Shown here one piece after another: positions 1-64,000 of a stretch of DNA of 64,000 nucleotides. The translations under genes were made by a program, and so were the position numbers. The stretch comes from Candidatus Levyibacteriota bacterium (GTDB taxonomy: Bacteria > Patescibacteriota > Microgenomatia > Levybacterales > GWA1-39-11). The stretch covers positions 6,956-70,955 of the forward strand of contig JBCLLY010000004.1 of the NCBI GenBank assembly GCA_039738415.1, written 5' to 3'. The notes beneath the pieces were generated by a model. That model searched no databases and was not told the origin of the DNA. It saw only the letters and a list, made by a program, of their open reading frames with translations. Positions within the stretch are counted from its first letter, which is position 1; each line of letters begins with the position of its first letter.

Positions 1-107
1 CAGACGAAGTAAGCAAATGACTGAAGGAACAGCCTACGATGTACCTCGTATTGGTGAGCCTACTGATTTATCCTAATGAATGGGGAATTTGGAGGCAAAT
101 CCTTTCC

Positions 108-131
108 CTTGGCAAGGACCGTCCTTGACAT
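108..131. repeat. REP-like palindromic unit, left copy flanking the Y1 transposase gene
   Basis: 24-nt cttggcaaggaccgtccttgacat containing the perfect hairpin caaggac-c-gtccttg (113-127). An identical 24-mer lies at 846-869. Confidence 0.8.
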
Positions 132-160
132 AGAGTATTGAGGTAGGGTATCGTTAAGTT

Positions 161-844
161 GTGCCTTCAAAAAATAGAGTTAAAGTTTACATAGAGAACG
201 GTTATTATCATATCTACAATAGAGGTGTAGACAAAAGGACTATCTTTCAGGATAAAAGTGATTGCGTCGTATTTTTGAGATTATTAAAACAGTATCTTTC
301 TCCAAAAGAAGATTTAGAATCATTTCTGACTCCTGGTCTTCGACTTGATCGACTTATTCGAACAAACATGCATGGAGAAATAGAACTTTTAGCTTTCGCA
401 CTTATGCCAAACCATTTCCATCTCCTCGTAAAACAAGTAAAAGCAAATGGAATTACTCAATTTATGAAACGAATCTCTACTTCTTACGCAATGTATTTCA
501 ATAAAAAATATAAACGCATAGGGCATTTATTTCAAGAACGATACAAGGGAGCACTTGTTTTAGATGATGACCATATTCTTCATTTATCTAGGTATATTCA
601 TCTTAATCCAAAGAAACTAAAAAATAATAAAATTAACTTTGAGGAATTTACGAGCTATCCGTACTATTTGGATTTAAAAAAAGCCAAGTGGGTTAATACG
701 AGTTTAATACGCCAATACTTTACTGAAAAAAAAATTGGAGACCATGACGGTTCTTACAAAAGTTTTGTGGAGGATTATAAGGATGATATTGCGACCATAG
801 AAATTCTGGGCGATCTTGCCCTCGATTCAGAAGGGGATGATTAA
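161..844 (+). CDS. REP-associated tyrosine (Y1) transposase, RayT / IS200-like TnpA family
   Basis: 227 aa with a GTG start. N-terminal YYHIYNRGVDKRTIF and the HUH-type motif MPNHFHLLVKQ. Flanked on both sides by identical hairpin repeats. Confidence 0.8.
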   Translation: MPSKNRVKVYIENGYYHIYNRGVDKRTIFQDKSDCVVFLRLLKQYLSPKEDLESFLTPGLRLDRLIRTNMHGEIELLAFALMPNHFHLLVKQVKANGITQFMKRISTSYAMYFNKKYKRIGHLFQERYKGALVLDDDHILHLSRYIHLNPKKLKNNKINFEEFTSYPYYLDLKKAKWVNTSLIRQYFTEKKIGDHDGSYKSFVEDYKDDIATIEILGDLALDSEGDD

Positions 845-845
845 A

Positions 846-869
846 CTTGGCAAGGACCGTCCTTGACAT
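846..869. repeat. REP-like palindromic unit, right copy
   Basis: Identical to 108-131. Starts 2 nt after the transposase stop codon. Confidence 0.8.
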
Positions 870-918
870 GACTTAATATAAGTAACCCTGGCAACCTCAT
901 TTATGGTAAAGGGAACAT

Positions 919-2241
919 TTATGGTAGGGGGAATTTGGAGGCAAATTTTTTGACTTTAGCAGCGATTTCCGGCAGTTGTTTATTGTGATTTATATCGTCC
1001 TTGAACGCCTTAAAAAATACATTTCTCTTTTCTTTGGTTGTTGGCAGTCCCCATTCACCGCAAGCAACAATAGTATCATTTATCCAGCCAGCCACTTTTT
1101 TCATATCAGCTTCCTTCATCCCTCGGGTAGTTATAGCAGGAGTTCCGATGCGAAGTCCTGATGGATAAAATGGTGGATTTGTATCATTTGGTACAGAATT
1201 TTTATTGACGATAATGTTTACTTGCTCTAATGCATAAGCAGCCAGAGCCCCATTTATTTTTTTATTACTTAAATCAATTAGCATAAGATGATTGTCAGTT
1301 CCACCGCTAACCAGTTCAAAACCATAATTTATAAGCTCTTTTGCGAGTACGTTCGCGTTTTTGACGATTTGATTTGCGTAAGACCTGAAGCTTTGCGTAT
1401 CCGCCTCTTTTAGAGCAACGGCAATTGCTGCTGTTTGGTCATCATGAGGTCCTCCCTGAAGACCCGGAAAGACTGCCTTATCAATTTTTTCCGCCAAATC
1501 TGCATCTTTTCTTAAGCCCTTCTTAGTCACCATTATCATTGCCCCCCTGGGACCGCGAAGAGTTTTGTGAGTTGTCGTCATAATTACATCTGCGTAAAGC
1601 GCGGGTGAGGGATGAGCGCCACCTGCTATAAGTCCCGCGACGTGCGAGATGTCTGCTACTAGATACGCCTTGACACTTTCCGCGATATCTGCAAATTCTG
1701 CAAAAGGTAGGGTGCGTGAATATGCGGTTGCGCCGATAAAAATAATTTTTGGCTTATTCTTTTTCGCAAGTGCTTTGACTTCGTCTATATCTATGTAGCC
1801 GTTTTTATCCAAATGATACTGTACTCCATTGTAAAATTGACCCGTGACACTTGCTTTCCACCCGTGAGTCAAATGTCCACCGTCGGGAAGAGCGTGCCCC
1901 ATGACAGTATCGCCCAGTTTACAAAGAGCGACATAAATTGCGAGATTTGCCGGAGACCCGGAGTAGGGTTGGACATTGACGTGTGCTACATTGAAAAGTT
2001 TTTTCGCGCGCTCTTGAGCTAAAATCTCAGCATCATCTGCATTTTTATTTCCCTGGTAGTATCTTTTTCTAGGATAACCCTCGGAATATTTATTTGTTAA
2101 GGATGAGCCAAGTGCGCTACGTACCGCCATTGATGCATAATTTTCTGAGGGGATTAGGGCGATTGTCTCTTTCTGGCGTTTGTCTTCGTTTTTTATAATT
2201 TTGTCTATTTCAGGGTCAGTGGAGGATAAAGTCTTTACCAT
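919..2241 (-). CDS. glyA: serine hydroxymethyltransferase
   Basis: 440 aa. SENYASMAVRSALGSSLTNKYSEGYP, the PLP-lysine motif TTTHKTLRGPRG, and VNKNSVP. Confidence 0.95.
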   Translation of the reverse strand: MVKTLSSTDPEIDKIIKNEDKRQKETIALIPSENYASMAVRSALGSSLTNKYSEGYPRKRYYQGNKNADDAEILAQERAKKLFNVAHVNVQPYSGSPANLAIYVALCKLGDTVMGHALPDGGHLTHGWKASVTGQFYNGVQYHLDKNGYIDIDEVKALAKKNKPKIIFIGATAYSRTLPFAEFADIAESVKAYLVADISHVAGLIAGGAHPSPALYADVIMTTTHKTLRGPRGAMIMVTKKGLRKDADLAEKIDKAVFPGLQGGPHDDQTAAIAVALKEADTQSFRSYANQIVKNANVLAKELINYGFELVSGGTDNHLMLIDLSNKKINGALAAYALEQVNIIVNKNSVPNDTNPPFYPSGLRIGTPAITTRGMKEADMKKVAGWINDTIVACGEWGLPTTKEKRNVFFKAFKDDINHNKQLPEIAAKVKKFASKFPLP

Positions 2242-2309
2242 AATGTCTTAATATAATAGTCTAAAATGGGCGTAAAGTCAATGAGAAAGTATTATTGAAG
2301 TAACCCTTA

Positions 2310-2543
2310 TTAAGGGGTTGGTGTAATGGTTGTTGAGGGTGTTGCGGTAGGAACAGAGAGAGTTGCGGATGGGGTTGCGGAGGGGGTAGTGGATGAGGAC
2401 TTTCCTGGTTTTTCAGGAGAAAACTCAAATTTATCAGCACCTGAGACCAGAGTAATGCTAAAAATTACTAAAATTACTAAAATTATCGCGACAAAAGCAA
2501 AACCGCCTTGAGGATTATTAGTAGAAATATAGAACTTTTTCAT
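2310..2543 (-). CDS. small membrane-anchored Ser/Thr/Pro-rich protein (hypothetical)
   Basis: 77 aa. N-terminal hydrophobic helix GGFAFVAIILVILVIFSI followed by the low-complexity TPSATPSATLSVPTATPSTTITPTP. 4-nt overlap with the upstream vWA gene suggests translational coupling. Confidence 0.55.
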   Translation of the reverse strand: MKKFYISTNNPQGGFAFVAIILVILVIFSITLVSGADKFEFSPEKPGKSSSTTPSATPSATLSVPTATPSTTITPTP

Positions 2544-3445
2544 TGGTTAGTAGATGGTTGTACCGAGCTACAGATTTTTTGCGAGATTGATTTATAAATA
2601 TTTTCCAGCTCAGCACCATTTGGAGCGTTATAAAAAGTATCTGGACTAGATGCTATGTCTGTCATTAAGTCTAACCCTAGTATCTCTCCAGCTCCAAAGA
2701 TTCCTATAGAATATATCGTTACTCCTAGAACTTTAATTTCCTCAGCGGGATTTGGGGTTTGTAGCCGAGGGTCAGCTAGGGGTCCTAAGTTAATTCCGCC
2801 AGGAATATTAGGAAGACCATCAGAGACAAATATAAGGAAAAAATTTCTATCAGGATATGCGCTTTGAGCCTGTATTAAAGTGTCACGGGCTCTATTCAGT
2901 GCCTCTATGGTATTTGTTCCGCCCATGGCATCAATCGCATTGATTCGTGCAGGAATTACATCCTTTACATCTTTAAAAAGCGAGACTGGGACTTCTGTTC
3001 GTACGCCAATGATGCCATTAAATCTTTCTATTCCAACTACAGAATCGTCTGACATGGCTCCCGTAAAGGACAGAACAGCATTTTTTAGATTATTTATTTT
3101 GGAGATGGGTTCATTCATGGAGCCTGTTGTATCGAGCATCATGGTAACAGCAGTTACTCCCCCGCATTCCTTGAATCTAATGGTTCTGAGCTGTAAATTT
3201 CCTCTTTTATCGTCAAGCTCCTTCAAAGAATCTTCGTCTATTTCATATGTACCCTCTGGAGGATCGGACAGTTGTTCCTGAGGAAAAGGATTGCCCCCCG
3301 TCAGCAAAAACCCGCCGCCGATGATAATTGCAAGAAATGCAAAGAAAATTCCTCCTCCGCCGGACATCAAAGAACTTCCACTTCCACCTCCACCTCCGCT
3401 AGAACCTGAGAATAAAAATCCACCGCGCTTATTGTTTTGTGCCAT
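2540..3445 (-). CDS. von Willebrand factor type A (vWA) domain protein with Gly-rich N-terminus and TM anchor
   Basis: MIDAS-like MLDTTGSM, FVSDGLPN, and the N-terminal TM FFAFLAIIIGGGFLL. I place the start at ATG 3445 (MAQNNK) because a TTGACA-18-TACAAT promoter ends 6 nt upstream. The ORF-track start at 3481 would lie inside the -35 element. Confidence 0.8.
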   Translation of the reverse strand: MAQNNKRGGFLFSGSSGGGGGSGSSLMSGGGGIFFAFLAIIIGGGFLLTGGNPFPQEQLSDPPEGTYEIDEDSLKELDDKRGNLQLRTIRFKECGGVTAVTMMLDTTGSMNEPISKINNLKNAVLSFTGAMSDDSVVGIERFNGIIGVRTEVPVSLFKDVKDVIPARINAIDAMGGTNTIEALNRARDTLIQAQSAYPDRNFFLIFVSDGLPNIPGGINLGPLADPRLQTPNPAEEIKVLGVTIYSIGIFGAGEILGLDLMTDIASSPDTFYNAPNGAELENIYKSISQKICSSVQPSTNQ

Positions 3446-3451
3446 ACATTC

Positions 3452-3481
3452 ATTGTAGAGATAGTATTTGACAGATGTCAA
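3452..3481 (-). promoter_or_regulatory. sigma70-type promoter of the vWA operon; the -35 lies inside a 16-bp palindrome
   Basis: On the minus strand: TTGACA (3481-3476), 18-nt spacer, TACAAT (3457-3452), 6 nt, ATG. The palindrome tttgaca-ga-tgtcaaa spans 3467-3482. Confidence 0.6.
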
Positions 3482-3490
3482 ATAAGCAGC

Positions 3491-3511
3491 GGACAGCGGA
3501 TAGCGTGCAGC
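3491..3511. repeat. GGACAGCG..TAGCGT.CAG motif, copy 1 (left of the four-helix-bundle gene)
   Basis: ggacagcggatagcgtgcagc. Matches the reverse complement of 3906-3926 at 16 of 21 positions, and 4904-4928 in direct orientation at about 22 of 25. Confidence 0.55.
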
Positions 3512-3541
3512 GTCTAGTAAGCAAAAATGATAAAGTAATCT

Positions 3542-3910
3542 ATGGATTCTTACAAGACTAAATCATTTAAAGATTTAATAGTTTGGAAAAAATCCATGGA
3601 GCTTGCAAAACTCATTTATGCTGTTACTTTAAAATTTCCTCAAACTGAACAGTATGGATTAGTTTCCCAAATGAGACGGGCTGCAGTTTCAATTCCATCA
3701 AATATTGCTGAGGGTTACGGTAGAAGTTCAAAGAAAGAATATGCACAATTCTATTCAATATCATATGGGTCACTATTAGAGCTTGAAACACAAATAATTT
3801 TGTCCACGGAGCTCGGATTTATAAATAATCAAGATTTTATTGGTATTAATAATCTTCGGGAAGAAGTCTCAAAGATGCTATATGTGATGATTTCAAAATT
3901 AAGAGCCTGA
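3542..3910 (+). CDS. four-helix-bundle protein (23S rRNA intervening-sequence protein family)
   Basis: 122 aa. FKDLIVWKKSMELAKLIY...QMRRAAVSIPSNIAEGYGRSSKKEYAQFYSISYGSLLELETQ is the signature of this family. Confidence 0.9.
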   Translation: MDSYKTKSFKDLIVWKKSMELAKLIYAVTLKFPQTEQYGLVSQMRRAAVSIPSNIAEGYGRSSKKEYAQFYSISYGSLLELETQIILSTELGFINNQDFIGINNLREEVSKMLYVMISKLRA

Positions 3911-3926
3911 ACGCTAAACGCTGTTC
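3906..3926. repeat. GGACAGCG-type motif, copy 2 (inverted; right of the four-helix-bundle gene)
   Basis: cctgaacgctaaacgctgttc. Its reverse complement is gaacagcgtttagcgttcagg. cctgaacgc recurs at 3930-3938. Confidence 0.5.
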
Positions 3927-3946
3927 TTGCCTGAACGCTTTTTTTT

Positions 3947-3955
3947 TGCTATAAT
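3947..3955 (+). promoter_or_regulatory. extended -10 promoter element upstream of rpsB
   Basis: tgctataat (TGnTATAAT) preceded by a T7 run. A ~110-nt leader to the ATG at 4071 contains hairpins ttcgtaa/ttacgaa and tcccg-ctaaa-cggga. Confidence 0.5.
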
Positions 3956-4070
3956 AGCTCTATCACACACATTCTGTAATCAATCCTGTTCGTAACTTAC
4001 GAATATTTAAGACAGAATGGAGGAGCCGCCTACTCCCGCTAAACGGGATACGGCGAGCCAAAGAAGGATT

Positions 4071-4919
4071 ATGAGACAAATTACATTAGAAGAATTATTG
4101 TCAGTCGGTTGTCATTTCGGACACCAAGTAAATCGCTCAAACCCAAAGGCGAATCCATTTATTTTTGAATCCCGCGCAAATGTTCATATTATAGATTTAG
4201 AACAGACCCATAAAGGGCTGATTGAAGCAGCTGAATTTGTCAAAAGCTTGGCCCTTGAGGGAAAGACGATGGTAATAGTTGGAACTAAAAGACAAGCAAA
4301 ACAAGTTGTTGAAGAGCAAATTGAAAGAGCTCGCGTAGCAACGCCTGACTCTATTTTTTATGTAACTTCACGATGGGTTGGTGGAATTTTAACAAATTTT
4401 CCGGAAGTTTCTAAAAACTTTAAAAAGTTAACCGATCTTGAGAATCTTGTAACCACGGAAAAATCCCGAGAATACACCAAGCGTGAGCTTGCTTTGTTCG
4501 ATAGGAAAATCGCAAAACTTAAGAATTTTTATCAGGGAATTAGAGAGTTAAAAAACGCTCCCGACGCACTATTTATTATAGACACGCATTTTGAGAAAAC
4601 TGCTGTAAGTGAGGCAATTAGAGTAAAAATAAAAACAGCAGGAATTGTTGATACAAATGGTGACCCATCCAGCGTTACCTATGCAATTCCGGCAAATGAT
4701 GACGCGGTAGGTTCAATTGAACTAATTACATCATATATAGTTGATGCTTGGATAGAGGGAGCGAAACAATTAAAAGTTCAAAATGAAAAGTTAAAAGTTG
4801 AAGAAGAAAAAGTCGTACGGCCCGCTTCGACTCAGCGAGGCGAGCAAGCTCAGGATGCAACAGCGGAAATAAAAAAGACAAAGGAGAAGGAAGAGGCGAA
4901 GAAAGCGGACAGCGTATAG
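4071..4919 (+). CDS. rpsB: 30S ribosomal protein S2 with Lys/Glu-rich C-terminal extension
   Basis: LLSVGCHFGHQVNRSNPKANPFIF, IIDLEQT, DTNGDPS. I prefer ATG 4071 (MRQITLEELL), which has agaagga 5 nt upstream. The ORF-track start at 4017 adds 18 residues not typical of S2. Confidence 0.92.
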   Translation: MRQITLEELLSVGCHFGHQVNRSNPKANPFIFESRANVHIIDLEQTHKGLIEAAEFVKSLALEGKTMVIVGTKRQAKQVVEEQIERARVATPDSIFYVTSRWVGGILTNFPEVSKNFKKLTDLENLVTTEKSREYTKRELALFDRKIAKLKNFYQGIRELKNAPDALFIIDTHFEKTAVSEAIRVKIKTAGIVDTNGDPSSVTYAIPANDDAVGSIELITSYIVDAWIEGAKQLKVQNEKLKVEEEKVVRPASTQRGEQAQDATAEIKKTKEKEEAKKADSV

Positions 4920-4928
4920 GGTACAGCG
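4904..4928. repeat. GGACAGCG-type motif, copy 3, overlapping the rpsB stop codon
   Basis: agcggacagcgtatagggtacagcg, compared with agcggacagcggatagcgtgcagcg at 3489-3513. Confidence 0.5.
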
Positions 4929-4962
4929 GACAGAAGGAACAAAGCACAGCAACCTCTGTGTC

Positions 4963-5016
4963 ATCCTGGGGAGCAAAGCGACTCCAGGATCAATTTGATT
5001 CTGGCCAAGCCAGAAT
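4963..5016 (+). other. two stem-loops in the rpsB-tsf spacer
   Basis: atcctgg (4963-4969) pairs with ccaggat (4984-4990). attctggc-caa-gccagaat spans 4998-5016. No T-run follows, so this is not a classical terminator. Confidence 0.5.
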
Positions 5017-5031
5017 GACAAATAAAAATGT

Positions 5032-5484
5032 ATGAAAATAACAGCACAAGATATAAAAAACTTAAGAGGAACGACTCTGGCAGGATTTGCTGATTGTAAA
5101 AATGCTTTGGAGGAGGCAAACGGCGATTTGAAAAAGGCGGAAAGCATTCTTAAAGAGAAAGGGCTTGCAAAGGCCGCGAAAAAGGGAGACCGCGCAACAG
5201 GAAGCGGGTTGGTCGAAACCTACGTTCACTTAAATGGAAAAATAGGAGTAGTTTTGTCGCTTCTTTGTGAGACTGATTTTGTTGCAAGAACCGACGAATT
5301 CAAAAATCTGGCGCATGAAATTGCGCTGCAGGTTGCTGCAATGAATCCAAAAGATACAAAAGAGCTTAGCAAGCAGGAATATATAAGAGATGGTTCCAAA
5401 ACAATTGATGTTTTAGTAAAAGAACACATCGCAAAATTAGGTGAAAATATTCAAATCGGCGACTTCGCAAGGATACAAATCTAA
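5032..5484 (+). CDS. tsf: elongation factor Ts, short (150-aa) form
   Basis: UBA-like N-terminus ITAQDIKNLRGTTLAGFADCKNALEEANGDLKKAESILKEKG, then the core GKIGVVLSLLCETDFVARTDEF. It ends after KLGENIQIGDFARIQI. Confidence 0.9.
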   Translation: MKITAQDIKNLRGTTLAGFADCKNALEEANGDLKKAESILKEKGLAKAAKKGDRATGSGLVETYVHLNGKIGVVLSLLCETDFVARTDEFKNLAHEIALQVAAMNPKDTKELSKQEYIRDGSKTIDVLVKEHIAKLGENIQIGDFARIQI

Positions 5485-5661
5485 GTGAAGCTATGACTTT
5501 TAATTTGAGAGTAGCGGGTTCAATTTGAAATTTACATTCTTTAATCAATAATTAAATTTTTAAAATTAAAACATTTCAAATTCACTGAAAATTAAAAATT
5601 ATAAATTAAAAATTAATTAATCTTTATCCTTAATACACACTTCTTAATTCTTTAGCAATCT

Positions 5662-5669
5662 TGTATAAT
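5662..5669 (+). promoter_or_regulatory. extended -10 element; leaderless-type promoter of rseP
   Basis: tgtataat ends 7 nt before ATG 5677, with no Shine-Dalgarno in between. Preceded by ~150 nt of AT-only low-complexity DNA. Confidence 0.55.
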
Positions 5670-5676
5670 AAACTTT

Positions 5677-6792
5677 ATGTTTGTAACGATTATCGCATTC
5701 ATTCTAATTCTCTCCGCCCTCGTTCTTGTTCACGAATTAGGGCATTACTTAGTTGCTAAATTTTTCAAGATAAAAGTTGAGGAATTCGGATTTGGATTTC
5801 CTCCGCGAGTTTTTGGTAAAAAAATAGGAGAGACAATTTACTCGATAAATCTGCTCCCTATCGGAGGGTTTGTAAAACTTTATGGAGAAGATAGTGCAGG
5901 TGGAGGGAGCATAAAAGTTAAAAGTTCAAAATTAGAAGTTCAAAATTCAGATTTGGGTAGAGCTTTTTACGCGAGACCGTTGTGGCAAAGGATGGCTGTT
6001 GTTGTCGCAGGGGTTGTGATGAATTTTTTGCTTGCAGTAACTCTTATTTCAACACTTTTCGCAACACATGGAGTACCTGTTCCGACTGAAAATGTACTTG
6101 TTAATAACGTTCAAGAAAATTCACCGGCTGCTACTGCGGGAATACGGGTTAATGATGAGATTGTTATTTTAAACGGTGAAGCGATTGAAACAACTGAAGA
6201 ATTTATAAAAGTAGTCGACAAGAATTTGGGGGAGCAAATTTTCCTAACAGTACTGCGTGACGGAAATAAAATTAATCTGACACTTACACCCCGAGTTGAT
6301 GCTCCCGAAGGAGAAGGTCCGATAGGAGTTGTAATTTCAAATATTAAGATAAAAAAATACTCGTGGCTCGAGGCGCCTTTTTACGGAACTTTGGAGGCTT
6401 TAAATTTTACAAAGCTAATTTTAGTAGGACTGGGGACCATGGTATCGGATTTAGTGATGACCGGACAAGCACCTGAGGGTGTTGCAGGTCCCGTAGGAGT
6501 TGCGCAACTAACGGGAATTGTTGTGGGGAATGGATGGGTTGCGACATTGTGGTTTGTTTCTCTTCTTTCCTTAAACCTTGCAGTTTTAAATATTTTACCT
6601 ATTCCGGCACTTGATGGAGGACGATTGTTCTTTCAGCTAATAGAGCTTTTTACACGCAAGAAAGTCAGTCCGAGATATGAAGGATACGCGCACGCAGCAG
6701 GACTTGTGATATTACTTTCACTTATGTTACTAATTACAGTGTTTGATATCGGCAGACTTATATCGGGAGAAAGTTTGATACCTAAATTATAA
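5677..6792 (+). CDS. rseP: RIP (site-2) zinc metalloprotease, M50 family, with PDZ domain
   Basis: 371 aa. HELGHYLVAKFF (HExxH), a central PDZ-like region, and NLAVLNILPIPALDGG. Confidence 0.92.
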   Translation: MFVTIIAFILILSALVLVHELGHYLVAKFFKIKVEEFGFGFPPRVFGKKIGETIYSINLLPIGGFVKLYGEDSAGGGSIKVKSSKLEVQNSDLGRAFYARPLWQRMAVVVAGVVMNFLLAVTLISTLFATHGVPVPTENVLVNNVQENSPAATAGIRVNDEIVILNGEAIETTEEFIKVVDKNLGEQIFLTVLRDGNKINLTLTPRVDAPEGEGPIGVVISNIKIKKYSWLEAPFYGTLEALNFTKLILVGLGTMVSDLVMTGQAPEGVAGPVGVAQLTGIVVGNGWVATLWFVSLLSLNLAVLNILPIPALDGGRLFFQLIELFTRKKVSPRYEGYAHAAGLVILLSLMLLITVFDIGRLISGESLIPKL

Positions 6793-6796
6793 AAAT

Positions 6797-7357
6797 ATGA
6801 ATGAAATAGTAAATGAAGCAAAGAAAAATATGGAGAAAGCGTATGAGATATTGCGTGCTGATTTATCGACCGTTAGAAGCGGAAAAGCAAGTAACCAAAT
6901 GGTAGAGAGTATCGAAGTAATAGCATATGGAGGCTCTGCAAGGCTAAAAATATTGGAGCTTGCAACAATTTCGGTACCGGACCCAAAAACAATAATCATC
7001 ACGCCCTTTGATTTGTCAGTAATCGGCGATATAGAAAAAGCGATAAATGATTCGGGCTTGGGCATAAATCCTGCCGTATCAGGAGAGTACATACGACTTT
7101 CAGTCCCGCCTTTAACTGAAGAAAGACGAGTAGAGATGGTAAAGATGATAAATCATAAATGCGAAAGTGGAAAAGTTATGATAAGACAAATGAGACAGGA
7201 AGTTATGCATGAATTAAAGAAAACAAGCGATCTGGGACATACTTCGGAGGATGAGACGCAAAGACATGAAAAAGAAGTTCAGAATTTAACCGACGAGTAT
7301 ATGAAAAAAATTGATGACCTCCGAGAGTTAAAAGAGAAAGAACTCATGACAGTATAG
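6797..7357 (+). CDS. frr: ribosome recycling factor
   Basis: 186 aa. LSTVRSGKASNQMVESIEV, PLTEERR, and the typical C-terminal coiled region. Starts 4 nt after the rseP stop. Confidence 0.93.
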   Translation: MNEIVNEAKKNMEKAYEILRADLSTVRSGKASNQMVESIEVIAYGGSARLKILELATISVPDPKTIIITPFDLSVIGDIEKAINDSGLGINPAVSGEYIRLSVPPLTEERRVEMVKMINHKCESGKVMIRQMRQEVMHELKKTSDLGHTSEDETQRHEKEVQNLTDEYMKKIDDLRELKEKELMTV

Positions 7358-7435
7358 TTATTGGTCATTAGGAGTAGGAGTAGTTGGGTTCGTTAAAAAC
7401 TATTCCCTAGTATCTATTACCTAATCCCTAATATT

Positions 7436-8041
7436 ATGAAGATTCCACGAGCAATAGAAAGAGTAATTGAAGGATTTGAAAGACTTCCCGGAATAGGACC
7501 GAAGTCTGCGCAAAGACTTGGGTTTTATCTTTTGCATGTGCCCCAGGAACAACTCGATGAATTCGCACAGGCTTTGGAAAATGTAAAAAAAGAGACAGCG
7601 ATTTGTAAGAGTTGTTTTAATATCGGAAATACTGATTTGTGCGAAATTTGCAGCGATGAAAAAAGGGACAAATCCTTTATTTGCGTAGTTGAGGATCCTC
7701 TCGATGTAGTCGCGCTTGAGAAAAGCAGGAAATTTACCGGAATATATCATGTGCTGCATGGAGTAGTCGATCCGCTTAATTCAATTGGACCTGATGATAT
7801 TTATATTCCTCAGCTTATAACTCGAGTAGAAAATAGTCCCGAGATGGAGGAGATTTTAATAGCGACAAATCCGACCATGGAGGGTGAGGCAACGGCTATG
7901 TATATATATAAAAGACTTCAGGAGAAAAAACCCTCTATCAAAGTTACGCGCATTGGACGCGGACTTCCGATAGGCGCAGATATAGAATACGCTGATGAAA
8001 CTACACTCGCACGTGCACTTGAGGGAAGAAGAGAATATTGA
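7436..8041 (+). CDS. recR: recombination protein RecR
   Basis: 201 aa. HhH motif LPGIGPKSAQRLGFYLL, C4 zinc motif CKSCFN...CEICSD, and a Toprim region. Confidence 0.93.
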   Translation: MKIPRAIERVIEGFERLPGIGPKSAQRLGFYLLHVPQEQLDEFAQALENVKKETAICKSCFNIGNTDLCEICSDEKRDKSFICVVEDPLDVVALEKSRKFTGIYHVLHGVVDPLNSIGPDDIYIPQLITRVENSPEMEEILIATNPTMEGEATAMYIYKRLQEKKPSIKVTRIGRGLPIGADIEYADETTLARALEGRREY

Positions 8042-8042
8042 G

Positions 8043-8179
8043 AAGTATTAAGTATTAAGTATGAAGTATGAAGTATGAAGTATGAAGCATGAAGTATTAA
8101 GCATGAAGTATGAAGTATGAAGTATTAAGTATTAAGTATTAAGTATGAAGCATGAAGTATGAAGTATGAAGTATTAAGC
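8043..8179. repeat. heptanucleotide tandem array (AAGYATK) x19 plus a partial unit
   Basis: The units aagtatt, aagtatg and aagcatg are repeated head to tail. They fill the whole spacer between the recR stop (8041) and the stop of the convergent ORF (8183). Confidence 0.95.
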
Positions 8180-8182
8180 TTC

Positions 8183-8554
8183 TTAAGCTGCAGCTTTTTC
8201 TTCCTGATCGGGAATATCTTCCGATGAGCTGTTTGGAAATTGTGGAATATGCTCTGGTACTGCATTAGGGTCTGTTATATTTATGGTTGGGTTTGAATTT
8301 TGTATTACTTCAATATTAGGTGCTTGCATTGGTACCTGTCCTGTTTGCGCAGTAGTTCCAGTTGCAGTTTTTTCCGTCTGAGGAATTTGAGAAATATTAT
8401 TTGGTACTTCCACAGGTCCGCTTTCTGGCGTATCCGGCTCTATGGGTGTAGTAGGACCTGTTGTAGATTCCTCTGTCTCGCTAGGAGGATTATCATTTGC
8501 TTTTCTTTCAAGCCCTCTCCTGTTAACAATTTCTAGTGCCTCTGTTGCTTCCAT
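8183..8554 (-). CDS. low-complexity Pro/Thr/Glu-rich protein (hypothetical, predicted disordered)
   Basis: The ORF continues to 8659 but would then overlap the CofE-like gene by 53 nt. Internal ATG 8554 (MEATEALEIVNRRG...) avoids the overlap. No recognisable domain. Confidence 0.4.
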   Translation of the reverse strand: MEATEALEIVNRRGLERKANDNPPSETEESTTGPTTPIEPDTPESGPVEVPNNISQIPQTEKTATGTTAQTGQVPMQAPNIEVIQNSNPTINITDPNAVPEHIPQFPNSSSEDIPDQEEKAAA

Positions 8555-8606
8555 GATAATAAAGATTACAGGAAATAGTTGTGTAAAGTCAAGAATTTCT
8601 AGAACA

Positions 8607-9362
8607 CTACCCCTTGCCTTTTTTCCACGGAGCGCGCTTGAGAATAGATGAATATACATCGGTATCTAAATCAATTTTTAACTGTTCTATTTCCTCCTGA
8701 GTAGGATTTCTATCTTGAAACTGCACGTTTGGAATTTGCGTAACTATCGCAAGTGGTGTCTGTTCCCGACCTTCACCCATAACAGCAACTGCGCCTGCGC
8801 TAAGTCCGTCCATAATATTTGACTGAGTAACTCTCATTTCTCTACCAAATAAATCAGGTTTGCCGATATAATTATTTAGCGGCGCAAATCCTGAATAAGC
8901 GATTCCAACGCCTGTTGTTCCCCAGCGCAAGGGTGTAGTTTTGCTGTCGGTAATTATTACGCCAATATGTTTAACTTTGAATTTATCTACCAAATACTCC
9001 CGGATTTTATTTGCACTTTCCTGCGGATTTTTCGGCCACAATATATAGTAGCCGTTGCCGTTGCTCTCATCAATTCCAGCTGCCGGAATTAAAAGATTTT
9101 GGGTAATCGTAAGATGGAAGCCATATATATTCTCCTCTTTGGGGAGAAAATATTCCGATTCTTGTTTGACAAGCTTTTCTTTGTCTGCAATTTCGGTTTC
9201 TATATTAATTTTTTGTATCCTGCCTTCACAAATCGAAACAATTTTTGATGTGACACAAAGAATAGAATTATCTTCAAAACCTGGAAGATACTTGCCTAAA
9301 ATTTCAAAAATACTTTTATCCTCTCTTGTTATTTTATGAGTTTTAATCGTTTTTATTTGCAC
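8607..9362 (-). CDS. CofE-family (F420-0:gamma-glutamyl ligase-like) protein
   Basis: 251 aa. SKIVSICEGR, PAAGIDESNGNGYYILWP, GVIITDSKTTPLRWGTTGVGIAYSG and DGLSAGAVAVMGEG match the CofE / F420-ligase fold as I recall it. Confidence 0.7.
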   Translation of the reverse strand: MQIKTIKTHKITREDKSIFEILGKYLPGFEDNSILCVTSKIVSICEGRIQKINIETEIADKEKLVKQESEYFLPKEENIYGFHLTITQNLLIPAAGIDESNGNGYYILWPKNPQESANKIREYLVDKFKVKHIGVIITDSKTTPLRWGTTGVGIAYSGFAPLNNYIGKPDLFGREMRVTQSNIMDGLSAGAVAVMGEGREQTPLAIVTQIPNVQFQDRNPTQEEIEQLKIDLDTDVYSSILKRAPWKKGKG

Positions 9363-9402
9363 ACCTCAATTTTAACAGAAAAAATCAATTTGTGAGTTGT
9401 GT

Positions 9403-10179
9403 TTAGAGTTTGTGAAGGTTTAATTCTACTCCTGCCCAAGCTGTTACTTTAACCAATTCCGAAAGAACTGATTCATCCAGTTCTCCTTCTTTGTAAAATA
9501 AATGGGAAACTTTAAAAAAATTATTCTCATCAGGGTTGTCCCAGAAAAAAGTAGGAACGTTATATTCTTTAATAATATTTTCGGTTATTTCTAATATGCT
9601 GTGTTCTATGGTTGATATTTTTGGTCTTCCTCCCAATTTAAGTTTGAACAATACGAGCCCGGTCCTGCCCTTATTTGGATAATTATCATTTCCGTGGAAA
9701 ATTCTAGCTATGTTTTGAGATACTGCATATTCATACATCTTTTTTTCAACCCAGAAATCAATTGTTGTTACAGACCGATATTCTGAGCGGACATTTTTAT
9801 CAAAAGCGCGGAATGCAAAAGAGAGCCTATCATCAATAATAGAAAAAATTATTCCACCCACATACTCCTGAGAATCTTTTTTGTATAGACTTGTCTGAAA
9901 ATATTTTTTTCCTTTGTCGATTTTTTTAGCTAAATTTTCTTTCTTCTCGTTTCTCTTAAAAAGATAATTTCTGCGGGAAGCAATTTCTTTGTCATAGATA
10001 AGAAAAAATTTTTCGCACTCACTAATTTCGTTAACAGGAGTTATTTTAAATTCAAATAAATCTTCAAAATATGCTTCGCTTTTCAGAATTTTTTTAACCA
10101 GAGATGGGTAGAAAAACTCCTTCCAGCTAGGAATAACTCTTTGTTCCCACGTAATTTTTGTGTGGACTAAGTAGGTCAT
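9403..10179 (-). CDS. hypothetical protein with Fem/GNAT-like (acyl/aminoacyl-transferase) C-terminal motif
   Basis: 258 aa. The C-terminal GRTGLVLFKLKLGGRP resembles the GLxxFKxxxG motif of FemAB/Acetyltransf_6 proteins. Lies 1 nt downstream of the DUF1704 gene. Confidence 0.4.
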   Translation of the reverse strand: MTYLVHTKITWEQRVIPSWKEFFYPSLVKKILKSEAYFEDLFEFKITPVNEISECEKFFLIYDKEIASRRNYLFKRNEKKENLAKKIDKGKKYFQTSLYKKDSQEYVGGIIFSIIDDRLSFAFRAFDKNVRSEYRSVTTIDFWVEKKMYEYAVSQNIARIFHGNDNYPNKGRTGLVLFKLKLGGRPKISTIEHSILEITENIIKEYNVPTFFWDNPDENNFFKVSHLFYKEGELDESVLSELVKVTAWAGVELNLHKL

Positions 10180-10180
10180 T

Positions 10181-11305
10181 TCACTTGCTATTAAATTTGG
10201 GCATTATTAAGTTTTCATCTCCAAGTAAATTATACTTGATTAATAATTTTGTTAAATGAGGATTTTTGGCGTAGTACATTATTTTCTCAGGATTATCTTT
10301 TAAAAAGCCTAGCACTGTTTTATACCCCAGAAGATATGACGCGTCTTTCGGATAACAACCTGATTTGGAGGTGTCCAACATTCCGCGTTTTACGCGAAAA
10401 GAAATATTAAAGGCGTGTTTTTCTGAAAGACCGTCATTGATTAAATTATTGTATATTTCTCTAAAGCTCAGATGGGAGTTTTTTATTGCCTTAAGGCGGT
10501 AATAATAATTCTGGAAGGATTTTCTAGTTATAGTTCCTGTTTTTACCTCATTGTATACTCCTAGTCCTTCAGAATAAAGATAGGTGTCTGAAAGTTTGGA
10601 CATAAGTCTCAAGTAATTTTTTGAAGTGCGGATATTATAATTTTGGAGAGCATGACTTTCTATTTCGTGTACTATCAGACGGTCAATATTGTTCTGAAAG
10701 CGCTTGATGTCTTTTCCTATTTTAATTACATCAAAATCAACGGAAATCATATTTGTAGAAAAATAATTTACTTCTACGGGAAGATCTGATATTTTATATT
10801 TATCTTTTAAGGTAACATCAAGCTGTTTTGCGATTTCGGGTGCTTCTACAAGTGGACCCCTTGTTTCGTTTTGAAAATTAAATTTAGGCAACGACTCGAT
10901 AAGCTTATCAGGGTCAATAATTCTCCAGTCGAATGCGAGCTTTGCATATACGGGGAATGTGGGCTTTCCTATAGAATGCCGTGCGTGGAACAGAAAACGC
11001 AGATGATTTAAATATTCTATTAAATGATACAAAAGGTCATATGGCAATTCAATTTTTTCAACGCGCTGCTCCAGCTCGTCGATTTCCAAATCAAATCTTT
11101 CCGGTGGAGGAGGCGTGTATTCGAAGATTGGATTACAGGTTTTACTTTTAAAGAATTTTTCTTTCTCCGCCTGGAAATTAATAGGACTTATGCCAGTAGA
11201 ATTCAGATCTAAGGCGCGTCTTATGCTCGTGCTTCTAAGAGCTATTTTTAAAAGTTCATTCTTGCTACTTGGAGAAATTTTTTGTGCTAACATTGACTTT
11301 AACAT
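10181..11305 (-). CDS. DUF1704 / MATCAP-like (tyrosine/phenylalanine carboxypeptidase domain) zinc peptidase
   Basis: 374 aa. HExxH in LIVHEIESHALQ, a QEGLA-like YSEGLGVYNE motif, and KDASYLLGY. Confidence 0.65.
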   Translation of the reverse strand: MLKSMLAQKISPSSKNELLKIALRSTSIRRALDLNSTGISPINFQAEKEKFFKSKTCNPIFEYTPPPPERFDLEIDELEQRVEKIELPYDLLYHLIEYLNHLRFLFHARHSIGKPTFPVYAKLAFDWRIIDPDKLIESLPKFNFQNETRGPLVEAPEIAKQLDVTLKDKYKISDLPVEVNYFSTNMISVDFDVIKIGKDIKRFQNNIDRLIVHEIESHALQNYNIRTSKNYLRLMSKLSDTYLYSEGLGVYNEVKTGTITRKSFQNYYYRLKAIKNSHLSFREIYNNLINDGLSEKHAFNISFRVKRGMLDTSKSGCYPKDASYLLGYKTVLGFLKDNPEKIMYYAKNPHLTKLLIKYNLLGDENLIMPKFNSK

Positions 11306-11348
11306 TTTAACAAATTAAAAAATAATTAATAGATGAGGGGTAAGAGAT

Positions 11349-11356
11349 TGTATAAT
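11349..11356 (+). promoter_or_regulatory. extended -10 element; leaderless-type promoter of the CAP-domain gene
   Basis: tgtataat ends 6 nt before ATG 11363. Confidence 0.55.
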
Positions 11357-11362
11357 AACTCT

Positions 11363-12217
11363 ATGAGCAAAAAAATAATAGCTTTACTTATTGTCTCGAT
11401 AATTATTTTAGGGATAGGAAGCTATCTTTTGATAAATATCGACCCCCTTAAGAATTTTTCGGAAAGATCACTTGAATTTGTAGAAAAAAATATTAGTAAG
11501 CGTGTAAATATAGCGGAGCCCTTACGAAAAGATATAGACGATGAAGAGTCACAGCTTTCTATCCGGGGGGTAATTGATGAAACAAATAGACATAGGATTG
11601 GGGAAGGATTGCCAGAGTTAAAAGAAAGTGCGATTTTAAATATCGCAGCACAGAAAAAAGTTGACGATATGTTTTCCCGTCAATATTTTGAGCACAATTC
11701 TCCGACCGGTGAGGGAGCGGGGGATTTGGTAAGTGCAGCAGGATATGAATTTATAGTTGTTGGAGAGAATTTAGCTCTGGGAAATTATAAGGACGATATG
11801 GTTTTAGTTCAGGCGTGGATGGATAGTCCGGGGCATAGGGAAAACATTTTAAAAAATTCTTATACAGAAATAGGAGTTGCGGTCGCGCGCGGAACATTTG
11901 AAGGAAAGCAAACATGGCTTGCTGTTCAGCACTTTACAAAACCAATGTCTGCTTGTCCACTAGTAAGCGACGGCCTAAAGTTGCAGATTGATAGCAATAA
12001 TGCCAAGCTGGATAATATGAAAGTAGATTTAGAAAACAGAAAGAAAGATTTGGAAAATAAACCACAAAAGAACGAAGAGAGCGAAGCTTACAATAAAAAA
12101 GTTGATGAATATAATAATTTGGTTAACGAATATAACTTACTTCTGGAGACAACAAAAGGACTAGTTTCTCAATATAATTCCCAAGTACAGAATTTCAACG
12201 CTTGTGCAAAAAACTGA
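11363..12217 (+). CDS. CAP (SCP/PR-1/YkwD-like) domain protein with N-terminal TM and C-terminal coiled coil
   Basis: TM IIALLIVSIIILGIGSYLLI, CAP motifs HRIGEGLPEL...YFEHNSP...GENLA...WMDSPGHRENIL...IGVAV, then a K/E/N-rich tail. The start was moved from 11333 to 11363 on promoter evidence. Confidence 0.8.
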   Translation: MSKKIIALLIVSIIILGIGSYLLINIDPLKNFSERSLEFVEKNISKRVNIAEPLRKDIDDEESQLSIRGVIDETNRHRIGEGLPELKESAILNIAAQKKVDDMFSRQYFEHNSPTGEGAGDLVSAAGYEFIVVGENLALGNYKDDMVLVQAWMDSPGHRENILKNSYTEIGVAVARGTFEGKQTWLAVQHFTKPMSACPLVSDGLKLQIDSNNAKLDNMKVDLENRKKDLENKPQKNEESEAYNKKVDEYNNLVNEYNLLLETTKGLVSQYNSQVQNFNACAKN

Positions 12218-12242
12218 CACGGATAATTCTATTTGGGTTGTA

Positions 12243-12270
12243 TTGATTTCCCTTTTCATGTTAATATAAT
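12243..12270 (+). promoter_or_regulatory. candidate sigma70 promoter for a ~160-nt structured leader of the Met/Pro/Gly-repeat gene
   Basis: ttgatt-16-tataat. The leader contains hairpins ccgcc-aga-ggcgg (12325-12337) and gtccgatg-aa-catcggac (12391-12408). Confidence 0.4.
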
Positions 12271-12438
12271 TTGAAGAAGATGTTTGCCCGCCTAATTTCA
12301 GTGTTTGGCTCTCTTGTATTCTTTCCGCCAGAGGCGGACAGGCATACACGCCTCACACTTCAATTGAGCGGCGAGTTTAAGAATCTCTAGGTCCGATGAA
12401 CATCGGACAAGAGCTTCTAAAAAGGGAGGTGATAGTTT

Positions 12439-12831
12439 ATGGACGATAATCAAAATCAAGGAGGACAACCAAGTATGCCAGGAGCTGGTATGCCTACACC
12501 TCCAGCAGTAGGAGATTCAGGTATGCCAGGAGGTATGCCTACACCCCCAGCTCCACCAACAGGAGGACCTGCAATGCCCGGAAATGACATGCCAACACCT
12601 CCACCAGCACCAGGCGGTATGCCTACACCCCCAACCCCAACCCCACCAGCACCAGTATTAGGAGGGGAAATGTCGGGCGGTATGCCAACACCTCCAGCAG
12701 GAGATGTACCTAATCCAGGAATGCCAGGGGGAGGAATGCCACAGCCAGGTATACCAGCAGAAGAAGAGGACAAACCGGAAGGCGGAATGCCAGGGGGAGG
12801 AATGCCAAGCGGTATGCCACCACAAGTATAG
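12439..12831 (+). CDS. Met/Pro/Gly-repeat low-complexity protein (hypothetical)
   Basis: 130 aa with repeated GMPTPP and GGMPGG units and no TM or signal peptide. It has the strongest SD in the window (gggaggtg, 7 nt from the ATG). A canonical terminator follows. Local G+C is clearly above the surroundings. Confidence 0.7.
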   Translation: MDDNQNQGGQPSMPGAGMPTPPAVGDSGMPGGMPTPPAPPTGGPAMPGNDMPTPPPAPGGMPTPPTPTPPAPVLGGEMSGGMPTPPAGDVPNPGMPGGGMPQPGIPAEEEDKPEGGMPGGGMPSGMPPQV

Positions 12832-12860
12832 ACACTTTAAGGTTTATAGGTCTTTTAAAA

Positions 12861-12889
12861 AAGCCGCAGTTTTTTCTGCGGTTTTTTTA
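12861..12889 (+). terminator. rho-independent terminator
   Basis: Stem ccgcag (12864-12869) / ctgcgg (12876-12881), loop tttttt, then a T7 run. Confidence 0.85.
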
Positions 12890-12937
12890 TGAAAAGGTTA
12901 CTTGACTAAAATGAGTTTTATTTGTTAAATAAATAAC

Positions 12938-13399
12938 GTGAATAAAAATATTTTTTTCGGACTTATTGCGGTTATTATATTTGGTTTTATTTTAGTAGGA
13001 CTTTTGACTTCTCAAAACAGCAGTAAGGATGATACAATTAAATTATCAGAAAATGACATTATGGCAAATTCGGGAGAGTTAATAATTGAGGATATAGAAG
13101 AGGGAACAGGTGATGTCGCTGTTGAGAGTGGTGATGACATAGTAATTCACTATAAAGGAACCTTGGCGGACGGAACAGTTTTTGATTCTTCTTATGATAG
13201 GGGTGAGCCTTTCCAAACTCAAATTGGAGTAGGACAAGTAATTCAAGGTTGGGATAAGGGTGTAATTGGTATGAAAGTTGGAGGCAAAAGAAAACTTACA
13301 ATTCCTCCGCAAATGGCGTATGGTGAGCAGGGACAGGGTAGTATTCCACCAAATTCAACATTAATTTTTGAAGTCGAACTACTCGAAATCCTCAAGTAA
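12938..13399 (+). CDS. FKBP-type peptidyl-prolyl cis-trans isomerase, membrane-anchored
   Basis: 153 aa with a GTG start. TM FFGLIAVIIFGFILVGLL and the FKBP core VIHYKGTLADGTVFDSSYDRGEPFQTQIGVGQVIQGWDKGVIGMKVGGKRKLTIPP...LIFEVELL. Confidence 0.92.
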   Translation: MNKNIFFGLIAVIIFGFILVGLLTSQNSSKDDTIKLSENDIMANSGELIIEDIEEGTGDVAVESGDDIVIHYKGTLADGTVFDSSYDRGEPFQTQIGVGQVIQGWDKGVIGMKVGGKRKLTIPPQMAYGEQGQGSIPPNSTLIFEVELLEILK

Positions 13400-13437
13400 A
13401 TTCGTTTTTGTCATTAATTTTTAGTAAAATATCACAC

Positions 13438-14337
13438 ATGCATATGATTCTTTTGTATTACAAATACGTAAAAATTGATTACCCTAAAAGGGTTTTAAAA
13501 GAACAGAAAAAACTTTGCGAGGAATTAGGCTTGACCGGTCGGATAATTATTGCGCCGGAAGGAATAAATGGAACCGTGGAGGGTTTGACTGAAAGTACGC
13601 AAAAGTATATTTCCGAGATGAGCAAAGATAAAAGATTTTCGGATATTCATTGGAAAAAATCTGAGGGAACGGGAAATGCATTTAAGAAATTATCAATTAA
13701 AGTACGACGCGAAATCGTAAGTTTGCATCTAGGAGAACGTGATATAAACCCAAATGAAATAACCGGAAAATATTTAACTCCAGAAGAACTTCACAAATGG
13801 TTTGAAAACAAGAAGGAATTTTATATTGTGGATATGCGCAACGACTACGAGCATTTATCAGGATATTTCGAAAATTCAGTACTACCGGGGTTAGAGAACT
13901 TTAGGGATTTAAAAAAAGAACTTCCGAAACTTGAACATTTAAAAAACAAAACCGTTCTTACCGTTTGTACAGGTGGAGTAAGGTGTGAGAAAGCTTCCGG
14001 ATTTTTGCTTATGAGTGGCTTTAATGATGTGTATCAGCTAAGGGGAGGGATAGTATCATATATGGAAAAGTACCCCAACGAGCATTTTAAGGGAAAGCTT
14101 TATGTATTTGATGGACGCGTTACGATGGGTTTTGGTTTGGATGATCCAAAACACGAAATAGTAGGACAATGTGAGAAGTGTTCAAATAAATCTGAAAATT
14201 ATATCAATTGTGATACGGTTGGTTGCCATAGGCATTTTATTTTATGCAGGAGTTGTATTGAAAGCTATGGAAAAATTTGTCCTAAAGTATGCGATTTTAG
14301 ACGAAAAAAACAACGAGAAAGCCCCGTGAGTTCTTAG
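13438..14337 (+). CDS. trhO: rhodanese-domain tRNA uridine(34) hydroxylase (UPF0176/YceA family)
   Basis: LLYYKYVKIDYP...GRIIIAPEGINGTVEG, the rhodanese active-site loop CTGGVRCEKASGFL, and a C-terminal Cys cluster. ATG 13438 is preferred because taaaat ends 7 nt upstream. Confidence 0.85.
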   Translation: MHMILLYYKYVKIDYPKRVLKEQKKLCEELGLTGRIIIAPEGINGTVEGLTESTQKYISEMSKDKRFSDIHWKKSEGTGNAFKKLSIKVRREIVSLHLGERDINPNEITGKYLTPEELHKWFENKKEFYIVDMRNDYEHLSGYFENSVLPGLENFRDLKKELPKLEHLKNKTVLTVCTGGVRCEKASGFLLMSGFNDVYQLRGGIVSYMEKYPNEHFKGKLYVFDGRVTMGFGLDDPKHEIVGQCEKCSNKSENYINCDTVGCHRHFILCRSCIESYGKICPKVCDFRRKKQRESPVSS

Positions 14338-14548
14338 ATAATTAATTCCAACATTCTCCATTCGTTCATTCTCAGGGTAAGAAAGAGTATCAGAATTAAG
14401 TGTAGGGGTTAATTTTACTATAACTATTCAGAAGTTTTAAAGAAAATGTCATTGCCACCCCCGCCTTATTTTTTTCTGTTGATTTATTTTTGAGAGAAAG
14501 TTGGTTTTTTATTCTAGACTTTTATTATAAAGAGCAGAGTAAAGTACT

Positions 14549-14604
14549 TTCTAAACTTCTAAACTTCTAAACTTCTAAACTTCTAAACTTTAAAGCTTTA
14601 AACA
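14549..14604. repeat. octanucleotide tandem repeat (ttctaaac x5 plus 2 degenerate units)
   Basis: ttctaaac repeated at 14549-14588, then tttaaagc and tttaaaca. Lies inside a 507-bp ORF-free spacer. Confidence 0.9.
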
Positions 14605-14844
14605 AGAACACTAGAGTCACTATAAAGTCTCCTTTCCCGTTGTCCAGTAAACGGGACAATACAATATACCGATAATCAGGAATTTAATTGTGTGTATGCT
14701 ACGTTTCGAGAGAGCGGATATTTCAATTCATAAAAATATTTTAGAAGTATTTAAAACAACTAAAAGCGAGATATACTGAGGGGTTGTTCTTTTGTGGATA
14801 TTTCTTCTTTCTATCTAAATTTATTTTCTTTATAATTATCTAAA

Positions 14845-15339
14845 GTGGAGTCTATAGGAGTGGGTACAGTGGGGGTTATAATTGGGCGCTTTCAGCCTTT
14901 TCACAAAGGGCACGTTTGGTTAATCTTTGAGGCTTTGAAAAAATTTGAAAAAGTAATAATTCTAATAGGATCTTCAAATATTGATGATAAAAATAATCCG
15001 TGGAGCTTGGATTTGAGAAGAAAAATGATAAGTGAGTTTATTTTTCTAGAAGGTATTGAAAATAGAATTATAAGAACTGAAGACGTTATTGACGTGCCAG
15101 ATGACAACAAGTGGCTGGAAATTACACTGAAAAAAATTGAAAAAAAGAGTTTTACGGTAATAGGAGATAACGAATGGGTGAATGGAATTTTTGAAAAAGC
15201 AAATTACAAAGTTTGGCGCCCCGGTTATTACAATAGAGAAAAATTTCAGGGAATAAAAATAAGGGAATTGTTTGATAGCAAAAAAGAGTGGAGAGATAGA
15301 GTTCCCAAATATTTAGTGAGTTTGGTCGAAAAAAACTAA
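14845..15339 (+). CDS. nicotinamide-nucleotide adenylyltransferase (archaeal/NadM-type cytidylyltransferase fold)
   Basis: GVIIGRFQPFHKGHVWLI (GRFQPxHxGH). The start is ambiguous: GTG 14845, or GTG 14869 preceded by aggagtg with a 6-nt spacer. Confidence 0.75.
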   Translation: MESIGVGTVGVIIGRFQPFHKGHVWLIFEALKKFEKVIILIGSSNIDDKNNPWSLDLRRKMISEFIFLEGIENRIIRTEDVIDVPDDNKWLEITLKKIEKKSFTVIGDNEWVNGIFEKANYKVWRPGYYNREKFQGIKIRELFDSKKEWRDRVPKYLVSLVEKN

Positions 15340-15412
15340 TGGAATACTTTGCCTTATTTAATTTCTTAATATTAGCTCTATTCTTGCTTTCAAGACAGCT
15401 AACTTCCGAAAT

Positions 15413-16036
15413 TTATTTATTTTTTCTCTCAATTTCAAAAAGGGAAAGTTTTGCAACCGGAGGACTGGCTCTGGTTTTTTTTCCGGGAGTTGTAATCCAT
15501 GAAAACACTAAAAATACTCCCAATAAAACCTTTACTAAAGACGACGAAATACCTAATAGTGATAAAAGCAAGAAGGACAATTTTGCCTGAAACAAGGCTA
15601 AATTTAAAACACTCATAAAACCGACAAATATAATCAGTCCTGAAATAATTACCAGACTCGAACCATTTTTAATATTCAGAAAATCGGAAATTAATTCATT
15701 AAACAGAACAAATGAAAAAGTCACTATTAACGCTATTACAACTAAAGGCTTTGCTATTTTTAGATAAATACCCCTCACGTGGGGCAAGTTATTTTTTGCA
15801 AAACTCTCACCGGTAAAATTTACAATTGTCGGCATAACAGCCCCTGCTGAAATTCCAAATAATGTAATAATTGCCATAAGGGTCGCGACAGTTCCATAAT
15901 CCTGCACCGATAAATTTCTGCTTATAAAAATATTGAATATAAAATTAATAAAATTTGCTACAAGGGAGCCTACTGAAACTATTATGCTTCCTGCTATCAG
16001 GGGATGGGCTATTACTGACGTAAGTTTTTTTCTCAT
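15413..16036 (-). CDS. MOP/Wzx-type oligosaccharide flippase, N-terminal fragment (truncated; possible pseudogene)
   Basis: 207 aa versus ~480 for the complete paralog at 43638-45095. It has TM-rich flippase-like sequence, then a non-hydrophobic tail after an A8 tract (15471-15478 on the plus strand as T8). No other frame continues the protein. Confidence 0.5.
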   Translation of the reverse strand: MRKKLTSVIAHPLIAGSIIVSVGSLVANFINFIFNIFISRNLSVQDYGTVATLMAIITLFGISAGAVMPTIVNFTGESFAKNNLPHVRGIYLKIAKPLVVIALIVTFSFVLFNELISDFLNIKNGSSLVIISGLIIFVGFMSVLNLALFQAKLSFLLLSLLGISSSLVKVLLGVFLVFSWITTPGKKTRASPPVAKLSLFEIERKNK

Positions 16037-17073
16037 TAAATTCTTTCGTAGGCAGATATTATTGACTTCATAGAAGACTCTATATCAAATTTTTTTGCCT
16101 GAATTAATCCTTTTTCCGATAGCTTTAGGCGAAGCTCTTTATCCTCATAGACTTTTTTAAGTGAGGATGCGATTGATAACTCAGAATTTGCATCAACATA
16201 CTCCACAGCATCTCCTCCTACCTCCGGTAAGCTCCCTTCGAGACTAGTTATAACCGGACACCCAGACTGCATAGCCTCTAGTACAGGCAAACCAAATCCT
16301 TCATCAAGCGAAGGCATTACCAAGCAAAGCGCCATATTATAAATGCTTACTAAATCTTCATCCGATATAAATCCTAAAACCGAAAATTGCTTTCCGCTTC
16401 CCATTTCTCTGTGCATTTGCGCTCTGGGAAGGTTCCAAGGATTATTCGTGTCAAACTCTTTTTCCCCGAGTGCCTTTCCTGCCAAAACGAGATTATAGGG
16501 AGTTTTTTTAAACGCCCTTACTAAAGCTGGTAAGTTTTTATTCCACGTAACGTCTCCTACATACAAGAAAAACTTATCGGGTAAATTATATTTTTTACTA
16601 AAGGTCTCTTTCTCCTTTTCAGATAAATCTATCTTTTTATAACGGGAATCCGCCGCAAGATACCCAACTTGCACTTTTTCCTCACTAACACCTACCAACC
16701 TGATTACGTCTTTTTTCGACGCTTTTGAATCTGCTATAACAGCGTCTACTCCTTTTAATAAAATCTTATTATATTCCCATTTTAGTTTTCCTTTTATTCC
16801 GCTGGGAAATTTATCGCTATATTTAATCGGAATTAAGTCGTGCACCGTAACTACAGTTTTATATTTTTTAAACAATGGCAATACCGGAAAGTATGGATCA
16901 AAATATGGATAATGAACTACATCAGCATCTTTGGGCACTTTTTTATCAAAAAAAATATAGTTATTTTTTTTGTCGTATTTTTCTATATTATTCTTCAGCA
17001 AAGAAACATATGATCCAACGCCTCTAACCTTATGTCCCGATGATAATGGGGAGATGTCAATTGCAATTTTCAT
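16036..17073 (-). CDS. glycosyltransferase family 4 (GT-B, group 1)
   Basis: 345 aa with the C-terminal EGFGLPVLEAMQSGCPVITS motif. Overlaps both neighbours (1 nt and 4 nt). Confidence 0.88.
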   Translation of the reverse strand: MKIAIDISPLSSGHKVRGVGSYVSLLKNNIEKYDKKNNYIFFDKKVPKDADVVHYPYFDPYFPVLPLFKKYKTVVTVHDLIPIKYSDKFPSGIKGKLKWEYNKILLKGVDAVIADSKASKKDVIRLVGVSEEKVQVGYLAADSRYKKIDLSEKEKETFSKKYNLPDKFFLYVGDVTWNKNLPALVRAFKKTPYNLVLAGKALGEKEFDTNNPWNLPRAQMHREMGSGKQFSVLGFISDEDLVSIYNMALCLVMPSLDEGFGLPVLEAMQSGCPVITSLEGSLPEVGGDAVEYVDANSELSIASSLKKVYEDKELRLKLSEKGLIQAKKFDIESSMKSIISAYERI

Positions 17074-18260
17074 TTTCTAGCATTAATTTTAAAAATAAGT
17101 TTTGATATTTTATATATAAATGAAACCGCAAGAATGTAAAAAAACGGAATTATTGTCAGAAAATAGTTTGTGGAGGAAAAACCCGTCGACAAGCTTAAAC
17201 AATAAACTACTAACCACAGAAATATGAACTTTTCTGCATCATTAAAATTAATTTTCTTGAAAAATCCGTAAATAAAGTAACCAAATGTCAGCAAAGTAGA
17301 AATAGGCCAAGTAATTAACCACTGTGGGTCATGGGATATCTCCCAATTTCCCCACCACGTATGCCATCTGTTAAAAAGTAAAAGATCCCAAAAAGTAAAA
17401 GGGAGAATGAATTTGGAGGAATGATAAGCAAGAATATATTTCTGTATTCCAAAAATCTGGATTATACTATACCCGTCCATCATGGTTCTTGTATAAGAAA
17501 AAACCAGTATTACCAATGAAAGAGGTAAGGTAAGAATAAAAAATAAGAATTTTTTGTCAATTCCTCTTCTATTGTAGAGGAGATACAAAATCATACAAAA
17601 AACGAGGACACCTCCCGTTACAAAGAACCTGGTGCTTATAATAACTCCTAAAAATAATGATGTTAATATAAACCATTTTTTATATTTTTCCGTTTCAAGT
17701 GCTTTTATAAAAAAATAAAAGGCAAAAATGATAAATGGTAATTGTATGGGTTCAACCAGGGGGGCATAGTTAAATTTATTAAGGAATAATGGTTCATTAA
17801 TTAATATCCCCAAAGGTATCAAGGCCCAAAAAGAATTCTTAATTACTTGCTTTCCAATAAGGAAAATCCCTAACGCTGCAAATGCCAATAACAAAACTAT
17901 TAAGGTACGGGGATTATCAAACAATAGTATCGAGACTGAAATTATATAATTTCCAAGCGGCGGATGATCGTGCGTAATCATAATTGGGTTTAACCCTTTT
18001 AAAAAAGCGCCCCCCGCAAATGAACGGAAAATTTCATCGCTAATTATAATTGGGTTTTTCTTTTGCACAAACTGTGAGGAATAGTACGATTTTTTATAAG
18101 TCTCATATTGTTTTTCGTATCCTGGAGAAAATAAATAATCCTTATTTTTTATAATTGTCCCTACTGGTCTTGCAAAAATTAAAAGAAGAAGAATGAAAAA
18201 AACTAGCTTTCTTTTATCTTTAAGTAATTTTTTTGTCTGATTGATAATTTTTTTAAGCAT
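17070..18260 (-). CDS. polytopic GT-C-like glycosyltransferase (PMT/GT39-like HPPLG motif)
   Basis: 396 aa with about 10 hydrophobic segments. The first loop contains ITHDHPPLGNYI. Confidence 0.6.
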   Translation of the reverse strand: MLKKIINQTKKLLKDKRKLVFFILLLLIFARPVGTIIKNKDYLFSPGYEKQYETYKKSYYSSQFVQKKNPIIISDEIFRSFAGGAFLKGLNPIMITHDHPPLGNYIISVSILLFDNPRTLIVLLLAFAALGIFLIGKQVIKNSFWALIPLGILINEPLFLNKFNYAPLVEPIQLPFIIFAFYFFIKALETEKYKKWFILTSLFLGVIISTRFFVTGGVLVFCMILYLLYNRRGIDKKFLFFILTLPLSLVILVFSYTRTMMDGYSIIQIFGIQKYILAYHSSKFILPFTFWDLLLFNRWHTWWGNWEISHDPQWLITWPISTLLTFGYFIYGFFKKINFNDAEKFIFLWLVVYCLSLSTGFSSTNYFLTIIPFFYILAVSFIYKISKLIFKINARK

Positions 18261-18262
18261 TT

Positions 18263-19240
18263 TTATTTTTTATTTGTGTGCCATTTCCATGCGCTCGCAA
18301 CAATTGTTCTTAAATCGGAATATTTAGGCTCAAATCCTAGCTCAGATTTTATTTTTTTAACGTCTGCTACCAACTCACTTGAATCTCCAGCACGTCTTTC
18401 TACCTCAACTACAGGAAAATTAACATCACTCACCTTCTTTACCATTTCAATTACTTCCCTGTTGGAAAATCCTTTCCCCGTGCCCACATTATAATAATGA
18501 CCACCACCATCATTAAATAGTTTATTCAATGCAAGAATGTGTGCTTCTACCAAATCCAGAACGTGTATATAGTCCCTTACACAGGTTCCGTCCTTTGTAT
18601 CATAATCTGTTCCAAATAACTTGAACCCCGTATTATTAATTGCTGCCTTTATAGCAAGAGGAATTATGTGCGTTTCAGGATCGTGGTTCTCACCAAGACT
18701 CCCGTCAAGCGCTGCCCCGCAAGCATTGAAGTATCTTAGGATAGTAAAGCTAATTGAATCATCTTTTCCTCTTAATTCCTCTAAGTTTTTCTCTGTTTTT
18801 AACTTACTTTCGCCGTAAGGACTAACCGGATTTTTAGGATGATCCTCAGGTATAGGAACTTCAACGGGATTTCCGTATACCGCAGCAGTTGAGGAAAAAA
18901 TGAAATTTCTAACTTTTCCTATCTCATTGGCTGAATTAAATAGATTGTTAGAGCCAACTACATTATTTTCGTAATACTTTTCAGGTTCTTTTGACGATTC
19001 TTCCACCGAAATTAGTCCTGCAAAATGAATAACCGCATCAAATTTATTTTTAGAAAACAACTCATTCAAATCCTGAAGATTTAAAATATCACCCAGTACG
19101 AATTGTGCCCTACTATCGACTGCTTCCCTGTGTCCTCTTTTCAGATTATCAAAAACCGTAACACTTTCTCCGCGGTCAAGTAGAGCTTTTACCATAAAGC
19201 TTCCTATGTAACCTGCACCACCAGTGACTAATATATTCAT
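18263..19240 (-). CDS. galE: UDP-glucose 4-epimerase
   Basis: 325 aa. MNILVTGGAGYIGS, catalytic YGESKLKTE (YxxxK), and RYFNACGA. Confidence 0.92.
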   Translation of the reverse strand: MNILVTGGAGYIGSFMVKALLDRGESVTVFDNLKRGHREAVDSRAQFVLGDILNLQDLNELFSKNKFDAVIHFAGLISVEESSKEPEKYYENNVVGSNNLFNSANEIGKVRNFIFSSTAAVYGNPVEVPIPEDHPKNPVSPYGESKLKTEKNLEELRGKDDSISFTILRYFNACGAALDGSLGENHDPETHIIPLAIKAAINNTGFKLFGTDYDTKDGTCVRDYIHVLDLVEAHILALNKLFNDGGGHYYNVGTGKGFSNREVIEMVKKVSDVNFPVVEVERRAGDSSELVADVKKIKSELGFEPKYSDLRTIVASAWKWHTNKK

Positions 19241-19243
19241 AAA

Positions 19244-19278
19244 ACTTATGACTTATGACTTAAGACCTAAGACTTAAG
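19244..19278. repeat. heptanucleotide tandem repeat x5 (acttatg/acttaag/acctaag)
   Basis: Fills the 33-nt spacer between the GT2 stop (19274) and the galE start (19240). Confidence 0.85.
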
Positions 19279-20071
19279 TTGCTCCTCCTTCCAAACTGTC
19301 CTTTCTTCTCAAATACTTTATATATGATGCTGGAAATCGCAACGCAGACATCAGAGAAAAAACAAAGCCCTGCCAAGAGTCGTAAAATCCCTTATGACGA
19401 ATATATGTAGTAAGAAGCCAATGAGCAGGTCTTAAGACAAGATATCCAAAACCCCTAAATATCCTATCTATTTTATTTTTATCTTTCATTTCCTCCCGGA
19501 TTTGTTCTGCAAAAAGAAGATTATACCTATTCCATTTATTTACATAAAAAGCAAAATCTTTGTATGGATAGTGCAACAATGCGCTTTTTAAATAACCTGT
19601 CTTCCCATCGACCTCTGCCTGCTCATGTACGTCTTTTTGTGGAAGTCTACCCTTTCCATTTCTATAAAATCTTATGGTGTAATCGGGGTATTGTCCGCCC
19701 TTCATAAGAAATCTTCCTAAGAAGAAATTTTTTCTAGGCATCCAATAACCGTTCTCTTCTGGATTACTTTCTACTATCTCCTTCATCTCGCTTTCCAACT
19801 CCGAACCTACAACCTCATCAGCATCCAGCTGTAATATCCAGTCTCCCCTAGCAGCATCTATGCCCATCTGCTTATTTATATGAAAATTTGATTTATTTGT
19901 GGTAACTATAACGCGTGCCCCAAGGGACTTTGCTATTTGAACAGTCCTGTCTTTTGAAGTCCCATCAACAATGACTATTTCATCAGCCAAATCTTTAACC
20001 GCAAGAAGACACCTCTCTATGTTTTCTTCTTCATTAAATGTTGCAAGTACAACCGAAAGAGTTTTACTCAT
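19274..20071 (-). CDS. glycosyltransferase family 2
   Basis: 265 aa. LSVVLATFNEEENIERCL, VDGTSKDRT, and QLDADE (DxD). A -10-like tattat ends 6 nt upstream of the ATG. Confidence 0.88.
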   Translation of the reverse strand: MSKTLSVVLATFNEEENIERCLLAVKDLADEIVIVDGTSKDRTVQIAKSLGARVIVTTNKSNFHINKQMGIDAARGDWILQLDADEVVGSELESEMKEIVESNPEENGYWMPRKNFFLGRFLMKGGQYPDYTIRFYRNGKGRLPQKDVHEQAEVDGKTGYLKSALLHYPYKDFAFYVNKWNRYNLLFAEQIREEMKDKNKIDRIFRGFGYLVLRPAHWLLTTYIRHKGFYDSWQGFVFSLMSALRFPASYIKYLRRKDSLEGGAT

Positions 20072-20126
20072 AAAATGATAATACTAAGAAAGCTTTGCTT
20101 TTACAAACTTAGACTAATCAAGAAAC

Positions 20127-21626
20127 TTATTTAAACTTTAATTTTTCAACTCTTAGCGCACCTTGCCTAAATTCGCCTTCTTTTTCTCCCCATTTAGACA
20201 CGGTATTCTTAAGCCAGTCATTTTGATAATTCTTATTTCCCGGATCATCTTGAATAATTACAAAAAGAAGCTTGCTGTTTTTATTTTCAGGTATATATCC
20301 ATACTTTGTGCTCCCGTAGTACCAGAAAAGATATTCCCACCCATCCTGCATCCAAGATGGAATTGTATAGGATTGAAAATAAAACGGTTTTCCGTTTGCC
20401 TGCTTATATATCTTTTCAACTACTAATCTTTGGTCAACATATTTTAAATCTGGTTGAGTAGCCTGGAAAAAAACATTTTTATTAATTGGTAAGTACTTAA
20501 ACCAAGCAAAAAAATTAATTATTAGCAATAAAATTACCAGTAAGGCTCCCAATGTTCTTTTTAAAGACCAAACTTTATCTATTAAAACCGATACTAAAAT
20601 AATTATTGCAAGAAGTGAAGATGCAAAATAATGATATAAGGGATTATATTTTAATAAAATGAATACGATAAAAGGAGAGAATATCCAAATTAATAAAAAA
20701 TAAACGCCTATTTTACTTTTGTTTAAAATATTAATAAGACTAAATAATCCAAAAATAAATATAATAACCGCTAGTATTGGAAAAAACGGGATTATTGAAT
20801 CAGAAAATAAATGTATAAAATTATCTACCGAACCCGTAGCAGAACTTACAAAAGAACCATAAAAACCAGTTTGTTTTGTCAAAAGCTTAATAAGACTATT
20901 TGTTATTAAAAAATTATGCCTAAGATCAAACAATATATAGTTTGCAACCGAACCAAATAAAAGTATGCCAATTGCTAAAAAAAGATGAATTAGTTTTTGC
21001 TGTAAAAACCTTTTTCTAAAGACAACTACAACAAAAAATATTATTAACGAAAAAATTATAAAATTCAGAAACTCTGCCTGTCCTGCCAAAATAAAACAAA
21101 TGGCACTAGGTATTAAATAATTATTTTTTCCTTTTAAAAACTTTGCTAAAAATAAGAAAAATAAACTGGATATTAAAATTATAAGTGGAGGATTAGATAG
21201 CCATCTCGCCATAACAATCGCTCCAAAAGAAAAAGTAAAAAGCACCGAAGAGATTAAAGCAACTCTTTTATTAAATAATTCTTTTGTTAAAAAATACAAA
21301 GGAAAAACCGTTAATGAATTTAAAAATATAAAAAATGTTCCAATTAACAAAGGGTTTCCTTTACTTAAGAAAAAGGGAATTGTAGCTAAGTAGTAAAATA
21401 TCGGACCATGAAATATTCCATCTATATCAGTTTTTGAACCTATTAAAACTAAATTATGGTTTATAACAATATCTTTTACAACCAGAAGGTCTCTTCCTTG
21501 CTCCGGTCCAAAAAAAAGATTTTTGTCTATTAAATACAGCCTAAACAATAAACCTAAAATAAAAAGAAATCCTAAAATTAAAAAATCAGGATTCCTAAAA
21601 AGTTTTTTTATGCTATTTATTGACAT
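20127..21626 (-). CDS. polytopic GT-C-like membrane glycosyltransferase, paralog family A
   Basis: 499 aa. First-loop GPEQGRDLLVVKDIVINHNLVLIG...HGPIFYYL, more than 10 TM segments, and a soluble C-terminal domain LLFVIIQDDPGNKNYQNDWLK. Confidence 0.7.
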   Translation of the reverse strand: MSINSIKKLFRNPDFLILGFLFILGLLFRLYLIDKNLFFGPEQGRDLLVVKDIVINHNLVLIGSKTDIDGIFHGPIFYYLATIPFFLSKGNPLLIGTFFIFLNSLTVFPLYFLTKELFNKRVALISSVLFTFSFGAIVMARWLSNPPLIILISSLFFLFLAKFLKGKNNYLIPSAICFILAGQAEFLNFIIFSLIIFFVVVVFRKRFLQQKLIHLFLAIGILLFGSVANYILFDLRHNFLITNSLIKLLTKQTGFYGSFVSSATGSVDNFIHLFSDSIIPFFPILAVIIFIFGLFSLINILNKSKIGVYFLLIWIFSPFIVFILLKYNPLYHYFASSLLAIIILVSVLIDKVWSLKRTLGALLVILLLIINFFAWFKYLPINKNVFFQATQPDLKYVDQRLVVEKIYKQANGKPFYFQSYTIPSWMQDGWEYLFWYYGSTKYGYIPENKNSKLLFVIIQDDPGNKNYQNDWLKNTVSKWGEKEGEFRQGALRVEKLKFK

Positions 21627-22899
21627 CTACTCCTTTTTCTCTCATTAAGTAATAATAAATATAGCTTTCGGGTACTCCCTGTTGGTATTTAATCTCTCCA
21701 CCGCTGTTAATTACACTTGTGACTCTTTTCTCAACATCTGCTAAGCCGCCGGTTTGATTGGGAAGAAAACTTATTATGTTAGTTACGGAAAAGTATATTA
21801 AAATTATCAAAACTAATACCTTAGGAATATAATTTTTTATCATCCAAACTCTTGCAAAGAAATACGAAATTATTAAAAGTGCTATAAATCTACTAATTGA
21901 GAAATAATAATCCGTTATTTCACCACTGTAAGTTGAAAAACCAAACCATGGAACAATAAACCAAAGAAGAACCAAATAACAAAATATTAATTTTTCTCTG
22001 GAAACCGATTTGTAAAGATAACTAAGAAAAAATAACGGAAATAGAACGTATTTTAAGGGCATTAAAGCATGAGTATAAGTATAATGCTCAAATTGGATTA
22101 AACCATCTCCCAAAAGCTGCATTACTCTTCTTAAATGAAATCCATGAAAGTTTGCAGTCAAATAAGAACCAAAACCAGAGTATTCACTTTTTTTAGCAAA
22201 CTCGGCAATGGTGCTAGGTAATACCCATATTAAAAATGCTGGAATTGAAATTAAAATATATTTTAAGGTTTCTCTGGTTCTAGGAAAAAATGGTAAGGCT
22301 AAAACTATCATTATCGGGAAAAAAATTGCAGTGAAATGTATATTAAAAAAAAGTCCCGTCAATGCTGCCAAGATAATTATCTTTTTAGTATCGCCTTGGG
22401 TAATCCTATACAAAACATAGAAGATTAAAAGAGAAATACTTGGAATAAAATTAATTGGTACTTGTACTCTATCAAAATTAATAGATGGAAGAGCAAAAGT
22501 ATAGAAAAAAACAGCAAATATCGCAACTTCTTTTGAAAATAATTTTTTAGAAACATAAAATATAACCCAAAAGCTAAAAATGCTTGCAAACCCCGCCGCA
22601 ATTCCAATTGCAATAGGATCCAAATTCGTTATCCAATAAATAACTGCCAGAAAATAATAATAGAATGGCCCCACATATATTCCGCTATTTGCTTTTGCAG
22701 CCATTCCAATAAGCGGAAACTGATGATCTACGACTATGTTTTTGGCAGCCCAGGCGTTATCAACTTGATCATAACCAAAAGCATTCCTGGTATCCATTTG
22801 ATAAAAACGCAGGAAGAGCTCAAACAAAAAAATGATAATTAGAACAATTGTATATTTATTTTTTTTAATCCAATCAAAATATTTTTTAAAGTTTTTCAT
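21613..22899 (-). CDS. polytopic GT-C-like membrane glycosyltransferase, paralog family A (short)
   Basis: 428 aa. FGYDQVDNAWAAKNIVVDHQFPLIG...VGPFYYYFL aligns with the first loop of its two neighbours. Confidence 0.65.
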   Translation of the reverse strand: MKNFKKYFDWIKKNKYTIVLIIIFLFELFLRFYQMDTRNAFGYDQVDNAWAAKNIVVDHQFPLIGMAAKANSGIYVGPFYYYFLAVIYWITNLDPIAIGIAAGFASIFSFWVIFYVSKKLFSKEVAIFAVFFYTFALPSINFDRVQVPINFIPSISLLIFYVLYRITQGDTKKIIILAALTGLFFNIHFTAIFFPIMIVLALPFFPRTRETLKYILISIPAFLIWVLPSTIAEFAKKSEYSGFGSYLTANFHGFHLRRVMQLLGDGLIQFEHYTYTHALMPLKYVLFPLFFLSYLYKSVSREKLIFCYLVLLWFIVPWFGFSTYSGEITDYYFSISRFIALLIISYFFARVWMIKNYIPKVLVLIILIYFSVTNIISFLPNQTGGLADVEKRVTSVINSGGEIKYQQGVPESYIYYYLMREKGVDVNK

Positions 22900-24425
22900 T
22901 AATTAATCCTCGTCTGAACAATTATTCCGCTTTTAAATTTTTGGGTTTTTATTACTTTCCCATCACCCTTTCTTTGTTCTAACCAATTAATAAGCCTAAA
23001 GGGATATTGCGTGTCTGGCTCGAGAATAACAAAAAACAAACTATCTTCATTATTGTCCGGTGTGTATCCGAACTGCTTTTGTCCATACCATTGAAAGAGA
23101 TATTGATAAGTATAGTCGTGAAGAGGAGGCGTGTAAACAATATACTTAAATGGTTTTCCATTCGCCTCTGTATAGACATAATCAATAACGGCCAGATTAT
23201 TCCGGTACACAGAGACATCTCCTTCCCATATTGGTCCTCTGAAATCATCTATAAGACGAACGGGATTCATATTCGCAATCACAATAACTCCGGCACCGAT
23301 AAGAATGATTGTTTTAAATTTTGGGAATGCTATATGAAAAAATGCTAAGCCAATACCAATGAATAAGATGAACACAACCGGCAAGCCAACTATATAATGT
23401 GACCAAATATCGTGCCCAAAACCCAGTAAGCCAATATAAAAAATAAGAATCGTAAATGCTAGAATTTTGACAAATGTCTTTAAGCTCTTCTCGCTTTTCC
23501 CCCATCCCCTAAGAAGACCAAAAAAAATAAGCATAACTAACAAGAATGCAAGAATATCATTTCCTACCCCCACCGTATCCTTCCACAAATCCCACAAAAC
23601 AATAACTCTTGGAATAACTCTTTCCGGAATGGATACCTCACTTCCTCCGGGAAACGTACCGGTAAATGCAGACAAAACTGCATTTGTCATCAAGAAATTA
23701 TGTTTTAACTCAAAAAATATCCGAGGGCTCAAAATGAGAACTGTCCCGGCAATAAACGCGCTAACTGTCTTAAAAGACAGCGACCGACCTAAAAACAAAA
23801 TTCCACCAAGAACTACTGAACCTGAAAGAAGAACGCCATATACTACTTGCGCGTCTAAGGCAAGTTGCAGTAGTATGCCTATGAAAAAAAAGTGCCAGAC
23901 CGATACCTTCTTTTCTTTTTTCTCTTCATATCGCAAGACTACATATATAAAAACAAATAGAAGCAAAGTGATAAAAGGAGCAATATTAGGATTCCAAATC
24001 TGAGTAGTTAGTCCAAGCATTATGGGAGAAAAACTAAGAAGTCCTGCTATAACCAGACCGACTGATGGTGAGTATAACTTTTTGCCAAAATAATATCCCA
24101 GAACAACGGTTACAAGACCAACTAAAACGATAAAACCAGCTACTGCCTGCGGATTTCCATTTCCCAGAATGAAAGATGGAGTAAGTATATAGTACCACCA
24201 TGGTCCGTAAAAAAGCCCCGGGAGGCCGGTGGTAGGACCAATAAATGGAATGTTATGGTCGATAACAATTGCTCTCAGAGCGAGAAGATCCCGCCCAACA
24301 TCATAAGTATAAGCAAAAGAATTTTCAAAAACTCCCTTTAAGCGTATTACCGCTCCGGCAATAAGGATTAATAAAAACAGGAGGTTGGAAATTGGATTTT
24401 TTTGTAACACCTTCCGGTTATTCAT
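22899..24425 (-). CDS. polytopic GT-C-like membrane glycosyltransferase, paralog family A
   Basis: 508 aa. YDVGRDLLALRAIVIDHNIPFIG...YGPWWYYIL, with C-terminal SLFFVILEPDTQYPFRLINWLE. Confidence 0.7.
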   Translation of the reverse strand: MNNRKVLQKNPISNLLFLLILIAGAVIRLKGVFENSFAYTYDVGRDLLALRAIVIDHNIPFIGPTTGLPGLFYGPWWYYILTPSFILGNGNPQAVAGFIVLVGLVTVVLGYYFGKKLYSPSVGLVIAGLLSFSPIMLGLTTQIWNPNIAPFITLLLFVFIYVVLRYEEKKEKKVSVWHFFFIGILLQLALDAQVVYGVLLSGSVVLGGILFLGRSLSFKTVSAFIAGTVLILSPRIFFELKHNFLMTNAVLSAFTGTFPGGSEVSIPERVIPRVIVLWDLWKDTVGVGNDILAFLLVMLIFFGLLRGWGKSEKSLKTFVKILAFTILIFYIGLLGFGHDIWSHYIVGLPVVFILFIGIGLAFFHIAFPKFKTIILIGAGVIVIANMNPVRLIDDFRGPIWEGDVSVYRNNLAVIDYVYTEANGKPFKYIVYTPPLHDYTYQYLFQWYGQKQFGYTPDNNEDSLFFVILEPDTQYPFRLINWLEQRKGDGKVIKTQKFKSGIIVQTRIN

Positions 24426-26127
24426 ATTGTTTTATTTTGGGGACATCTATCTCAAGTATTCTGAATGCGACGGTTCCATCAGGTCTAAAAATCTCTTTCA
24501 AAGTTTTTACCTCACTTACCACAAGACAAGTTCCGAGATCAACATATAGAGTATTAAACTGCCCCTTATCAACTTCTGTAGATGCAGTATAGGATGGACA
24601 GTCTTCTGTCTTAAAACGGTAACCATCAAGCAAAAGATTATTTTTATCCCTTGGCGAACCCATATCTTGAAAAGTCTTCGGATCAAACTTGTTGTAAAAT
24701 AAAAAGAAAATCACATGATTTCCCTGGGAGGAAGTAGTGATAATGGGTCTTCCTTCATTTCGATATGACTGCAATGTCTTAATAAGCTCTCTCTCCCCTT
24801 CATTTCTATATCGTGATTGATGAGTTGATGAATGATGAAAATAATTATGAAAAAAGGTTACGATAGGGTAGGACAGTACGAATACTAGCACTGATATGAA
24901 CACATACCGCAATCTTCTTTTCGTAAATGCATTGATAATCATATATAACCCATATGCGCACAGCATCACACCACCCGGTAGCATCATGATTGCGCGCTGG
25001 AAATGAGGAATATCCTCAAAAGTAAATGCTGCCGGAATTGGTCCAAGAAAAAACCAGACAATTGGCAGTGCGAGAAGCATCGATCTTTTACTTTCCTTTA
25101 TAAAAAAAGTAATTAGAAGAGAAAGACCCGCTAAGAGAAAAAGAGCATCGTGATAGTGAAACGTCCCTTGCCATGGAATCATATACCGCTTAGGTAGTCC
25201 ACCTTCAAAGAAAAGGAAGTTTGTAGAAAAATGCTCCCCATAGTTAACAAGAGCCGTATAACCATAGGCAACAACGTTATTATGGAAAAATTGGACCACA
25301 AGAGGCGGAAAACCTTTATCCTCACTTCGTTGGTCATACATAAAAATCTGGGTAGCAGGATTGGTAAAAATACTGACATTTCCAACACGTCCCTGCCCCT
25401 CACCAACCATAAATAACACAATTAGTCCCAACATCACCCCAAATGACATCACCACAAGCGCTATTTTATTCCAACGTAAAATTGTACGAGAGAAAACCGT
25501 TACTCCAGCTACATATACGAGAAGAAAAGGAAGGAAATATCTGGCTGCATGGTAGAACTGAAAACTAATGACGAACAGCACAGCAGAAATACCAAGATAA
25601 AATAAAGGAAGAAAAGTTACTTTCTTTTCATTCTTTCGTAAAAATCGCAATACGAGAGCTATACCTCCCATAACAAGTGCCAGCGCAACAATACTTTCAG
25701 ATGTTATTCTTGAGGCGGTAAGATGCCATGGATTAACAGCCATAATTGCGCTTGATAAAAGAGCAATCTTTCTGTTTTGAAAAATTTCAAAAGCAAGGAA
25801 ATACATAATAATTACACTTACTCCACCCACAACAGCAACAGGAAATCTGGTTGCAAATTCCGTTAATCCAAAATAAGCAATCGACGGAACAGTTAAAAAA
25901 TGAAGTCCCGATGGGCGGAAGTCACCAAACTGGTCTACCGAAAGCGAGAGAAAGTTATTATTTTTATCTTTTGCGGTTTTTTGAAGCGAATAAGCATTGT
26001 ACCCAATATGCGCTTCGTCTTCAAGAAATCCGGCAGGAGTTTTCCCGAGATCATAAATCCTTATAAAAAGGGCGAAAAAAACTATCCCAAGAAGGAATAC
26101 GTTTACTTTTTTAAGATTCTTGTGCAT
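24418..26127 (-). CDS. GT39/ArnT-PMT-like GT-C glycosyltransferase, paralog family B
   Basis: 569 aa. First-loop LEDEAHIGYNAYSL...FGDFRPSGL and many TM segments. Confidence 0.75.
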   Translation of the reverse strand: MHKNLKKVNVFLLGIVFFALFIRIYDLGKTPAGFLEDEAHIGYNAYSLQKTAKDKNNNFLSLSVDQFGDFRPSGLHFLTVPSIAYFGLTEFATRFPVAVVGGVSVIIMYFLAFEIFQNRKIALLSSAIMAVNPWHLTASRITSESIVALALVMGGIALVLRFLRKNEKKVTFLPLFYLGISAVLFVISFQFYHAARYFLPFLLVYVAGVTVFSRTILRWNKIALVVMSFGVMLGLIVLFMVGEGQGRVGNVSIFTNPATQIFMYDQRSEDKGFPPLVVQFFHNNVVAYGYTALVNYGEHFSTNFLFFEGGLPKRYMIPWQGTFHYHDALFLLAGLSLLITFFIKESKRSMLLALPIVWFFLGPIPAAFTFEDIPHFQRAIMMLPGGVMLCAYGLYMIINAFTKRRLRYVFISVLVFVLSYPIVTFFHNYFHHSSTHQSRYRNEGERELIKTLQSYRNEGRPIITTSSQGNHVIFFLFYNKFDPKTFQDMGSPRDKNNLLLDGYRFKTEDCPSYTASTEVDKGQFNTLYVDLGTCLVVSEVKTLKEIFRPDGTVAFRILEIDVPKIKQYE

Positions 26128-26157
26128 GAGCTATACCTATAATATCAAAAAAAATAC

Positions 26158-27849
26158 TCACTCTGTTCCGACAATTTTTATAGCCGGTTTTTTATCTATA
26201 AATGATATTTCATATAAAGCATCAGTGTCTTGCGGAAAACTTTTTGGCATTCCGACAAATAGAGTGTTTTTCAGCTCTTTATCCTTCTCCCAGTCTATCG
26301 GGCGGAATTCATATTTTTCAAATGAGCGATTTGCAATATCTATCTTAACCTCACGTTGATATTTCTCCGGAGGATATTTCAGGAAAAAAAGGTAAAAGAT
26401 ATATGATTGGTCAAAATACCCATCATTGGCAACAACAATTTTTTCGTACTCACTTGAAAGCTCTGTAGTCTTTTCTACTGCTTGTTTATACCCATACTGC
26501 CAATCGTGTGAAGCAAAATAATTTTGTTGTACAAAATACTGATTGAGGTAATATAAAAAATTAAAAATGAAAAGTAAAAAGATAAATATGATAATTAAAA
26601 ATTTAAAATACTTTATGCTTAATGCTTTATACTTTCCTCCAAAGGCGGACCAGCCTCTGGCTGGAATACTTGATACCAATCCCATCGCACTAATAAGCCC
26701 TAACGCTGTAAATATCTGCCAAGTCGGAAGGAAATTCAAAGTTCTGACGGCATGCGGTACTCCTGTCGAGAGAGAGGCGGGAATTGGTGCTAACAGAAAC
26801 CAGCTCAGAATAAGAATCTTTGTTGTCGTTTTAAAACGATGAAACAAAAGAGAATATAAGCCAATAAGAAGGAATGGCAACTCCCAAATATAAAGTATGC
26901 CCATCGCAGGAGCATGATGCCGCCCTATATCACCTTTTACAAATAACCAGTTGATATCCCAGTGTGAAAGATAATTTTCAACTATTCGGTTCGCATAGAA
27001 TACTCTTCTGTTATTAAGAACCTGACCGATAATGTCTCCGGTTTCTTTATTATGCTCCAATTCTATAACATTATTACTAAACTCCACAGACTGTTCGTTA
27101 AAGACACTCACCCCTTTTGCCCGTCCCAGAGTATTGCTATCCGTAACCAAAGAAAATACTAGAGGAAAACTAACTAAGATCCCAACAGTAAAAGCCAGAG
27201 CGAGATATTTTTTCTGCAAGGCAGCAAGAGCGCTAAAATAGATTACACAAAGACTCAGTACAAAAAGAGGCACAAAGACCTTTTCACTTTGGTAAGCATG
27301 CAGACTAAAACCAAAACTAATGGCGGAAAGCACCAGAAACCACGGGCGCTTTAAGCCTTTGAGAAAAAAGAGTACACCAAAAACATTTAATGCTAGCCCA
27401 AGATTTGCTTCAAATGCAACTCTTGATAACTGAATATGCCAAGGAGAGATGGCTAAAAGAAATGATGAAATTAAGGCTATATCACGTCGCCTAAAAAGTT
27501 CGTTTACCAAAAAATAGACTGCAAATACAGTAATAATTCCTAAAATTGCTGAAGGGAGTCTTACTGCAAAAATATTTAGACCAAATACAAATACTGAAGG
27601 AATAGCTATGTAACTGTACAACGCTGGCTTATAATCACCGAATGATTGCAAAATAATCGGGAAGACTTTTCCATATTCATCCCTTCCTGTCTGGAGAAGC
27701 GAATATGCATTATACCCCAAAGCTGCCTCATCCCAATTCGGAGAAGGTGGAACACTCCCCAGTTGCCAGAACCGTAATGCTCCTGCGAGAAGTACAATCA
27801 AAAAAATTAACAGAAACGATTTAATATTTTTCTTAATAAACATATGCAA
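26158..27849 (-). CDS. GT39/ArnT-PMT-like GT-C glycosyltransferase, paralog family B
   Basis: 563 aa. NWDEAALGYNAYSLLQTGRDEYGKVFPIILQSFGDYKPALYSY. Confidence 0.78.
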   Translation of the reverse strand: MHMFIKKNIKSFLLIFLIVLLAGALRFWQLGSVPPSPNWDEAALGYNAYSLLQTGRDEYGKVFPIILQSFGDYKPALYSYIAIPSVFVFGLNIFAVRLPSAILGIITVFAVYFLVNELFRRRDIALISSFLLAISPWHIQLSRVAFEANLGLALNVFGVLFFLKGLKRPWFLVLSAISFGFSLHAYQSEKVFVPLFVLSLCVIYFSALAALQKKYLALAFTVGILVSFPLVFSLVTDSNTLGRAKGVSVFNEQSVEFSNNVIELEHNKETGDIIGQVLNNRRVFYANRIVENYLSHWDINWLFVKGDIGRHHAPAMGILYIWELPFLLIGLYSLLFHRFKTTTKILILSWFLLAPIPASLSTGVPHAVRTLNFLPTWQIFTALGLISAMGLVSSIPARGWSAFGGKYKALSIKYFKFLIIIFIFLLFIFNFLYYLNQYFVQQNYFASHDWQYGYKQAVEKTTELSSEYEKIVVANDGYFDQSYIFYLFFLKYPPEKYQREVKIDIANRSFEKYEFRPIDWEKDKELKNTLFVGMPKSFPQDTDALYEISFIDKKPAIKIVGTE

Positions 27850-29464
27850 CCAATCTTATTGTGCCATCCGGCATATAAAACGTTTTTAGTATTCTTACAT
27901 TCTTAGGAACATTATCAGGTCTATTAATATAAAGAGCATCGTCTTTAACAGGCTCCGACTCAACGCTGCGCGAAAATACATATTTATCAAAACCCTCTAC
28001 ATCTATGAGTCCAAAAATATCTCTCCGGAGCTTTACAGTTTCACGAAACTCTTGCGGTGGAACCTGCAGATAAAATAGATAATAAATGTAGGCTCTTTCC
28101 AAAACTTCCGATACATAAATTGTCTCGTACTGATCCTTCACCTGATTTACATATTCTATAGACTCTTTATAACTATACTGCCAATCCTGCGCATACCTTC
28201 TTGGATAATGTTTCCAATAATGATATTGGAAGTAGAAGATGTTCCCAAGTAAAGCAAAAAAAATAAAAGCTAACAATACACGTCGGAAAGATTTCTTTGT
28301 TACCGCAGAACGAATAAAAAATACTACTGTTACAAGACCATATCCTACCAGGATCTGGAATGTCGGCAAAGCAGATTCTATTCGTAATGCATGGGGAGTC
28401 TCGCGGGCAATGGCAGCAGGAATTATACCAATAAGAAGCCACAAGGGAACAATATACCATTTTCCCTCCCGCTTGCGAAATAAAACAAACGCTCCTACAA
28501 GAAAGAATGGTAAGTCCCATAAATAGAGCTGCCCAACTTCGCGAATAGAGAATTTAGGATTTATATCACCGCTTATAAAAAGAAATCGTGGATTAAAATG
28601 ATCAAAATAATGTTCTATAAAAAAAAATCCGTAGACGAGTCGTCTATTATGGAGGATTTTGGACCAAATAGCGTTTTCATCATTTACAATCTCCTGATTA
28701 CTTCTCTCAAGCGGAATCAGATCGGTAAATATATTTACTTCCTGAAACCGAATTGACGCTTTATCAGATAATAAAAATGGCACGAGCGGTGCAGTAAGGA
28801 CAATTCCTACGAACAGTGCGACAATCACTTGCTTCTTCATCGCAAATAGCTGTCTATAAAAAATAACTGCCAGTAGAATAGCCAGTAACGGGGCTGCAAT
28901 ACGCGAACTATTAAAAGTGTATAGGGAAATAGCAAACGATACTGCTGAAAGAACAAGCAACCATCGCCTATCCGAAACTGCAGCAATAAAGGCCCATATC
29001 CCAACCACAAGGAAAAAGGTGGCGGCATTTGCTTCAAATGCAGCGCGGGAGAGCATAACATGCCAGGGGGAGAGAGCCAAGACTAATGCACTACTCAGAG
29101 CATAAAGTTCTTTCCTATTTGAATTGTAAAAAATTCTCCGAGTGAGAAAATAAGTTAAAAATACGGTACCAACACCCAAAAAAGCTGAAGGAAAACGAAC
29201 CGCAAAAGGGGTTAATCCGAAAATCTTAATGGGAATAATATCCAGATAGGTATAGACCGGTGGCTTAAAATCACCGAATGACTCAATATACGCAAAAGGA
29301 AGAAAATTTCCATGCTCATCTTTTCCGTCAATTCCTAAGGAATAAGCGTTATATCCCATAGCTACCTCATCCCAAGTAAGCGCAGGAGGATTACTACCGA
29401 GTTGAAAAAATCGCAGGACAAAAGCTACTATAATTATACTGATAAGAGCGATTTTATTATTCAT
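27833..29464 (-). CDS. GT39/ArnT-PMT-like GT-C glycosyltransferase, paralog family B
   Basis: 543 aa. TWDEVAMGYNAYSLGIDGKDEHGNFLPFAYIESFGDFKPPVYTY. 17-nt overlap with the next gene. Confidence 0.78.
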   Translation of the reverse strand: MNNKIALISIIIVAFVLRFFQLGSNPPALTWDEVAMGYNAYSLGIDGKDEHGNFLPFAYIESFGDFKPPVYTYLDIIPIKIFGLTPFAVRFPSAFLGVGTVFLTYFLTRRIFYNSNRKELYALSSALVLALSPWHVMLSRAAFEANAATFFLVVGIWAFIAAVSDRRWLLVLSAVSFAISLYTFNSSRIAAPLLAILLAVIFYRQLFAMKKQVIVALFVGIVLTAPLVPFLLSDKASIRFQEVNIFTDLIPLERSNQEIVNDENAIWSKILHNRRLVYGFFFIEHYFDHFNPRFLFISGDINPKFSIREVGQLYLWDLPFFLVGAFVLFRKREGKWYIVPLWLLIGIIPAAIARETPHALRIESALPTFQILVGYGLVTVVFFIRSAVTKKSFRRVLLAFIFFALLGNIFYFQYHYWKHYPRRYAQDWQYSYKESIEYVNQVKDQYETIYVSEVLERAYIYYLFYLQVPPQEFRETVKLRRDIFGLIDVEGFDKYVFSRSVESEPVKDDALYINRPDNVPKNVRILKTFYMPDGTIRLVAYVY

Positions 29465-29467
29465 AGC

Positions 29468-31213
29468 TTAACGGGAACTAATAAATACTTCACAAAACTC
29501 TCGCACCGATAATGTTTCAACCTCAAAATCAGAAAGCTTTAGATTTACCGGATAAGATTTTAGTTCGAAGTCTTTGCATAATGAGTCATTATAAATCCTG
29601 TATACCGCTCCACCATCTTTTAGCTGCGTAATTGCTTTATGACTTACAACATTGCCTTCTCCACACATGCTATCGACGATATACACCCCTTGTTGCATAA
29701 ATACTTTCTCATCTTTGTTACAAGGGACAAAGGACACGCCGGCTATTGAAGGAACTTGTTCTTTCAATGCAAGACCAATCTGATAACTTGTTGAAGTTTG
29801 GTACAAATTAGCATAAAAAATATGTTTCCTGAATTTTCCTTTTTGCTGGGGTGTTGCAATAAATACCATATCCTCCTTGCTCGATAATGAAGCATACCGG
29901 GAAAGAGTTCTCATCGGAAAGTCAAAGTAACCACCCACTGGATATTGAAATAAATATATTGATACAAAATTGAGAAAGGAAAGAAAATAGACAACACCCA
30001 CAGCAGCAATTCCTATCTTTATTCTCCTCAACCATAGTCGTGAAAACCAATCAACAAGCGCTACTATCCCACAGGCTATAAAAATAATCATTGGTGGAAA
30101 AATCATGGTGATATGAGGGGTCGCATTTCCAAATCCGCTTGAATGGATAACTTGAGGTGCAAAACCTAAAAGAAAAACTGTACCCAGAAACAGCAACAAC
30201 CACCTATTTTTTCGCAACAACCATAGAATTCCCAACACAGCAAAGAGAGAATCTACTACATAGAATAGTCCATGACGAAATAACGAAAAGAAAATATCCC
30301 CAGTCGCAAATAAATATGATGGAGAAAGCGAATCAAATAATTTAATCCCAATGATTCGCAAGAAGATGGTGATTTTATTTTCAAAAAGAGCCGAAAGAGG
30401 GCTAGCTAATGAAACTTTTCTTATCGCGTCAACTTGCTCAGCAATTTGCGGCGAAAAAGGGGTCAAAATCTCTGAAAATCTTGAACCATTAGAGGCATGT
30501 AATAATATGAAAAAACCAACCAAAACTAACAAGCTCAACACACACAACAGGATATATTGACGTAAATATTTACGCTTATTGATAACAAAATACGCATAGA
30601 GGACGATACAAAAGATAAAAGGTAAAAAGAATACTTTTGTACCGATATAGGAGTAAAAAGCCAAAACAAAAATTGGGAAAGATGAGAGAATCATCCATCC
30701 CTTACTTTTTAACAAAATCCACAAACCCAAAAGATAGAAAAACATTGCGGGGACCATCTCATACGACGTCCGTCCGATAAAGATAAACCATGGATTAAGC
30801 GCTGCTACTGCTGCCGCAACCAAGCCTGTCTTTCTATCTATCAGCTCCCGTCCCAGATAGTAAAACAATATAACTGTTCCTACACTCAACAGGGCAAATG
30901 TAATCCGCGCCGTAAAAAGAGAAAATTTCGTTAAGCCGACAATCGGATATAATAATAGATACGGTAACTCGGCTTGAGGCAAGATGCCTGGCGGATAGCG
31001 GAAAAGAAACGGATCAATCAGGCTGACGGTGTGAGTCATGTCTTTACCTGTAAGAAAAAAGGATTTCGCATTCAGAATATATTCGAGTTCATCAAAACTC
31101 ATCGCCGTTGGCACCCTATCCAGGAATAGTACGCGGGTTATAAGAGCCAAAGCCATTATAAGAAATATCCACCAGTTGGCTTTAACAGCCTTAAAAAAAT
31201 GTTTCAAATTCAT
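29468..31213 (-). CDS. GT39/ArnT-PMT-like GT-C glycosyltransferase, divergent family B member
   Basis: 581 aa. SFDELEYILNAKSFFLTGKD in the first loop, and more than 10 TM segments. Confidence 0.68.
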   Translation of the reverse strand: MNLKHFFKAVKANWWIFLIMALALITRVLFLDRVPTAMSFDELEYILNAKSFFLTGKDMTHTVSLIDPFLFRYPPGILPQAELPYLLLYPIVGLTKFSLFTARITFALLSVGTVILFYYLGRELIDRKTGLVAAAVAALNPWFIFIGRTSYEMVPAMFFYLLGLWILLKSKGWMILSSFPIFVLAFYSYIGTKVFFLPFIFCIVLYAYFVINKRKYLRQYILLCVLSLLVLVGFFILLHASNGSRFSEILTPFSPQIAEQVDAIRKVSLASPLSALFENKITIFLRIIGIKLFDSLSPSYLFATGDIFFSLFRHGLFYVVDSLFAVLGILWLLRKNRWLLLFLGTVFLLGFAPQVIHSSGFGNATPHITMIFPPMIIFIACGIVALVDWFSRLWLRRIKIGIAAVGVVYFLSFLNFVSIYLFQYPVGGYFDFPMRTLSRYASLSSKEDMVFIATPQQKGKFRKHIFYANLYQTSTSYQIGLALKEQVPSIAGVSFVPCNKDEKVFMQQGVYIVDSMCGEGNVVSHKAITQLKDGGAVYRIYNDSLCKDFELKSYPVNLKLSDFEVETLSVREFCEVFISSR

Positions 31214-31316
31214 TTCATTGCTATCAATTGTAGCACGATAGAAAGTGTTATTTCTTCGTACTGTAATGTTTCACTGTTAACTCCCCAAATGTTTTTTCAT
31301 TTTTTAGATTTACCCA

Positions 31317-31433
31317 TTATTCTTGTTTACTTTTAATCCATTTAGACTGAAAGTCAAGATTTCCATTGTCTTTTTGAATAATAATAAAAAGATTATCTGA
31401 AAAGGCTATCGGTTCCTTTACATTATTTCTTTT
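31317..31433 (-). pseudogene. relic of the C-terminal domain of a family-A GT-C gene
   Basis: The minus-strand frame reads NVKEPIAFSDNLFIIIQKDNGNLDFQSKWIKSKQE*. Compare SKLLFVIIQDDPGNKNYQNDWLKN at the C-terminus of 20127-21626. There is no start codon and a stop lies just upstream. Confidence 0.55.
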
Positions 31434-31456
31434 TCATTTCAGTTTGGGATACCTAT

Positions 31457-32176
31457 TTAATCAGTAACCCTATACTTTAATAGGGTCCAGAGAGCTTTAA
31501 GCCCATCCGTAACTGTTCTCAATTTTTTTCCTTCTTTGTATCCTCTTGGGATGGTAATAATAGGAACTTCGATAATTTTCATCTTCTTCTTCAATAATTT
31601 TGCAGTGATTTCCGGTTCGAATTCGAATCCCCGCGCATTAAGCTTCATTTCAGATACTGCTTTTCTGGGAAATAACTTATAGCAAGTCTCAACATCGGTA
31701 ATCCACGAACCATATAATAAGCTCGTAATCAGACTAAGAAATTTATTTCCCGTATAGTGAATAAGAAATCTCAATGTTGCTTCTTCCTTACGTAAATGCG
31801 GCAATCTTTTTAGTCTTGTACCGTAAATAACATCCCTTTTCCTATCCTTTATAGCTCCAACCAGACGAATGATATCGTGGGGGTTGTATTCAAGATCGGC
31901 ATCTTGGATAATAATGTATTCTCCCGTTGCATGCTTAATGCCCGTTCTGATAGCGAGCCCTTTACCTAAATTCTTCTTATGATGAAAGAGCTGGAATGAA
32001 CCCTTAGTTTTTTTTAAAAATTGATTTATTTTTTTTACAGAACCATCATAAGATCCGTCATTAATAATAATGATCTCTTTTACAACGTGGGGTATGGTAA
32101 GTTCTTCTATCATCTCAAGAATCTGAGCAACCGTTTTTTCTTCATTAAATACTGGTATAAGAATGGATACTTTCAT
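31457..32176 (-). CDS. GT2 polyprenyl-phosphate sugar synthase-like glycosyltransferase (DPM1/GtrB/ArnC-like)
   Basis: 239 aa. VSILIPVFNEEKTV, IIINDGSYDGS, and IIQDADLEYNPHDI. Confidence 0.75.
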   Translation of the reverse strand: MKVSILIPVFNEEKTVAQILEMIEELTIPHVVKEIIIINDGSYDGSVKKINQFLKKTKGSFQLFHHKKNLGKGLAIRTGIKHATGEYIIIQDADLEYNPHDIIRLVGAIKDRKRDVIYGTRLKRLPHLRKEEATLRFLIHYTGNKFLSLITSLLYGSWITDVETCYKLFPRKAVSEMKLNARGFEFEPEITAKLLKKKMKIIEVPIITIPRGYKEGKKLRTVTDGLKALWTLLKYRVTD

Positions 32177-32180
32177 GTTG

Positions 32181-34109
32181 TTATTTTACACTAAAAATAG
32201 TTGCAGATTTATTGCGGAATATTAATTTAAGTCCGGAATTTTCAATAAAATCTTGAGCTATTGGGTTATAAAAATAAAGATAATCTATCTGTTCATCCAT
32301 GAGGATATTTCTTGCAGTACGCGCACTGCCCTCTACTTCTTTTACAAGTGATCGTCTTCTTAATATTTCGGGGGTATCTTTTTGTCTTACGCCTTCGCCT
32401 GAAAGATAGAATTGTTTTCCGGACACCGCCTTTGCCTTTGAGGAGTATGAGACATGCGGTTGATTTACCATAAGTATCACTTCATTATCAGAAACAGTAT
32501 TTGAAATGAAAATGTAGGATTCCAACTCTTGCTCGTTAATACCCTTAAATCCCGATAAATATTCTACTCTCACATATTCAGTAACCGTAATAATCCATCT
32601 GGGTAAAATGAAAACGGCTATTAAAAGAGAAAGTATAATTTGCATGAACTTTCTTCTTTTTTCAAGGATAAAAGTAAGATTTAATGCTGCAGCAATACTT
32701 AAGACCACGCTAACCGGCAGAAGAAATTCCCATATATTTGCTCCCCCTACAGTTTGATAGAAAAACAAGGAAAGGATAATGCCTGAAGATATAATTGCGT
32801 AAAGAAAAATTATGTGAGGCGTTTCAAGAGTCTTTATAAGCTTTTTCAGGGGGAATAAACCAACCAATTGCAAACCAAATTGAATAACAAGATAGACTCC
32901 CGACATATATAACCCATACTGAAATAAACGGATGTGATTTGAATATTCCAGATAATGTCTCCATCGTAGCTCCCAGTCTAGCAAGCCAAGTACCGGTTGA
33001 GTAATAAAATTTCTTGGAGTTTCAAAGGGAAGAAAGAATAATCCGCTCTCTGACGAAATATTTGGAAAGAAAAACAAAGCGCCAAGTATAGATGCGAGAA
33101 TAAAAAGGAAAAATCTATCATATCTTCGTCTCCATAGCGAATATAGCCCATAGCCCATCAAGCCAAACATAAAGGTAATTCCCGTATATACCTTAAACTC
33201 GAGCAATGACGCAAAAATGAGCGCAACAGCAAATAGCATTTTTCTCGACATAACTTTTTTATAGGAGAGAAGCAGAAGAAAGCCGGTTAACCCAATAATA
33301 ATCGAATAAGAAAATCCTGGGCTATCAACAAACTTAACTCCACTATTTATCAGGGAGGATAAGGAAAAATCTAATTTGTTTTGCAAAACAACCATTACCC
33401 AACCTGAGGCATCACCCACAAAAAATAAGAAAAGAACTAATAGCCGTGTAAAAATTTTGGATTGATAAATTCTTCGTGAAATGCTTACTACAAGTAGTCC
33501 TAGCAATACCGAAGCTAAAGTGTAAAAACCGGCGAATTGAGTAAGAAGTACCGGTAAATGAAATACTCGGACTATCTCCGCCACACATAGATTGAACCAG
33601 TAATGGTAGTCTTTAAGTATTACGCCAGCCATTCCCGGTTCGTTGGGCGGAAATCGTAAAGCTATTTCCTGTACTAAACCCGCATGCCACAGATGATCTA
33701 TAGCGTTCACTGAAACAAAACGCATACCCTCTTGCGTATGAACTCCTACTTGGAAATAGGGCAATATTTGAGCAACAATACCTATTATTAATAAGACCAC
33801 TAATGGAAAGTCAATTTTTCCCAAATCCGGTTTTTTAATAGAAATTAGATAGTAACGATTCTTAATAAACAGCAAAAGGAATATAAGTAAATAGATATAG
33901 CTTAAAAAGCGAAGCTGCAATAGACCAAAAACATAACCTTGTAGTGCCCATAAAACAAGACCTACTACAATTGCTATGACATGAATGCTTTTACCAAGTT
34001 TTTTCTCTTTTCCTAAAATGACCCTTCCTGGAATATAAAATGCGGTAACAAAGGAAAGGAAAATTCCTAACAGATAGAGCCAATAAATAAAGTCCGTTGG
34101 ACTATACAT
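32181..34109 (-). CDS. large polytopic membrane protein (GT-C-like or polymerase-like, unassigned)
   Basis: 642 aa with more than 12 hydrophobic segments and a soluble C-terminal ~130 aa. It sits inside the glycosylation operon (8-nt overlap upstream, 4-nt gap downstream). I recognise no family signature. Confidence 0.5.
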   Translation of the reverse strand: MYSPTDFIYWLYLLGIFLSFVTAFYIPGRVILGKEKKLGKSIHVIAIVVGLVLWALQGYVFGLLQLRFLSYIYLLIFLLLFIKNRYYLISIKKPDLGKIDFPLVVLLIIGIVAQILPYFQVGVHTQEGMRFVSVNAIDHLWHAGLVQEIALRFPPNEPGMAGVILKDYHYWFNLCVAEIVRVFHLPVLLTQFAGFYTLASVLLGLLVVSISRRIYQSKIFTRLLVLFLFFVGDASGWVMVVLQNKLDFSLSSLINSGVKFVDSPGFSYSIIIGLTGFLLLLSYKKVMSRKMLFAVALIFASLLEFKVYTGITFMFGLMGYGLYSLWRRRYDRFFLFILASILGALFFFPNISSESGLFFLPFETPRNFITQPVLGLLDWELRWRHYLEYSNHIRLFQYGLYMSGVYLVIQFGLQLVGLFPLKKLIKTLETPHIIFLYAIISSGIILSLFFYQTVGGANIWEFLLPVSVVLSIAAALNLTFILEKRRKFMQIILSLLIAVFILPRWIITVTEYVRVEYLSGFKGINEQELESYIFISNTVSDNEVILMVNQPHVSYSSKAKAVSGKQFYLSGEGVRQKDTPEILRRRSLVKEVEGSARTARNILMDEQIDYLYFYNPIAQDFIENSGLKLIFRNKSATIFSVK

Positions 34110-35802
34110 ATTTTTTTATGATTGAATACGAACGTTTTCGAAAGAAAAAAAGTATGATAAGAAAAATAATGGCTAAAAGAGATATTATTTGAGCAAAAAA
34201 ACGTGTTGCTGTATTTTGAAAAACGACTCTCACATTATGTTCGCCAGGAGGAATTTGATACGTAATCACACCTCTAAAATCCGGGTTCTGGAATTCAATA
34301 GGCACTTTAACTCCATCAACATAAACACTCCAGCCCGGAAAATAAAAAGTATAATCAACCATCCGCAATGATGTTTGGGCATTTACCGTGTAAGTTCTGC
34401 TTGAATTTCTTACCTGTTGGTCTGTAATCTTGCCTTTTCCCTCAATTGTCTCAGATTGGGTAGTTCTTACCGGATAATCCTCAGTCTTTCCTGTCCATAC
34501 GGTATTCATATTGACGGAATGCAAATTTTCTCTTGTTGCATGATAATAAGCCGTAGGGTAATTCACGAAGTTCTTACCATATAACTGAGGAGCCATTCCA
34601 ACAATAATTACTATTAAAAGTCCTAGGGCAATATACGGATTCTTATACCGTTCTAATAAAAAGGCACAAACGATTGGAGGTATAAAAATAAACCCGGACA
34701 ACATTCTCCACGGAAACTGTATCAAACCAAATTGTGGTATTGCATCATAAATTGGCTTCGATACGGACAAGGTCATAAAAAGCAAAAATAATGCAACACA
34801 AATTAGAATCCAGAGAAATACTGCTTGCGATCTCTTAAAGATATGCTTGTGACTAACAAGAAACACAATACCTACTAATATAATTATTATCTCAAGAATT
34901 CCTGGTTTTATAATATGACCACGTGTATAAATGTCATTTGCAAAGAAATAGTGCCACGAAGGATCAATAAAGTTAGTAACAGTTAGAAATTGTTCTGAAA
35001 GAAAGTTTTTTTGTTGTCCAAAGTAGAAATATTTTTTTTCCAGAAAAAGAGGTATCAAATAATAACTTGCAATACCAATTCCGATAAGCATACTTAGCAA
35101 AGCGGCTCCTAACCCATACACTGTTTTTTTTGAAATAAATGGACTCTTAAAAGAAAAATAGCCCTCTTCCCAGAGAAGAAGAAAAAGGTATGGAATAAAA
35201 ATAAAGGAGTAGAGAAAAAGCATCATTGGATGGGTTAGAGCAAGTCCCGCAGTAGATAAGGCGATAACGAAAAAGAAAATATTTTTTTTCCTTACGAGAA
35301 AAAAATATAAGGAAAGAAGTATTATGGGAAGAAATATACCGGCGAATACTTCCGGTAATGCCCCCCTAATATAAATATTTAATACTTTATAGGGGGTTAA
35401 GCTGAAAAGAACCGCTCCAACAAGAGATGGGAGCCGTCCGGCATACAATCTTAAAAATGAATACAGCAAAAGACTGCTTCCAATTACTCCTATGGAAAGC
35501 GTTATTTTATAACTCAAAACCGGATCCTGAAGTAATAAATCTATCAGCGCTCCGACATACAGTGGTAGCTGATGGGAAAAAACTCCTACGGGTAGTCCAT
35601 ACGTTGCAAAATTATTTAACCAGATAACGGGGAATTCGCCTTGTCTTAGGACATCCCCAAACTGTGCAATGGATGTAATATGAATTAAGCCATCCATTGT
35701 TGCAGGATGACCTGAATTTAAAAATAGATCAAAAACAGTAAGCCCTGCTATAATAAAGAGTGAGAATAAAAAGATAAGTTCAGTTTTGCTCATAAAAGCC
35801 AT
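34102..35802 (-). CDS. polytopic GT-C-like protein, paralog family C (YfhO / PTPS-related-membrane-protein-like)
   Basis: First loop TMDGLIHI...LRQGEFPVIWLNNFATYGLPVG. C-terminal YFPGWSVYVDGVKVPIEF...PPGEHNVRVVF plus a terminal TM. ATG 35802 is preferred because tgtataat ends 6 nt upstream; the ORF-track start is a TTG at 35817. Confidence 0.65.
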   Translation of the reverse strand: MAFMSKTELIFLFSLFIIAGLTVFDLFLNSGHPATMDGLIHITSIAQFGDVLRQGEFPVIWLNNFATYGLPVGVFSHQLPLYVGALIDLLLQDPVLSYKITLSIGVIGSSLLLYSFLRLYAGRLPSLVGAVLFSLTPYKVLNIYIRGALPEVFAGIFLPIILLSLYFFLVRKKNIFFFVIALSTAGLALTHPMMLFLYSFIFIPYLFLLLWEEGYFSFKSPFISKKTVYGLGAALLSMLIGIGIASYYLIPLFLEKKYFYFGQQKNFLSEQFLTVTNFIDPSWHYFFANDIYTRGHIIKPGILEIIIILVGIVFLVSHKHIFKRSQAVFLWILICVALFLLFMTLSVSKPIYDAIPQFGLIQFPWRMLSGFIFIPPIVCAFLLERYKNPYIALGLLIVIIVGMAPQLYGKNFVNYPTAYYHATRENLHSVNMNTVWTGKTEDYPVRTTQSETIEGKGKITDQQVRNSSRTYTVNAQTSLRMVDYTFYFPGWSVYVDGVKVPIEFQNPDFRGVITYQIPPGEHNVRVVFQNTATRFFAQIISLLAIIFLIILFFFRKRSYSIIKKYV

Positions 35803-35829
35803 ACCTTTATTATACAAAAAATATTAACT

Positions 35830-36387
35830 ATGAGAAGAAAATTTATTATTGCTCTATTTATATCAATTTCTATAGCGCTTATCTTTTTTTTACAACCGAA
35901 AATATCTTCTCTACTTTTTTCTCAAAAAAGAGAGCGCTTATTACAAGATTTTATCGCATACATTCAGAAAGACAAAAATGTATCAATGAAAACATACTGG
36001 GAATTTAGAGAATTCTACTCACCAGGCACATTCATTTATGAACCAACTGGTCTGCGCCTTAAAAAATCCGAAACCATTCCCTCTTACGATATATTCTTAG
36101 ATCCATTTCAGGAATTTACCCCCATTCTCTTCTTCAAATCACCTCACTTCACAAGTATTGGCGGAATTACGGAACAAAAAAGTCTGTCATCGGCAGAAAC
36201 ATTTTCGATGGAAGAAATTTATATGAATTCAAGTAACGCAATTTTTTACAAGACAAAGGACAATCGAACAATACTGTTCATGATAAAACCACTAGATGAG
36301 GTCGTAATGGCAAATGGTTTTATTCTTCAAAACGAAGATATTCTCAACTCAAAAAAAATGTGGTTTGAGATAGCAATTATTCACTAA
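35830..36387 (+). CDS. hypothetical protein with N-terminal TM/signal anchor
   Basis: 185 aa with FIIALFISISIALIFFL. One of only two plus-strand ORFs inside the 37-kb minus-strand block. It overlaps the 3' end of the convergent GT2 gene by 11 nt. Confidence 0.45.
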   Translation: MRRKFIIALFISISIALIFFLQPKISSLLFSQKRERLLQDFIAYIQKDKNVSMKTYWEFREFYSPGTFIYEPTGLRLKKSETIPSYDIFLDPFQEFTPILFFKSPHFTSIGGITEQKSLSSAETFSMEEIYMNSSNAIFYKTKDNRTILFMIKPLDEVVMANGFILQNEDILNSKKMWFEIAIIH

Positions 36388-37330
36388 CTTCTAGTAACAG
36401 TTCGGCGTCCTTCTTTTTGAAAAACTTTCTATTTATACCTCTTCTTTGCAAAATAACGGGAAGGTGGAGAAATGCCTTTCCCATACCAATGAGAAAGGGC
36501 AGATCTTTTCTCATACAGGCAGTTACCAAATGATAAGGAAGCCAAACTATGTGACTAATTACCAGCGCAGGATCAGTAATATTTAGCCAGACAAAATAAA
36601 ATTGATTCCTATAAGAAATTGTTCTCACCCATGCTGGTTTTACTGTTCTTTTAATAACTCCCTCTTCATGCTTATGACTAACTATACTCTTCTGTTCAAA
36701 AACCAATCTATATCCAGATTTCAGCGCTCTATATGAAATATCGATATCCTCCCAATAAAATGGATTCATCTCTTCAGAAAGACCACCGATTTTTTCCCAT
36801 ATTTCCCTCCTAAATGCCCCACTACCGCCACTCACCCAGAGCGAATTTGTTTTTTTAAAATTACCCAAACTATGCATGAGAAATCCCTTCTCCCAACGAC
36901 CAATGCCTCTTCCGCGCTCTACAACGCCCCCTGACTCAACACTTTTATCCATACACCCAACAGCAAACACGCTTGTATCTTCAAAGTGTGAAATAAGCGG
37001 TTCAAGAAATCCTTCAAGCGGAATGACATCCGTGTTTAAAAGAACCACTATATCTCCAGTTGCCTTTTTTACCCCCCTGTTAACTGCTGTAGAAAAACCA
37101 TAATTTTTCTCGTTGTACAGAACAATAAATTTGACTTGCTTTTGCTGTTTTCCTTCGTATTTCATTAGTATTTCACGACTATTATCTTGCGAGCCATCGT
37201 CATTAATAACTATCTCAACCATCTCCTGATGTTTTTGTGCATACTGTTGAATAACAGCAATAACCCTGGGAAGATTGTCTTGCAGTAATTTCTCACCGTT
37301 GTAATTAGGTATAACAACTGAAATTTTCAT
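36377..37330 (-). CDS. glycosyltransferase family 2
   Basis: 317 aa. KISVVIPNYNGEKLL, VINDDGSQDNS, LLNTDV, and WEDIDISYR. Confidence 0.88.
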   Translation of the reverse strand: MKISVVIPNYNGEKLLQDNLPRVIAVIQQYAQKHQEMVEIVINDDGSQDNSREILMKYEGKQQKQVKFIVLYNEKNYGFSTAVNRGVKKATGDIVVLLNTDVIPLEGFLEPLISHFEDTSVFAVGCMDKSVESGGVVERGRGIGRWEKGFLMHSLGNFKKTNSLWVSGGSGAFRREIWEKIGGLSEEMNPFYWEDIDISYRALKSGYRLVFEQKSIVSHKHEEGVIKRTVKPAWVRTISYRNQFYFVWLNITDPALVISHIVWLPYHLVTACMRKDLPFLIGMGKAFLHLPVILQRRGINRKFFKKKDAELLLEVSE

Positions 37331-39630
37331 CAGAATATGTGATTTGTAAATATAACCTCTTTTGATCCCTCCGGAACAACTATTCCCCGAAAATTATAAT
37401 TCGTAAGCAAAATTTCTACCGGTACTGTGTCAATGCTGGCCTTCCATGTTGGATAATAGCTATCGCTTAATACAAGAAATCCTTCACCCTGATTTTCCAC
37501 ATTCATAATAATTTTATTAGGATTATATGATACAACTTCTACCTTACCCCTTGACCATTTGCGATTAAATTTTTCATAAGTTTTCCCTTCAACTACAGCA
37601 AGATTGCCAAGGTCAGTTTTGTTTTCAAATATCTTTTCTATGGCATCATACTTATCTCTGGCCCCGTATGTTTTACCTACAAAAAATGCTCGCTCAATAA
37701 AATTTTTATTTAGATAAATACTTGTTTCGCCCTCTTCAAAAACTTTTTCAAACCTCTCATTTTTTAACCCGGAAAATGCTAATAAATACTTAATATTTAA
37801 AACGTTAACTGCATCTTCATGCTGGCTTTGAGGCGTTATTATTCTATTAAATCCAAAGGGCGTGCTGATATCGGGCTTTCCGCGACCTACTGCCGCTATT
37901 AGTTCCGCGTATCGACTTAAATACAAAGGGTCATACCCATCTACACTCTGTATTTTATAATAATTTGTAAAATTAGGAGGAAGTATTCTCGAATCCGCTT
38001 CCATCACCCGAAAAAGATTGTTATCTTTTTTTATAAATTCTAATGCTTTAGTAGTTGGATACAAATATTCGCTTTTTGAAAAAACCGTATATTTACCTGC
38101 AAAGCGGAAGACGTCAAACAAAAAAACAAGAATAATCAATGCGACTATGACTTGCGGGTATTTTTTATTTTTTATAACCCTAGCTCCAAAGATATTTAAA
38201 ATCATAAGTCCGAATGTTGCGACAAAGAGCAAGGATGGAAGCTTTAAGTTGTTTAAGGTAACCGCAAGATTCTCCGGAGAAACTTTTAATAACTGAGGTA
38301 AGAACGAGTTAAAAAATACGAATAGCCAGAGTAATAAAAGCAAAAAACCAATAAAAAATGCGGGTATTAAAATTTTTTTCTTATTTTTTACAAAGTAGTC
38401 AAATCCTATCGCTGCAAGCACTGCCAGAGAAAAATCCACAATATATATAAGTCTGGTAGGTTGTGTTGTGGATATGAATGGAATTTCAAAATGAAACGGA
38501 ATTTTTGAAATAAAATTCGGAAAGGAAAAAACTAAACCCACTATCAATGCTAAACCAAAAAATAAAACCCTTTTATCTTTTTTTATAAACAATGCTCCCA
38601 AGGCGAGAATTAGCGGAAAAATTCCCACATATCCAATGAATTCTCCATAATTCCATATTCCCCAATAATTAAGTGTTGCCGGATTTCCAAAAAAATCCGG
38701 AGCTATAAATTGAACTAAATTTTGCCAAGGAATAAACCAACCCTCAATGCTCGTACTCACTTGGTCAACGTTTCTTGCAGAAGAGAGTATAAATTGCAAG
38801 GTCGGAATCCACTGTATCGCAGTCAACAAGACAAACGCTACTGTTATTAATGCAAACAACAATAATATACGCAGACTTTTTTTGCCTTCAAACCATCGAA
38901 ATATTAAATAGAAAAAAGCAATAATTGAAAGATAAAAAAAGGCTTGCAGATGCCCTGCGAAGAATGAAGAAATGGAGGTAAATAAAAGAATTCCAAACCA
39001 GATAAGTAATTTTTTATTCATAATTCTTGCTTCGTGATTCATAACTCTTAAAATTTTGTCGATAGACAAAAGCACTAGGGGTAACCAAAGTCCGGTTGAA
39101 ACTATATTTCCCCACTCAAGCCACGCAACGCTAAATCCGGAAAAAGAAAATGCTATAGCTCCAATAAAAGATGCGGTTTTACTTAACTTTAAATTAGAAA
39201 GATACAAATACATAAATACGAAAGCAAGAAATAGTTGAGACATAATAAGAGCCGTCCATCCATACTGAAACGGCAAAACAAAGAAAACAAAATTAAAAGG
39301 ATAAAAAACTGCTGACTGAAAATTTGCAAGTAAAGGATATCCTGAAAAACTATACGAGTTCCAAAGTGGGAGCTGACCTTCTTTAATAATCGAAACAGCT
39401 AGCTCACGCCACACATATTGCTGCCTAACGGGGTCTGTAACCAGCATATTTGAAAATGGTATCCCGCGTGGATATTGCGCACTATAAAAATCACGGTATG
39501 GGTGGTACAAACCAACGATATTGTCGGTTGGTATCGGAAGAAGACCGTAAATAATTACTTTGTGAAAAAATATCAGGATAAAAGCAAGACCAAAAAATAA
39601 AAGAGCATTATTTTTAACAAATTTTTTCAT
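37330..39630 (-). CDS. YfhO-family polytopic membrane glycosyltransferase (GT-C)
   Basis: 766 aa with many TM segments. C-terminal DSYYPTWKASIDTVPVEILLTNYNFRGIVVPEGSKEVIF is the YfhO-type tail. Confidence 0.75.
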   Translation of the reverse strand: MKKFVKNNALLFFGLAFILIFFHKVIIYGLLPIPTDNIVGLYHPYRDFYSAQYPRGIPFSNMLVTDPVRQQYVWRELAVSIIKEGQLPLWNSYSFSGYPLLANFQSAVFYPFNFVFFVLPFQYGWTALIMSQLFLAFVFMYLYLSNLKLSKTASFIGAIAFSFSGFSVAWLEWGNIVSTGLWLPLVLLSIDKILRVMNHEARIMNKKLLIWFGILLFTSISSFFAGHLQAFFYLSIIAFFYLIFRWFEGKKSLRILLLFALITVAFVLLTAIQWIPTLQFILSSARNVDQVSTSIEGWFIPWQNLVQFIAPDFFGNPATLNYWGIWNYGEFIGYVGIFPLILALGALFIKKDKRVLFFGLALIVGLVFSFPNFISKIPFHFEIPFISTTQPTRLIYIVDFSLAVLAAIGFDYFVKNKKKILIPAFFIGFLLLLLWLFVFFNSFLPQLLKVSPENLAVTLNNLKLPSLLFVATFGLMILNIFGARVIKNKKYPQVIVALIILVFLFDVFRFAGKYTVFSKSEYLYPTTKALEFIKKDNNLFRVMEADSRILPPNFTNYYKIQSVDGYDPLYLSRYAELIAAVGRGKPDISTPFGFNRIITPQSQHEDAVNVLNIKYLLAFSGLKNERFEKVFEEGETSIYLNKNFIERAFFVGKTYGARDKYDAIEKIFENKTDLGNLAVVEGKTYEKFNRKWSRGKVEVVSYNPNKIIMNVENQGEGFLVLSDSYYPTWKASIDTVPVEILLTNYNFRGIVVPEGSKEVIFTNHIF

Positions 39631-40694
39631 TTTTTGTTAACTATTTCGTCTAACTCCTTACAAAATCTTTCTTTCCCAAAAAAATCTATTATTTTTTTTG
39701 CCTCTTTGGACATATTTTCTAAAAGCTCTTTGTTGTCAACGAGTTTTTTTGTTAAGTTAAGTAGCTCACTCTCCGTATCCCAAAGATATCCATTCTCTCC
39801 ACTTACAACAATCTCTTTCTGTCCGCCTAAATTTATTACTACAGGAACGCAACCTGCAGACATCGCCTCCACCGTAGACATACCAAAATGCTCAGCTCTT
39901 TCGGGGTTTTTATTTAAATTTTCTCCAAATCCGGCAGCGTGCCAATATATCTTTGCTTTTGAGTATATCTGCTCAACCTCATCAAAATCTGCATTTTTAA
40001 TAATTCTGATTGAATTATTTCTCAGACTTCCAAATTCCTTTTCAAAATTCTGACTATCTTCATCTCTTACGCTTGTCACTAAGAAAAACTTCCAATCTTT
40101 ATTTTCCTTCTCAAATTTTTTGAACGTATCTATCATAAATTTTAATTTTTTAAAATCATCATTCCCACCATAAGGCTGATACCGTCCAACCGTTAGAATT
40201 ATGTTTTCTTTCTTAATACCCTCTACGGTAATTTTTTGTGCCGGAGGATATAAAACTACACTTTTTACACTGTATGTTTTATCTATAAAAGATTTCGTAA
40301 ATTTGGAATTGCAAATAACTTTTTTGGCCAAAATTATCTTCCTCCTATTTATGTTGGATACCTGAGACTTTAAAAGAGGGAACTGAAAGTGAACAATTAG
40401 TTTTTTTGGTGCAAGAATTGGCAGACTCCCATCAGAAAGATAAATAATTTTGTCGTATTTTAATGTCTTTACGAACTTTTCATAAAAATTATTACTTACG
40501 TCAAAGATATTTCTTACTAAATTTACTTTACTAAGATCCAAATTAAACCGTTTTGAGGCTTTTTCCAGTATTTGCCCATCATCCCAAAAAACATCAACAT
40601 CATTTTCTTTTGATAAAAACTCTGCAATGGTAAGCATATAAAGCTCACCACCGGTAAGCGTGTCAAGATAAGGAGAATATATGCCTAACTTCAT
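39627..40694 (-). CDS. glycosyltransferase family 4 (GT-B, group 1)
   Basis: 355 aa. EHFGMSTVEAMSAGCVPVV. Confidence 0.85.
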   Translation of the reverse strand: MKLGIYSPYLDTLTGGELYMLTIAEFLSKENDVDVFWDDGQILEKASKRFNLDLSKVNLVRNIFDVSNNFYEKFVKTLKYDKIIYLSDGSLPILAPKKLIVHFQFPLLKSQVSNINRRKIILAKKVICNSKFTKSFIDKTYSVKSVVLYPPAQKITVEGIKKENIILTVGRYQPYGGNDDFKKLKFMIDTFKKFEKENKDWKFFLVTSVRDEDSQNFEKEFGSLRNNSIRIIKNADFDEVEQIYSKAKIYWHAAGFGENLNKNPERAEHFGMSTVEAMSAGCVPVVINLGGQKEIVVSGENGYLWDTESELLNLTKKLVDNKELLENMSKEAKKIIDFFGKERFCKELDEIVNKK

Positions 40695-40749
40695 TGATGT
40701 AATTGTATCAATAATTGATTATATTAGAAAGTTATGATACATTCATTTA

Positions 40750-40995
40750 ATGGGTTTAACAGGCAACGATAATTTAGATTTAATCATAATAACAGTCATA
40801 ACCATTTGGTCAACACTGGTTAAAGGAATTGCTCTATGGCGCTCTGCTAATTTAAAACAGCAGAATTGGTTCATAGTAATGCTTATAGTTAATACTGTTG
40901 GAATTGTCGAACTGGTATATTTGTTCAGATTTTCCAAAAAAAGACTTACAAAAGCTGAAATTAAATCATGGATACAAAAACTGAGGAAGCGTTAA
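40750..40995 (+). CDS. small two-TM membrane protein (DUF5652-like)
   Basis: 81 aa. LVKGIALWRSANLKQQNWFIVMLIVNTVGIVELVYLF. Confidence 0.55.
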   Translation: MGLTGNDNLDLIIITVITIWSTLVKGIALWRSANLKQQNWFIVMLIVNTVGIVELVYLFRFSKKRLTKAEIKSWIQKLRKR

Positions 40996-41768
40996 TTACC
41001 ACTTTTTTTCTGCATTTCCCATAACTTTGCGTAGGTAATAAATATCGAATACGCCTGATAGATACTCTCTATAAATCCGTATGTTCCATTTTTGTATCCT
41101 TTTTGCCCAAAATAGCTTCTACAAAATTCCGAGCACATAACCCGTAAGAACCTCCATCCATGCATCTTTGGGTGTTTGGCATCATACCTTAATTTAGCCT
41201 CATAATTAGACCAGTTATTGGTCTTTTTCAGCATCTGCTCTAAATTTCTATGAGTAAAATGCAGTATTGGTGAATTAATTGTTTTTAACTCACCTTTAGT
41301 ATGAGCTGTTTCGTGAACAACGCCTGTCCATTTATCAAATTCGCAAACTTTAAAAACTCTTGCAACCTCATCCTCAAATCCCCAGTCGCGACCGAAATAA
41401 TAAGTTTTTCTTTTTACTATGTAACCACCAGCATCATCAGAATTAAGTTGCTTACTTAATTCTTTTTTGAAGTCTTCAGTTAATCTTTCATCAGCATCCA
41501 AATAAAGCACCCAAGAGGATTTTGCCTTTTTAATAGCAAAATTTCTCTGGTCAGAAAAATCCTTAAATTTATTTTCAATAACCTGTGCGCCATTTTTTCT
41601 GGCAATCTCGACAGTTCTATCGGTTGATCCAGCATCTATAACAAATATGTTCTCCGCCCACCCCCTTGCGCTTATTATAGCGTCGGCTATAACATCCTCT
41701 TCGTTATTTGTGAGAATTATTACATCAATTTTTTCCATCAAATTAAATTGGATAGCTCCCTTTTCCAA
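40992..41768 (-). CDS. glycosyltransferase family 2 (WaaE/KdtX-like architecture)
   Basis: IDVIILTNNEEDVI, DAGSTDRT, and YLDADERL. An alternative start at 41738 (MEKIDVII) would remove the 26-nt overlap with the upstream gene. Confidence 0.85.
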   Translation of the reverse strand: MEKGAIQFNLMEKIDVIILTNNEEDVIADAIISARGWAENIFVIDAGSTDRTVEIARKNGAQVIENKFKDFSDQRNFAIKKAKSSWVLYLDADERLTEDFKKELSKQLNSDDAGGYIVKRKTYYFGRDWGFEDEVARVFKVCEFDKWTGVVHETAHTKGELKTINSPILHFTHRNLEQMLKKTNNWSNYEAKLRYDAKHPKMHGWRFLRVMCSEFCRSYFGQKGYKNGTYGFIESIYQAYSIFITYAKLWEMQKKSGN

Positions 41769-42660
41769 ATTTTCTCAGATAAAAGTCTCTAATCCCCATT
41801 TTTTGCCATTCTCTTCCATGAAGAATTGTTCTTAAGCTTTCTCTCAAAAGTGCTATTTTAGTCCTAAGAGGTGCATAAGTCATTCCAAAAAGCATCCTGT
41901 TTCTTGTAATGTAATAATCCTGAAGTAAGGAACCCGAACCACCTGAAGATTCGGCGTTTTTGTGCCACATAAAAGCACTGGGTTCATAAATTATTTTATA
42001 CCCCGCATTTTTTATCCGCTCCGTTAAGTCCGCGTCTTCATAATATAAAAAATATTTATCATTAAACATCCCGACTTCTTTTATTACTGCAGCTTTCAAC
42101 ATAAAACAACATCCTGTTGCAAGCTCTATCTCTTCTTGCTTGTTATATTGTCCTTTATCAACCTCATCGACTCCACGATTGTGACCTATCAAATTGTCCC
42201 AATCCATTACCCCTCCCGCGTACCAAATTACTTTCCCAAGATCCGTATCCTTATATCTTTTCTTGTGAAACTCATATCCTTTTTCAAAATATATCTTCGG
42301 GAGCACGCCGGCAATTTTTTCGTCGGTTTTAAATGTTTCATAAAGATTTTTAACAAGATTACTGCCTACTCGAGTATCGTTGTTCAGAACAACAATAAAG
42401 TCAGCACCTTTTTCAATGGCATATTTTATTCCAAAATTATTACCTCCGGCAAATCCTAAATTTTTATGTGTTTCAAGAAGTATAACTTTTGGAAGAAAAC
42501 TTTTAATTTTCTCTACGTGTTTTTCTTCAGAACCATTATCCACTATTATGTTTTCAATAATTGCTCCTTTAGGAATTTTCAGCTTTTTAAGGGAGCTAAA
42601 TAATTCTATAGTAGAATCTGAGCCGTTAAAGTTAAGTACAAGTATGAAAATTTTGACCAT
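41743..42660 (-). CDS. glycosyltransferase family 2
   Basis: 305 aa. ILVLNFNGSDSTIE, VDNGSEE, VLNNDT, and YYEDADL. Confidence 0.88.
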   Translation of the reverse strand: MVKIFILVLNFNGSDSTIELFSSLKKLKIPKGAIIENIIVDNGSEEKHVEKIKSFLPKVILLETHKNLGFAGGNNFGIKYAIEKGADFIVVLNNDTRVGSNLVKNLYETFKTDEKIAGVLPKIYFEKGYEFHKKRYKDTDLGKVIWYAGGVMDWDNLIGHNRGVDEVDKGQYNKQEEIELATGCCFMLKAAVIKEVGMFNDKYFLYYEDADLTERIKNAGYKIIYEPSAFMWHKNAESSGGSGSLLQDYYITRNRMLFGMTYAPLRTKIALLRESLRTILHGREWQKMGIRDFYLRKFGKGSYPI

Positions 42661-42661
42661 A

Positions 42662-43615
42662 TTAGGATTCTTTTATCTTTCTTGTAACTATTTTTCGTGT
42701 AGCTCGGAGAGCAAGTTTTTTAAAAGGGTTTTTTGATTCGTATATTAATGCAGTTGTTAACCAGTATTTAAACTTCATACCTGAAATATTAAATTCATTT
42801 TTTAGCTTATCTATAAAATTGTCTACCTCAACTTCTTTAAATTTCTCCTTTTCCCAAAGCTTTACAAATACAATTTCCATATAAAAGGCCTGTAAAATGC
42901 TTAAAACCAAGCCATGCAAACCCTCCCTATAACCATGTTCCAAAAAAAACGTCTTAAGAAAATCGTCTACTGGAAATTTTACGGAATCAATCCAACTAAA
43001 CTTGTATCCGGACAAGAACCGGCTTTGGGCTTCGATATCCGTATAATTATTAAGTTTAGTTATGAATTGGGAAACGCTGGTGTAATTTTGGTGAGTTAAT
43101 GGATTTTCTAGTTTTCTTACTTCACCCTCTATATCCAATTTCTTGTGAACAGAGTTTTGTGAAAATTTACCCTTACCCTTTCTAAATAACTTTACCTGAT
43201 AATCAGGCCACCACGTATCGCTTTTTATCCATTTTCCAAAAATTATATTTTTTCTAGGAATCAAATAACCATTATAGATAGTTCTTGGTTCCTCCAAGAC
43301 CGGAGAACGACTATCTATTGCCTGTTTTATCTCTTCTTTGAGTTCGGGTGTTAATCTCTCATCCGCATCAAGACTTAATATCCATTCATTTACCGCTTTT
43401 GAAAATCCAAAATTCTTCTGGAAATCTATTTTTAAGGGATTGTTTTCTTGAATAAAAACTTTTGTTGTGTAGTCTTTTGCAATTTCTGAGGTTTTATCCG
43501 TGGAGGAATTATCAACTACAATAATTTCGTCAGACAGATCTTTTACTGATTCCAAGCAACCTCTAAGATTCTTCTCTTCGTTGTAGGCTGAAATGACTAC
43601 GCTTAATTTACTCAT
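42662..43615 (-). CDS. glycosyltransferase family 2 (WaaE/KdtX-like architecture)
   Basis: MSKLSVVISAYNEEKNL, VVDNSSTDKT, and SLDADERL. ATG 43615 is preferred because tataat ends 6 nt upstream; the ORF-track start at 43669 overlaps the flippase by 32 nt. Confidence 0.87.
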   Translation of the reverse strand: MSKLSVVISAYNEEKNLRGCLESVKDLSDEIIVVDNSSTDKTSEIAKDYTTKVFIQENNPLKIDFQKNFGFSKAVNEWILSLDADERLTPELKEEIKQAIDSRSPVLEEPRTIYNGYLIPRKNIIFGKWIKSDTWWPDYQVKLFRKGKGKFSQNSVHKKLDIEGEVRKLENPLTHQNYTSVSQFITKLNNYTDIEAQSRFLSGYKFSWIDSVKFPVDDFLKTFFLEHGYREGLHGLVLSILQAFYMEIVFVKLWEKEKFKEVEVDNFIDKLKNEFNISGMKFKYWLTTALIYESKNPFKKLALRATRKIVTRKIKES

Positions 43616-43637
43616 AAATATATTATAAACAATTTCC

Positions 43638-45095
43638 CTACTCTTCTTTAATAAATGAACTCCTGGCAAATTTAATGGTTGATAATAATTCTTTTCTAGA
43701 AATTAGCACCATAATTAGTAAATAAACCAATCCGGATATAAATGCCCATATTAGCATTTGCATAAATGAAGATACCAGCGGACGGATTAGATAAACTGCC
43801 CCCGCAAGAATAACTGAACCGATAAATGATTTATATGTTGGGAAAAAAATTGAAAACTTAAGATACCTCTTACTAACGGCAAATACACCAAAAGAACTTA
43901 GACTAACTAGAAAAACAGCAGCAGCGACTCCATTGTAACCATAAATATCTACTAAAAATATAGTAATAACCCACGTAGAGATTGTCCAAAAAATCATAAA
44001 ATAAAGAGTTATTTTTACTTTTCCTATAGCATTAAGAAAATTTGTTAGGGGTGTTGATATTGATGCAAGCACGGTACTAAGCGCAAAAAATATAACTGAT
44101 AAAATTGCCGGTTGCCATTTTTCGTATCTAGGAATAAATTCTATAAGAAATGGCGTAAACATAATTATCATAACTGCAGCCGGAAATATAAAAAAAGAAA
44201 TTACAAAAAGAGATTTCTCAATTGCTATCTTTAATGATTTTTTATCATCCTGAAGTCTACTATATGAGGGAAATGTAATTCTTATAATGTTGTCCATAAT
44301 AAGTCTTAACGGGAGAAAAGCGAGTTTTTGTGCAAAAGCAATAATTCCAAGCTGTGATAGCGGTAAAATTAAACCTAGGTATAATGTAAGGAAATGATCT
44401 TTAAATAAAGCGAGTATACTGTTTAGCTGGAAAGGAACACCGAATGATAGGAGAGTTTTTAAAGATTTTTTGTCAAAAGCAATTCCGATACTCCAGGGTC
44501 TGACTATGTATGTAGCTATAAACCCACCAATTGCACGTACCAGTACTGCTACTGTAAAACTCATTATACCCATTCCTGTTACCGCTCCAATTATTAAAGC
44601 AACGTTATACAAAACTCCTTCAACTATTTCCGGTATTACAAGCCTATTGTACGAAAGGTCTCTTTCCATCATGACTGTAGGAATAGTTCTTAAAGAACTA
44701 ATAAAAAATGACACCAGTAAGGCTATAAATAAATATTGCCCCTCAATGCTCAAACCGTAAAGAGATACTATATTGCCTGAAAATAGAACAGATGGTATAA
44801 CGAGTGCTAATACCACTATCTGCTGGATAGAAAAAACTGTTCTATAGTCAATAATGGTCGGCTTTTCTTTTTTTTGAATAAGAGAAGCTGCAAGACCAAT
44901 ATCCTGAAAGTAACTAAAGAAAACAATAAGGGAAGAGACAATCGCAAAAACACCGAAGCTGAACTCATCAAGATAAACGGTAAGAATAAAACTTGCAACA
45001 ATACCTAAAAGTTGAATGAAAAATGTTCTTGAAGTGAGAGCTATTACGCCGTGTACGGATTTTTTTGCAATCGCCTCAAATGTAAAATCTTCCAT
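43638..45095 (-). CDS. MOP-superfamily (Wzx/PST-type) oligosaccharide flippase
   Basis: 485 aa with ~12-14 TM segments. N-terminal KKSVHGVIALTSRTFFIQLLGIVASFILTVYL is typical of polysaccharide flippases. Confidence 0.8.
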   Translation of the reverse strand: MEDFTFEAIAKKSVHGVIALTSRTFFIQLLGIVASFILTVYLDEFSFGVFAIVSSLIVFFSYFQDIGLAASLIQKKEKPTIIDYRTVFSIQQIVVLALVIPSVLFSGNIVSLYGLSIEGQYLFIALLVSFFISSLRTIPTVMMERDLSYNRLVIPEIVEGVLYNVALIIGAVTGMGIMSFTVAVLVRAIGGFIATYIVRPWSIGIAFDKKSLKTLLSFGVPFQLNSILALFKDHFLTLYLGLILPLSQLGIIAFAQKLAFLPLRLIMDNIIRITFPSYSRLQDDKKSLKIAIEKSLFVISFFIFPAAVMIIMFTPFLIEFIPRYEKWQPAILSVIFFALSTVLASISTPLTNFLNAIGKVKITLYFMIFWTISTWVITIFLVDIYGYNGVAAAVFLVSLSSFGVFAVSKRYLKFSIFFPTYKSFIGSVILAGAVYLIRPLVSSFMQMLIWAFISGLVYLLIMVLISRKELLSTIKFARSSFIKEE

Positions 45096-45114
45096 ATTCT
45101 AAGTATACCCATTC

Positions 45115-45825
45115 CTAAATTCTTTTGTTATGTATATCAAACCAAAGAATAAAACTTTCAAGAACGGCTCTTATAATAACAGGAAGATTTGCGCCACTCT
45201 GATTACCAAACTTTCTGGGATAATGACTAACCTCAACTTCACTTATTCTTAGATTTTTCTGCTTTGCTTTTGCCAGTAATTCTGTAGTTATCATCGCTCC
45301 CTCGGATCTAAGCGGCATAATTTGATCCACAGCAGATTTTCTAAACATCTTAAATCCACAATCTATGTCTCTAAAGTAAAATCTAAAGAAAATATAATCC
45401 CAGACTTTAAGAAGGTTCATTAGGGCATGGCGGACAAAATTATCCTGTCTTTGTTTTCTGTAACCTATTACTAAGTCCGAACTCTTTATCTCTTCGACGA
45501 ATTTAACAACCTGCGAAAAATCAAATTGCCTGTCACCATCTGTAAAAACAATATATTTGTATTGGGAGTTTGTAAGTCCGGACCTTATAGCCGCCCCATA
45601 ACCCCTATTCGGAGTATGAGAAATCAGCCTAACATTTCTATACTTTCTTGTAAGTTTTTTTGCTTCTTCATAGGTATTATCCGACGAGCCGTCATCTATC
45701 ATCAGTATTTCCCATTTATCCGCAATCTCCCTTACTACAGGAATCGCATCTTCGACAACTTTTTTAATGTTCCTCTCCTCATTCCAAAATGGAAAAAAAA
45801 CTGATAATTCCGATAATTTATTCAT
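45115..45825 (-). CDS. GT2 polyprenyl-phosphate sugar synthase-like glycosyltransferase (GtrB/CsbB/DPM1-like)
   Basis: 236 aa. LSVFFPFWNEERNI, MIDDGSSDNT, PNRGYGAAIRSG, and FTDGDRQFD. Confidence 0.78.
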   Translation of the reverse strand: MNKLSELSVFFPFWNEERNIKKVVEDAIPVVREIADKWEILMIDDGSSDNTYEEAKKLTRKYRNVRLISHTPNRGYGAAIRSGLTNSQYKYIVFTDGDRQFDFSQVVKFVEEIKSSDLVIGYRKQRQDNFVRHALMNLLKVWDYIFFRFYFRDIDCGFKMFRKSAVDQIMPLRSEGAMITTELLAKAKQKNLRISEVEVSHYPRKFGNQSGANLPVIIRAVLESFILWFDIHNKRI

Positions 45826-47507
45826 AATAAATTCTTTCTTTTGGCTATTATAACAGCAAAAACAACAGTTATCCCTATAAGGGTAAATAGATTACCAACT
45901 CTTTGTATTGGGGTTGTTAAAAATTGCATAACTACCTCCTGTTTTCCCTCGGGAAGATAAATTTTCATTCCTCTACTAACTTTTTTCAGTTCAATTTTTT
46001 TTCCATTTACTCTTGCTTCCCATGAAGGAAAGTGTGCTTTATTAATATGGACATAAATTGCCTCTCCGTCTTTTGTAAATTCCAAATAATTCGTTCTGGA
46101 ATTAGTTAAAAGTACAACAGCGCTCCCCCCTTCTATTTCTAAGATTTCTTGAGGTAATTGCCGTCTACTAACAGGTTTTATAAAGTCCGGTGGCATATAT
46201 TCATCTGAAATTTTTGAAGTATCCCACCTAATATGTTCAATATTTTTATAATATGCATTTGAAAAATTAACATTATCAATCGGTGAAAAGAGCTTGGCAT
46301 TAAAATATATAGTTCCAACCACTATCGTAAACACTAATAGTATTGAAACAATACTTTTTTTCTCCAACTTTAATATAAAAAACGCAGCAATAAGGCTAAT
46401 GAAAAGACCTGAAAAATTCAAAAATCTCCATGGATACTGCAAAAATTCCATATAAGGAAGGGAGTCCCATATAAATTTAGAATAATCCAGCATTAGAAAA
46501 ATTGAGAACAACAAAAATACCCAAAAAATAATCTCGTGAGTAATTTTCTTACTCTTTATAAAAGATTGAATAAAAAAGATAAGCGCAAATAAAACTAGTA
46601 TTATGTTTAATTTTCCAAGCTTAAAACTCAACCCGTCTATACACCCGGATGTTGAACCTCCAAATCCCCAGGCGCTTTCCCAGAGCTGCCCTATACATAC
46701 AAAGTGGTCTGGATAATCAGCTCCCCTTCCAACCTGAGATACTACATCAGTAAACTTTGACTCTAGTACAGCAGGAATAACGTAAAAAGATGATAGTAAA
46801 AATGAAAAAGCAAAAAATACTCCAAGCGAATAAATATATATTTTCTTATTTTTTGACAAAGTTAACATAAATAATGCGTATGGAACCAAAAACAAACCCA
46901 ACATATAAGCACTAAGGTTGTGTGAAATTACGACAAGCGACATCGGTATGGACAATAAAATTGCTTGATATATAGGAATTTTTACTTTTGACTTATTCGT
47001 TCTTTTGTACAAAACATAAATGCTCCAGAAGACGAGCGGCAAAAATGCGTATGCAAAATACTCCCCCACAGCGCCTCTGACATAAATGTTTGCCGCATGG
47101 TAGGGAAAATATAAATAAATTATACCGGCAACAATTCCCCCCCATCTACTTGTAAGAGTTGATGCCAGCAGATACATAGAAAAAAATGAGATAACAATTC
47201 CTACCATAAATACAATTTTCGTTGATAAGAGTAGGTCGTTAAGAATTAAGTTAGAAAATCCGCCAATGTAATATGGGAGTGGAGCATAAAAGTTAAATAT
47301 CGGATAACCATATCCATATCCCAAATCGTCAACCCATCTAACGGGAAATTGACCATCTGAAAGAGACTTGCTCATTTGAAAAACCCTCTCCGCCTGAGTA
47401 TTGTCATGAACTGTAAAAAATCCCGGATTGAAAAGTGGTAATAGCGTAGGGAATATTATGATTACTAACAGTAAAATCAAGAGTATACTTTTTAAATTTA
47501 TTTTCAT
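45822..47507 (-). CDS. polytopic GT-C-like protein, paralog family C
   Basis: 561 aa. VHDNTQAERV...DGQFPVRWVDDLGYGYGYPIFNFYAPLPYY, with C-terminal HFPSWEARVNGKKIEL...LPEGKQEVVMQF plus a TM. Confidence 0.68.
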   Translation of the reverse strand: MKINLKSILLILLLVIIIFPTLLPLFNPGFFTVHDNTQAERVFQMSKSLSDGQFPVRWVDDLGYGYGYPIFNFYAPLPYYIGGFSNLILNDLLLSTKIVFMVGIVISFFSMYLLASTLTSRWGGIVAGIIYLYFPYHAANIYVRGAVGEYFAYAFLPLVFWSIYVLYKRTNKSKVKIPIYQAILLSIPMSLVVISHNLSAYMLGLFLVPYALFMLTLSKNKKIYIYSLGVFFAFSFLLSSFYVIPAVLESKFTDVVSQVGRGADYPDHFVCIGQLWESAWGFGGSTSGCIDGLSFKLGKLNIILVLFALIFFIQSFIKSKKITHEIIFWVFLLFSIFLMLDYSKFIWDSLPYMEFLQYPWRFLNFSGLFISLIAAFFILKLEKKSIVSILLVFTIVVGTIYFNAKLFSPIDNVNFSNAYYKNIEHIRWDTSKISDEYMPPDFIKPVSRRQLPQEILEIEGGSAVVLLTNSRTNYLEFTKDGEAIYVHINKAHFPSWEARVNGKKIELKKVSRGMKIYLPEGKQEVVMQFLTTPIQRVGNLFTLIGITVVFAVIIAKRKNLL

Positions 47508-47508
47508 T

Positions 47509-49056
47509 TTAAAATTTAATAATTGGTCTTGAAATAAAATAAACTAAAACCAAGGCTGCAAGTACCGTTAGAGTGTTGCTTAGAGTTCTTACTAAATCAT
47601 CCTGGAAGAAGATATAAACCCTATCATCATACTGTTTGAGATTAAATTCAATAACTCCTAGTTCATTATCGTAATTAATTTCTCTTTCTTCTCCCTCTAC
47701 AAATACTTTCCACCCCGGCCAATAAATAGTATTTAACCTTATTATTGAATCAGAGTTAACCCTTGTTTGAAACTCTATCTTATTAGAGCTAACTATTAAG
47801 TCACTAATTTCTGCATCTCCTGAAATAATTTCAACTTTGCTTTCCGGACGGGAAGTTGGGGGAGACTTTACCCATACAGGCATATACTCACCATGCACTG
47901 TCGTAGTTGCTTCATTGGTCGAGTAGAATTCATCTGGGTTATTTGAATATTTTTGATCAGACAAATATTTATAACCTGAGAACGCTAACAAGCACAACAT
48001 AATAATTACAGCAACGACTTTTATTTTCTTGAATAATATATACGATATATATGAGGCGAAAAAACTTACTGCAACAATACTTAACGAAAGCATTCTAAAT
48101 GGAAATTGGATAAAGGAGGCATTAACATTTTCCCAGAAAAATGTACTAATATTGGTGCTTAAAAAAATTGAAATAATAAATATTATTGATAAAAATATAA
48201 GCAAACTTCGGTACGGTACTTTTTTAAAATCTTCCCTATAAATAATAAAAGTTAGAAGTGCTACTGCTGTAAATATTACAAATGACACAACTCCGATAAG
48301 ACTTACCTGCGCAAAATATTCTAAAGGATTAGAAATTAAAGTTTCAAAAAATTTAGTGTATTTAAGCTCAAATATGGCTGGTATAGTAAAGAAAGAAGAC
48401 AACAGTCCTCCTAAAATAATTCCCGGAAGAGATCTTAAAAAAGATTTTCTTAATAATGCATAGATTGGAATTAATGGCAGAAAAAGCACAGCAAGAGAAT
48501 TGTGAAATATTAAAATTGAAAAGACAGAGAGTGCTATTAAAATAGTACTCCCCTTCTCTATTCCGTAAAAAACTAAAGGCAATACTGATATCGAAAGTGC
48601 TTCGCCCAACGACCCCCTTTTATATATATCAAAAAGATGATATGGGGAATATACATAAATTAACGACCCGACTGCCGAATCTACTCTTCCAAAAAGTCTT
48701 CTAAGCCATAGGTAGGAAAATACTCCTGAAAAAATTAGAGACAATCCAAAAAGTATTTTTACCGTATCTATAAAACCAAAACCAATTAAATGTATTAAGG
48801 ATCCTAGATAAAGATATCCGGGATAAAGAAAATTGGACACTGGATATCCGTACCCGAAGTTAAGCCGCTCCAAAAATCTTGCAGGTATTTGTCCGTCCCG
48901 CAAAGTATCGTAAAAAGCAGACAAGCGGATAATCATCCACCCTCCGTCATCAGTTACGATAAACCCCTGATTTAATAACGGAATAATTGCAGGAACCGTA
49001 AGAAAAACTACAATCAAAATAAAAGGGGCGTTTTTAAATATTTCCGGTACTCTCAT
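47509..49056 (-). CDS. polytopic GT-C-like protein, paralog family C
   Basis: 515 aa. VTDDGGWMIIRL...DGQIPARFLERLNFGYGYPVSNFLYPGYLY, with C-terminal IYWPGWKVFVEGEEREI plus a TM. Confidence 0.68.
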   Translation of the reverse strand: MRVPEIFKNAPFILIVVFLTVPAIIPLLNQGFIVTDDGGWMIIRLSAFYDTLRDGQIPARFLERLNFGYGYPVSNFLYPGYLYLGSLIHLIGFGFIDTVKILFGLSLIFSGVFSYLWLRRLFGRVDSAVGSLIYVYSPYHLFDIYKRGSLGEALSISVLPLVFYGIEKGSTILIALSVFSILIFHNSLAVLFLPLIPIYALLRKSFLRSLPGIILGGLLSSFFTIPAIFELKYTKFFETLISNPLEYFAQVSLIGVVSFVIFTAVALLTFIIYREDFKKVPYRSLLIFLSIIFIISIFLSTNISTFFWENVNASFIQFPFRMLSLSIVAVSFFASYISYILFKKIKVVAVIIMLCLLAFSGYKYLSDQKYSNNPDEFYSTNEATTTVHGEYMPVWVKSPPTSRPESKVEIISGDAEISDLIVSSNKIEFQTRVNSDSIIRLNTIYWPGWKVFVEGEEREINYDNELGVIEFNLKQYDDRVYIFFQDDLVRTLSNTLTVLAALVLVYFISRPIIKF

Positions 49057-49235
49057 ATTTTCCCTCTTTTTCTTACAACACTTACTATTATAACCAATAA
49101 AGCACCGCTAATAGACAACAATGAAATCCACAATCCTACCTTAAAGGATAACGGCTCGTATCTATAAATTACCTCATGCGCGCCTTTAGGTAAAAATACA
49201 GCTCCAAATGCAGATACTGTTTCCTTTTTGATCAT
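49053..49235 (-). CDS. 60-aa stand-alone YfhO/GT-C C-terminal tail module (beta-strand plus TM anchor); split gene or relic
   Basis: AVFLPKGAHEVIYRYEPLSFKVGLWISLLSISGALLVIIV mirrors the last ~50 aa of the family-C/YfhO proteins. Its ATG lies 8 nt after the upstream stop, and it has a 4-nt ATGA overlap with the next gene. Confidence 0.5.
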   Translation of the reverse strand: MIKKETVSAFGAVFLPKGAHEVIYRYEPLSFKVGLWISLLSISGALLVIIVSVVRKRGKI

Positions 49236-49243
49236 AAATTCCT

Positions 49244-50770
49244 CTAGTCTTTTACTACTACTCTATAAATAGTAAGAGTATTATTTTTATCTGCTTTTTT
49301 ATACTCTGCAATTTTTTCAAGGGGCCAACCTAGCGGTGCTGCTCCTGGATATTCACATTGAGGACATGGTTGATAATAAACAAAATACGCTTCTTTAGTT
49401 CTTGCAATTTCTAGGACGTCTTCAGGGATAGTATCGTTAATTGGCCAGTATCCCACCACTTCAATATTTGGATTTGTCCCTAAATAAATTTCGTAAGAGT
49501 ATGGCATTAGACCAAAAGTGCCCTGCGTGCCAATAAATATTTCCTTGTTTTTTGCTTGCTGCTCAAAAAACTCAACAGACTCCCTTACTCCAGTACCGGC
49601 TGGCCATCCTCTAATAAATTGCCCGAGGTCAATTTCTGCAATCGGTGCATTTTCAAAATCCTTTAAAATCTTTACATCTACATATACCAAAAGCCCGGTA
49701 AAAACAGCTATTATTAAAAACTTAAGATATATTTGCTTTACTCTAGTAATCAAATACATTAAAGAGTATGCTGAAAGTATTAATAGAGGGATTGTCATAA
49801 AGAAAATAAATCTGGGATAAATAAGTTTTCCGAATATCGCCAACCCCATAAATGGACCCAAAAACCACAGAAATAAAAGCGCTTTCTCCCGGAAATATCT
49901 TTTTGGCTCGATTACAAATGAAGAGAAAACAAGAACTACAATAGGAATGGTCATATAAGTAATTACCCAATCCGTCATTCCGGAAAGGTTACTAGGAAGA
50001 TAAGTAAATGGGTGCTCTACCCATTCAAAAAATGGATACACAAATGTAGAGTTTTTTTGCTCAATTATATGAAAGAACGGTGATAGTCTTAATATTGAGT
50101 AAAAAAAGTATGCTAAAAATACTGATATTCCCAGTAATGCTACCCATTTAAAAAATCTTCTGACTAAATCTTTTTTTCTTAAATCAAACAGAATGAGCAG
50201 AAGCGGAGATAAATAAATAAATAAGAATCCCGAAGATTTAGTGAGAACTGCTCCACCCAAAATAAATCCTAAAACTAATGCTACATCTAATCTTAGTTTC
50301 CGGACCAATAAAACACTAAAAAATAATGCCCAGACTGAAAACATAGCAACAGCCGAGTCGTATAGTGCCATTTTGTCGTAAACTAAAGCAAAGGGAAAAA
50401 TTACATACAGCAGTGACGCAAGAATTGACAAATTCCTATTTTTAAAAAGTATTTGGGTTAAAAGAAAAACTCCAGTCAACGTTCCAAATCCTGTAAAAAC
50501 AGAGACCATCCTACCCGCAAGTAACGGGTCTTCAAAGAATCTAAGCATAACGAGCTGAAGCCAAATAAATGAAGGCTGCTTACCGTCCGTTAATGAGATG
50601 AACCTCCACGCAGAATCATTGTATGCTATTTGCGCCCATCTAGTATAAATTGCCTCATCAGTGAATATTGGCAAACTCATAATATTATAAATGCGCGTTA
50701 AAAAATATGAAGCGATAATAAGCAGTATCGCGCCTATTTCGAAAATATACTTACTGATAAATTTCATCAT
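49244..50770 (-). CDS. ArnT/GT39-GT83-like GT-C glycosyltransferase
   Basis: 508 aa. First loop LPIFTDEAIYTRWAQIAYND, about 12 TM segments, and a soluble C-terminal domain with CPQC. Confidence 0.7.
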   Translation of the reverse strand: MMKFISKYIFEIGAILLIIASYFLTRIYNIMSLPIFTDEAIYTRWAQIAYNDSAWRFISLTDGKQPSFIWLQLVMLRFFEDPLLAGRMVSVFTGFGTLTGVFLLTQILFKNRNLSILASLLYVIFPFALVYDKMALYDSAVAMFSVWALFFSVLLVRKLRLDVALVLGFILGGAVLTKSSGFLFIYLSPLLLILFDLRKKDLVRRFFKWVALLGISVFLAYFFYSILRLSPFFHIIEQKNSTFVYPFFEWVEHPFTYLPSNLSGMTDWVITYMTIPIVVLVFSSFVIEPKRYFREKALLFLWFLGPFMGLAIFGKLIYPRFIFFMTIPLLILSAYSLMYLITRVKQIYLKFLIIAVFTGLLVYVDVKILKDFENAPIAEIDLGQFIRGWPAGTGVRESVEFFEQQAKNKEIFIGTQGTFGLMPYSYEIYLGTNPNIEVVGYWPINDTIPEDVLEIARTKEAYFVYYQPCPQCEYPGAAPLGWPLEKIAEYKKADKNNTLTIYRVVVKD

Positions 50771-50791
50771 CTAATTATACACGTGAGCGAT

Positions 50792-51973
50792 TTATCTATG
50801 CAATTTACTAAAAGTCTTTGAACCAAATATAAAATATGAAGCAAGACCAAAAATAACCCCTAACACAATTAACATATTTTTATAATTTAAGATATCTTCC
50901 GGCCATATTCCGTTATAAAGAAACGGAACATATGAAGCAAGAATAATAAAAGATAATACAACGAAAATAAACCTTAAAAGCCTGTTTTCACAAAGAGCAA
51001 TAAGAGGGGCAACTAATAACAGATACCATGGTTGGAACTCCGAACCTTTGTTCTGACCTGAAGCAAGAGAAGTCGCAACAACCGCGAAAATGAGTAATGC
51101 CAAAGAGATTTGAATTATTTTTCCGTCACTAATTTTTTTTATAAACATCTTTATAAATAAAACTGGTAATAGAACTACGGTCGCATACTTTATACCAATA
51201 GAAATAATTAGACTTATCACTGAAAGTGTATTTCTCTTTAAAAAGAGCAAATATAAAGATAGAACCGCAAAAAACACCATTATGACTTCATTGTGCGCAG
51301 AAACTAAACCTTCGACTAAAACCAGTGGGTTTAAGGCAAATAAAACAATTGCTAAATGTACATTTTTTAACTTCAAATGCTCTGCGATTTTTTTTACTAA
51401 ATGCACAGTTGCTAAAAATGCTATTCCATTTAATAACTTAAATAGAAAAAAGCTAAGAAGAAATATTTCGTTTGCTATAAATGTTATAGGGACTGTTGCC
51501 ATAAGCCATACTGGTCCATACGGATATACCCTGTGAGTTGAGCGCATAAAGGATAACATCGGATCATTTGCAAAATCTAACGGCTTAAATTCGTATGGGT
51601 TAAGTCCATAGTAACTTACAATTCTTGCGTCAAAAATGTAATTAAATAAATCATAAGAAAACGCATTGTACGAAGGAATTAAAATTGCAGCCACTAAAAT
51701 TATTACTGTCCACAATGTTTTTTTATTAATTTTATTTTTTGAAACTAAATATATAGTCCATAAAAATAGAATGAATAAAAAAGAGATAATCCCAACATAT
51801 AGATAGGTAGAAAGTGGACGATCAAACCATCCTACGTACTGAAATGCTTTTTGTATTTCCTGCCAAATTGAAACCCTTGATAAAGTTAAAGATAAATCAA
51901 CCTGAGTAAATGAATAGAGAAACAAAGCTGAAACCCCAAGAAACCATAATGAAATGAGTGATTTATTAAGCAT
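50792..51973 (-). CDS. polytopic membrane protein, DUF2029/GT87-like (putative polyprenyl-P-dependent glycosyltransferase)
   Basis: 393 aa. YDLFNYIFDARIVSYYGLNPYEFKP...HRVYPYGPVWL resembles the mannosyltransferase-like DUF2029 loop. Confidence 0.5.
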   Translation of the reverse strand: MLNKSLISLWFLGVSALFLYSFTQVDLSLTLSRVSIWQEIQKAFQYVGWFDRPLSTYLYVGIISFLFILFLWTIYLVSKNKINKKTLWTVIILVAAILIPSYNAFSYDLFNYIFDARIVSYYGLNPYEFKPLDFANDPMLSFMRSTHRVYPYGPVWLMATVPITFIANEIFLLSFFLFKLLNGIAFLATVHLVKKIAEHLKLKNVHLAIVLFALNPLVLVEGLVSAHNEVIMVFFAVLSLYLLFLKRNTLSVISLIISIGIKYATVVLLPVLFIKMFIKKISDGKIIQISLALLIFAVVATSLASGQNKGSEFQPWYLLLVAPLIALCENRLLRFIFVVLSFIILASYVPFLYNGIWPEDILNYKNMLIVLGVIFGLASYFIFGSKTFSKLHR

Positions 51974-52003
51974 ACTTTCAAACTTGCACTTATGTAAATT
52001 AAC

Positions 52004-52097
52004 CTAATTGATCTAAGTGCTCTAATTGACCTAATTTAATTACGTAATTGGGATTTGATTAGATTAATTAGAAATTAGAATCATTAGAAATTAATTG
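52004..52097. repeat. degenerate short tandem repeats filling an intercistronic spacer
   Basis: 9-mers ctaattgat, ctaagtgct, ctaattgac and ctaatttaa (52004-52039), then repeated attagaa/attaatt motifs up to 52097. Confidence 0.7.
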
Positions 52098-52846
52098 TAA
52101 ATTCCTTCCATTATATTTCTTTTTATTCTAAATAGATCAAACAGCCCCTCAATAGAATCCTTAATCGGACTGACCCTCCTCGTCTCTACATAAAGCCAAA
52201 TAACAGGAACTTCTTTTATTTTATACCCTTTATTTTCGGCAACAAATAGGAGCTCTATATCAAATCCTGCTGTCACAGATGAACCCTTTATAGTCTTAAA
52301 TCCACCATGAACTTCTCTTATTTTTCCAAATATATCTTTCGCTGCTTTTTTTGTAAATAACTTAAAACCACACTGGGTGTCTTTAATTCCAGGGATACCT
52401 ATTATAATAGAACGAAGAGTTATCATTCCCTTTGCCATCATTTTACGTGTAATTGGGGCCCCCCTTCTTTGTCCTTCCCTAGACCCTATCACAACATCAA
52501 ATCCCTTATCTACATACAACAATAGCTTTTCCAACTCTTCAATGGGCGTTGCCTGATCCATATCTGTAAATAAAATATAATCCCCTTTTGCGCTTATAAC
52601 TCCCTGAGTTACAGCTCCTGCTTTACCACTATGTTCTCCCTCTATTAGGCGGACTTTTTTATTCTCTTTTATAAATTTAGCTACGAACTCACGGCTTCCA
52701 TCGGTGCTACCATCATCGACAACTATTACCTCATAATCATACTTTTGCCGGGAAAGATAGGTTAACACCTTATCAAGCGTACCTTTCTGGAGATTGCCCA
52801 TCTCATTGTACGAGGGGATAACAACAGAAAGAATAAAATTAGTCAT
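52091..52846 (-). CDS. GT2 polyprenyl-phosphate sugar synthase-like glycosyltransferase (ALG5/DPM1-like); first gene of the minus-strand block
   Basis: 251 aa. LSVVIPSYNEMGNL, VVDDGSTDGS, and FTDMDQATPIEEL. Confidence 0.8.
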   Translation of the reverse strand: MTNFILSVVIPSYNEMGNLQKGTLDKVLTYLSRQKYDYEVIVVDDGSTDGSREFVAKFIKENKKVRLIEGEHSGKAGAVTQGVISAKGDYILFTDMDQATPIEELEKLLLYVDKGFDVVIGSREGQRRGAPITRKMMAKGMITLRSIIIGIPGIKDTQCGFKLFTKKAAKDIFGKIREVHGGFKTIKGSSVTAGFDIELLFVAENKGYKIKEVPVIWLYVETRRVSPIKDSIEGLFDLFRIKRNIMEGIYN

Positions 52847-52852
52847 ATGGTT

Positions 52853-52860
52853 ATTATACA
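52853..52860 (-). promoter_or_regulatory. extended -10 element; leaderless-type promoter at the head of the glycosylation block
   Basis: Minus-strand tgtataat ends 6 nt before ATG 52846, with no SD. Confidence 0.55.
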
Positions 52861-52891
52861 GAAAAAAAGGGCTTATTTGAAACTATTTTAT

Positions 52892-52920
52892 TTGATAAGT
52901 GTACTTAAATTCCATATAAT
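52892..52920 (+). promoter_or_regulatory. sigma70 promoter driving the tRNA-fragment / GIY-YIG / tRNA-Glu unit
   Basis: ttgata (52892-52897), 17-nt spacer, tataat (52915-52920). Confidence 0.6.
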
Positions 52921-52939
52921 ATCTAGGCTGAAATGCTTT

Positions 52940-53007
52940 CGGCCCCATAGTTCCCGACGAATTCCATTCGTGCGGGATTCCGATAGAATAGCGTATCGGG
53001 ACTAGCG
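52940..53007 (+). other. 5' fragment of tRNA-Glu interrupted by a 50-nt double-hairpin insert
   Basis: cggccccatagt (52940-52951) equals 53258-53269. The insert spans 52952-53001 and folds into hairpins 52952-52977 and 52978-53001. ctagcg (53002-53007) equals 53270-53275. Confidence 0.6.
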
Positions 53008-53018
53008 ACAAAATTAAC

Positions 53019-53273
53019 GTGTATTTTACTTATATAATCAAAAGTTTAAAAAATGGTAAATACTATATAGGTAGTACTAACAATATTGAAAGAAGGGTTT
53101 CGGAACATAACACGGGTCATTCAAAATACACTAAGAATAAGGGACCATTTGAACTAGTATATAAAGAAGAATATAATACCAATTCGGAGGCAAAAAAGAG
53201 AGAATATTATTTCAAATCATTAAAAAGTAGTAAAGCAATTGAAAAATTAATACATTACGGCCCCATAGTCTAG
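53019..53273 (+). CDS. minimal GIY-YIG nuclease domain protein (YhbQ/COG2827-like)
   Basis: 84 aa with a GTG start. YFTYIIKS...KYYIGSTNNIERRVSEHN and EAKKREYYFKS. The stop codon TAG 53271-53273 lies 15 nt inside tRNA-Glu. Confidence 0.85.
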   Translation: MYFTYIIKSLKNGKYYIGSTNNIERRVSEHNTGHSKYTKNKGPFELVYKEEYNTNSEAKKREYYFKSLKSSKAIEKLIHYGPIV

Positions 53274-53330
53274 CGGTTAGGACACTTGGTTCTCATCCAA
53301 GAGACCCGGATTCGAATTCCGGTGGGGTCA
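53259..53330 (+). tRNA. tRNA-Glu (anticodon CTC)
   Basis: 72-nt manual cloverleaf. Acceptor ggcccca/tggggtc (one G-U pair), D-arm gtctagcggttaggac, anticodon arm cttgg-ttCTCat-ccaag, T-arm ccgga-ttcgaat-tccgg, discriminator A. No encoded CCA. Confidence 0.85.
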
Positions 53331-53496
53331 CCCTTCGACAGGCTCAGGATTTTACACTAAATATCTGAAGTACAAACGCATCTATTGCATTCACGCGGGT
53401 TCGCTATTCAGTAAGTACTATAGTATAATGATTATGGTTCTATACATTTTCTAATTCTCCCCGTTCTTGGAATTACAGTCTGTATCTCATCTCATT

Positions 53497-54537
53497 ATGA
53501 AAAAACTTATAAATAACCGCTATGCTAATTATTACCTGAATGCTGCGGATAAACTTGGTCTCAAGTATAAAATTATTAATAGTCAGGCAGCTTTAGCAAG
53601 AATTTATGATGACGACAAGTCAATTGAACTAAGTGCAAATGTACTTAGTCTAAATTCTCAACTGAGTGCTGCTCTTGCAACAAACAAAAAGAAAACTTCA
53701 TTACTTCTTAGAGATGAAAACATCCCGGTCCCTGACTTTAAGACATTTAGAGATCCAAAGCTTGCGGAAAAATATCTTTTGAATAAACTAAAAGGAATTC
53801 AAACATACGTAGTAAAACCTTTAAGCGGGTCACTTGCAATTGGGATTACCATAAACCCAATGACATATGGTCAGGTAGTACAAGCACTAAAGGAAGCGTT
53901 TGAAGAAAACTCAGAAATAATTATTGAGAAGTATATTCCCGGACAGCACTACCGCATTACCGTACTGGATGACGAAGTTATTGCAATCACTCAACGACTT
54001 CCAGCTTATGTCGTAGGAGATGCACAAAAAACCGTAGAAGAACTTATTGCGGAAAAAAACATAAAAAGAAATATACGTAACCTTCCACCAATAATTCTCC
54101 GCACAAAAGACCATAATTACCTGAAAACCAAGAAAATTAAAACTAGCACCATTTGTCCTGAAGGAGAACAATTAACTTTACAATTGGGGTGTGATATGAA
54201 TATAGGAGGAGAAAGAAAACGCATCGACAGAGATTTCGTTCCTGAGATAAATAAAGATTTATTTATAACGGCAGCCAGAACTTTGGACCTGCGCTTCGCC
54301 GGCATTGATTATATTTCTCCAGACATTACCATACCCTATACTCGGGTTGTAAGCGCTATAAATGAAATAAATAGTGCTCCTCATTCTGACGTGCATTACC
54401 GCGACACATATCCATTTGACAATTACGCTGCAGAGAGAATAATTGAGAAAATATTTGGCAGGGATATTCTCAACGTGCAAAATCCGCTTCTCAACAGTGA
54501 AGCGGCAGTGGATATTTATTCACCTTTTATCGGATAA
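53497..54537 (+). CDS. ATP-grasp ligase resembling the N-terminal (G) domain of cyanophycin synthetase / RimK-like
   Basis: KKKTSLLLRDENIPVP, YVVKPLSGSLAIGI, IIIEKYIPGQHYRITVLDDEVIAITQRLPAYVVGDAQKTVEELI, GCDMNIGGERKRID, LRFAGIDYISPDI, and INEINSAPHSDVHY. ATG 53497 is preferred over TTG 53467. Confidence 0.7.
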   Translation: MKKLINNRYANYYLNAADKLGLKYKIINSQAALARIYDDDKSIELSANVLSLNSQLSAALATNKKKTSLLLRDENIPVPDFKTFRDPKLAEKYLLNKLKGIQTYVVKPLSGSLAIGITINPMTYGQVVQALKEAFEENSEIIIEKYIPGQHYRITVLDDEVIAITQRLPAYVVGDAQKTVEELIAEKNIKRNIRNLPPIILRTKDHNYLKTKKIKTSTICPEGEQLTLQLGCDMNIGGERKRIDRDFVPEINKDLFITAARTLDLRFAGIDYISPDITIPYTRVVSAINEINSAPHSDVHYRDTYPFDNYAAERIIEKIFGRDILNVQNPLLNSEAAVDIYSPFIG

Positions 54538-54548
54538 TTTATTATAAT

Positions 54549-56945
54549 TTAATCTGCGGCGATTGGTTGCGGAACCTTTAGTTTTGATTCCTTCTCTCCT
54601 TGAATTTTCTTGAATCCCTCGATCGGTTTTGTTAAGGCCTCCTTCAGCACTTCATCCATATGCGATGCGAATACAAAACGTAAGTCTTTTGCTACTTCTT
54701 TCGGAATTTCCTCCAAATCTTTTCTATTCTCTTTGGGTAAAATTAACGTTCGTATTCCGGCACGATGGGCTGCAATCACTTTTTCTTTTACTCCACCAAT
54801 TTCAAGTATTCTTCCCCGAAGCGTAACCTCTCCAGTCATTCCCACCATTCTATTTACGGGAATTTTAGTTAGAGCTGATACTATTGCGGTAGTTATAGCT
54901 CCTCCTGCAGACGGTCCGTCTTTGGGGACAGCGCCTTCCGGAACATGTACATGAACATCTATAGTTCTATAAAAATTCTCATCAAGCCCAAATTTATTTG
55001 CGCGGGCGCGAATATAAGTCAATGCCGCCTGACAGCTTTCTTTCATAACATCACCTAACTGTCCAGTCAGAACTAGCTGACCTTTTCCGGGCATAAGTGC
55101 TACTTCTATAAATAGAATTTCTCCACCAACCTCTGTCCAAGCAAGACCGGTACTCATCCCTATTTCGTTTTTCTTCTCAGCCAGGGTTGAGGTATATCTC
55201 GCTGGTCCCAAAAACTTTTTAATATTTTTTTCTGTTACTTCCATTTTCTTTTTCTTTCCCTCAGCCACATTCCTGGCAATTTTTCTAAATACTTTTGCTA
55301 TCTCACGCTCTAGGCTTCTAACACCGGCCTCCCTGGTATATCTTTGGATTATATACTGCAGTGCTTTATCAGAAATCTCCACATTGTTACTTTTTAGTCC
55401 ATTTGCTTCAAGCTGTTTTTTTACTAAATATTTTTTTGCTATGTGAAATTTCTCTTCGCTTGTATATCCTGCAAAGTTAATTGTCTCTAACCTATCGCGA
55501 AGTGCAGGTGGAATGGTGTGTAAAAGATTTGAGGTTGTAATAAACATAACATCTGATAAATCAAACGGTACTTCTAAATAATGGTCTGAAAACGCATTAT
55601 TTTGCTCCGGATCTAATGCTTCCAAAAGCGCAGAAGATGGATCTCCCCTATAATCTGCTCCCACCTTATCTATCTCGTCAAGCATAAATACGGGATTATT
55701 TGTCTTTGCATCTTTTATTCCCAGAATAATTCGTCCCGGCATTGCTCCCACATAAGTTCTTCTATGGCCTCTTATTTCTGCCTCATCATGGATACCACCA
55801 AGAGACATTTTTACAAATTCACGTCCTAATGCTTTTGCAATTGACTTTCCTATAGAGGTTTTGCCTACCCCAGGAGGTCCATTAAAACACAAAATTGGTC
55901 CTTTCATTTTGCCTGATAATTTATGAACCGCCAAATACTCAATGACTCTCTCTTTTACCTTGTTTAATCCGTAATGTTCTTCGTCCAGAATTTTTTCAGC
56001 GTCTTTAAGCTTAATATCGTTTTTACTCTTCTCGCTCCAAGGGAGTCCTACAAGCGTCTCCAAATAATTTCTTATGTACCCAGATTCGGGATTGTATGGA
56101 GTAAGCTGTTGAAGTTTCTTAAGCTCTTTTCTGGCCTTTTCTTCAACGTCCTCAGGCATTTTTGCTTTCTTTATCTTATCCTGTAACTCTTTTATCTCAC
56201 CTATATCATCGCCTTCACCCAACTCTTTCTCAATACTCTTAAGTCTTTCGCGTAAGATAGCATCCTTTGTAGTCTTTTCAAACTTTTCCTGAGTTCTATT
56301 CGTAATTCTTCTTTCAAGTTCCAAAACTTTTACCTCACGGGATAAATATTCTGATACTTTCTCTAGCCTTTTTTTCACTTCAAAAATTTCCAATATCTCC
56401 TGCCTTTCGCTTCCTTTAATATCCAACGTTGAGGCTATTTGATCTGCAAGTTCCGCCGGATTTATGTCAGACATTATATTCATAAAGACTAAAAAGTCCG
56501 CCTGTTTTCCTAAACTTAATGATTTCTTAAATAATGAAGTTACGTGATTCATAAGCGCAGTCATTTCATCACTTTGTGTAATAGTCTCCTCTATCTCTTC
56601 CAAAACAGCCTCCAGGTGTTCTGCTGATTGGTTATAACTCACAATTCTTGCCCTTGAAATCCCCCTTACTAATGCATTTACCTCGCCATCAGATCTAATC
56701 ATACGCTCAATGTGCGCAATTGTTCCCACTTCATAAAGCTCAGTAAGATCCGGATTATTTTGCCTAGGGTTTTTTTGAAGCACGAAACACACAAGCCTTT
56801 CGCCTGTAAAAGCGTTTTCAAGCGCTGCAAGACTTTTGGGTCTGCCGAAGGTCAAAATTGACTCCGTATGTGGAAATACTATCCCGTCCCGGATAGGTAT
56901 TACAGGCACATGCTGCAGGTTAGAATCGGATCTTTTTGGTATCAT
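54549..56945 (-). CDS. lon: ATP-dependent Lon protease (LonA)
   Basis: 798 aa. N-terminal VPVIPIRDGIVFPH, Walker A GPPGVGKTS, and the protease motif VPKDGPSAGGAITTAIVS. Confidence 0.95.
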   Translation of the reverse strand: MIPKRSDSNLQHVPVIPIRDGIVFPHTESILTFGRPKSLAALENAFTGERLVCFVLQKNPRQNNPDLTELYEVGTIAHIERMIRSDGEVNALVRGISRARIVSYNQSAEHLEAVLEEIEETITQSDEMTALMNHVTSLFKKSLSLGKQADFLVFMNIMSDINPAELADQIASTLDIKGSERQEILEIFEVKKRLEKVSEYLSREVKVLELERRITNRTQEKFEKTTKDAILRERLKSIEKELGEGDDIGEIKELQDKIKKAKMPEDVEEKARKELKKLQQLTPYNPESGYIRNYLETLVGLPWSEKSKNDIKLKDAEKILDEEHYGLNKVKERVIEYLAVHKLSGKMKGPILCFNGPPGVGKTSIGKSIAKALGREFVKMSLGGIHDEAEIRGHRRTYVGAMPGRIILGIKDAKTNNPVFMLDEIDKVGADYRGDPSSALLEALDPEQNNAFSDHYLEVPFDLSDVMFITTSNLLHTIPPALRDRLETINFAGYTSEEKFHIAKKYLVKKQLEANGLKSNNVEISDKALQYIIQRYTREAGVRSLEREIAKVFRKIARNVAEGKKKKMEVTEKNIKKFLGPARYTSTLAEKKNEIGMSTGLAWTEVGGEILFIEVALMPGKGQLVLTGQLGDVMKESCQAALTYIRARANKFGLDENFYRTIDVHVHVPEGAVPKDGPSAGGAITTAIVSALTKIPVNRMVGMTGEVTLRGRILEIGGVKEKVIAAHRAGIRTLILPKENRKDLEEIPKEVAKDLRFVFASHMDEVLKEALTKPIEGFKKIQGEKESKLKVPQPIAAD

Positions 56946-56948
56946 GGA

Positions 56949-56975
56949 TTAGCAGTGTAGCAAATCATTTGCTAA
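56949..56975. promoter_or_regulatory. CIRCE-like inverted repeat immediately upstream of lon
   Basis: ttagcagtg-tagcaaatc-atttgctaa (9-9-9) compared with CIRCE TTAGCACTC-N9-GAGTGCTAA. The outer TTAGCA/TGCTAA arms match. An inner perfect palindrome tagcaaat-c-atttgcta spans 56958-56974. The element ends 4 nt from the lon ATG. Confidence 0.35.
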
Positions 56976-57228
56976 CTGTCAATACTCTCTAGTTTGAAGT
57001 AGTTTATCTGAATTATAACTAGGTGTCAAGGATACCCAAACGCCCTCAAATAGACAAATTAATTACTACTATTTTTTTTATTTTAAATGCATCATAATTA
57101 TTCTTGCGCGAATAATCGCAGGAATGTGGAGCTCAAATATTTCCGTTGCGCAAGGTGGCACGCCTTAACTCAAATGCTTAAAAATTCTATCATTTAAATC
57201 TCTTCCGTTGGCTTTAATATTAACTCTT

Positions 57229-57237
57229 TGGTATAAT
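57229..57237 (+). promoter_or_regulatory. extended -10 promoter driving the tRNA-Gln-fragment / GIY-YIG / tRNA-Gln unit
   Basis: tggtataat (TGnTATAAT). The predicted transcription start is about 5 nt before the first nucleotide of the tRNA-like fragment. Confidence 0.55.
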
Positions 57238-57249
57238 TTGAGTCTACAT

Positions 57250-57323
57250 TGCCGGATAGCCTAATGATAGCCAGCGCTTACAGCGCGGTCTCGCCCTAAG
57301 GCGATGAGACAACGGGTTCTGAA
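57250..57323 (+). other. tRNA-Gln-like 5' half (acceptor 5' strand to anticodon loop) carrying a 37-nt D-arm insert
   Basis: tgccggatagcctaatgatag + ccagcgcttacagcgcggtctcgccctaaggcgatga + gacaacgggttctgaa. Compare the intact tRNA tgctggatcgtctaatggtag + gacaacggattctgga. The insert is identical to that in the units at 57655-57874. Confidence 0.6.
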
Positions 57324-57335
57324 ATTGTTTAATAT

Positions 57336-57578
57336 ATGTTTGCTACCTATATACTTAAAAGTCAGACTAAGGAATGGTATTACATAGGTCATACATCAAA
57401 CATTGAAAATAGATTAAAAGAACATAATATGGGTAGAAGCAAATCGACCAAACCATATATGCCACTTGTACTAAAATACAAAGAAGATTTTAATACAAAA
57501 GGCGAAGCGTTCAAAAGAGAGCAACAAATTAAGAACTACAAGCATGGAGAAGCATTTAAGAAATTGATTGGTATCTAG
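57336..57578 (+). CDS. minimal GIY-YIG nuclease domain protein (YhbQ/COG2827-like)
   Basis: 80 aa. FATYILKS...WYYIGHTSNIENRLKEHN and EAFKREQQIKN. The stop lies 3 nt before tRNA-Gln. Confidence 0.85.
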   Translation: MFATYILKSQTKEWYYIGHTSNIENRLKEHNMGRSKSTKPYMPLVLKYKEDFNTKGEAFKREQQIKNYKHGEAFKKLIGI

Positions 57579-57581
57579 GGC

Positions 57582-57652
57582 TGCTGGATCGTCTAATGGT
57601 AGGACAACGGATTCTGGATCCGTTTATCTAGGTTCAAATCCTAGTCCAGCAG
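57582..57652 (+). tRNA. tRNA-Gln (anticodon CTG)
   Basis: 71-nt manual cloverleaf. Acceptor tgctgga/tccagca (U1-A72), D-arm gtct-aatggta-ggac, anticodon arm acgga-ttCTGga-tccgt, T-arm ctagg-ttcaaat-cctag, discriminator G. Followed by cc. Confidence 0.85.
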
Positions 57653-57654
57653 CC

Positions 57655-57768
57655 GTAGATACGAGTCGTCTAATGGTAGCCAGCGCTTACAGCGCGGTCT
57701 CGCCCTAAGGCGATGAGACAACGGATTCTGGATCCGTTTATCTAGGTTCAAATCCTAGTCCAGCAGCC
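57655..57768 (+). repeat. 114-bp tRNA-Gln-like tandem unit B (D-arm insert, no complementary 5' acceptor strand)
   Basis: gtagatacgag, then tRNA-Gln nt 8-22, then the 37-nt insert (57680-57716), then tRNA-Gln nt 23 to the 3' end plus cc. The 7 nt in the acceptor position (atacgag) cannot pair with tccagca. Confidence 0.8.
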
Positions 57769-57874
57769 GTAGATACGAGTCGTCTAATGGTAGCCAGCGC
57801 TTACAGCGCGGTCTCGCCCTAAGGCGATGAGACAACGGATTCTGGATCCGTTTATCTAGGTTCAAATCCTAGTC
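57769..57874 (+). repeat. tRNA-Gln-like tandem unit C (second copy, divergent 3' end)
   Basis: Identical to unit B through cctagtc (57874), then diverges (tcccagctcagtccc), so the 3' acceptor strand is lost. Confidence 0.8.
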
Positions 57875-57993
57875 TCCCAGCTCAGTCCCTAACAGGCGGG
57901 GACATGTTTATTGGGGTTTTAAACCGCTATGCTCAGCAAAAAAAATAGCCTTGAAAATTAGAACCGAACGCCAGTTCAAACCTTTTTTGCTAC

Positions 57994-58001
57994 TGTATAA
58001 T
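57994..58001 (+). promoter_or_regulatory. extended -10 element upstream of the helicase gene
   Basis: tgtataat, 23 nt before ATG 58025. Confidence 0.45.
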
Positions 58002-58024
58002 AACATTAGAAAATACTATTTTTT

Positions 58025-59356
58025 ATGACACAACAAGAAGCCTTTGACTTACTAAAAATGGGGCATAATGTTTACCTAACCGGCGCGGCAGGCAGTGGAA
58101 AAACATACTTATTAAACAAATACATCGGGTTCCTAAAAAATAAGAAGGTTGGAGTAGGTATTACTGCCTCAACTGGGATTGCCGCAACACACATGAATGG
58201 TCGGACTATCCATTCATGGTCCGGAATGGGTATTAAAGATGCGCTAACTAAGGAAGATCTCAGTAAGCTTCTTGCCAAGCGGTATCTCCGTAAGACTTTC
58301 GCCGAGGCAAAGGTGCTTATCATTGATGAAATTTCCATGCTTCACTCTTTTCGTCTGGATATGGTTGATAGAATTTGTAAGGCGTTCAAAGAAAGTACAT
58401 TACCCTTTGGAGGAATACAAGTTGTTCTCTGCGGAGACTTTTTTCAATTACCCCCGGTAAGCAAAAATGGTGAGGAAGCAAATTTTGTCCATAAATCAGA
58501 TATTTGGCAAGAAATGGATATTAAAATCTGTTATCTTGAGGAACAGCACCGGCAGGAAGATAAACCGTTTTTACAAGTTCTGAATGATATAAGAAGCAAT
58601 ACTGTAAGCGATACGACAAAACAGTCCTTAAACAGCCGGCATAACAAAGAGGTTGCAATTGATATTCCACCAACAAAACTATTCACCCATAATGCAGATG
58701 TTGACGCTATCAACAACATGGAACTGGAAAAGATTAAGAAAGAACCACAAATATACCAAATGTCATCAAGAGGCATTGACGCGCTCGTTGAAACATTAAA
58801 GAAAAACTGTCTAGCCCCCGAGCAATTAATTCTTAAAAAGGGAGCAGTTGTCATGTTTGTCAAAAATAACTTTGAGAAAGGATATGTGAATGGAACACTT
58901 GGAAAAGTGGCGGGCTTTGATAAAGAGAGTTACCCGATTATTGAAACTGTCTCAAAAGATAAAATTATTGCTATGCCTGAAAAGTGGACAATAGAGGAAG
59001 GAAACAAAATTATTGCGGAAATTAATCAAATACCGCTCCGCCTTGCTTGGGCGATCACTGTTCATAAAAGCCAAGGAATGAGCCTTGACGCGGCAGTTAT
59101 TGATCTTTCCAAAGCATTTGAGCCGGGGATGGGGTATGTTGCTCTATCAAGGGTGAGAACTCTTGTTGGAATAAAACTGTTAGGTATCAATGACACTGCA
59201 TATGAGGTAAGTGCTGAAGCGATAGAACTGGACAGACAACTTATCAATCTTTCAAAACATGAAGAAAATAATCTCAAAAATCTAGGATGGTTGGAAAAAC
59301 ATAAAAGGCAAAATCAGTTTATCGGAAGTATAACCCCCAAAAAAGTAAAGACTTAA
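58025..59356 (+). CDS. Pif1/RecD-like superfamily-1 DNA helicase
   Basis: 443 aa. Walker A LTGAAGSGKTYLL, motif II LIIDEISML, LCGDFFQLPPV, and the C-terminal AWAITVHKSQGMSLD. Confidence 0.88.
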   Translation: MTQQEAFDLLKMGHNVYLTGAAGSGKTYLLNKYIGFLKNKKVGVGITASTGIAATHMNGRTIHSWSGMGIKDALTKEDLSKLLAKRYLRKTFAEAKVLIIDEISMLHSFRLDMVDRICKAFKESTLPFGGIQVVLCGDFFQLPPVSKNGEEANFVHKSDIWQEMDIKICYLEEQHRQEDKPFLQVLNDIRSNTVSDTTKQSLNSRHNKEVAIDIPPTKLFTHNADVDAINNMELEKIKKEPQIYQMSSRGIDALVETLKKNCLAPEQLILKKGAVVMFVKNNFEKGYVNGTLGKVAGFDKESYPIIETVSKDKIIAMPEKWTIEEGNKIIAEINQIPLRLAWAITVHKSQGMSLDAAVIDLSKAFEPGMGYVALSRVRTLVGIKLLGINDTAYEVSAEAIELDRQLINLSKHEENNLKNLGWLEKHKRQNQFIGSITPKKVKT

Positions 59357-59516
59357 ATCCTGCTTAATGTAAACTTTTATAATTGTTAGCCGGCATAGTA
59401 GTAGTTTTGTGAAGCTGAACAGGTTACAATGTTTTCAAGCACTCGTAGCGTAAAAATAGAAGGTATTGTATGAACTCTATTGCTTTAAAATTCATTCCTG
59501 ATGAAAAATAGTTTTT

Positions 59517-59819
59517 ATGAAATATAACGAGTATGAAGTACACACGCATGTTTTTCTCTACCCGGGAATGGCTGGATGGCACTTCGCAACGATTCCCCAA
59601 GACATATCTGCGGACATTAAAAAACAATTTGGAGACAGGAAGCGAGGGTGGGGATCTTTGCCAGTGAATGTAACTAGTGGCAAGACAACCTGGAAAACAT
59701 CCATTTTCCCAGACAAAGAATCAGGCGGATATCTTCTTCCGCTTAAGGCGGATGTACGCAAAAGAGAAGGCATCAAAGCCGATGCAACAATCACATTACT
59801 TATTGAGATAAGAGCGTGA
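59517..59819 (+). CDS. DUF1905 domain protein
   Basis: 100 aa. GMAGWHFATIP...GWGSLPVNVTSGKTTWKTSIFPDKESGGYLLPLKADVRK. Confidence 0.7.
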   Translation: MKYNEYEVHTHVFLYPGMAGWHFATIPQDISADIKKQFGDRKRGWGSLPVNVTSGKTTWKTSIFPDKESGGYLLPLKADVRKREGIKADATITLLIEIRA

Positions 59820-59883
59820 CGATTCGTTCTAGAATTTAGATTTTATCAAAAATATAAAGTATCCTGCTATAATAAAAGAGTAA

Positions 59884-60429
59884 ATGAATTCGTTTAAAAG
59901 TAAATATATTGTAATCGGAGTGATAGTTGTTGCTCTCTTTATAGCTGGTTACTTTATTTATTCCAATTTAGGAAAAAAAACAATTGACATATCAGGACAG
60001 AAAGCAAGCAAAAATCAAGGGAGTCAAACGTCGACTACGCCACAAATAGTTGATAAGCAAGCTTCTTTCGCCATTTTCACCAATGGAACTTTCCGAGTGT
60101 TTACGGCTACAATGTATCACAATCTTTCACCTGACGTATTTATTGAAGCAAGTAGCCAAAACGTTATACAAATCAAGAAAGACGGATCGACCTGGAATGA
60201 TTTCTTCTCCACCTTACCTTTCAAACTCACTCGTGAATGTCTTACAACTGTAACCAGGCAAACTTTCTGTAATGGATTAAATGGCACGCTAAAGTTTTAT
60301 ATTAATGGTATAAGAAACGATGACGCATTGAGTAATAAAATCAATCATGGTGACAAAATGCTCATTACCTATGGTAACGAAATCAAAGAGCAAATTCAGA
60401 AACAACTTGATAGATTAAATTCACTATAG
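59884..60429 (+). CDS. hypothetical membrane-anchored/secreted protein
   Basis: 181 aa. N-terminal TM YIVIGVIVVALFIAGYFIY and an extracytoplasmic domain with 2 Cys. I recognise no family. Confidence 0.6.
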   Translation: MNSFKSKYIVIGVIVVALFIAGYFIYSNLGKKTIDISGQKASKNQGSQTSTTPQIVDKQASFAIFTNGTFRVFTATMYHNLSPDVFIEASSQNVIQIKKDGSTWNDFFSTLPFKLTRECLTTVTRQTFCNGLNGTLKFYINGIRNDDALSNKINHGDKMLITYGNEIKEQIQKQLDRLNSL

Positions 60430-60456
60430 TTAGCCTAAAATAATCTCTCTTGTAAT

Positions 60457-61017
60457 ATGAAAACTTGGAAAAGATATCGATACAAAAACCTCACATTCTT
60501 TTTCTTCTCGCTTGTTTTGGCTTTTTTTGTTTATCAGAACGAAACGATTCATTCTTTTCTGTTACACCTTGGTAACACTGGCTACATAGGCGCATTTTTT
60601 GCAGGAATATTATTTGTATCTACTTTTACGGTTGCTACTGGCGCAATTATATTATTTGTTTTGGCCGAAACACTTTCTCCAATTGAAATAGGAATTATTG
60701 CAGGTCTTGGAGCAGTTGTAGGAGATTTTGTTATTTTTCGTTTTGTTAAAGATGATTTAGCAAGAGAGATTACATCTATTTATAGCAAGTTTGATAGAAA
60801 TCATCACCTAAAAAAGGTTTTACATACCAAGTACTTTAGTTGGACATTGCCTGTTCTTGGAGCAGTTATTGTTGCATCACCACTTCCTGATGAAATAGGA
60901 GTGAGCCTGATGGGAATTTCTAAAATGACAACGCCAAAGTTCTTGTTAATTTCTTTTGTGTTAAATGCTGTCGGAATATTTTTAGTCGTATCAGCATCCA
61001 CCTTGATAAAGCCATAA
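60457..61017 (+). CDS. small polytopic membrane protein (possibly DedA/VTT-like; tentative)
   Basis: 186 aa with 4-5 hydrophobic segments. GLGAVVGDFVIFRF and ASPLPDEIGVSLMG. Confidence 0.6.
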   Translation: MKTWKRYRYKNLTFFFFSLVLAFFVYQNETIHSFLLHLGNTGYIGAFFAGILFVSTFTVATGAIILFVLAETLSPIEIGIIAGLGAVVGDFVIFRFVKDDLAREITSIYSKFDRNHHLKKVLHTKYFSWTLPVLGAVIVASPLPDEIGVSLMGISKMTTPKFLLISFVLNAVGIFLVVSASTLIKP

Positions 61018-61408
61018 ATATATCAAAGTGCATCATTAAGCTTGAGACACCTTTTAATACTGTCTCAATTGTCTCATTTAGCCTTGACGTGAGACAGCAG
61101 TTATAACGATAAGAAGGTTCGAGACCAGTACGCTCAGCCATGTACCATTCGATACTTTGCTTTGCGTTTAATTTTGAATGAAACCACAACCGAATACCGA
61201 AATGGCATCTGCGCAAAGAGATGAAATTTGATAAACTTTTTCCGCCTCGGACTACATGTTCATGTAAGTAATAACCAGTACAAAACCTAAAAATAGAAAT
61301 AGAATAAAAAGGAGTTTGTTATTCTCGGAGTAATGTTTTTTTGATAAAACCTTTTTCTTTTTAGCCATACATTAAATGTAATGCAAAAAAACTATTTTAG
61401 CAAGTCCT

Positions 61409-63091
61409 CTAGGATTTTCTTTTACTTAGACTTTCTATATGCCTTTCTTTTTCTAATATAAATTCGCTTTTGTCAAATCCGTATCTTTGAATCATTTTGG
61501 CAACATGACGCGCTCCCAGATAATGAGGCATTACTACATATGTCGCTCCATTTTCATATAGGTCTTCTGCTTCTTTTATGTCTTGCGCAATCATAATAAT
61601 AATCGTTCTATGATTTTCCTCTTTCACTTTTTTTGTCAGCAAAATATTAGTTTTAAAATCCGGAATCGTCGAAACAACCAGCCTCACTTTATCCAAAGAC
61701 AATTCTTTAATAAATTCGGGATCCTGCGCATCTCCAAATCTTGACGGAATACCTAGCTCCCGGAGCTTTTCAATTGACTCCGGATTAAAGTCAATGATTA
61801 AGTAATCTCTATCTATTTTTTTAAACGCGTTGATAAAATCTTGACCCACCCTATCATATCCAAACAAAATTATTTCATATTTTTCACTCATTCCTCCTAC
61901 CTCTCCGCTTCCGATTTTTCTTAATTCTAAAAGCTTGAGAAGTTTTTCAATCTTTGGATAAATTTTATCCGCATAAAGAATAAAATAAGTAGACCCCGCA
62001 ATAGTAATAAGTCCTACGAGGGTTATTAAGGATAAAATTTCACGGCTTAAATGCCCTAAGTTAAATCCCAAAACTGCAAGAATAAGTGAAAATTCACTTA
62101 TCTGAGCAACAGTTAGACCCGCCATATAACCGGTTCTTCTTTTGTAACCCATTAAATTCATAAGAATTACAACAATAATAGGATTTCCTATCAGAACAAA
62201 TATTGAAAGAACAATCGCCGGGATTATGAGTACTCCCACATTATCAATCACCAGTTGTGAACCCAAAAGAATAAAGAAAAGTACTATAAAAAAGTCTCTC
62301 AGGGGTTTCATTCTCGACCCAATTTCGTAGGAAAAAGGAGTAAGCGATAGCGCAACTCCAGCGATAAGTGCGCCTATTTCGACAGAAAATCCTAACGCTT
62401 GAAATAATGCTGCAATCCCAAAACCCCAAGTAATGGAAAACAGGAACAGTAGCTCTTGAGAGGATGCCAAAAATTTGCTTACCTTAGGCATTACATAAAC
62501 GCTTACTATATAAAGTGTTATAAAAACGATTAATCCCTTTAGTAGCAAAATTCCGACTAGTGAATAAATATTTACGCTACTGTTTGCAGCAAATGACGAA
62601 ATTAGAAGTAAAATAATTGTGGCAATAATATCCTGAACCAAAAGAAACCCTATAGATATTTTTCCATAAAGTTTATTTAAATCTCCCCTATCAGAAAGAT
62701 GTTTTAAAATAATTATAGTGCTGCTAAAAGTAAGTGCAATTGCAACGTAAAACGCCGCAATTCTGTCAATACCCAAAACTAGAGCTATGGCAAACCCTAT
62801 GACAGAAGTGAATAAAACCTGACCCACCCCTGTTACAAGAGACACTTTTCCAACCTCTTTTATAACTTTCGGACTTAAACTTAACCCAACTATAAATAGT
62901 AAGACTGTAATTCCAATTTTTGAAAAAAGTTCAATTTGTTCTGTCGAGCGAAGGATATTTAATGCGTATGGACCTGCAATAATTCCAGCTAATATATATC
63001 CGACAATAAGAGGCTGTTTTAAAAACTTCATCAGCATCGCAAAAAGCGTTGCTATAAGAATAATTATTGAAAGTTCTGTAAAAATTTCCAT
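61409..63091 (-). CDS. CPA2-family cation:proton antiporter with C-terminal RCK/TrkA-N domain (Kef-type)
   Basis: 560 aa. An N-terminal ~380-aa Na+/H+ exchanger-like TM domain, then the Rossmann-like IILFGYDRVGQDF and GDAQDPEF. Confidence 0.85.
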   Translation of the reverse strand: MEIFTELSIIILIATLFAMLMKFLKQPLIVGYILAGIIAGPYALNILRSTEQIELFSKIGITVLLFIVGLSLSPKVIKEVGKVSLVTGVGQVLFTSVIGFAIALVLGIDRIAAFYVAIALTFSSTIIILKHLSDRGDLNKLYGKISIGFLLVQDIIATIILLLISSFAANSSVNIYSLVGILLLKGLIVFITLYIVSVYVMPKVSKFLASSQELLFLFSITWGFGIAALFQALGFSVEIGALIAGVALSLTPFSYEIGSRMKPLRDFFIVLFFILLGSQLVIDNVGVLIIPAIVLSIFVLIGNPIIVVILMNLMGYKRRTGYMAGLTVAQISEFSLILAVLGFNLGHLSREILSLITLVGLITIAGSTYFILYADKIYPKIEKLLKLLELRKIGSGEVGGMSEKYEIILFGYDRVGQDFINAFKKIDRDYLIIDFNPESIEKLRELGIPSRFGDAQDPEFIKELSLDKVRLVVSTIPDFKTNILLTKKVKEENHRTIIIMIAQDIKEAEDLYENGATYVVMPHYLGARHVAKMIQRYGFDKSEFILEKERHIESLSKRKS

Positions 63092-63143
63092 TTCCTAAAT
63101 CATTGTAAGGAATTAAGGGGTTTTTTAAAAGATACAAAATTGA

Positions 63144-63232
63144 AGCACCCACGACCTTACGGCTCGCCTCGCTGTATCTGGGGCGAAGCCAAGTCTGACT
63201 TGGCGAAGCGGGTCGGGGAATTGGGGTGCGGG
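63144..63232. other. GC-rich structured island (REP-like element or small RNA candidate)
   Basis: Outer pairing gcaccc/gggtgc and cgacc/ggtcg enclose the ccaagt-ctg-acttgg hairpin. It shares cccgcttcg and cagcgaggcgagc (reverse complement) with the rpsB 3' region. Confidence 0.4.
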
Positions 63233-63257
63233 GTAAATTGAGATAATTTAATTTCAA

Positions 63258-63295
63258 CAAAAAACCTCTCTGGAAATTAATCCAGAAAGGTTTTT
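63258..63295 (-). terminator. rho-independent (bidirectional-type) terminator of the RRM protein gene
   Basis: 9-position stem cctctctgg/ccagaaagg (8 bp, 1 mismatch) flanked by A6 and T6 runs, 18 nt downstream of the stop at 63313. Confidence 0.8.
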
Positions 63296-63312
63296 TCATT
63301 CAAACACTAATA

Positions 63313-63672
63313 TTAGTATCCACCTCCACGTCGGTCATCACGACCTCCGCGTCTGTCTCCACCTCTATTATCATCGCGTCTGAAACTTCCGCCGCCTGAG
63401 AAATTATTCTCTCTTGGCTGTTGTGGTCTTGCTTCTGAAACATTAATCGCACGTCCGTCTAAATCTTTACCATTTAACTCTTGCTTTGCTTTTTCAGCTT
63501 CTTCAGGAGTTGAAAATTCTACAAATCCGAATCCTTTTGACTTTCCAGTGTATTTATCAGAAATTACATTTGCCGAAACAACGCTTCCAACTGTTGAGAA
63601 AAATTCTCTCAATGTATCATCTGTCGTTCCCCATGCAAGACCTCCAACGAATAGTTTATTATTATTATCCAT
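63313..63672 (-). CDS. RRM-type RNA-binding protein with Arg/Gly-rich tail
   Basis: 119 aa. RNP-2 LFVGGL, RNP-1 KGFGFVEF, and an RGG-rich C-terminus. Strong SD ggaggtg 7 nt upstream of the ATG. Confidence 0.92.
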   Translation of the reverse strand: MDNNNKLFVGGLAWGTTDDTLREFFSTVGSVVSANVISDKYTGKSKGFGFVEFSTPEEAEKAKQELNGKDLDGRAINVSEARPQQPRENNFSGGGSFRRDDNRGGDRRGGRDDRRGGGY

Positions 63673-63840
63673 TTAATTTCACCTCCTTCTTATTAGTTGC
63701 TGTCGCTTAGAATTTTGGTGAAATCCATTAATAAATCTTTTGTGGGAATTATCTTTGGCAAGTTATCACTTATCTAAGAAGAACTAGCTATAAGTGTATT
63801 ATACAATACTAATGCAAAATTAGCTATAATAAGTTGTTCT

Positions 63841-64000
63841 ATGAACATAGGCAAAAAAATCATCTTAGCCTCAAATTCTCCACGGAGAAAAAGGCTCATG
63901 AAAGAGTCAGGCTATAAATTCACCATATACCCCAGTAATGCGGATGAAAACTCTGATGAGAAAAACCCTCACAAGTACACGATGCTCCTTTCAGAGAGGA
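63841..64000 (+). CDS. maf: Maf-like nucleoside-triphosphate pyrophosphatase, 5' partial (runs off the window)
   Basis: MNIGKKIILASNSPRRKRLMKESGY matches the Maf N-terminal (I)LAS.SPRR..LL motif. tataat (63825-63830) lies 10 nt upstream of the ATG. Confidence 0.7.
   Translation, partial: MNIGKKIILASNSPRRKRLMKESGYKFTIYPSNADENSDEKNPHKYTMLLSER

Follow-up and report, generated by a model that had tools for sequence, protein, structure and literature searches.

A GIY-YIG nuclease gene between a tRNA promoter and its tRNA: a possible selfish cassette with signature hairpins in bacterial tRNA genes

Introduction

SegB, in the tRNA cluster of phage T4, is encoded by a small non-intronic GIY-YIG gene lying among or next to tRNA genes (PMC2330249; review PMC2988022). 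The free-standing GIY-YIG genes of the T-even phages are present or absent between close relatives, and they are inherited together with the tRNA region that flanks them, the neighbouring allele being replaced as well (PMC2330249; PMC2988022). The locus analysed here shares the small non-intronic gene, its position beside a tRNA and the presence/absence pattern, and linked inheritance would fit what is seen at its tRNA-Gln counterpart. SegB-type proteins are however phage-borne and have a DNA-binding domain, while the protein described below is a catalytic core of about 80 aa, assigned here to the SLX1/UPF0213 lineage and encoded on a bacterial chromosome. We know of no phage GIY-YIG element described with a partial tRNA duplication, with conserved palindromic hairpins, or with an ORF stop codon inside the tRNA.

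tRNA genes are also targeted by integrase islands and prophages, which restore a complete tRNA at one end and have a directly repeated partial copy at the other, as is seen here (PMC9897764). Such elements encode an integrase and are 9-23 kb long or more (PMC9897764). Their partial copy is uninterrupted, whereas the present element is about 0.3 kb long, encodes a nuclease, usually duplicates the 5' part of the tRNA and carries signature hairpins. In integrase elements it is usually the 3' part that is repeated.

tRNA genes of the same host group are interrupted by ribozyme introns of 184-894 nt, located in the anticodon loop and sometimes associated with homing endonucleases (a few encode HNH, LAGLIDADG or PD-(D/E)XK enzymes). 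The present element likewise interrupts tRNA sequence, but Rfam finds no intron ribozyme in it, only the D arm of a redundant copy is broken, and an intact tRNA exists alongside.

Allomyces mitochondrial DNA contains short elements, with evidence for mobility, that form two adjoining hairpins (Paquin et al. 2000, as cited in PMC3787672), and to that extent they resemble our hairpins. The Allomyces system differs in being fungal and mitochondrial, in having a protein-coding target, and in the unrelated sequence of its hairpins. To our knowledge, those hairpins have not been tied to any specific nuclease. Paquin et al., in 1994, are also said to have described an Allomyces mobile endonuclease ORF that carries a replacement piece of its host gene (atp6), the displaced piece being left as a pseudogene.

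In REP/RAYT systems, conserved short imperfect palindromes, single or paired, flank a small nuclease gene, and the same is true here. RAYTs are HUH/Y1 enzymes, and REPs are dispersed in hundreds of intergenic copies. Our hairpins, unlike REPs, are found almost only in tRNA-derived DNA near the ORF. The protein is GIY-YIG and not HUH/Y1, and membership of the REP/RAYT group was rejected, only the arrangement of palindromes flanking a nuclease being analogous.

Structures of UPF0213-type proteins were solved in 2005 with no function assigned, and as far as we know they still have none. SLX1 requires SLX4 and carries a RING domain. We are not aware of any UPF0213, SLX1 or HIGLE protein that is linked to tRNA genes. 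The UPF0213 proteins BH0048 (PDB 1zg2) and EF2693 (PDB 1ywl), SLX1 and HIGLE are the closest relatives of the protein described here, in sequence and in fold.

Here we analyse a stretch of 64,000 nt (the window) in which such a gene is found next to a tRNA-Glu and again next to a tRNA-Gln. On balance, and with only moderate confidence, we propose that the tRNA-Glu locus is one copy of a widespread and apparently undescribed selfish cassette of homing type, which resides in tRNA genes and either rebuilds or replaces the tRNA. Full-text literature searches found no description of this layout. If the proposal is true, stand-alone GIY-YIG proteins of UPF0213 type would for the first time have a biological context, and a substrate on which they could be tested. 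It would also add a class of very small mobile or selfish elements, of about 0.3 kb, which survive by sitting between a tRNA promoter and its tRNA and rebuilding or replacing that tRNA.

The tRNA-Glu locus

The features of the locus are as follows.

52892..52920, + strand: promoter, TTGATA-17-TATAAT (promoter scan score 11/12)
52941..52951, + strand: displaced copy of tRNA-Glu positions 1-11 (11/11 identical to 53259-53269)
52952..52977, + strand: hairpin 1, TCCCGACGAAT-TCC-ATTCGTGCGGGA, outer stem TCCCG/CGGGA (fold prediction; covariation in relatives)
52978..53001, + strand: hairpin 2, TTCCGATA-GAATAGCG-TATCGGGA (fold prediction; family motif CCGA..TCGG; covariation)
53002..53007, + strand: displaced copy of tRNA-Glu positions 12-17 (ctagcg, matching the tRNA)
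53019..53273, + strand: 84-aa stand-alone GIY-YIG ORF with GTG start (Pfam PF01541, E=7.6e-20)
53259..53332, + strand: intact tRNA-Glu(CUC) (ARAGORN; Rfam tRNA, 65.7 bits)

The canonical promoter reported in the initial annotation has a -35 box TTGATA at 52892-52897 and TATAAT at 52915-52920, separated by 17 nt; the coordinates were exact, and the scan score supports it. It was also noted there that the 12-mer cggccccatagt at 52940-52951 recurs 318 nt downstream, at 53258-53269. The repeat is real, but the whole 12-mer is not the start of the tRNA: because the tRNA starts at 53259 (ARAGORN; Rfam), the repeat consists of tRNA positions 1-11 and a leading flank c. The remainder of the layout is as first described. 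Exactly 50 nt follow (52952-53001), whose minimum free energy fold is two adjoining hairpins (52952-52977 and 52978-53001), after which tRNA sequence resumes with ctagcg (53002-53007, tRNA-Glu positions 12-17), and 11 nt further on the 84-aa ORF begins with GTG at 53019. Its TAG stop codon (53271-53273) lies within the tRNA, at positions 13-15, and tRNA positions 1-15 encode the last four codons of the ORF together with the stop.

The 318 nt between the two tRNA-Glu copies have the GIY-YIG ORF as their sole content. There is no tyrosine or serine recombinase, and an integrase-type genomic island was rejected. An intron or other known RNA was rejected: Rfam cmscan (E<=10, positions 52000-58500) returned only tRNA matches, none of them on the leader. 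With no ribozyme match in that search and an uninterrupted tRNA present, a group I or group II intron was discarded. A split, permuted or BHB-intron tRNA was also rejected, since the tRNA-Glu and tRNA-Gln are complete (65.7 and 64.1 bits) and the hairpin-bearing copies score at most 26 bits or go undetected. ARAGORN finds only these two intact tRNAs in the window.

Relatives have TTGnnA-17-TAAAAT at an equal distance 5' of their leaders, and ORF-free relatives have TATAAT 12-13 nt 5' of tRNA position 1. We infer that the promoter at 52892-52920 drives the leader, the ORF and the tRNA-Glu together, although no transcript has been observed. A promoter-like site inside the ORF (TTGAAC-17-TATAAT, 53149-53177, score 10/12) was rejected as a family feature, as its hexamers vary among relatives and track the amino acid sequence. 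It is not excluded as a tRNA promoter in this window.

The tRNA-Gln locus

The initial annotation considered that a tRNA-Gln locus 4 kb away follows the same logic. The design is indeed the same, with the addition of two tandem hairpin-bearing tRNA copies of 114 nt that had been overlooked, each being tRNA-Gln from position 8 with the same 37-nt insert.

57232..57237, + strand: TATAAT -10 box, context TGGTATAAT, 5' of the Gln leader (read from sequence; identical in L094)
57250..57321, + strand: Gln leader, comprising tRNA-Gln positions 1-21, a 37-nt double hairpin and tRNA-Gln positions 22-35
57336..57578, + strand: 80-aa GIY-YIG ORF (Pfam E=6.1e-15; 55.7 bits)
57582..57654, + strand: intact tRNA-Gln(CUG), acceptor stem UGCUGGA/UCCAGCA (ARAGORN; Rfam 64.1 bits)
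57655..57768, + strand: tandem unit 2, comprising a 13-nt spacer and tRNA-Gln positions 8-73 with a 37-nt double hairpin
57769..57882, + strand: tandem unit 3, like unit 2 as far as position 65, beyond which come TCTCCCAGC, a 3' acceptor strand, and its flank

In the leader, 57250-57270 is 17/21 identical to tRNA-Gln positions 1-21, 57271-57307 is the double hairpin, and 57308-57321 corresponds to positions 22-35. A double hairpin at the same place (21/22) is found in L076, L078 and L083. The Gln-linked ORF is 51% identical to the Glu-linked ORF (tblastn), and its stop lies 3 nt before the tRNA. The intact tRNA-Gln (57582..57654) is an ORF-linked allele, set apart by three compensatory base-pair changes from the one in the close relative L094. 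Unit 2 gives a tRNA score of only 26 bits in Rfam, under threshold. By sequence, TCTCCCAGC and the flank that end unit 3 are a remnant of the displaced resident (L094-type) tRNA-Gln.

The encoded protein

The Glu ORF matches PF01541 with 71.4 bits, against a cut-off of 22.6. Across 52 sequences there is no variation at Y16, G18, R26, H30, N31, Y48, E62 or K66, and almost none at Y5. AlphaFold2 generates a model of the 84-aa protein with a pLDDT of 92 and the topology E-E-H-E-H-H. By its sequence match, by conservation of the GIY Tyr, the YIG Tyr-x-Gly, the Arg and the catalytic Glu, and by a predicted beta-beta-alpha-beta-alpha fold, the protein belongs to the GIY-YIG superfamily; nuclease activity itself is inferred.

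Sequence comparisons gave E-values of 2.1e-14 for 1zg2, 2.4e-12 for 1ywl, 2e-5 for SLX1 and 8e-3 for I-TevI. Foldseek matched the model to UPF0213, HIGLE (TM 0.72, 1.8 A rmsd), Slx1, I-TevI and UvrC, an order that agrees with the sequence ranking. The protein is thus placed, by similarity and modelling, in the UPF0213/SLX1/HIGLE lineage, I-TevI and UvrC being more distant than UPF0213 and SLX1. The catalytic domain accounts for the whole of the 84 aa, with no DNA-binding domain of the kind found in I-TevI and Seg enzymes. In homologues too the C-terminal tail is encoded by the tRNA (GPIV, AAIV and GAFV, for example).

No NCBIfam model matched above its cut-offs. A phage origin was rejected, as a scan of viral contigs gave nothing beyond weak generic GIY-YIG matches, which were either long at 33-43% identity or short and N-terminal. 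PADLOC produced only marginal matches (E of 9e-4 or weaker, spanning 22-30 residues), so a known defence system is not indicated.

Recurrence of the layout in related loci

Taken alone, the window's Glu leader is weak evidence. The 12-mer has E=0.24 in blastn-short across the 64-kb window, and the fold has a z-score of -1.29, not significantly more stable than shuffled sequence. These two values are what could be said for chance similarity, or for an ordinary decaying tRNA pseudogene with unrelated local hairpins. The layout is however conserved in dozens of independent assemblies. A total of 73 related loci were recovered, mostly from Patescibacteria, the rest being on contigs whose labels include Bacteroidota and Chloroflexota. 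In about 90% of the loci a tRNA directly adjoins the ORF. The adjoining tRNA is on the same strand in 49/54 genome loci and in 16 of the 18 metagenome loci scanned, the other two of which stop at a contig edge.

A partial copy of the locus's own tRNA, defined as an exact match of at least 10 nt no more than 200 nt upstream of the ORF, is present in 33 of 45 loci with an intact tRNA after the ORF, and in only 3/171 control windows. In loci of the opposite order, with the intact tRNA ahead of the ORF, the partial hairpin-bearing copy is downstream of the ORF. Seventeen tRNA-Glu leaders align in the order tRNA 1-11, hairpin, hairpin, tRNA 12 onward, with compensatory changes at 7/18 predicted pairs. 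The resumed tRNA copy in relatives runs to about position 30, and we regard the leader in the window as a degenerate example of the family leader. CCGA..TCGG hairpins are 20-fold enriched around the ORFs (75 in 40.5 kb) over other DNA (18 in 195 kb). The 33/45 against 3/171 tRNA matches, the covariation of the hairpins and their enrichment near ORFs refute the chance or pseudogene reading, to which we now attach practically no credence.

The separation of a tRNA promoter and tRNA 5' end from a regenerated tRNA, by a structured insert and a nuclease ORF, therefore recurs across the family. Absence of the stub matches from relatives had been named as an outcome that would refute the idea, but the stub (tRNA 1-11) is retained in the 17 aligned relatives. 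The argument that the layout reflects a mechanism and not chance is borne out by these leaders, with their covariation, and by the tRNA-match counts.

ORF clades track tRNA identity. At five tRNA-Glu loci (L003, L004, L009, L015 and L018) the acceptor strand of the leader differs from that of the adjoining intact tRNA.

The hairpins

The hairpins of the family have a signature palindrome, TCCCG...CGGGA. The outer stem TCCCG/CGGGA is kept across phylum labels, while the inner stems covary, and the hairpin type varies with ORF clade (TCCCGA type, or CCAGCGCC plus TCTCGCC type). The hairpins are a conserved, family-specific motif and not an insert specific to one locus. The exact pattern CCCGA..TCGGG has no match in the window, because the copies there are slightly degenerate. 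A dispersed repeat was rejected, since a looser scan of the window found only 52978-53001 and an unrelated-looking intergenic hairpin at 12391-12408.

Two simple roles for the hairpins were rejected. If they served to break up direct repeats and so prevent deletion of the ORF, their conservation across phyla would be unexplained, and L019 keeps an uninterrupted repeat of more than 70 nt. A switch that hides the ribosome-binding site is contradicted by the variable distance and side of the hairpins relative to the ORF. An analogy to type III toxin-antitoxin systems, with a repeat array beside a nuclease, was set aside, as most Glu loci have no array.

The distribution of the hairpins allows other readings. 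It is possible, though we do not think it probable, that they are mini-elements similar to those of REP/RAYT systems, and that the GIY-YIG nuclease inserts or copies tiny non-autonomous palindromes into tRNA-like DNA. The tRNA duplications would then be landing pads and by-products of repeated breakage and repair, and hairpins would persist only in redundant tRNA copies because insertion into a working tRNA is lethal. Intact tRNAs were never found to carry a hairpin, as this predicts. Hairpins also accumulate, with one to four per partial copy, extra ones in L009 and L016, and hairpins inserted inside an existing hairpin (nested) in L075. One module occurs in both orientations, L012 having the exact reverse complement of the window's hairpin 1. 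Modules are shuffled relative to the ORF tree, the core of hairpin 1 being common to L005, L009, L014 and L016 while the window's ORF groups with L001. Hairpin-bearing units form tandem arrays, and the nuclease is of a structure-specific lineage. On the other hand, the hairpins are not dispersed but confined to the vicinity of ORF and tRNA (in the 64-kb window, only to the Glu and Gln loci), no target-site duplications are visible, and we know of no GIY-YIG enzyme that mobilises palindromes. Simple insertion also fails to explain why in some copies whole tRNA arms are replaced precisely at the stem base.

The arm-replaced copies retain the outline of a tRNA-like cloverleaf, which suits a different reading, in which the tRNA-like leader or trailer and its hairpins form a cis-acting RNA element with no role in DNA mobility. 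Such an element might stabilise the mRNA end, act as an autoregulatory binding site or decoy for the nuclease, or prevent misfolding of the stub with the tRNA. It would fit with the promoter directly 5' of the leader, with the finding that hairpin-bearing copies are always on the ORF strand and within the inferred transcript, and with the excess at the outer stem pair of T-G wobbles (sense strand) over C-A (13 against 3). Several observations make us think it unlikely. Hairpins lie 5' or 3' of the ORF and at variable distances from the start codon, so a single mechanism of translational control is improbable; the inverted hairpin in L012 suits DNA better than RNA; no Rfam family matches; and neither the presence/absence polymorphism nor the replacement of tRNA alleles described below is explained. 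The initial annotation had offered a tRNA-mimic leader controlling the nuclease as one of two alternatives. It cannot be excluded, but it is not needed, and it leaves the downstream hairpin-bearing copies unexplained.

A more speculative suggestion, which we rate as a long shot, is that the hairpin-bearing partial tRNA is a nucleic-acid specificity module for guided, structure-specific homing. Whether as RNA or as single-stranded DNA, it could anneal through its tRNA-identical flanks to the opposite strand of an intact tRNA gene without unfolding of the hairpins. This would build a four-way junction, the type of substrate cut by nucleases of the SLX1/HIGLE lineage, and an 80-aa enzyme without a DNA-binding domain could thereby be aimed at one tRNA gene. 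Pure insertions have two hairpins (Glu at 11/12, Gln at 21/22, and the Ser D loop) and replacements of a whole arm have one (Lys, Phe, Ile, Pro, Leu and Asp). It is suggestive that both arrangements give exactly four helices in a heteroduplex with the intact gene. L031, L019 and L022 are exceptions to this regularity.

Occupied and empty loci

In L055 and L058, whose Lon is 91-92% identical, the locus is a promoter and a tRNA-Glu only, with no ORF, stub or hairpin. Comparison with relatives that lack the ORF shows a plain promoter and tRNA-Glu. Global pairwise alignments of occupied against empty loci are noisy outside the homologous blocks and served solely to check where those blocks begin and end.

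Over 8.1 kb, L094 and the window are 99.06% identical. At the Gln locus of L094 the leader persists, the ORF is absent, and the tRNA-Gln differs at three acceptor base pairs; the 3' strand and flank of this resident type survive in the window at the end of unit 3. The Gln leaders of the two differ at 5/72 positions (7%), against a background of about 1%. The divergence of allele and leader fits co-transfer with the nuclease gene, and fits ordinary allelic recombination as well. The Glu ORF of L094 has five substitutions, all nonsynonymous, two of which depart from the family consensus. The nuclease gene is thus polymorphic for presence and absence at a conserved target among close relatives.

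These comparisons also bear on the proposal that the gene is a domesticated host enzyme and not selfish, which would deal with branched or hairpin DNA that forms where tRNA genes are strongly transcribed, for example through transcription-replication conflicts or invading elements. Enzymes of the SLX1/HIGLE lineage act on branched DNA. The order GT2 glycosyltransferase, cassette, tRNA-Glu is kept, with an intact ORF and invariant catalytic motifs, in relatives whose GT2 is only 56-72% identical, and the PADLOC result, by giving no indication of a known defence system, is also compatible with a host function. Yet close relatives do without the ORF, the nonsynonymous changes in the L094 Glu ORF and the absence of the Gln ORF fit a decaying selfish gene, and it is left unexplained that the ORF always has a hairpin-bearing partial tRNA copy beside it. 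We accordingly give little weight to this proposal.

The initial annotation's other alternative, a cassette that invades or replaces tRNA genes, is favoured by the empty Glu loci of relatives and by the Gln allele of L094. We hypothesise that a nuclease gene of about 80 codons (GIY-YIG, SLX1/UPF0213 lineage) has become wedged between a functional tRNA and the promoter that belongs to it. The displaced part of the tRNA gene would remain next to the promoter and form the 5' leader of the mRNA for the nuclease, broken by the signature palindromic hairpins. Leader, ORF and tRNA would be co-transcribed and the tRNA then excised by RNase P; because this cut takes off the stop codon of the ORF at the Glu locus, nuclease output there is expected to be low. 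Gain and loss of the cassette would occur by recombination, with the tRNA-derived sequences on either side serving as homology arms, and gain would most likely be triggered when the nuclease cuts an unoccupied or hairpin-bearing tRNA locus. The incoming DNA may rebuild the tRNA (Glu) or carry its own tRNA allele (Gln), so that the host retains a gene it needs and the cassette is hard to get rid of. As to the hairpins, they most likely mark the borders of the cassette as structured DNA sites cognate to the nuclease. What we have observed is the architecture and how it is conserved, the polymorphism between occupied and empty loci, the replacement of a tRNA allele, and the lineage to which the nuclease belongs; the activity and target of the nuclease, the joint transcription with cleavage by RNase P, and what the hairpins do are inferred only.

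Several points count against the cassette. The nuclease has not been seen to act, neither a cleavage site nor a transcript has been observed, and it is not explained how a catalytic core without a DNA-binding domain would recognise one particular tRNA gene. The immunity of occupied loci is also unexplained, because the intact tRNA beside the ORF retains any target that lies wholly within the tRNA. Simple homing does not require strong conservation of hairpin sequence. The conserved gene order at 56-72% GT2 identity would equally fit long vertical retention or a host function, and the difference between the window and L094 could be plain allelic replacement by homologous recombination, with no need of a nuclease.

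If the cassette swaps tRNA alleles, as the three compensatory acceptor pairs that differ between genomes 99% identical suggest, it would be a way for core translation genes to be replaced horizontally. Should the hairpins be nuclease sites or a guiding module, the compact pair of hairpin and nuclease would be a potentially useful tool. It is worth adding that the cassette accounts for tRNA-like fragments and tandem pseudo-tRNAs by which tRNA annotation is confused, in Patescibacteria and in other phyla.

Organisation of the tRNA-Glu and tRNA-Gln loci

At two loci in the window a cassette, made up of a leader (a partial tRNA copy interrupted by hairpins) and a small GIY-YIG ORF, is wedged between a tRNA promoter and an intact tRNA.

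Glu locus
52892-52897 and 52915-52920: promoter hexamers TTGATA and TATAAT, 17-nt spacer (11/12 in a promoter scan)
52940-52951: 12-mer cggccccatagt, repeated at 53258-53269 (read from the sequence)
52952-52977 and 52978-53001: two adjacent hairpins within a 50-nt insert (predicted fold)
53002-53007: ctagcg, tRNA-Glu positions 12-17
53019: GTG start of an 84-aa ORF, whose TAG stop is tRNA positions 13-15 (Pfam GIY-YIG, E=7.6e-20)
53259-53332: intact tRNA-Glu(CUC) (ARAGORN and Rfam, 65.7 bits)

Gln locus
-10 box TGGTATAAT, preceding the leader
After the -10 box: tRNA-Gln positions 1-21 (17/21 identical)
57271-57307: 37-nt double hairpin of the leader, then tRNA-Gln positions 22-35
57336-57578: 80-aa GIY-YIG ORF, 51% identical to the Glu-linked ORF
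57582-57654: intact tRNA-Gln(CUG), beginning 3 nt past the ORF
57655-57768 and 57769-57882: two perfect tandem 114-nt units, 3' of the intact tRNA-Gln

The initial annotation of the Glu locus is borne out in its promoter, its interruption by two hairpins, the resumption of the tRNA copy at ctagcg, and the GIY-YIG ORF that stops inside the tRNA. Its reading of the 12-mer as the start of the tRNA needs correction: the repeat is exact, but ARAGORN and Rfam place the first base of the tRNA at 53259, so that the tRNA (positions 1-11) accounts for only 11 of the 12 bases. Taken by itself the sequence of this locus is weak evidence, because the 12-mer has E=0.24 in a similarity search across the window and the fold of the leader z=-1.29 against shuffles. 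The hairpins are slightly degenerate (a bulged G in hairpin 1; hairpin 2 starts TTCCG), and the leader ends at tRNA position 17, while those of relatives run on to about 30.

The Gln locus, 4 kb away, was said to follow the same logic, and indeed shares the design, with more parts. Each tandem unit consists of a 13-nt spacer and tRNA-Gln from position 8 onward, with the same 37-nt insert inside, and scores 26 bits in Rfam, under threshold. The spacer, CCGTAGATACGAG, ends in ATACGAG; these 7 nt occupy the position of the 5' acceptor strand and do not match the tRNA, and the units are therefore without this strand. The spacer is kept as CCGTAGATACAAG in the related locus L075, though the ORFs are just 69% identical.

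It is worth adding that 53388-53418 (cacgcgggttcgctattcagtaagtac) is weakly similar to the T arm and 3' end of tRNA-Glu of the type found in relatives L041 and L054 (CGCGGGTTCGAATCCCGC...GGTAC). Weak as the similarity is, the stretch may be what is left of an older, decayed tRNA copy.

Distribution of the cassette

Homologues of the Glu ORF, mostly 83-84 aa, are found in Levybacteria, Daviesbacteria, Gottesmanbacteria and other Patescibacteria. Their C-terminal tails (for example GPIV, AAIV, GAFV and GSIV) are translated tRNA 5' ends, and over-extended gene calls include translated hairpins (PDEFHSCGI, IIGASG). A genome scan for the ORF, limited to a single genome for each species, gave 54 loci, 49 of them with a same-strand tRNA adjoining the ORF. 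In 36 loci the 5' end of an intact tRNA coincides with the ORF 3' end or lies just within it; Glu predominates, and Gln, Lys, Phe, Ile, Asp and Pro are also represented. The tRNA comes first in the other 13 loci (Leu, Gln, Phe, Asn, Lys), and there the ORF 3' end passes directly into a further copy of that tRNA, from about position 10-13 onward, followed by the same spacer/terminator as the intact copy. Hairpin-bearing partial copies lie on both sides or in tandem in L012, L025, L031, L042 and L043. Metagenomes scanned with the Gln ORF contributed one clade linked to tRNA-Gln and another linked to tRNA-Ser, both of the same layout. In the ORF phylogeny, clades track tRNA identity, and the Lys, Gln and Phe clades each contain both gene orders.

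Of the 45 ORF-then-tRNA loci, 33 have a perfect match of 10 nt or more to their own tRNA in the 200 nt preceding the ORF, compared with 3 of 171 control windows. The layout is real, and it extends to several phyla.

Among L002, L004, L011, L012, L014 and L017, several contigs titled 'uncultured Gammaproteobacteria' are evidently Patescibacteria from their gene content and synteny, so the phylum labels of these metagenome-assembled genomes need caution.

Hairpins

The palindromic hairpins occur in partial tRNA copies and never in the intact tRNA. Their signature, (G/A)TCCCG[AY or CC]-loop-CGGGA(T/C), is found 75 times in 40.5 kb around the ORFs and 18 times in the other 195 kb, an enrichment of about 20-fold, and 43 of the 54 loci have at least one. 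In 17 aligned tRNA-Glu leaders the order is invariable (tRNA 1-11, hairpin, hairpin, tRNA 12 onward); compensatory changes affect 7 of 18 consensus pairs, all in inner stems, and the outer stem is conserved in sequence. This enrichment and covariation, with the tRNA matches upstream of the ORFs, refute chance or a plain pseudogene as an explanation, for which we see almost no room.

Paired, purely inserted hairpins characterise Levybacteria Glu, the window-type Gln clade and the Ser clade. A single hairpin replaces the anticodon arm exactly at the stem base in loci for Lys, Phe, Ile, Pro and Leu and in the remaining Gln loci, and in Asp loci it takes the place of the T arm. The window-type Gln clade has different hairpins (CCAGCGCC..GGCGCGG, then TCTCGCC..GGCGATGA), L075 has two additional hairpins nested within hairpin 2, and L012 carries the exact reverse complement of window hairpin 1. 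Nested, inverted and shuffled hairpins would suit a REP/RAYT-like system, in which hairpin mini-elements would be propagated into tRNA-like DNA by the nuclease. This is possible but doubtful, given that the hairpins are confined to cassette loci and that the replacement of tRNA arms is precise.

Solitary family-type hairpins lie beside tRNA genes without a GIY-YIG ORF in L029 (440-459, directly after tRNA-Gly) and L005 (1632-1656, about 70 nt upstream of tRNA-Lys), and could be relics of lost cassettes. In the window, an intergenic hairpin at 12391-12408 (GTCCGATGAACATCGGAC), just upstream of an ORF at 12439, is similar but not identical to the family motif, and has no tRNA or GIY-YIG ORF nearby.

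Expression

A TTGnnA-17-TA(A/T)AAT promoter is found at a fixed short distance 5' of leaders, and likewise 5' of empty tRNA genes, which have no cassette. The Glu ORF also contains a second promoter-like site (TTGAAC-17-TATAAT, 53149-53177, about 80 nt upstream of the tRNA), but its hexamers are not conserved in relatives. From this we infer that the ORF is most probably part of the pre-tRNA 5' leader. RNase P cleaves at the tRNA 5' end. Such a cut would part mRNA from tRNA and, in Glu-type loci, would also take off the ORF stop codon, so that nuclease output should be limited.

The outer stem pair of the hairpins is T-A in 49 cases, C-G in 14, T-G in 13 and C-A in 3, a weak bias toward sense-strand folding. 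This wobble bias and the co-orientation of strands are what would be expected if the leader or trailer acted purely at the RNA level; we consider this unlikely, since its side and distance relative to the ORF vary, and presence and absence are polymorphic.

The encoded protein

The protein is a catalytic core only, with Y16, G18, R26, H30, N31, Y48, E62 and K66 invariant across 52 sequences. The nearest solved structures are the UPF0213 proteins BH0048 (2e-14) and EF2693, then SLX1, with I-TevI far behind. An AlphaFold2 model (pLDDT 92) superimposes best on BH0048, on HIGLE (TM 0.72, 1.8 A), a plant junction nuclease, and on Slx1. We know of no function for BH0048 or EF2693, and the cassette gives UPF0213-type nucleases a concrete, testable context. 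For the ORF protein, NCBIfam and PADLOC gave no match above threshold, and the viral collection searched held no close relatives. We give little credence to a scheme, not ruled out by the data, in which the hairpin-bearing tRNA copy guides a junction-specific nuclease to the intact gene via a four-way junction, and about as little to a domesticated host nuclease.

Relation to known elements

In Allomyces, double-hairpin elements are associated with a mobile endonuclease ORF by which part of atp6 was displaced. These mitochondrial elements show evidence of mobility (Paquin et al. 2000, cited in PMC3787672). The nearest functional analogue is T4 SegB, whose free-standing GIY-YIG gene lies within a cluster of tRNA genes and skews the inheritance of that region (PMC2330249), but this is a larger phage enzyme without tRNA stub or hairpins. 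Integrase-borne islands resemble the cassette in that a complete and a partial copy of the tRNA are left behind (PMC9897764), but they are kilobases long and encode a recombinase. Group I introns occur in Patescibacteria tRNA genes (PMC13011429) and are distinct; an Rfam search found no ribozyme in the cassette, and this reading was rejected. Literature searches returned no description of this nuclease-hairpin-tRNA arrangement, which appears to be undescribed. We class the cassette as kin to known free-standing homing-type nuclease genes and tRNA-targeting elements.

Occupied and empty loci

Comparison of relatives with and without the ORF, suggested in the initial annotation, proved possible at the tRNA-Glu locus, both occupied (L001, L094) and empty (L055, L058) relatives being found. 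L001, L002, L017, L018 and L041 retain the order GT2 glycosyltransferase, cassette, tRNA-Glu, with a GT2 that is 56-72% identical to the window's, so the cassette is able to persist for long. More closely related are L055 and L058 (GT2 81-83%, Lon 91-92% identical), in which tRNA-Glu(CUC) has its own TATAAT 12-13 nt upstream and the locus shows no ORF, stub or hairpin. The L058 tRNA-Glu differs from that of the window only in three compensatory pairs of the anticodon stem, and its 3' flank is homologous. Orthologous loci were anchored in part on a minus-strand run of membrane glycosyltransferases (45822-52846: YfhO, PMT_2, MptA/B-like, then GT2), whose order is common to Levybacteria relatives.

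L094 (GCA_039738455.1) is 99.06% identical to the window over 49206-57321 and carries the Glu cassette; its Gln locus is the most informative occupied/empty comparison. There the leader and double hairpin are followed by 26 nt and then by tRNA-Gln with acceptor stem UGGGAGA/UCUCCCA, with no ORF. The working tRNA-Gln of the window has UGCUGGA/UCCAGCA and an otherwise identical body, and the third tandem unit terminates in the L094-type 3' strand TCTCCCAGC and the same flank. In the window, then, the Gln ORF goes with a tRNA-Gln allele of its own, and of the resident tRNA-Gln only a hairpin-bearing fragment persists. Between the two Gln leaders 5 of 72 positions differ, where the background is about 1%. 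In the Glu ORF (53019-53258; L094 6001-6240) there are 5 nucleotide differences, all nonsynonymous, compared with zero in flanking intergenic DNA and tRNA-Glu; they include the L094 changes G42E and K60N, which depart from the family consensus, and this suggests that the L094 copy is decaying. The leader acceptor strand is unlike that of the adjacent intact tRNA-Glu in L003, L004, L009, L015 and L018, and in the last three it matches tRNA-Glu genes of other genomes (L005, L010).

The comparisons show that the architecture recurs, that the hairpins are conserved, that close relatives have gained or lost the cassette, that a tRNA allele has been replaced, and to which lineage the nuclease belongs. 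We hypothesise, with little more than even confidence, that the cassette is a homing-type selfish element resident in tRNA genes. A break made by the nuclease would promote transfer of the cassette, the tRNA-derived sequences on both sides would serve as homology arms, and the incoming DNA would rebuild the tRNA (Glu) or supply its own (Gln); the hairpins would be the cognate structured sites of the nuclease at the cassette borders. Against homing, the protein has no DNA-binding domain, there is no explanation of why the intact tRNA next to it would be immune, vertical retention is long, and ordinary recombination could yield the difference between the window and L094.

In L094, tRNA-Gln and the PIF1-like helicase gene are also separated by an extra 441-aa ORF (10528-11853) without a Pfam match; the corresponding interval of the window is only about 110 nt long (about 57883-57992). 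The tRNA-Gln locus is therefore a hotspot of gain and loss beyond the GIY-YIG cassette.

Follow-up and report, generated by a model that had tools for sequence, protein, structure and literature searches.

A gene for an 80-aa stand-alone GIY-YIG protein, joined head-to-tail to an intact tRNA-Gln gene, lies nested within a split tRNA-Gln gene of the 64-kb stretch of DNA analysed here (the window), and tRNA-nested cassettes of this design recur in many uncultured bacteria, where they seem to be undescribed. We regard it as probable that the locus represents a selfish cassette of the homing type, built around a stand-alone UPF0213 GIY-YIG nuclease and situated within a tRNA transcription unit.

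Architecture of the tRNA-Gln locus

The locus occupies 57208-57903 of the window and consists of the following features, in order along the forward strand.

57208-57237, + strand: sigma-70-like promoter (TTGGCT, 18-nt spacer, extended -10 TG, TATAAT), matching at 10/12 positions and the best of the region
57250-57321, + strand: module-bearing 5' remnant of a tRNA-Gln gene; the 99% block shared with the sister genome L125 ends at 57321
57271-57307, + strand: double-hairpin module, copy 1 (hairpin A plus hairpin B)
57271-57288, + strand: hairpin A, CC-A(bulge)-GCGC/GCGC-GG
57289-57310, + strand: hairpin B, TCTCGCC/GGCG-ATG-AGA(C), which borrows the D-stem GAC
57322-57335, + strand: short AT-rich leader, part of the cassette, missing in L125 and without a Shine-Dalgarno-like motif
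57336-57578, + strand: stand-alone GIY-YIG nuclease ORF of UPF0213 type, 80 aa (Pfam GIY-YIG, 6e-15)
57566-57668, + strand: extended leader-trailer helix (-53.3 kcal/mol, z -7.8)
57582-57654 (alternative end 57652), + strand: intact, module-free tRNA-Gln(CTG) (ARAGORN; Rfam 64 bits)
57655-57768, + strand: downstream unit 1 (gtagatacgag, tRNA nt 8-20, module 57680-57716, tRNA nt 21 to the 3' end)
57769-57880, + strand: downstream unit 2, like unit 1 in build, with its module at 57794-57830 and TCTCCCA-G at its end
57885-57903, + strand: terminator-like hairpin of the resident tRNA transcription unit, common to the window and L125

Every element named by an earlier sequence-only reading of this DNA was recovered where that reading had placed it. 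The string that it proposed as a promoter, TGGTATAAT at 57229-57237, is part of the sigma-70-like match at 57208-57237, which we take to be the promoter of the resident tRNA, the same sequence being kept in L125, which has no ORF. The proposed tRNA-like start tgccgga (57250-57256) is present with one mismatch to the TGCTGGA of the intact tRNA and is followed by D-arm-like gcct/aatgata; downstream of the 37-nt insert come GAC, acggg and the ttCTGaa loop (57317-57323), so that the remnant comprises an acceptor 5' strand, a D arm, the 5' strand of the anticodon stem and the loop through CTG. The insert (57271-57307) does fold into two hairpins as predicted (-16.6 kcal/mol, z -2.3), the second of which takes up the D-stem GAC. 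Because the 41-nt string containing the insert occurs 3 times in the window against 0 expected, the pattern at this locus is not due to chance.

The ORF and the intact tRNA-Gln(CTG), whose acceptor stem is TGCTGGA/TCCAGCA, are separated by 3 nt. The trailer of the tRNA (57653-57668) pairs at 14/16 positions with the 3' end of the ORF including its stop (57566-57581), thereby enclosing the tRNA and lengthening its acceptor helix, and this leader-trailer helix covaries across loci. In L125, the bases equivalent to the terminator hairpin also pair with the leader of that genome's tRNA.

Downstream of the intact tRNA, the assembled sequence holds a perfect 114-nt tandem repeat (57603-57874) that the sequence-only reading did not mention. 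Its two units carry the identical 37-nt insert at the same D-loop position as the 5' remnant, and in both the 5' acceptor strand has been swapped for gtagatacgag. Unit 1 ends with the acceptor strand TCCAGCA; unit 2 closes with the strand that forms the 3' side of the acceptor stem in the resident tRNA, a tRNA that is intact in L125. The 3' half of the split gene, which was thought to have been replaced, has thus been displaced downstream and is present as two insert-bearing copies. These units score 26 bits against the Rfam tRNA model, under its cut-off, with hairpin B taken as the D arm. Tandem arrays are also seen in independent assemblies, including that of a cultured Melioribacter isolate, and one 1-Mb contig holds a 12-copy array.

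The 671-nt inserted segment contains nothing but the 80-aa GIY-YIG ORF and tRNA units, and the genes neighbouring the cassette encode Lon and a PIF1-type helicase. As a separate observation, the string GGCGGTGG resembles E. coli Chi, GCTGGTGG, in likeness only.

Presence and absence of the cassette in near-identical genomes

The sister genome L125 matches the window at 99.06% identity over 4.25 kb on the left flank and 98.9% over 6 kb on the right. It keeps the promoter, the insert-bearing 5' remnant and the module and has no ORF. Its intact tRNA-Gln is free of the insert and has a body identical to that of the cassette tRNA, with the acceptor stem TGGGAGA/TCTCCCA; relative to this gene, the acceptor stem of the ORF-linked tRNA-Gln is foreign. 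Window positions 57831-57900 are 100% identical to L125 4302-4371, the last unit of the window ending exactly as the 3' strand of the L125 tRNA plus 20 nt of flank. The breakpoint falls exactly after ttctg (57321), which bears out the view that a tRNA-Gln gene was interrupted by ORF and tRNA and that the fragment represents its 5' portion. Since L125 has the remnant, lacks the ORF and has a different acceptor stem, ORF and tRNA together are a cassette that was gained or lost; because a single near-isogenic pair was found, the direction of this change is one that we infer.

Mismatches between the two genomes cluster at the breakpoint, with 10/40 lying within the last 170 nt (p = 3e-6), a signal that resembles co-conversion in this one near-isogenic pair. 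Presence/absence polymorphism at one site together with breakpoint-side mismatches is what would be expected of a homing endonuclease, as judged from the same single pair.

Recurrence of the design

The window holds a second locus of the same layout, at which the nuclease ORF is followed by tRNA-Glu.

52944-53332, + strand: tRNA-Glu counterpart of the Gln locus (ggccccatagt as 5' remnant, then two hairpins, ORF and tRNA-Glu)
53019-53273, + strand: GIY-YIG ORF of the Glu locus, 84 aa, with its stop inside the intact tRNA-Glu (53259-53332)

The proteins of the Gln and Glu ORFs share 53% identity and the two layouts are the same, as the claim of one common design had it. For a survey, we selected 80 loci (81 ORFs) by protein similarity alone. 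A tRNA on the same strand starts between -20 and +25 nt from the ORF stop in 54/81. The enrichment test that had been proposed, with a 5' tRNA copy counted if it starts at nt 1-2 and lies within 160 nt upstream of the ORF, came out strongly in favour of the design: a copy of the abutting tRNA's 5' end lies upstream in 38/49 cases and in 0/49 controls. A hairpin module is likewise found upstream of 27/49 tRNA-abutting ORFs against 0/49 controls, and a 3' remnant follows ORF and tRNA in 12/49 of these loci. The 5' remnants range in length from 11 nt (L003) to ~65 nt (L093), and AT-rich leaders of 5-15 nt comparable to that at 57322-57335 are present at other loci as well. Two loci, L003 and L001, have an upstream 5' acceptor strand that can pair with the 3' strand of the downstream remnant, and both of these split strands are unlike the cassette's own tRNA.

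The isotype of the adjoining tRNA is the same as that beside the nearest-neighbour protein in 50/59 cases, against 24% expected, a pattern that spans Patescibacteria, Omnitrophota, Ignavibacteriota and Bacteroidota; on these comparisons, the protein lineage follows tRNA isotype. Mosaic recombination is evident from L008 and L092, which differ from each other in just three segments: the 3' end of the ORF with the 5' acceptor strand, the 3' acceptor strand with the trailer, and the final acceptor strand with its flank. A literature search found no account of cellular GIY-YIG/tRNA cassettes or of the double-hairpin module.

The GIY-YIG protein

Both ORFs match Pfam PF01541, with 55.7 bits for the Gln ORF and 71.4 bits for the Glu ORF (cut-off 22.6). 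Residues Y5, Y16, R26, H30, N31 and E62 are invariant among 19 homologues; we assume their catalytic roles by analogy with I-TevI and UvrC. The 80-aa ORF is the catalytic domain alone: it has no C-terminal DNA-binding region of the I-TevI/Seg type, and the TIGR01453 scores (16.7 and 24.9 bits) are far under the cut-off of 56. An alignment profile gave 1zg2 (8.5e-10) and 1ywl (1.7e-9), matched over residues 2-68, as the best matches among solved structures, and Slx1 chains matched weakly (about 1e-3). With its single domain, its length of 80 aa within a family range of about 80-110 aa and its similarity to BH0048 and EF2693, the protein belongs with UPF0213/COG2827. Third codon positions vary ~2.5x as often as first or second positions, a pattern consistent with purifying selection; together with the invariant residues, it makes the protein look functional, putatively as a nuclease.

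The closest protein-level match to the Gln ORF is at 76%, and no near-identical donor cassette was found. A phage origin was rejected: neither a relative of the ORF nor the module was found in IMG/VR, only two matches to the ORF (39%, Staphylococcus) occur among GenBank phages, and the Gln ORF has no match in PHROG. Membership of a defence system was likewise rejected, all PADLOC matches being weak and sub-threshold (E-values 9e-4 or worse).

The double-hairpin module

The sequence-only reading treated the insert as a trait of this locus; it is instead a member of a conserved double-hairpin family (consensus CC-A-SCGCC...GGCGS-GG, then T-xCCGCC...GGCGGx-A) that sits in the D-, anticodon- and T-loops of tRNA remnants or replaces a whole arm, in either orientation relative to the transcript (46 unique hairpins forward, 20 reverse). 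In Tyr and Ser loci, the modules lie at 34/35 or 35/36 of the anticodon loop, and in L073, L001 and L005 they are nested in other modules. They are GC-rich within AT-rich DNA. Occurrence in varied loops and in both orientations points to a DNA element of the cassette and not to a peculiarity of one tRNA.

The covariation analysis suggested for the insert supports pairing. The position-4 pair of hairpin A covaries (C-G 23, G-C 11, T-A 7, wobble 3, mismatch 1), the wobble pairs being accompanied by no A-C, and the stems are near-invariant although about half of the third codon positions of the ORF differ; from this pattern we conclude that the module is a real base-paired structure. Over all stem positions, G-U shows no clear excess over A-C. 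Loop sequences match between the upstream and downstream copies of one locus and differ between loci.

All module-like sequences that were found lie near a GIY-YIG ORF or its remnants, at most a few hundred nt away, a count that sets aside one string in a coding sequence of L059, judged to be a chance match; there were 0 in the 49 control regions and 0 elsewhere in the window. The module regex had no match in the Bacteroidales tRNA-Pro/ORF arrays. A search of metagenome contigs for the D-loop/module junction gave 42 matches, of which ~13 are real, all beside a GIY-YIG ORF.

The earlier idea of a once-functional insert-bearing tRNA-Gln gene fared less well. The metagenome and genome loci yielded no tRNA-Gln gene that bears the insert and is otherwise uninterrupted, all module-bearing tRNA-Gln copies found being truncated or split, and the working tRNA, in L125 as in the cassette, is insert-free; these copies do not fit a tRNA gene with a group I or an archaeal bulge-helix-bulge intron. 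Rfam searches (at gathering threshold for the window and 15 loci, and at E <= 10 for the locus) matched only tRNA, by which group I intron, ribozyme and riboswitch readings were rejected. Two other structural readings were also discarded: a single long hairpin formed from the whole module is possible only in some Ser-type copies and not in Gln or Tyr, and the GAUGAGA of hairpin B, read as a kink-turn or hammerhead element, fails on inspection, the opposite strand pairing Watson-Crick.

Proposed mechanism

In the homing-type reading that we favour, the cassette core would be the 80-aa nuclease gene head-to-tail with an intact tRNA-Gln and a short trailer. Recombination, most probably the repair of a double-strand break with tRNA sequence as homology arms, would have carried it into a resident tRNA-Gln gene, which was split as a result. 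The resident 5' part would have stayed at the promoter and the 3' part would have been pushed downstream, later to be duplicated in tandem, with the cassette's own tRNA maintaining the tRNA-Gln supply of the cell. The ORF, lacking a promoter of its own, would be read through the 5' remnant from the resident tRNA promoter, and the tRNA would be released by cuts in the extended leader-trailer helix and by the action of RNase P. The sequences themselves show how the locus is built and that the design is general, that near-identical genomes differ by the cassette, that its acceptor stem is foreign, that recombination has been mosaic, that units have been amplified in tandem and that the module base-pairs; that the protein is the nuclease behind these events, what it would cleave, how the transcript would be processed and what the module would do belong to the model. 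Several points weigh against this model. The L125 remnant and module persist without an ORF, so that an earlier round of invasion and loss must be assumed; the L125 tRNA body is identical to that of the cassette, so that a nuclease target within the body would be cut in the carrier too; the 80-aa protein lacks a DNA-binding domain such as characterised GIY-YIG homing enzymes have; and neither a near-identical donor cassette nor a module-regex match in the Bacteroidales arrays was found.

The module would belong to the cassette system and probably acts as DNA. By disguising the remnants and lowering their capacity to recombine, it may protect the ORF from deletion and the remnants from being cut again, or it may form a branched structure recognised by an Slx1-like nuclease. 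Disruption of a target site alone would need no conserved module sequence, and the model in its present form leaves the role of the module unexplained.

Tentatively, the system may amount to a new class of bacterial mobile element, in which a minimal Slx1-like GIY-YIG nuclease without a DNA-binding domain and the conserved module use tRNA genes as landing pad and as portable homology arms; we think this possible, though rather doubtful. The structure-specific nuclease would then cut extruded cruciforms of the tRNA gene or of the module, and the flanking tRNA repeats would confer isotype specificity. Such an element would cause tRNA genes to be split, duplicated and replaced, would exchange acceptor stems from one lineage to another and build tandem arrays, and would cross phylum boundaries because tRNA sequences are conserved.

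Alternative explanations

An RNA-level design, in which the tRNA-like leader and the downstream units are functional RNAs, strikes us as unlikely. They might control how the nuclease mRNA is processed, stabilised or translated, or the nuclease itself might have them as RNA partners or decoys, such as a repeat antitoxin like that of type III toxin-antitoxin systems or a tRNA-shaped targeting RNA. Remnants do start exactly at tRNA nt 1, right after the promoter; modules occur only in loops or as replacement of a whole arm, so that a tRNA-like fold could survive; the ORF begins 5-25 nt past the last stem with no Shine-Dalgarno-like motif; and the covarying leader-trailer helix, the identical tandem units and the covarying module pair, with its 3 wobbles and no A-C, would all suit a functional RNA. 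Yet the modules come in both orientations (46 and 20) and G-U is not clearly commoner than A-C in their stems, remnants may be as short as 11 nt or as long as ~65 nt, the L125 remnant and module have no ORF to regulate, and neither an Rfam family nor a credible PADLOC match was found. Downstream units are present in just 12/49 loci, which, with PADLOC E-values of 9e-4 or worse, also speaks against a ToxIN-like type III toxin-antitoxin system. The module might instead be an independent miniature palindromic mobile element, akin to the GC clusters and double-hairpin elements known from fungal mitochondria, that colonises hairpin loops left in dead fragments of tRNA genes; it and the GIY-YIG ORF would then be separate parasites that meet at one recombination hot spot. 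Its two hairpins, both orientations, nested copies, GC-rich composition in AT-rich DNA, insertion into different loops and tRNA isotypes and retention in L125 without the ORF resemble such elements. Its confinement to GIY-YIG/tRNA loci, with none in the 49 controls, the rest of the window or IMG/VR, the loop sequences common to the copies of one locus and unlike those of other loci, and a hairpin-A consensus that accompanies the ORF across phyla tell against independence, and we consider it quite unlikely, slightly more so than a functional RNA.

Ordinary decay or artefact, the fragment being a dying and unrelated tRNA neighbour and the repeats a mis-assembly of strain variants, is very improbable. 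In its favour, the upstream fragment differs from the intact tRNA at 4/20 positions and is present in L125 without the ORF, and perfect 114-nt repeats are typical of trouble in short-read assembly (L020 has a run of N after similar repeats). Decay of an unrelated neighbour is nonetheless largely refuted for the fragment by 5' copies in 38/49 loci against 0/49 controls, and modules show the same contrast (27/49 against 0/49). Artefact is countered by the layout itself, which several phyla share and which dozens of separately assembled genomes contain, among them that of an isolate and a 1-Mb contig with its 12-copy array; moreover, the junction gtagatacgag|tcgtctaatggta is foreign both to a tRNA gene without the module and to a complete one with it, so that merging of variants cannot create it. 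An integrase-type islet, with the partial tRNA copies as attL/attR duplications and the module as att core, is hardly credible. Module-containing direct tRNA repeats do flank ORF and tRNA, and recombination between modules would restore one complete module-bearing tRNA gene. No integrase or recombinase was found in or beside the cassette, however, no empty complete module-bearing tRNA-Gln occurs among the metagenome and genome loci, and the junctions vary between loci (right, nt 8 to 14; left, nt 11 to ~65). GIY-YIG enzymes hydrolyse DNA, and we know of none that carries out strand exchange.

Implications and comparison with known systems

If the homing-type reading is correct, a tiny selfish cassette cuts, duplicates and replaces tRNA genes in Patescibacteria, Omnitrophota, Ignavibacteriota and Bacteroidota, and standard annotation shows it merely as a 'GIY-YIG family protein' beside a tRNA. 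This would explain tRNA fragments and odd ARAGORN/tRNAscan calls in these genomes, as well as tandem tRNA-like arrays and the exchange of acceptor stems among tRNA genes that are identical in all else. The large stand-alone UPF0213 GIY-YIG family would also gain its first concrete biological context, and the link between tRNA and GIY-YIG genes, lately demonstrated for SegB of phages, would extend to cellular genomes. A bulged base and one covarying pair make the module a well-defined candidate nucleic-acid partner for the 80-aa nuclease, and the two together might prove interesting as a minimal nuclease system directed by structure.

Among systems already described, group I introns of Patescibacteria interrupt tRNA genes at position 35/36 and carry HNH homing endonucleases (10.1101/2025.07.03.662931). 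The cassette shares with them the phylum, the anticodon-loop positions and tRNA genes as favoured target, and departs from them in having no intron model match, an insert of ~36 nt, a GIY-YIG rather than an HNH protein and an uninterrupted working tRNA. In Caldiarchaeum, a 5' fragment of tRNA-Thr is parted from the working gene by a mobile insertion that is heterogeneous in the population; the element is 1.8 kb long and encodes a recombinase, and the fragments are tied to bulge-helix-bulge introns (PMC3293823). The cassette likewise separates a 5' tRNA fragment from the working gene by an insertion, but it is without a recombinase or sign of splicing and its intact tRNA is always adjacent.

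A further parallel comes from organelles. At Allomyces mitochondrial atp6/ORF360, an endonuclease ORF is reported to have brought in a replacement gene segment, the displaced original staying as a remnant, and small GC-rich double-hairpin elements or GC clusters occur in the AT-rich DNA around such sites in fungal mitochondria. The inserted nuclease ORF, the replacement segment and the displaced remnant are common to both; the fungal cases are organellar with protein-coding hosts, whereas the cassette occupies bacterial tRNA genes and its module, with a consensus of its own, is found only near the cassette. In the protein itself, the likeness is to UPF0213/COG2827 proteins such as BH0048 and EF2693 (Slx1-related domain), which have the same size and the same single domain; in the sources searched they had no assigned function, and no report tied them to hairpin modules, to tRNA genes or to partial duplications of these.

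The nearest known analogue is SegB of phages T4/T6, a free-standing homing endonuclease in tRNA gene clusters, of I-TevI/Seg type, roughly 220 aa long and with a DNA-binding region. This phage GIY-YIG gene is enriched beside tRNA genes and amplifies a unit of tRNA-Tyr and segB in tandem, the 3' end of the nuclease gene sharing microhomology with the 5' end of the tRNA (PMC13096335; PMC2330249). As with SegB, the nuclease genes of the present design adjoin tRNAs, form tandem ORF/tRNA arrays and can overlap the tRNA 5' end with their own 3' end. Unlike SegB, they encode only an 80-aa UPF0213 catalytic domain, are chromosomal in uncultured bacteria and absent from the viral collections searched, and stand within cassettes that are nested in a split tRNA gene and bordered by hairpin-marked remnants.

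Anatomy of the tRNA-Gln locus

The tRNA-Gln locus of the window is most likely a selfish cassette of the homing type, a parasite of tRNA transcription units. The cassette is a stand-alone UPF0213-type GIY-YIG ORF followed by an intact tRNA and a short trailer, placed inside a split tRNA gene; partial copies of that gene (remnants) carry a double-hairpin insert (the module). The following features were located in the window:

57208-57237: promoter-like site (TTGGCT, 18 nt, TG-TATAAT), the best match in the region
57250: tgccgga, about 12 nt past the promoter-like site; tRNA-Gln acceptor 5' strand with one mismatch, then a D-arm-like stretch
57271-57307: insert of 37 nt, two hairpins on folding, then GAC, the anticodon-stem 5' strand and a ttCTGaa loop
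57336-57578: 80-aa ORF starting twelve nt past the ttCTGaa loop (Pfam GIY-YIG, 6e-15)
57582-57654: intact tRNA-Gln(CTG), three nt past the ORF stop
57603-57874: perfect 114-nt tandem repeat
57655-57768 and 57769-57880: two additional tRNA-Gln units (repeat number as assembled, without a check against reads)

A sequence-only reading had listed the promoter, 5' fragment, insert, ORF and intact tRNA-Gln, all of which were found as it stated; it missed the tandem units downstream of the intact tRNA-Gln. A 41-nt string containing the insert occurs three times in the window (chance expectation, none), once in each downstream unit. Both of these units bear the insert at the same D-loop position and have gtagatacgag in place of the 5' acceptor strand, and the second terminates in TCTCCCA, not TCCAGCA.

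The 16 nt 5' of the window tRNA-Gln (stop codon included) pair with the 16 nt 3' of it at 14/16 positions, so the tRNA would sit on a long extended acceptor helix (57566-57668; predicted -53.3 kcal/mol, z -7.8). This helix suggests an unusual pre-tRNA processing stem of this lineage, possibly an RNase III-type site. Long leader-trailer helices (12-15/16 nt paired) were observed at the tRNA-Gln of the window, of the sister genome L125 (4254-4375) and of the related loci L001-L008, L092, L093 and L100; their sequence varies from locus to locus, and the ORF-less L125 tRNA has one as well.

The tRNA-Glu locus (52944-53332) has the same layout, which bears out the design that the sequence-only reading had seen as shared by the Glu and Gln loci. 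Its elements are ggccccatagt close to the promoter, a pair of AT-richer hairpins (TCCCG...CGGGA; TTCCG...CGGGA) and a GIY-YIG ORF of 84 aa with a GTG start. The TAG stop of this ORF lies inside the intact tRNA-Glu; RNase P cleavage would therefore strip the mRNA of its stop codon. Comparison of the window with L125 gives 5 nucleotide differences in the Glu-locus ORF (5/5 non-synonymous).

Comparison with a near-isogenic genome

The tRNA-Gln locus is polymorphic. L125, another NCBI contig reached via a >90% identical cluster mate of the neighbouring helicase, matches the window with 99.06% identity over 53069-57321 and 98.9% over 57993-64000, and the interval between these blocks is 671 nt in the window. 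The L125 interval holds, in order, 27 nt, an intact tRNA-Gln, a 20-nt flank, a 38-nt copy of the tRNA 3' end and a 441-aa ORF for which no Pfam match was found; the tRNA-Gln has the body of the window tRNA on a TGGGAGA/TCTCCCA acceptor stem. The promoter and insert-bearing 5' fragment are retained in L125 (two substitutions in the insert, one disrupting a hairpin pair), and homology to the window runs precisely up to ttctg (57321) and no farther. The last window unit finishes with TCTCCCAG followed by ctcagtccctaacaggcggg, which matches the L125 tRNA 3' end and its flank at 100% identity. The 441-aa ORF (within 4372-5968), which follows the 38-nt tRNA-Gln 3'-end copy, is on the minus strand and is low-complexity and acidic at both ends; this segment is missing from the window (57901-57992) and therefore counts as another insertion into this tRNA locus, distinct from the first.

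In the simplest reconstruction, an ORF-tRNA-trailer cassette with insert-bearing tRNA pieces at both sides would have recombined into an L125-like locus. Crossing over within the old fragment on the left and within the tRNA body on the right would have spared the resident 3' acceptor strand, and duplication of a 114-nt unit would have come later. We infer the direction of change (gain or loss), because a single near-isogenic pair was found. L125 has the 5' remnant and module but no ORF, which requires that an invasion had taken place before and been followed by loss. Between the window and L125, mismatches are concentrated at the breakpoint (10/40 in the last 170 nt, p = 3e-6), a pattern that co-conversion from a diverged donor would give, though clusters occur elsewhere too, for example at lon. 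At lon (window 54927-55924), 23/40 of the left-block mismatches lie within 1 kb and the next 1.2 kb has 0; the window and L125 therefore look like general recombination mosaics beyond the tRNA locus.

Generality across loci and the GIY-YIG protein

A protein search returned 35 relatives, and a scan of a genome collection with their alignment gave 80 loci, selected by protein similarity alone. These loci are mostly from Patescibacteria (closest in Roizman-, Levy- and Woesebacteria), with the remainder from Ignavibacteriota (including Melioribacter), Omnitrophota, Bacteroidota and KSB1. By profile search and ARAGORN, 54/81 full-length ORFs have a tRNA on the same strand behind them, whose start lies between -20 and +25 nt relative to the stop (Ser 23, Tyr 13, Gln 6, Pro 6, Glu 5, Thr 1). 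Enrichment of tRNA 5' fragments upstream of such ORFs, on which the sequence-only reading had staked its account, was clearly positive: a copy of the tRNA 5' end (from nt 1-2) lies ≤160 nt upstream at 38/49 testable loci versus 0/49 control regions. An upstream match to the module regular expression was found at 27/49 loci versus 0/49 controls, and a copy of the tRNA 3' half ≤260 nt downstream at 12/49. The nearest protein relative from another locus adjoined the same tRNA isotype in 50/59 cases (24% expected), and some of the exceptions are remnants mis-called by ARAGORN.

ARAGORN calls some module-bearing remnants tRNA genes (L034 2752-2848; L092 4977-5049; L093), including a "tRNA-Ser" that is a tRNA-Tyr 3' remnant plus module and second "tRNA-Gln" genes starting inside a module; tRNA counts of such genomes are therefore likely inflated or mislabelled.

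The protein is a stand-alone GIY-YIG domain of UPF0213 type (matches to 1zg2 at 8.5e-10, 1ywl at 1.7e-9 and Slx1 chains at ~1e-3) with invariant catalytic-type residues, and the codon-position pattern indicates purifying selection on the ORF. It is without the DNA-binding part of I-TevI/Seg enzymes and scores under the TIGR01453 cut-off. PADLOC gave weak sub-threshold matches only, PHROG gave no match for the Gln ORF, and the protein was not found in the viral collections searched.

The double-hairpin module

Remnants of whatever tRNA share a two-hairpin element: hairpin A is CC-A(bulge)-SCGCC, loop, GGCGS-GG, and hairpin B is T-xCCGCC, loop, GGCGGx-A, or a variant. Its site depends on tRNA type:

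Gln: D-loop, after GGTAG
Tyr and Ser: within the anticodon, after G34 or G35
Several loci: T-loop, between TTCG and AAT
L009: after acceptor nt 6
Glu: GC hairpin in place of the whole anticodon arm

Detection was by regular expressions, so that counts are minimum values: 46 forward and 20 reverse unique hairpins. Of the 59 matches, none is more than a few hundred nt away from a GIY-YIG ORF or the tRNA of that ORF, save one in a coding sequence of L059, judged a chance match. There was no match elsewhere in the window, the module was not found in IMG/VR, and no Rfam family matches it. Taken over all stem positions, G-U was not in excess of A-C. Some module copies are nested within other copies, and loop sequences are common to the upstream and downstream copies of one locus and differ between loci.

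Judged from sequence, the module is base-paired and under constraint, because its stems are almost invariant among Gln loci while about half of ORF third codon positions differ, and because one stem pair occurs in three covarying Watson-Crick forms (C-G 23, G-C 11, T-A 7; wobble 3, mismatch 1). Orientation-independence favours a role in DNA. As candidate roles, the module may shield remnants from cleavage and repeat-mediated deletion, may provide the branched DNA that the Slx1-like enzyme recognises, or may be a separate miniature element.

Split genes, mosaics and tandem arrays

At L003, the upstream piece is only TCCGGGGTCGT, immediately 5' of the ATG, and the downstream insert-bearing unit resumes with CTAATGGTA and terminates in CCCCGGA; the pieces therefore make up a single tRNA-Gln(TTG) gene that is broken after nt 11 and resumes at nt 12, with an acceptor stem unlike that of the cassette's own tRNA. 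L001 is similar (outer acceptor strands tgccgga and tccggca, inner TGCTGAG and CTCAGCA). The left junction lies at nt 11 (L003), in the anticodon loop (most Gln loci) or in the T stem (L093), and the right junction between nt 8 and nt 14, depending on the locus. L008 and L092 are identical outside three places: the ORF's final 45 nt together with the 5' acceptor strand, the 3' acceptor strand with the trailer, and the last acceptor strand with its flank. Such a distribution would result from a single exchange tract across a tRNA with a conserved body.

Tandem arrays at cassettes were found in nine independent assemblies. Melioribacter sp. OK-6-Me, a cultured isolate, has an array (L011 2323-3233) with a 360-nt unit of remnant, module and ORF; its being in culture could open the system to experimental study. 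In each unit, the module separates nt 1-20 of tRNA-Ser(GCT) from nt 21-38, and the ORF and a spacer of 40 nt come after; an intact tRNA-Ser closes the array. L047 2865-3925 (Uhrbacteria, 1.0-Mb contig) has an array directly 3' of the cassette's tRNA-Tyr, in which a tRNA-Tyr 3' remnant of 86 nt with a module hairpin is repeated perfectly 12 times; each unit reads terminator-like hairpin, tRNA-Tyr variable-arm piece, TCCCGCCatcGGCGGGA, T-loop and 3' acceptor strand. In Bacteroidales (L055 2033-3511, L076 2045-2969 and L029), tRNA-Pro and GIY-YIG ORF alternate in a ~360-nt unit; the module regular expression had no match in these arrays, and the ORF-tRNA link is therefore independent of the module. 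The Bacteroidales ORFs overlap the following tRNA by 8-10 nt.

"Graveyards" of module-bearing tRNA-Thr/tRNA-Tyr fragments, some modules nested or truncated, adjoin intact tRNA-Thr and tRNA-Tyr genes (L023 300-600; L073 2160-2300 and 3100-3340), and a piece of module from a Tyr remnant shows homology to the module of a Thr remnant in the same locus.

Proposed mechanism and comparison with known systems

A donor of the form [5' remnant]-ORF-[tRNA]-[3' remnant] would offer three homologous copies to a broken tRNA gene, and the copies used by the two broken ends would set the repair outcome. Anatomy, polymorphism and generality, and constraint on both ORF and module, are seen directly in the sequences, whereas we infer that this protein makes the breaks, the sites at which it does so, the steps of RNA processing and what the module does. 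Repair with the outer remnants at both sides would copy the entire cassette; the upstream remnant at one side and the intact tRNA at the other would give 5' remnant, ORF and intact tRNA (the commonest form); and the intact copy at both sides would give no transfer. Such three-copy repair would thus yield the variety of architectures, the foreign acceptor stems and the mosaics, and spread across phyla would be possible because tRNA sequence is conserved everywhere. Tandem arrays may arise from repeated breaks and unequal exchange, as shown experimentally for phage SegB and tRNA-Tyr (PMC13096335). The ORF would be transcribed from the resident tRNA promoter and, lying between that promoter and an essential tRNA, would be hard to delete.

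In organelles, endonuclease ORFs are known to enter a gene along with a replacement segment. Archaea are known to have mobile elements that break up tRNA genes (PMC3293823), and phages to have free-standing GIY-YIG homing endonucleases adjoining tRNA genes (PMC2330249, PMC13096335). Neither the module nor any cellular cassette of UPF0213 type nested in a tRNA gene was found described in our literature search, and a recent survey of Patescibacteria tRNA introns (10.1101/2025.07.03.662931) mentions neither. The likeness to the phage GIY-YIG homing endonucleases is that of a nuclease gene beside a tRNA, whereas the system here is cellular, of UPF0213 type, nested in the tRNA gene and accompanied by the module.

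Follow-up and report, generated by a model that had tools for sequence, protein, structure and literature searches.

Two tandem tRNA-Gln-like units follow an intact tRNA-Gln gene in the window (the whole 64,000-nt stretch of DNA analysed here; all features described below lie on its + strand). They are probably the displaced 3' part of an outer tRNA-Gln gene, left behind as recombination debris of a homing-endonuclease-like cassette that replaces the tRNA it interrupts. This reading starts from what can be observed directly: the anatomy of the locus, its recurrence in relatives, the variation in the number of units, and the covariation of a helix formed by the leader and trailer of the intact tRNA.

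Two incomplete tRNA-Gln units behind an intact gene

The initial annotation of this DNA had described two 114-bp tRNA-Gln-like units directly after a tRNA-Gln gene. Tandem Repeats Finder bore this out, reporting a single array (57603-57874) with a period of 114, 2.4 copies, 100% matches and a score of 544. Each 114-bp unit consists of an 11-nt linker (gtagatacgag), found by direct reading in front of both units just as first described, and the tRNA sequence from nt 8 through to the 3' end, its D stem holding a 37-nt insert. The gene ahead of them is an intact tRNA-Gln(CTG) (57582-57654), identified by ARAGORN and scoring 64.1 bits in Rfam, and is hereafter called the inner tRNA. It has a U1-A72 pair, and CCA is not encoded. 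This was the one tRNA-Gln that ARAGORN and Rfam called at the locus; ARAGORN takes the first copy only, and not the two units, which we name B and C.

Unit B (57655-57768), delimited by repeat analysis (families D2 and D3), is made up of the linker (57655-57665) and nt 8-22, then the insert (57680-57716), then the rest of the tRNA from nt 23 onward. Its 3' acceptor strand is of the inner-tRNA type (tccagca-gcc), and we read the unit as a recombinant duplicate. Unit C (57769-57881), which we read from sequence and repeat analysis as the ancestral 3' remnant of the outer gene, begins with the linker (57769-57779) and nt 8-22, continues with the insert (57794-57830) and both the anticodon and the T arm, and closes with an acceptor-like strand. 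Unit C had been thought to lose its 3' acceptor strand; what stands at 57873-57881 is a different acceptor-like strand, tctccca-g-c, identical to the 3' end of the 3' unit at the related locus L002 and to that of the intact tRNA-Gln at L128. Its 5' partner, tgggaga, was not found near the locus.

Units B and C are not tRNA genes. Against the Rfam tRNA model RF00005 they reach 26.1 bits, below the gathering score of 29, with only model positions 9-63 aligned and with a substitute D arm supplied by the insert (GUCU, 15 nt, AGAC). They have no 7-bp acceptor stem; nt 1-7 are replaced by the linker, which is unable to pair with either tccagca or tctccca. The earlier description of the units as non-canonical tRNAs therefore stands. 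Their anticodon and T arms are both intact, with canonical loops (anticodon ttctgga, T ttcaaat).

The insert itself, CCAGCGCTTACAGCGCGGTCTCGCCCTAAGGCGATGA, is a 37-mer present in three exact copies in the 64-kb window, at 57271, 57680 and 57794, with none expected in shuffles. It separates the two G residues (22/23) in the 3' strand of the D stem, a placement that is unambiguous on direct reading and agrees exactly with the position first assigned to it. It is a pair of neighbouring GC-rich hairpins, set in a genome whose GC content is 36%.

A GIY-YIG gene lies between the pieces of the outer tRNA

Upstream of the inner tRNA is the 5' fragment of a diverged tRNA-Gln(CTG)-like gene, running from nt 1 to the anticodon loop (57250-57323; repeat family D1, 92% identical to the units). 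This 5' fragment has the acceptor strand tgccgga and carries the insert at 57271-57307. A promoter-driven 5' half at 57250 had already been proposed, and the fragment is confirmed behind a promoter-like site at 57208-57237 (TTGGCT, an 18-nt spacer and TG-TATAAT; consensus match only). The implied transcription start is at about 57245, just upstream of the fragment, and in relatives, too, a -10-like box directly precedes the 5' fragments.

Between the 5' fragment and the inner tRNA lies an ORF of 80 aa (57336-57578) encoding a GIY-YIG nuclease (Pfam PF01541, E = 6e-15). The initial annotation overlooked this ORF as the organising feature of the locus, and also the leader-linker helix described below. 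The ORF product is a catalytic domain on its own, of the UPF0213 / Slx1-like type (for the family background, see PMC1564403). The closest solved chains, 1ywl and 1zg2, are both UPF0213, and the solved UPF0213 relatives of the ORF are 96-107 aa long. The catalytic domain fills the 80-aa ORF, with no separate DNA-binding domain in it, and a group I intron endonuclease model scored far below its cut-off against this protein. We know of no homing in the UPF0213 family. Exact-protein look-ups of the window's helicase and GIY-YIG protein found no record; the ORF homologues that we collected are numbered P0001-P0035.

The linker that follows the inner tRNA is complementary to the leader that precedes it. 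Positions 57566-57588 and 57645-57667 are complementary over 23 nt (87%), lengthening the acceptor stem of the inner tRNA to about 23 bp. The leader arm of this extension (57566-57581; inverted repeat I1) runs across the final codons of the ORF and its stop codon. The linker had been noted for its inability to pair with the 3' acceptor strand; no such pairing exists, and the linker is complementary to the tRNA leader instead. Over five loci the leader-trailer helix has 14 pairs, five of them with a compensatory change, and 91% of cells are paired. This set includes L012, where the leader is non-coding. Such covariation indicates that the helix, and hence at least part of the linker, is under selection.

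A terminator-like hairpin lies at 57885-57903 (consensus match only). Since this is the first such site after the promoter, the units probably share a transcript with the ORF and the tRNA.

The layout recurs in related lineages

We reached relatives through the GIY-YIG homologues and their contigs, and through pattern scans. The same order of elements (promoter, insert-bearing 5' tRNA-Gln fragment, GIY-YIG ORF, intact tRNA-Gln, short trailer, insert-bearing 3' remnant) recurs in a further six metagenomic lineages that are relatives of Levybacteria (Patescibacteria), represented by the loci L001, L002, L057, L126 (the same locus as in L012, L131 and L138), L128 and L149-L152. Their GIY-YIG homologues are 43-76% identical. 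Of the contigs involved, L012 bears the label Candidatus Levybacteria and L057 the label Patescibacteria; Lon/NUDIX synteny ties the window to L001, and NUDIX ties L001 to L012. These labels and the synteny point to the lineage of the window.

The loci differ in how much of the outer gene is found on each side. In L001, the 5' fragment extends to about nt 34 and one 3' unit begins at nt 10, both with the insert, and the outer acceptor strands match perfectly (tgccgga/tccggca). L002 has a 5' fragment to about nt 40 and one 3' unit from nt 8, again both with the insert, and its strands do not match (tgccggt/tctccca). At L057 only nt 1-11 make up the 5' fragment, followed downstream by one insert-bearing 3' unit, with perfectly matching strands (tccgggg/ccccgga). 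L126 has nt 1-65 upstream, with inserts in the D stem and the T loop, and the 3' acceptor strand only downstream; the match is again perfect (tgccgag/ctcggca). At L149-L152 the 5' fragment bears the insert and the 3' piece is the T arm and acceptor strand only, with a T-loop hairpin. No 3' remnant is present at L128, which has a 5' fragment with insert, or at L147, whose 5' fragment carries its hairpin modules elsewhere; in L130 the 5' fragment and the ORF can be followed as far as the contig end.

The break point of the outer gene thus varies, from about nt 11 in L057 to nt 65/66 in L126, with overlapping pieces in the window, L001 and L002. In L001, L057 and L126 the outer acceptor strands differ from those of the inner tRNA; in L149-L152 they are the same as in the inner tRNA and are thus uninformative. 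The inner tRNA has the anticodon CTG in L001 and L147, and TTG in the other relatives' tRNA-Gln loci. A single 3' unit is present in each of L001, L002 and L057, the three relatives with the same trailer-then-unit junction as the window.

Homologous ORFs (56-63% identity) are arranged alike at tRNA-Tyr loci, each with a 5' fragment carrying GC hairpins. There are no 3' units in L144, one in each of L142 and L143, and at least three in tandem in L139-L141. L144 and L142 encode an identical protein, so the number of units varies between strains. The initial annotation took freely varying copy number as a mark of debris, and this range between strains points in that direction. The tRNA-Tyr arrays also break assemblies, with runs of N in L139 and L140 and a contig end within the array in L141. 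These arrays, which BLAST revealed, escaped Tandem Repeats Finder owing to a first copy with a different T arm and to the N runs in the scaffolds.

The presence of the ORF also differs in a single comparison: the tRNA-Leu/tRNA-Pro spacer is 309 nt long with an ORF in L002, and 67 nt without one in L012. Our search for an empty site (a syntenic tRNA-Gln without the ORF) found none. The pattern scan of genome contigs, with a gap of N{5,35}, was too loose: among the matches listed, the true ones were L012, L035 and L057, and the rest were GC-rich chance matches. A tighter pattern applied to metagenomes gave a small number of true loci (L126, L128, L130, L131, L132 and L138), with a bias toward those with an invariant hairpin 2. 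The pattern scan of a viral collection gave no match.

Conservation and dispersal of the insert

To place the parts of the locus on a common scale, we compared identities across four loci (the window, L001, L002 and L057). Identity is at background in the 100-nt flanks (45-53%), compared with 69-76% for the ORF and 82-90% for the inner tRNAs. The tRNA-like part of the 3' units is 65-78% identical. The insert reaches 81-97%, on par with the functional tRNA and above the ORF. In five 3' units from four loci, the anticodon, T and insert stems are 100% paired, and both partners have changed in six of the pairs. That the arms of the remnants are intact may reflect selection, or outer genes that were functional until a recent insertion.

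Across the tRNA-Gln fragments the site of the insert is constant (22/23), and the insert is well conserved there. Hairpin modules also occur elsewhere: in the D loop and anticodon loop of L147, and in the T loops of L126, L132 and L149. A comparison of strains found an extra hairpin at nt 6-9 in L149 and L152 that is absent from L150, and the insert of L152 carries SNPs, one of which breaks a stem. Within the window, a GC-rich double-hairpin copy of the same type as the inserts in the tRNA fragments lies at 26639-26663; it matches the T-loop insert of L126, with 0 such matches expected by chance, and sits within an ORF of the PMT family, apparently in frame. Taken together, the modules at other positions, the polymorphism and the copy at 26639-26663 mark the insert as a member of a dispersed, polymorphic family of hairpin elements. 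Its conservation means that it is either selected or recently spread. It could be a recognition, regulatory or processing element, or simply a mobile hairpin.

Origin of the units

The reading that we favour would run as follows. An outer tRNA-Gln gene would have been interrupted by a selfish cassette without a promoter of its own, consisting of a small GIY-YIG ORF and a complete replacement tRNA-Gln, the latter flanked by the leader-trailer helix. The cassette would be driven from the promoter of the interrupted gene, and the inner tRNA would maintain the cell's supply of tRNA-Gln. The broken outer gene would survive as an upstream 5' fragment and a downstream 3' remnant, both with the GC-rich double hairpin in the D stem. 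The ancestral state at this locus would be a single 3' remnant, unit C, as in L001, L002 and L057. Unit B would be recent, produced by unequal homologous recombination or replication slippage, with nt 23-67, a stretch identical in the inner tRNA and the remnant and lying in register 114 bp apart, as the substrates. The left part of unit B (linker, nt 8-22 and insert) would then come from the remnant and its right part (tccagca-gcc and linker) from the inner tRNA. The composition of unit B is an exact match to this prediction, and we infer that a crossover origin would account for everything about it.

Several further observations fit this reading. The inner tRNAs are more alike than the outer 3' parts (82-90% vs 65-78%), as would be expected if the tRNA travels with the ORF, and the ORF found in one tRNA-Leu/tRNA-Pro spacer and missing from the other fits mobility. 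Among the explanations first put forward for the units, footprints of insertion or recombination is the best supported, given that the nested layout recurs, that the number of units varies, and that unit B has the make-up of a crossover product. By analogy, the ORF would move by homing, and some specificity of the nuclease and some role of the insert may likewise be presumed. However, the nuclease is a bare 80-aa domain without a DNA-binding domain, and the remnants look undecayed, their stems being fully paired with compensatory changes. Nor would pure debris predict the conservation of the insert, and the covarying leader-trailer helix speaks against this reading too, as do the failure to find an empty site and the mismatched outer 5' and 3' acceptor strands of the window, whose history must include more than one event.

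The matching acceptor strands of some relatives invite a different reading, in which the outer pieces form a functional split tRNA-like RNA. The 5' acceptor strand would pair with the 3' unit, and the resulting outer cloverleaf would enclose the ORF and the inner tRNA, a topology resembling that of tmRNA or archaeal split tRNAs. Once RNase P and RNase Z had freed the inner tRNA, the outer pieces would cooperate, and they could serve as a scaffold for processing or stability, as a site of CCA addition, or even as a two-piece tRNA. The outer acceptor strands of L001, L057 and L126 are indeed lineage-specific as well as perfectly complementary, those of L001 and L057 being related by three compensatory double changes, and the site of the large insertion coincides in all three with a junction between helices of the outer cloverleaf (nt 7-10 or 65/66). 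When the whole L057 transcript is folded, both the MFE and the centroid structures are closed by the outer acceptor stem (z = -4.15). The full pairing and compensatory changes in the arms of the 3' units would fit as well, as would the finding that no terminator-like site lies ahead of the end of unit C. All the same, complementary strands are equally explained by outer genes that were intact until a recent insertion. The suggestion, made at the outset, that the units are 3' halves in need of a 5' half finds support in the complementarity at these three loci but not in the window, where tgccgga pairs with tccagca of unit B at 6/7 positions and not at all with tctccca of unit C; L002 is mismatched too. 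The simple forms L128, L147 and L144 have no 3' unit whatsoever, the D stem is split by the insert, the hairpins are polymorphic with stem-breaking SNPs between strains (L152), and a fold of unit B by itself has no unusual stability (z = -1.9). We consider a functional split RNA unlikely. In its general form, namely that Patescibacteria have functional nested or split tRNA-like genes in which an outer tRNA-Gln-like fold surrounds a nuclease mRNA and a working tRNA, the idea seems to us quite unlikely. The outer pieces, including the D-stem double hairpin, may in that case act as a two-piece RNA, whether a scaffold, a partner or recognition element of the GIY-YIG protein, or a bacterial split tRNA.

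It is improbable that the segment that the 5' fragment and the 3' unit have in common (nt 8-38 and the insert) is an att-like block of homology, that is, a recombination site through which a small circle of ORF and tRNA enters and leaves an insert-bearing tRNA-Gln in the Campbell manner, the array being a record of repeated integration. Overlapping direct repeats such as Campbell-type integration predicts do occur in the window, L001, L002 and L142, and the insert is the best conserved segment outside the tRNA, as expected for a crossover or recognition site. However, L057 and L126 lack the overlap, the junctions sharing just 2-5 nt, and no intact insert-bearing tRNA-Gln was seen among the true matches listed in the collection scans. 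We also found no integrase or recombinase among the ORFs of the 52-64 kb part of the window, and only the 11-nt linker separates unit B from unit C, with no second cassette there. Att-like arrays had been among the earlier suggestions; the description is right in a loose sense only, given that no integrase is nearby and that the units abut without an element between them. A simpler explanation for the second copy, which we find similarly doubtful, is that it is an assembly artefact: short-read assemblers can miscount perfect 114-bp repeats, and the true number of units may be one, or it may exceed two. The copies show 100% identity, and the tRNA-Tyr arrays described above (N runs in two scaffolds, a third ending inside its array) illustrate the difficulty. 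Yet the B/C junction and the junction of C with the downstream DNA are distinct and internally consistent, and C ends unlike B. Such an artefact would touch the copy number only; the 3' remnant itself is confirmed by the relatives.

Comparison with known systems

The mobile endonuclease ORFs (mORFs) of fungal mitochondria, which create gene hybrids (Allomyces atp6; Glomus atp6, atp9, cox2 and nad3) (PMC3630166), are a close precedent and resemble the present locus in that an endonuclease ORF is inserted in a host gene together with a replacement for part of that gene. The displaced native part stays adjacent, in mORFs often co-transcribed, and presence varies among close relatives (PMC3630166). 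Unlike in mORFs, the host gene here is a bacterial tRNA gene, replaced by an entire tRNA that follows the ORF; remnants are possible on both sides, there are GC hairpin inserts, the nuclease is a bare 80-aa UPF0213-type domain, and its mobility is presumed.

Phage T4 SegB offers a looser parallel. We know of no nested or partial tRNA copies that accompany it. It is a GIY-YIG gene among tRNA genes and is tied to the preferential inheritance of the tRNA region (PMC2330249), but it is larger and site-specific, its cleavage has been demonstrated, and it lies between intact tRNA genes (PMC2330249). Another likeness is found at tRNA-Thr of Caldiarchaeum subterraneum, where a 5' fragment lies upstream of an inserted element and an intact or intron-bearing tRNA downstream of it; this disruption has been proposed as a route to split and intron-containing tRNA genes (PMC3293823). 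Unlike the cassette described here, the element is 1.8 kb long and encodes a recombinase (PMC3293823).

The tandem units themselves recall a bacterial case that Rossi et al. (Cell, 1981) are said to have described at E. coli tyrT, where 178-bp tandem repeats each contain the 3' end of tRNA-Tyr. There, too, tandem units after a tRNA gene repeat its 3' part, are attributed to unequal recombination and are co-transcribed; unlike here, each unit has about 19 nt of tRNA, and there is no nuclease ORF, 5' fragment or hairpin insertion. The halves of archaeal split tRNAs are joined via bulge-helix-bulge splicing, and we know of no such splicing machinery in bacteria. AT-rich genomes are known to harbour GC-rich palindromic or double-hairpin elements, such as the GC clusters of yeast mitochondria, the double-hairpin elements of Allomyces and the Rickettsia palindromic elements. 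The insert resembles these in form, being built of paired GC-rich hairpins that are dispersed and strain-polymorphic, with one copy apparently in frame in a protein gene (26639-26663). It is unlike them in its constant site in tRNA-Gln fragments (22/23) and in being unusually well conserved.

Our literature searches turned up no account of a GIY-YIG ORF lodged inside a tRNA gene alongside displaced tRNA fragments that bear hairpins, and the layout appears to be undescribed so far. The tandem duplication itself is ordinary; it is the surrounding architecture that is noteworthy and worth a systematic survey. The UPF0213-type GIY-YIG family is widespread. If the reading that we favour is true, its genes would include selfish cassettes that colonise the tRNA genes of ultra-small bacteria and bring a replacement tRNA with them, much as mitochondrial mobile ORFs supply new gene ends. 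This would explain some of the broken assemblies and odd tRNA-like fragments met with in genomes of Patescibacteria. It would also provide a model, bacterial and still active, of the events that split, nest or interrupt tRNA genes, a question so far studied mainly in archaea. The finding draws attention to a family of GC-rich double-hairpin elements in these genomes as well. For annotation, the units are better labelled tRNA-Gln remnants than genes, and the conserved insert and the covarying leader-trailer helix provide testable handles on function.

A second cassette and the wider window

We also considered several known types of element. A group I intron in the tRNA was rejected: Rfam found none in 56000-59000 at E up to 10 and none window-wide at gathering thresholds, and the spacers around the ORF are just 2-30 nt. 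The tRNA introns of Patescibacteria, which are group I introns at 35/36 (PMC13011429), are a different phenomenon. A tmRNA, two-piece forms included, was rejected as well, with none called window-wide by ARAGORN or Rfam. Besides tRNA, Rfam found nothing, which excludes known ribozymes and known tRNA-like families. The absence of an integrase likewise led us to reject a classical integrative element, and an attL/attR duplication of the integrase type was rejected for the same absence of a recombinase in 52-64 kb and for the gap of only 11 nt between tRNA and unit. The LonA and two-component system genes of the window identify its lineage as bacterial.

A profile search of all ORFs in the window found exactly two GIY-YIG ORFs. 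The window also has two tRNA genes, and each of the ORFs lies directly upstream of one of them. The second ORF belongs to another cassette of the same kind at tRNA-Glu(CTC) (52941-53332), this one without a 3' unit. It begins with the first 11 nt of tRNA-Glu (52941-52951), followed by two hairpins (approximately 52952-53002), the GIY-YIG ORF (53019-53273; PF01541, E = 8e-20) and the intact tRNA-Glu(CTC) (53259-53332). The two GIY-YIG ORFs of the window are 53% identical.

A second cassette, at tRNA-Glu(CTC)

The window holds a second cassette, at tRNA-Glu(CTC) (52941-53332). Its GIY-YIG ORF (53019-53273) is preceded by a copy of nt 1-11 of tRNA-Glu(CTC) and by two hairpins, and at its 3' end this ORF runs into the first nucleotides of the intact tRNA-Glu (53259-53332). 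A 3' unit, that is, a remnant copy of the tRNA downstream of the intact gene, is absent from this cassette.

GIY-YIG ORFs and 3' units at other tRNA genes

Among the loci of relatives, at least three tandem units of about 72 nt follow tRNA-Tyr(GTA) in L139 (1749-2080), L140 and L141 (1749-1949), where the tRNA itself sits behind a GIY-YIG ORF. All of these units cover the tRNA from its anticodon loop to its 3' end, and the hairpin gtcccgccggggcgggac stands in place of the T arm. In this region the scaffolds contain runs of N, and one contig stops within the array.

Two further tRNA-Tyr loci, L142 (1755-1950) and L144 (1548-1640), encode an identical GIY-YIG protein. In L142, a 3' unit is present and an unusual T loop (GGTGCAAATCC) is found in tRNA and unit alike, whereas in L144 the T loop is canonical (GGTTCGAATCC), a terminator is present and the 3' unit is missing. 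This difference suggests gene conversion between unit and tRNA-Tyr.

In the tRNA-Leu/tRNA-Pro spacer of L002 (1453-1761, 309 nt), an 87-aa GIY-YIG ORF lies between small flanking hairpins; the corresponding spacer of L012, a Candidatus Levybacteria locus, is 67 nt long (4377-4443) and has no such ORF. The record containing L002 and L035 (CAZWMJ010000005.1) is titled uncultured Gammaproteobacteria. However, this bin label may be wrong, because the tRNA-Gln cassette of this locus and its tRNA-Leu/Pro/Gly cluster are shared with a Levybacteria contig.

Hairpin variation

At tRNA-Gln, a 34-nt GC hairpin (gcccgcctgcatcgctatgcgaagcattgcgggc) occurs at about nt 6-9 of the 5' tRNA fragment in L149 and L152 but not in L150; the ORF downstream is identical in these three samples despite this difference. 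The D-stem insert of L152 carries two SNPs. L132 contains a 3' unit of tRNA-Gln(CTG) (1204-1080, minus strand) that has both the D-stem insert, within which the contig starts, and a 39-nt T-loop hairpin. The sequence 3' of this unit (gtattccctatttagcttga) is also found in L001.

GC hairpins also occur elsewhere. A GC-rich double hairpin (CCAAAGGCGGACCAGCCTCTGGCTG, window 26639-26663) shares about 83% identity with the T-loop insert in the outer 5' tRNA-Gln fragment of L126 and lies inside a PMT-family glycosyltransferase ORF (26158-27849, minus strand). It is apparently in frame, read as PARGWSAFGG, and calls to mind the Rickettsia palindromic elements. A single GC hairpin (TTCCGCCAGAGGCGGAC, window 12321-12338), similar to the second module of the D-stem insert, lies upstream of a repetitive, proline-rich ORF starting at about 12440. 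Upstream of tRNA-Thr in L141, an unrelated 61-nt tandem repeat (1006-1262; 4.2 copies, 92% matches) has a GC hairpin inside it.
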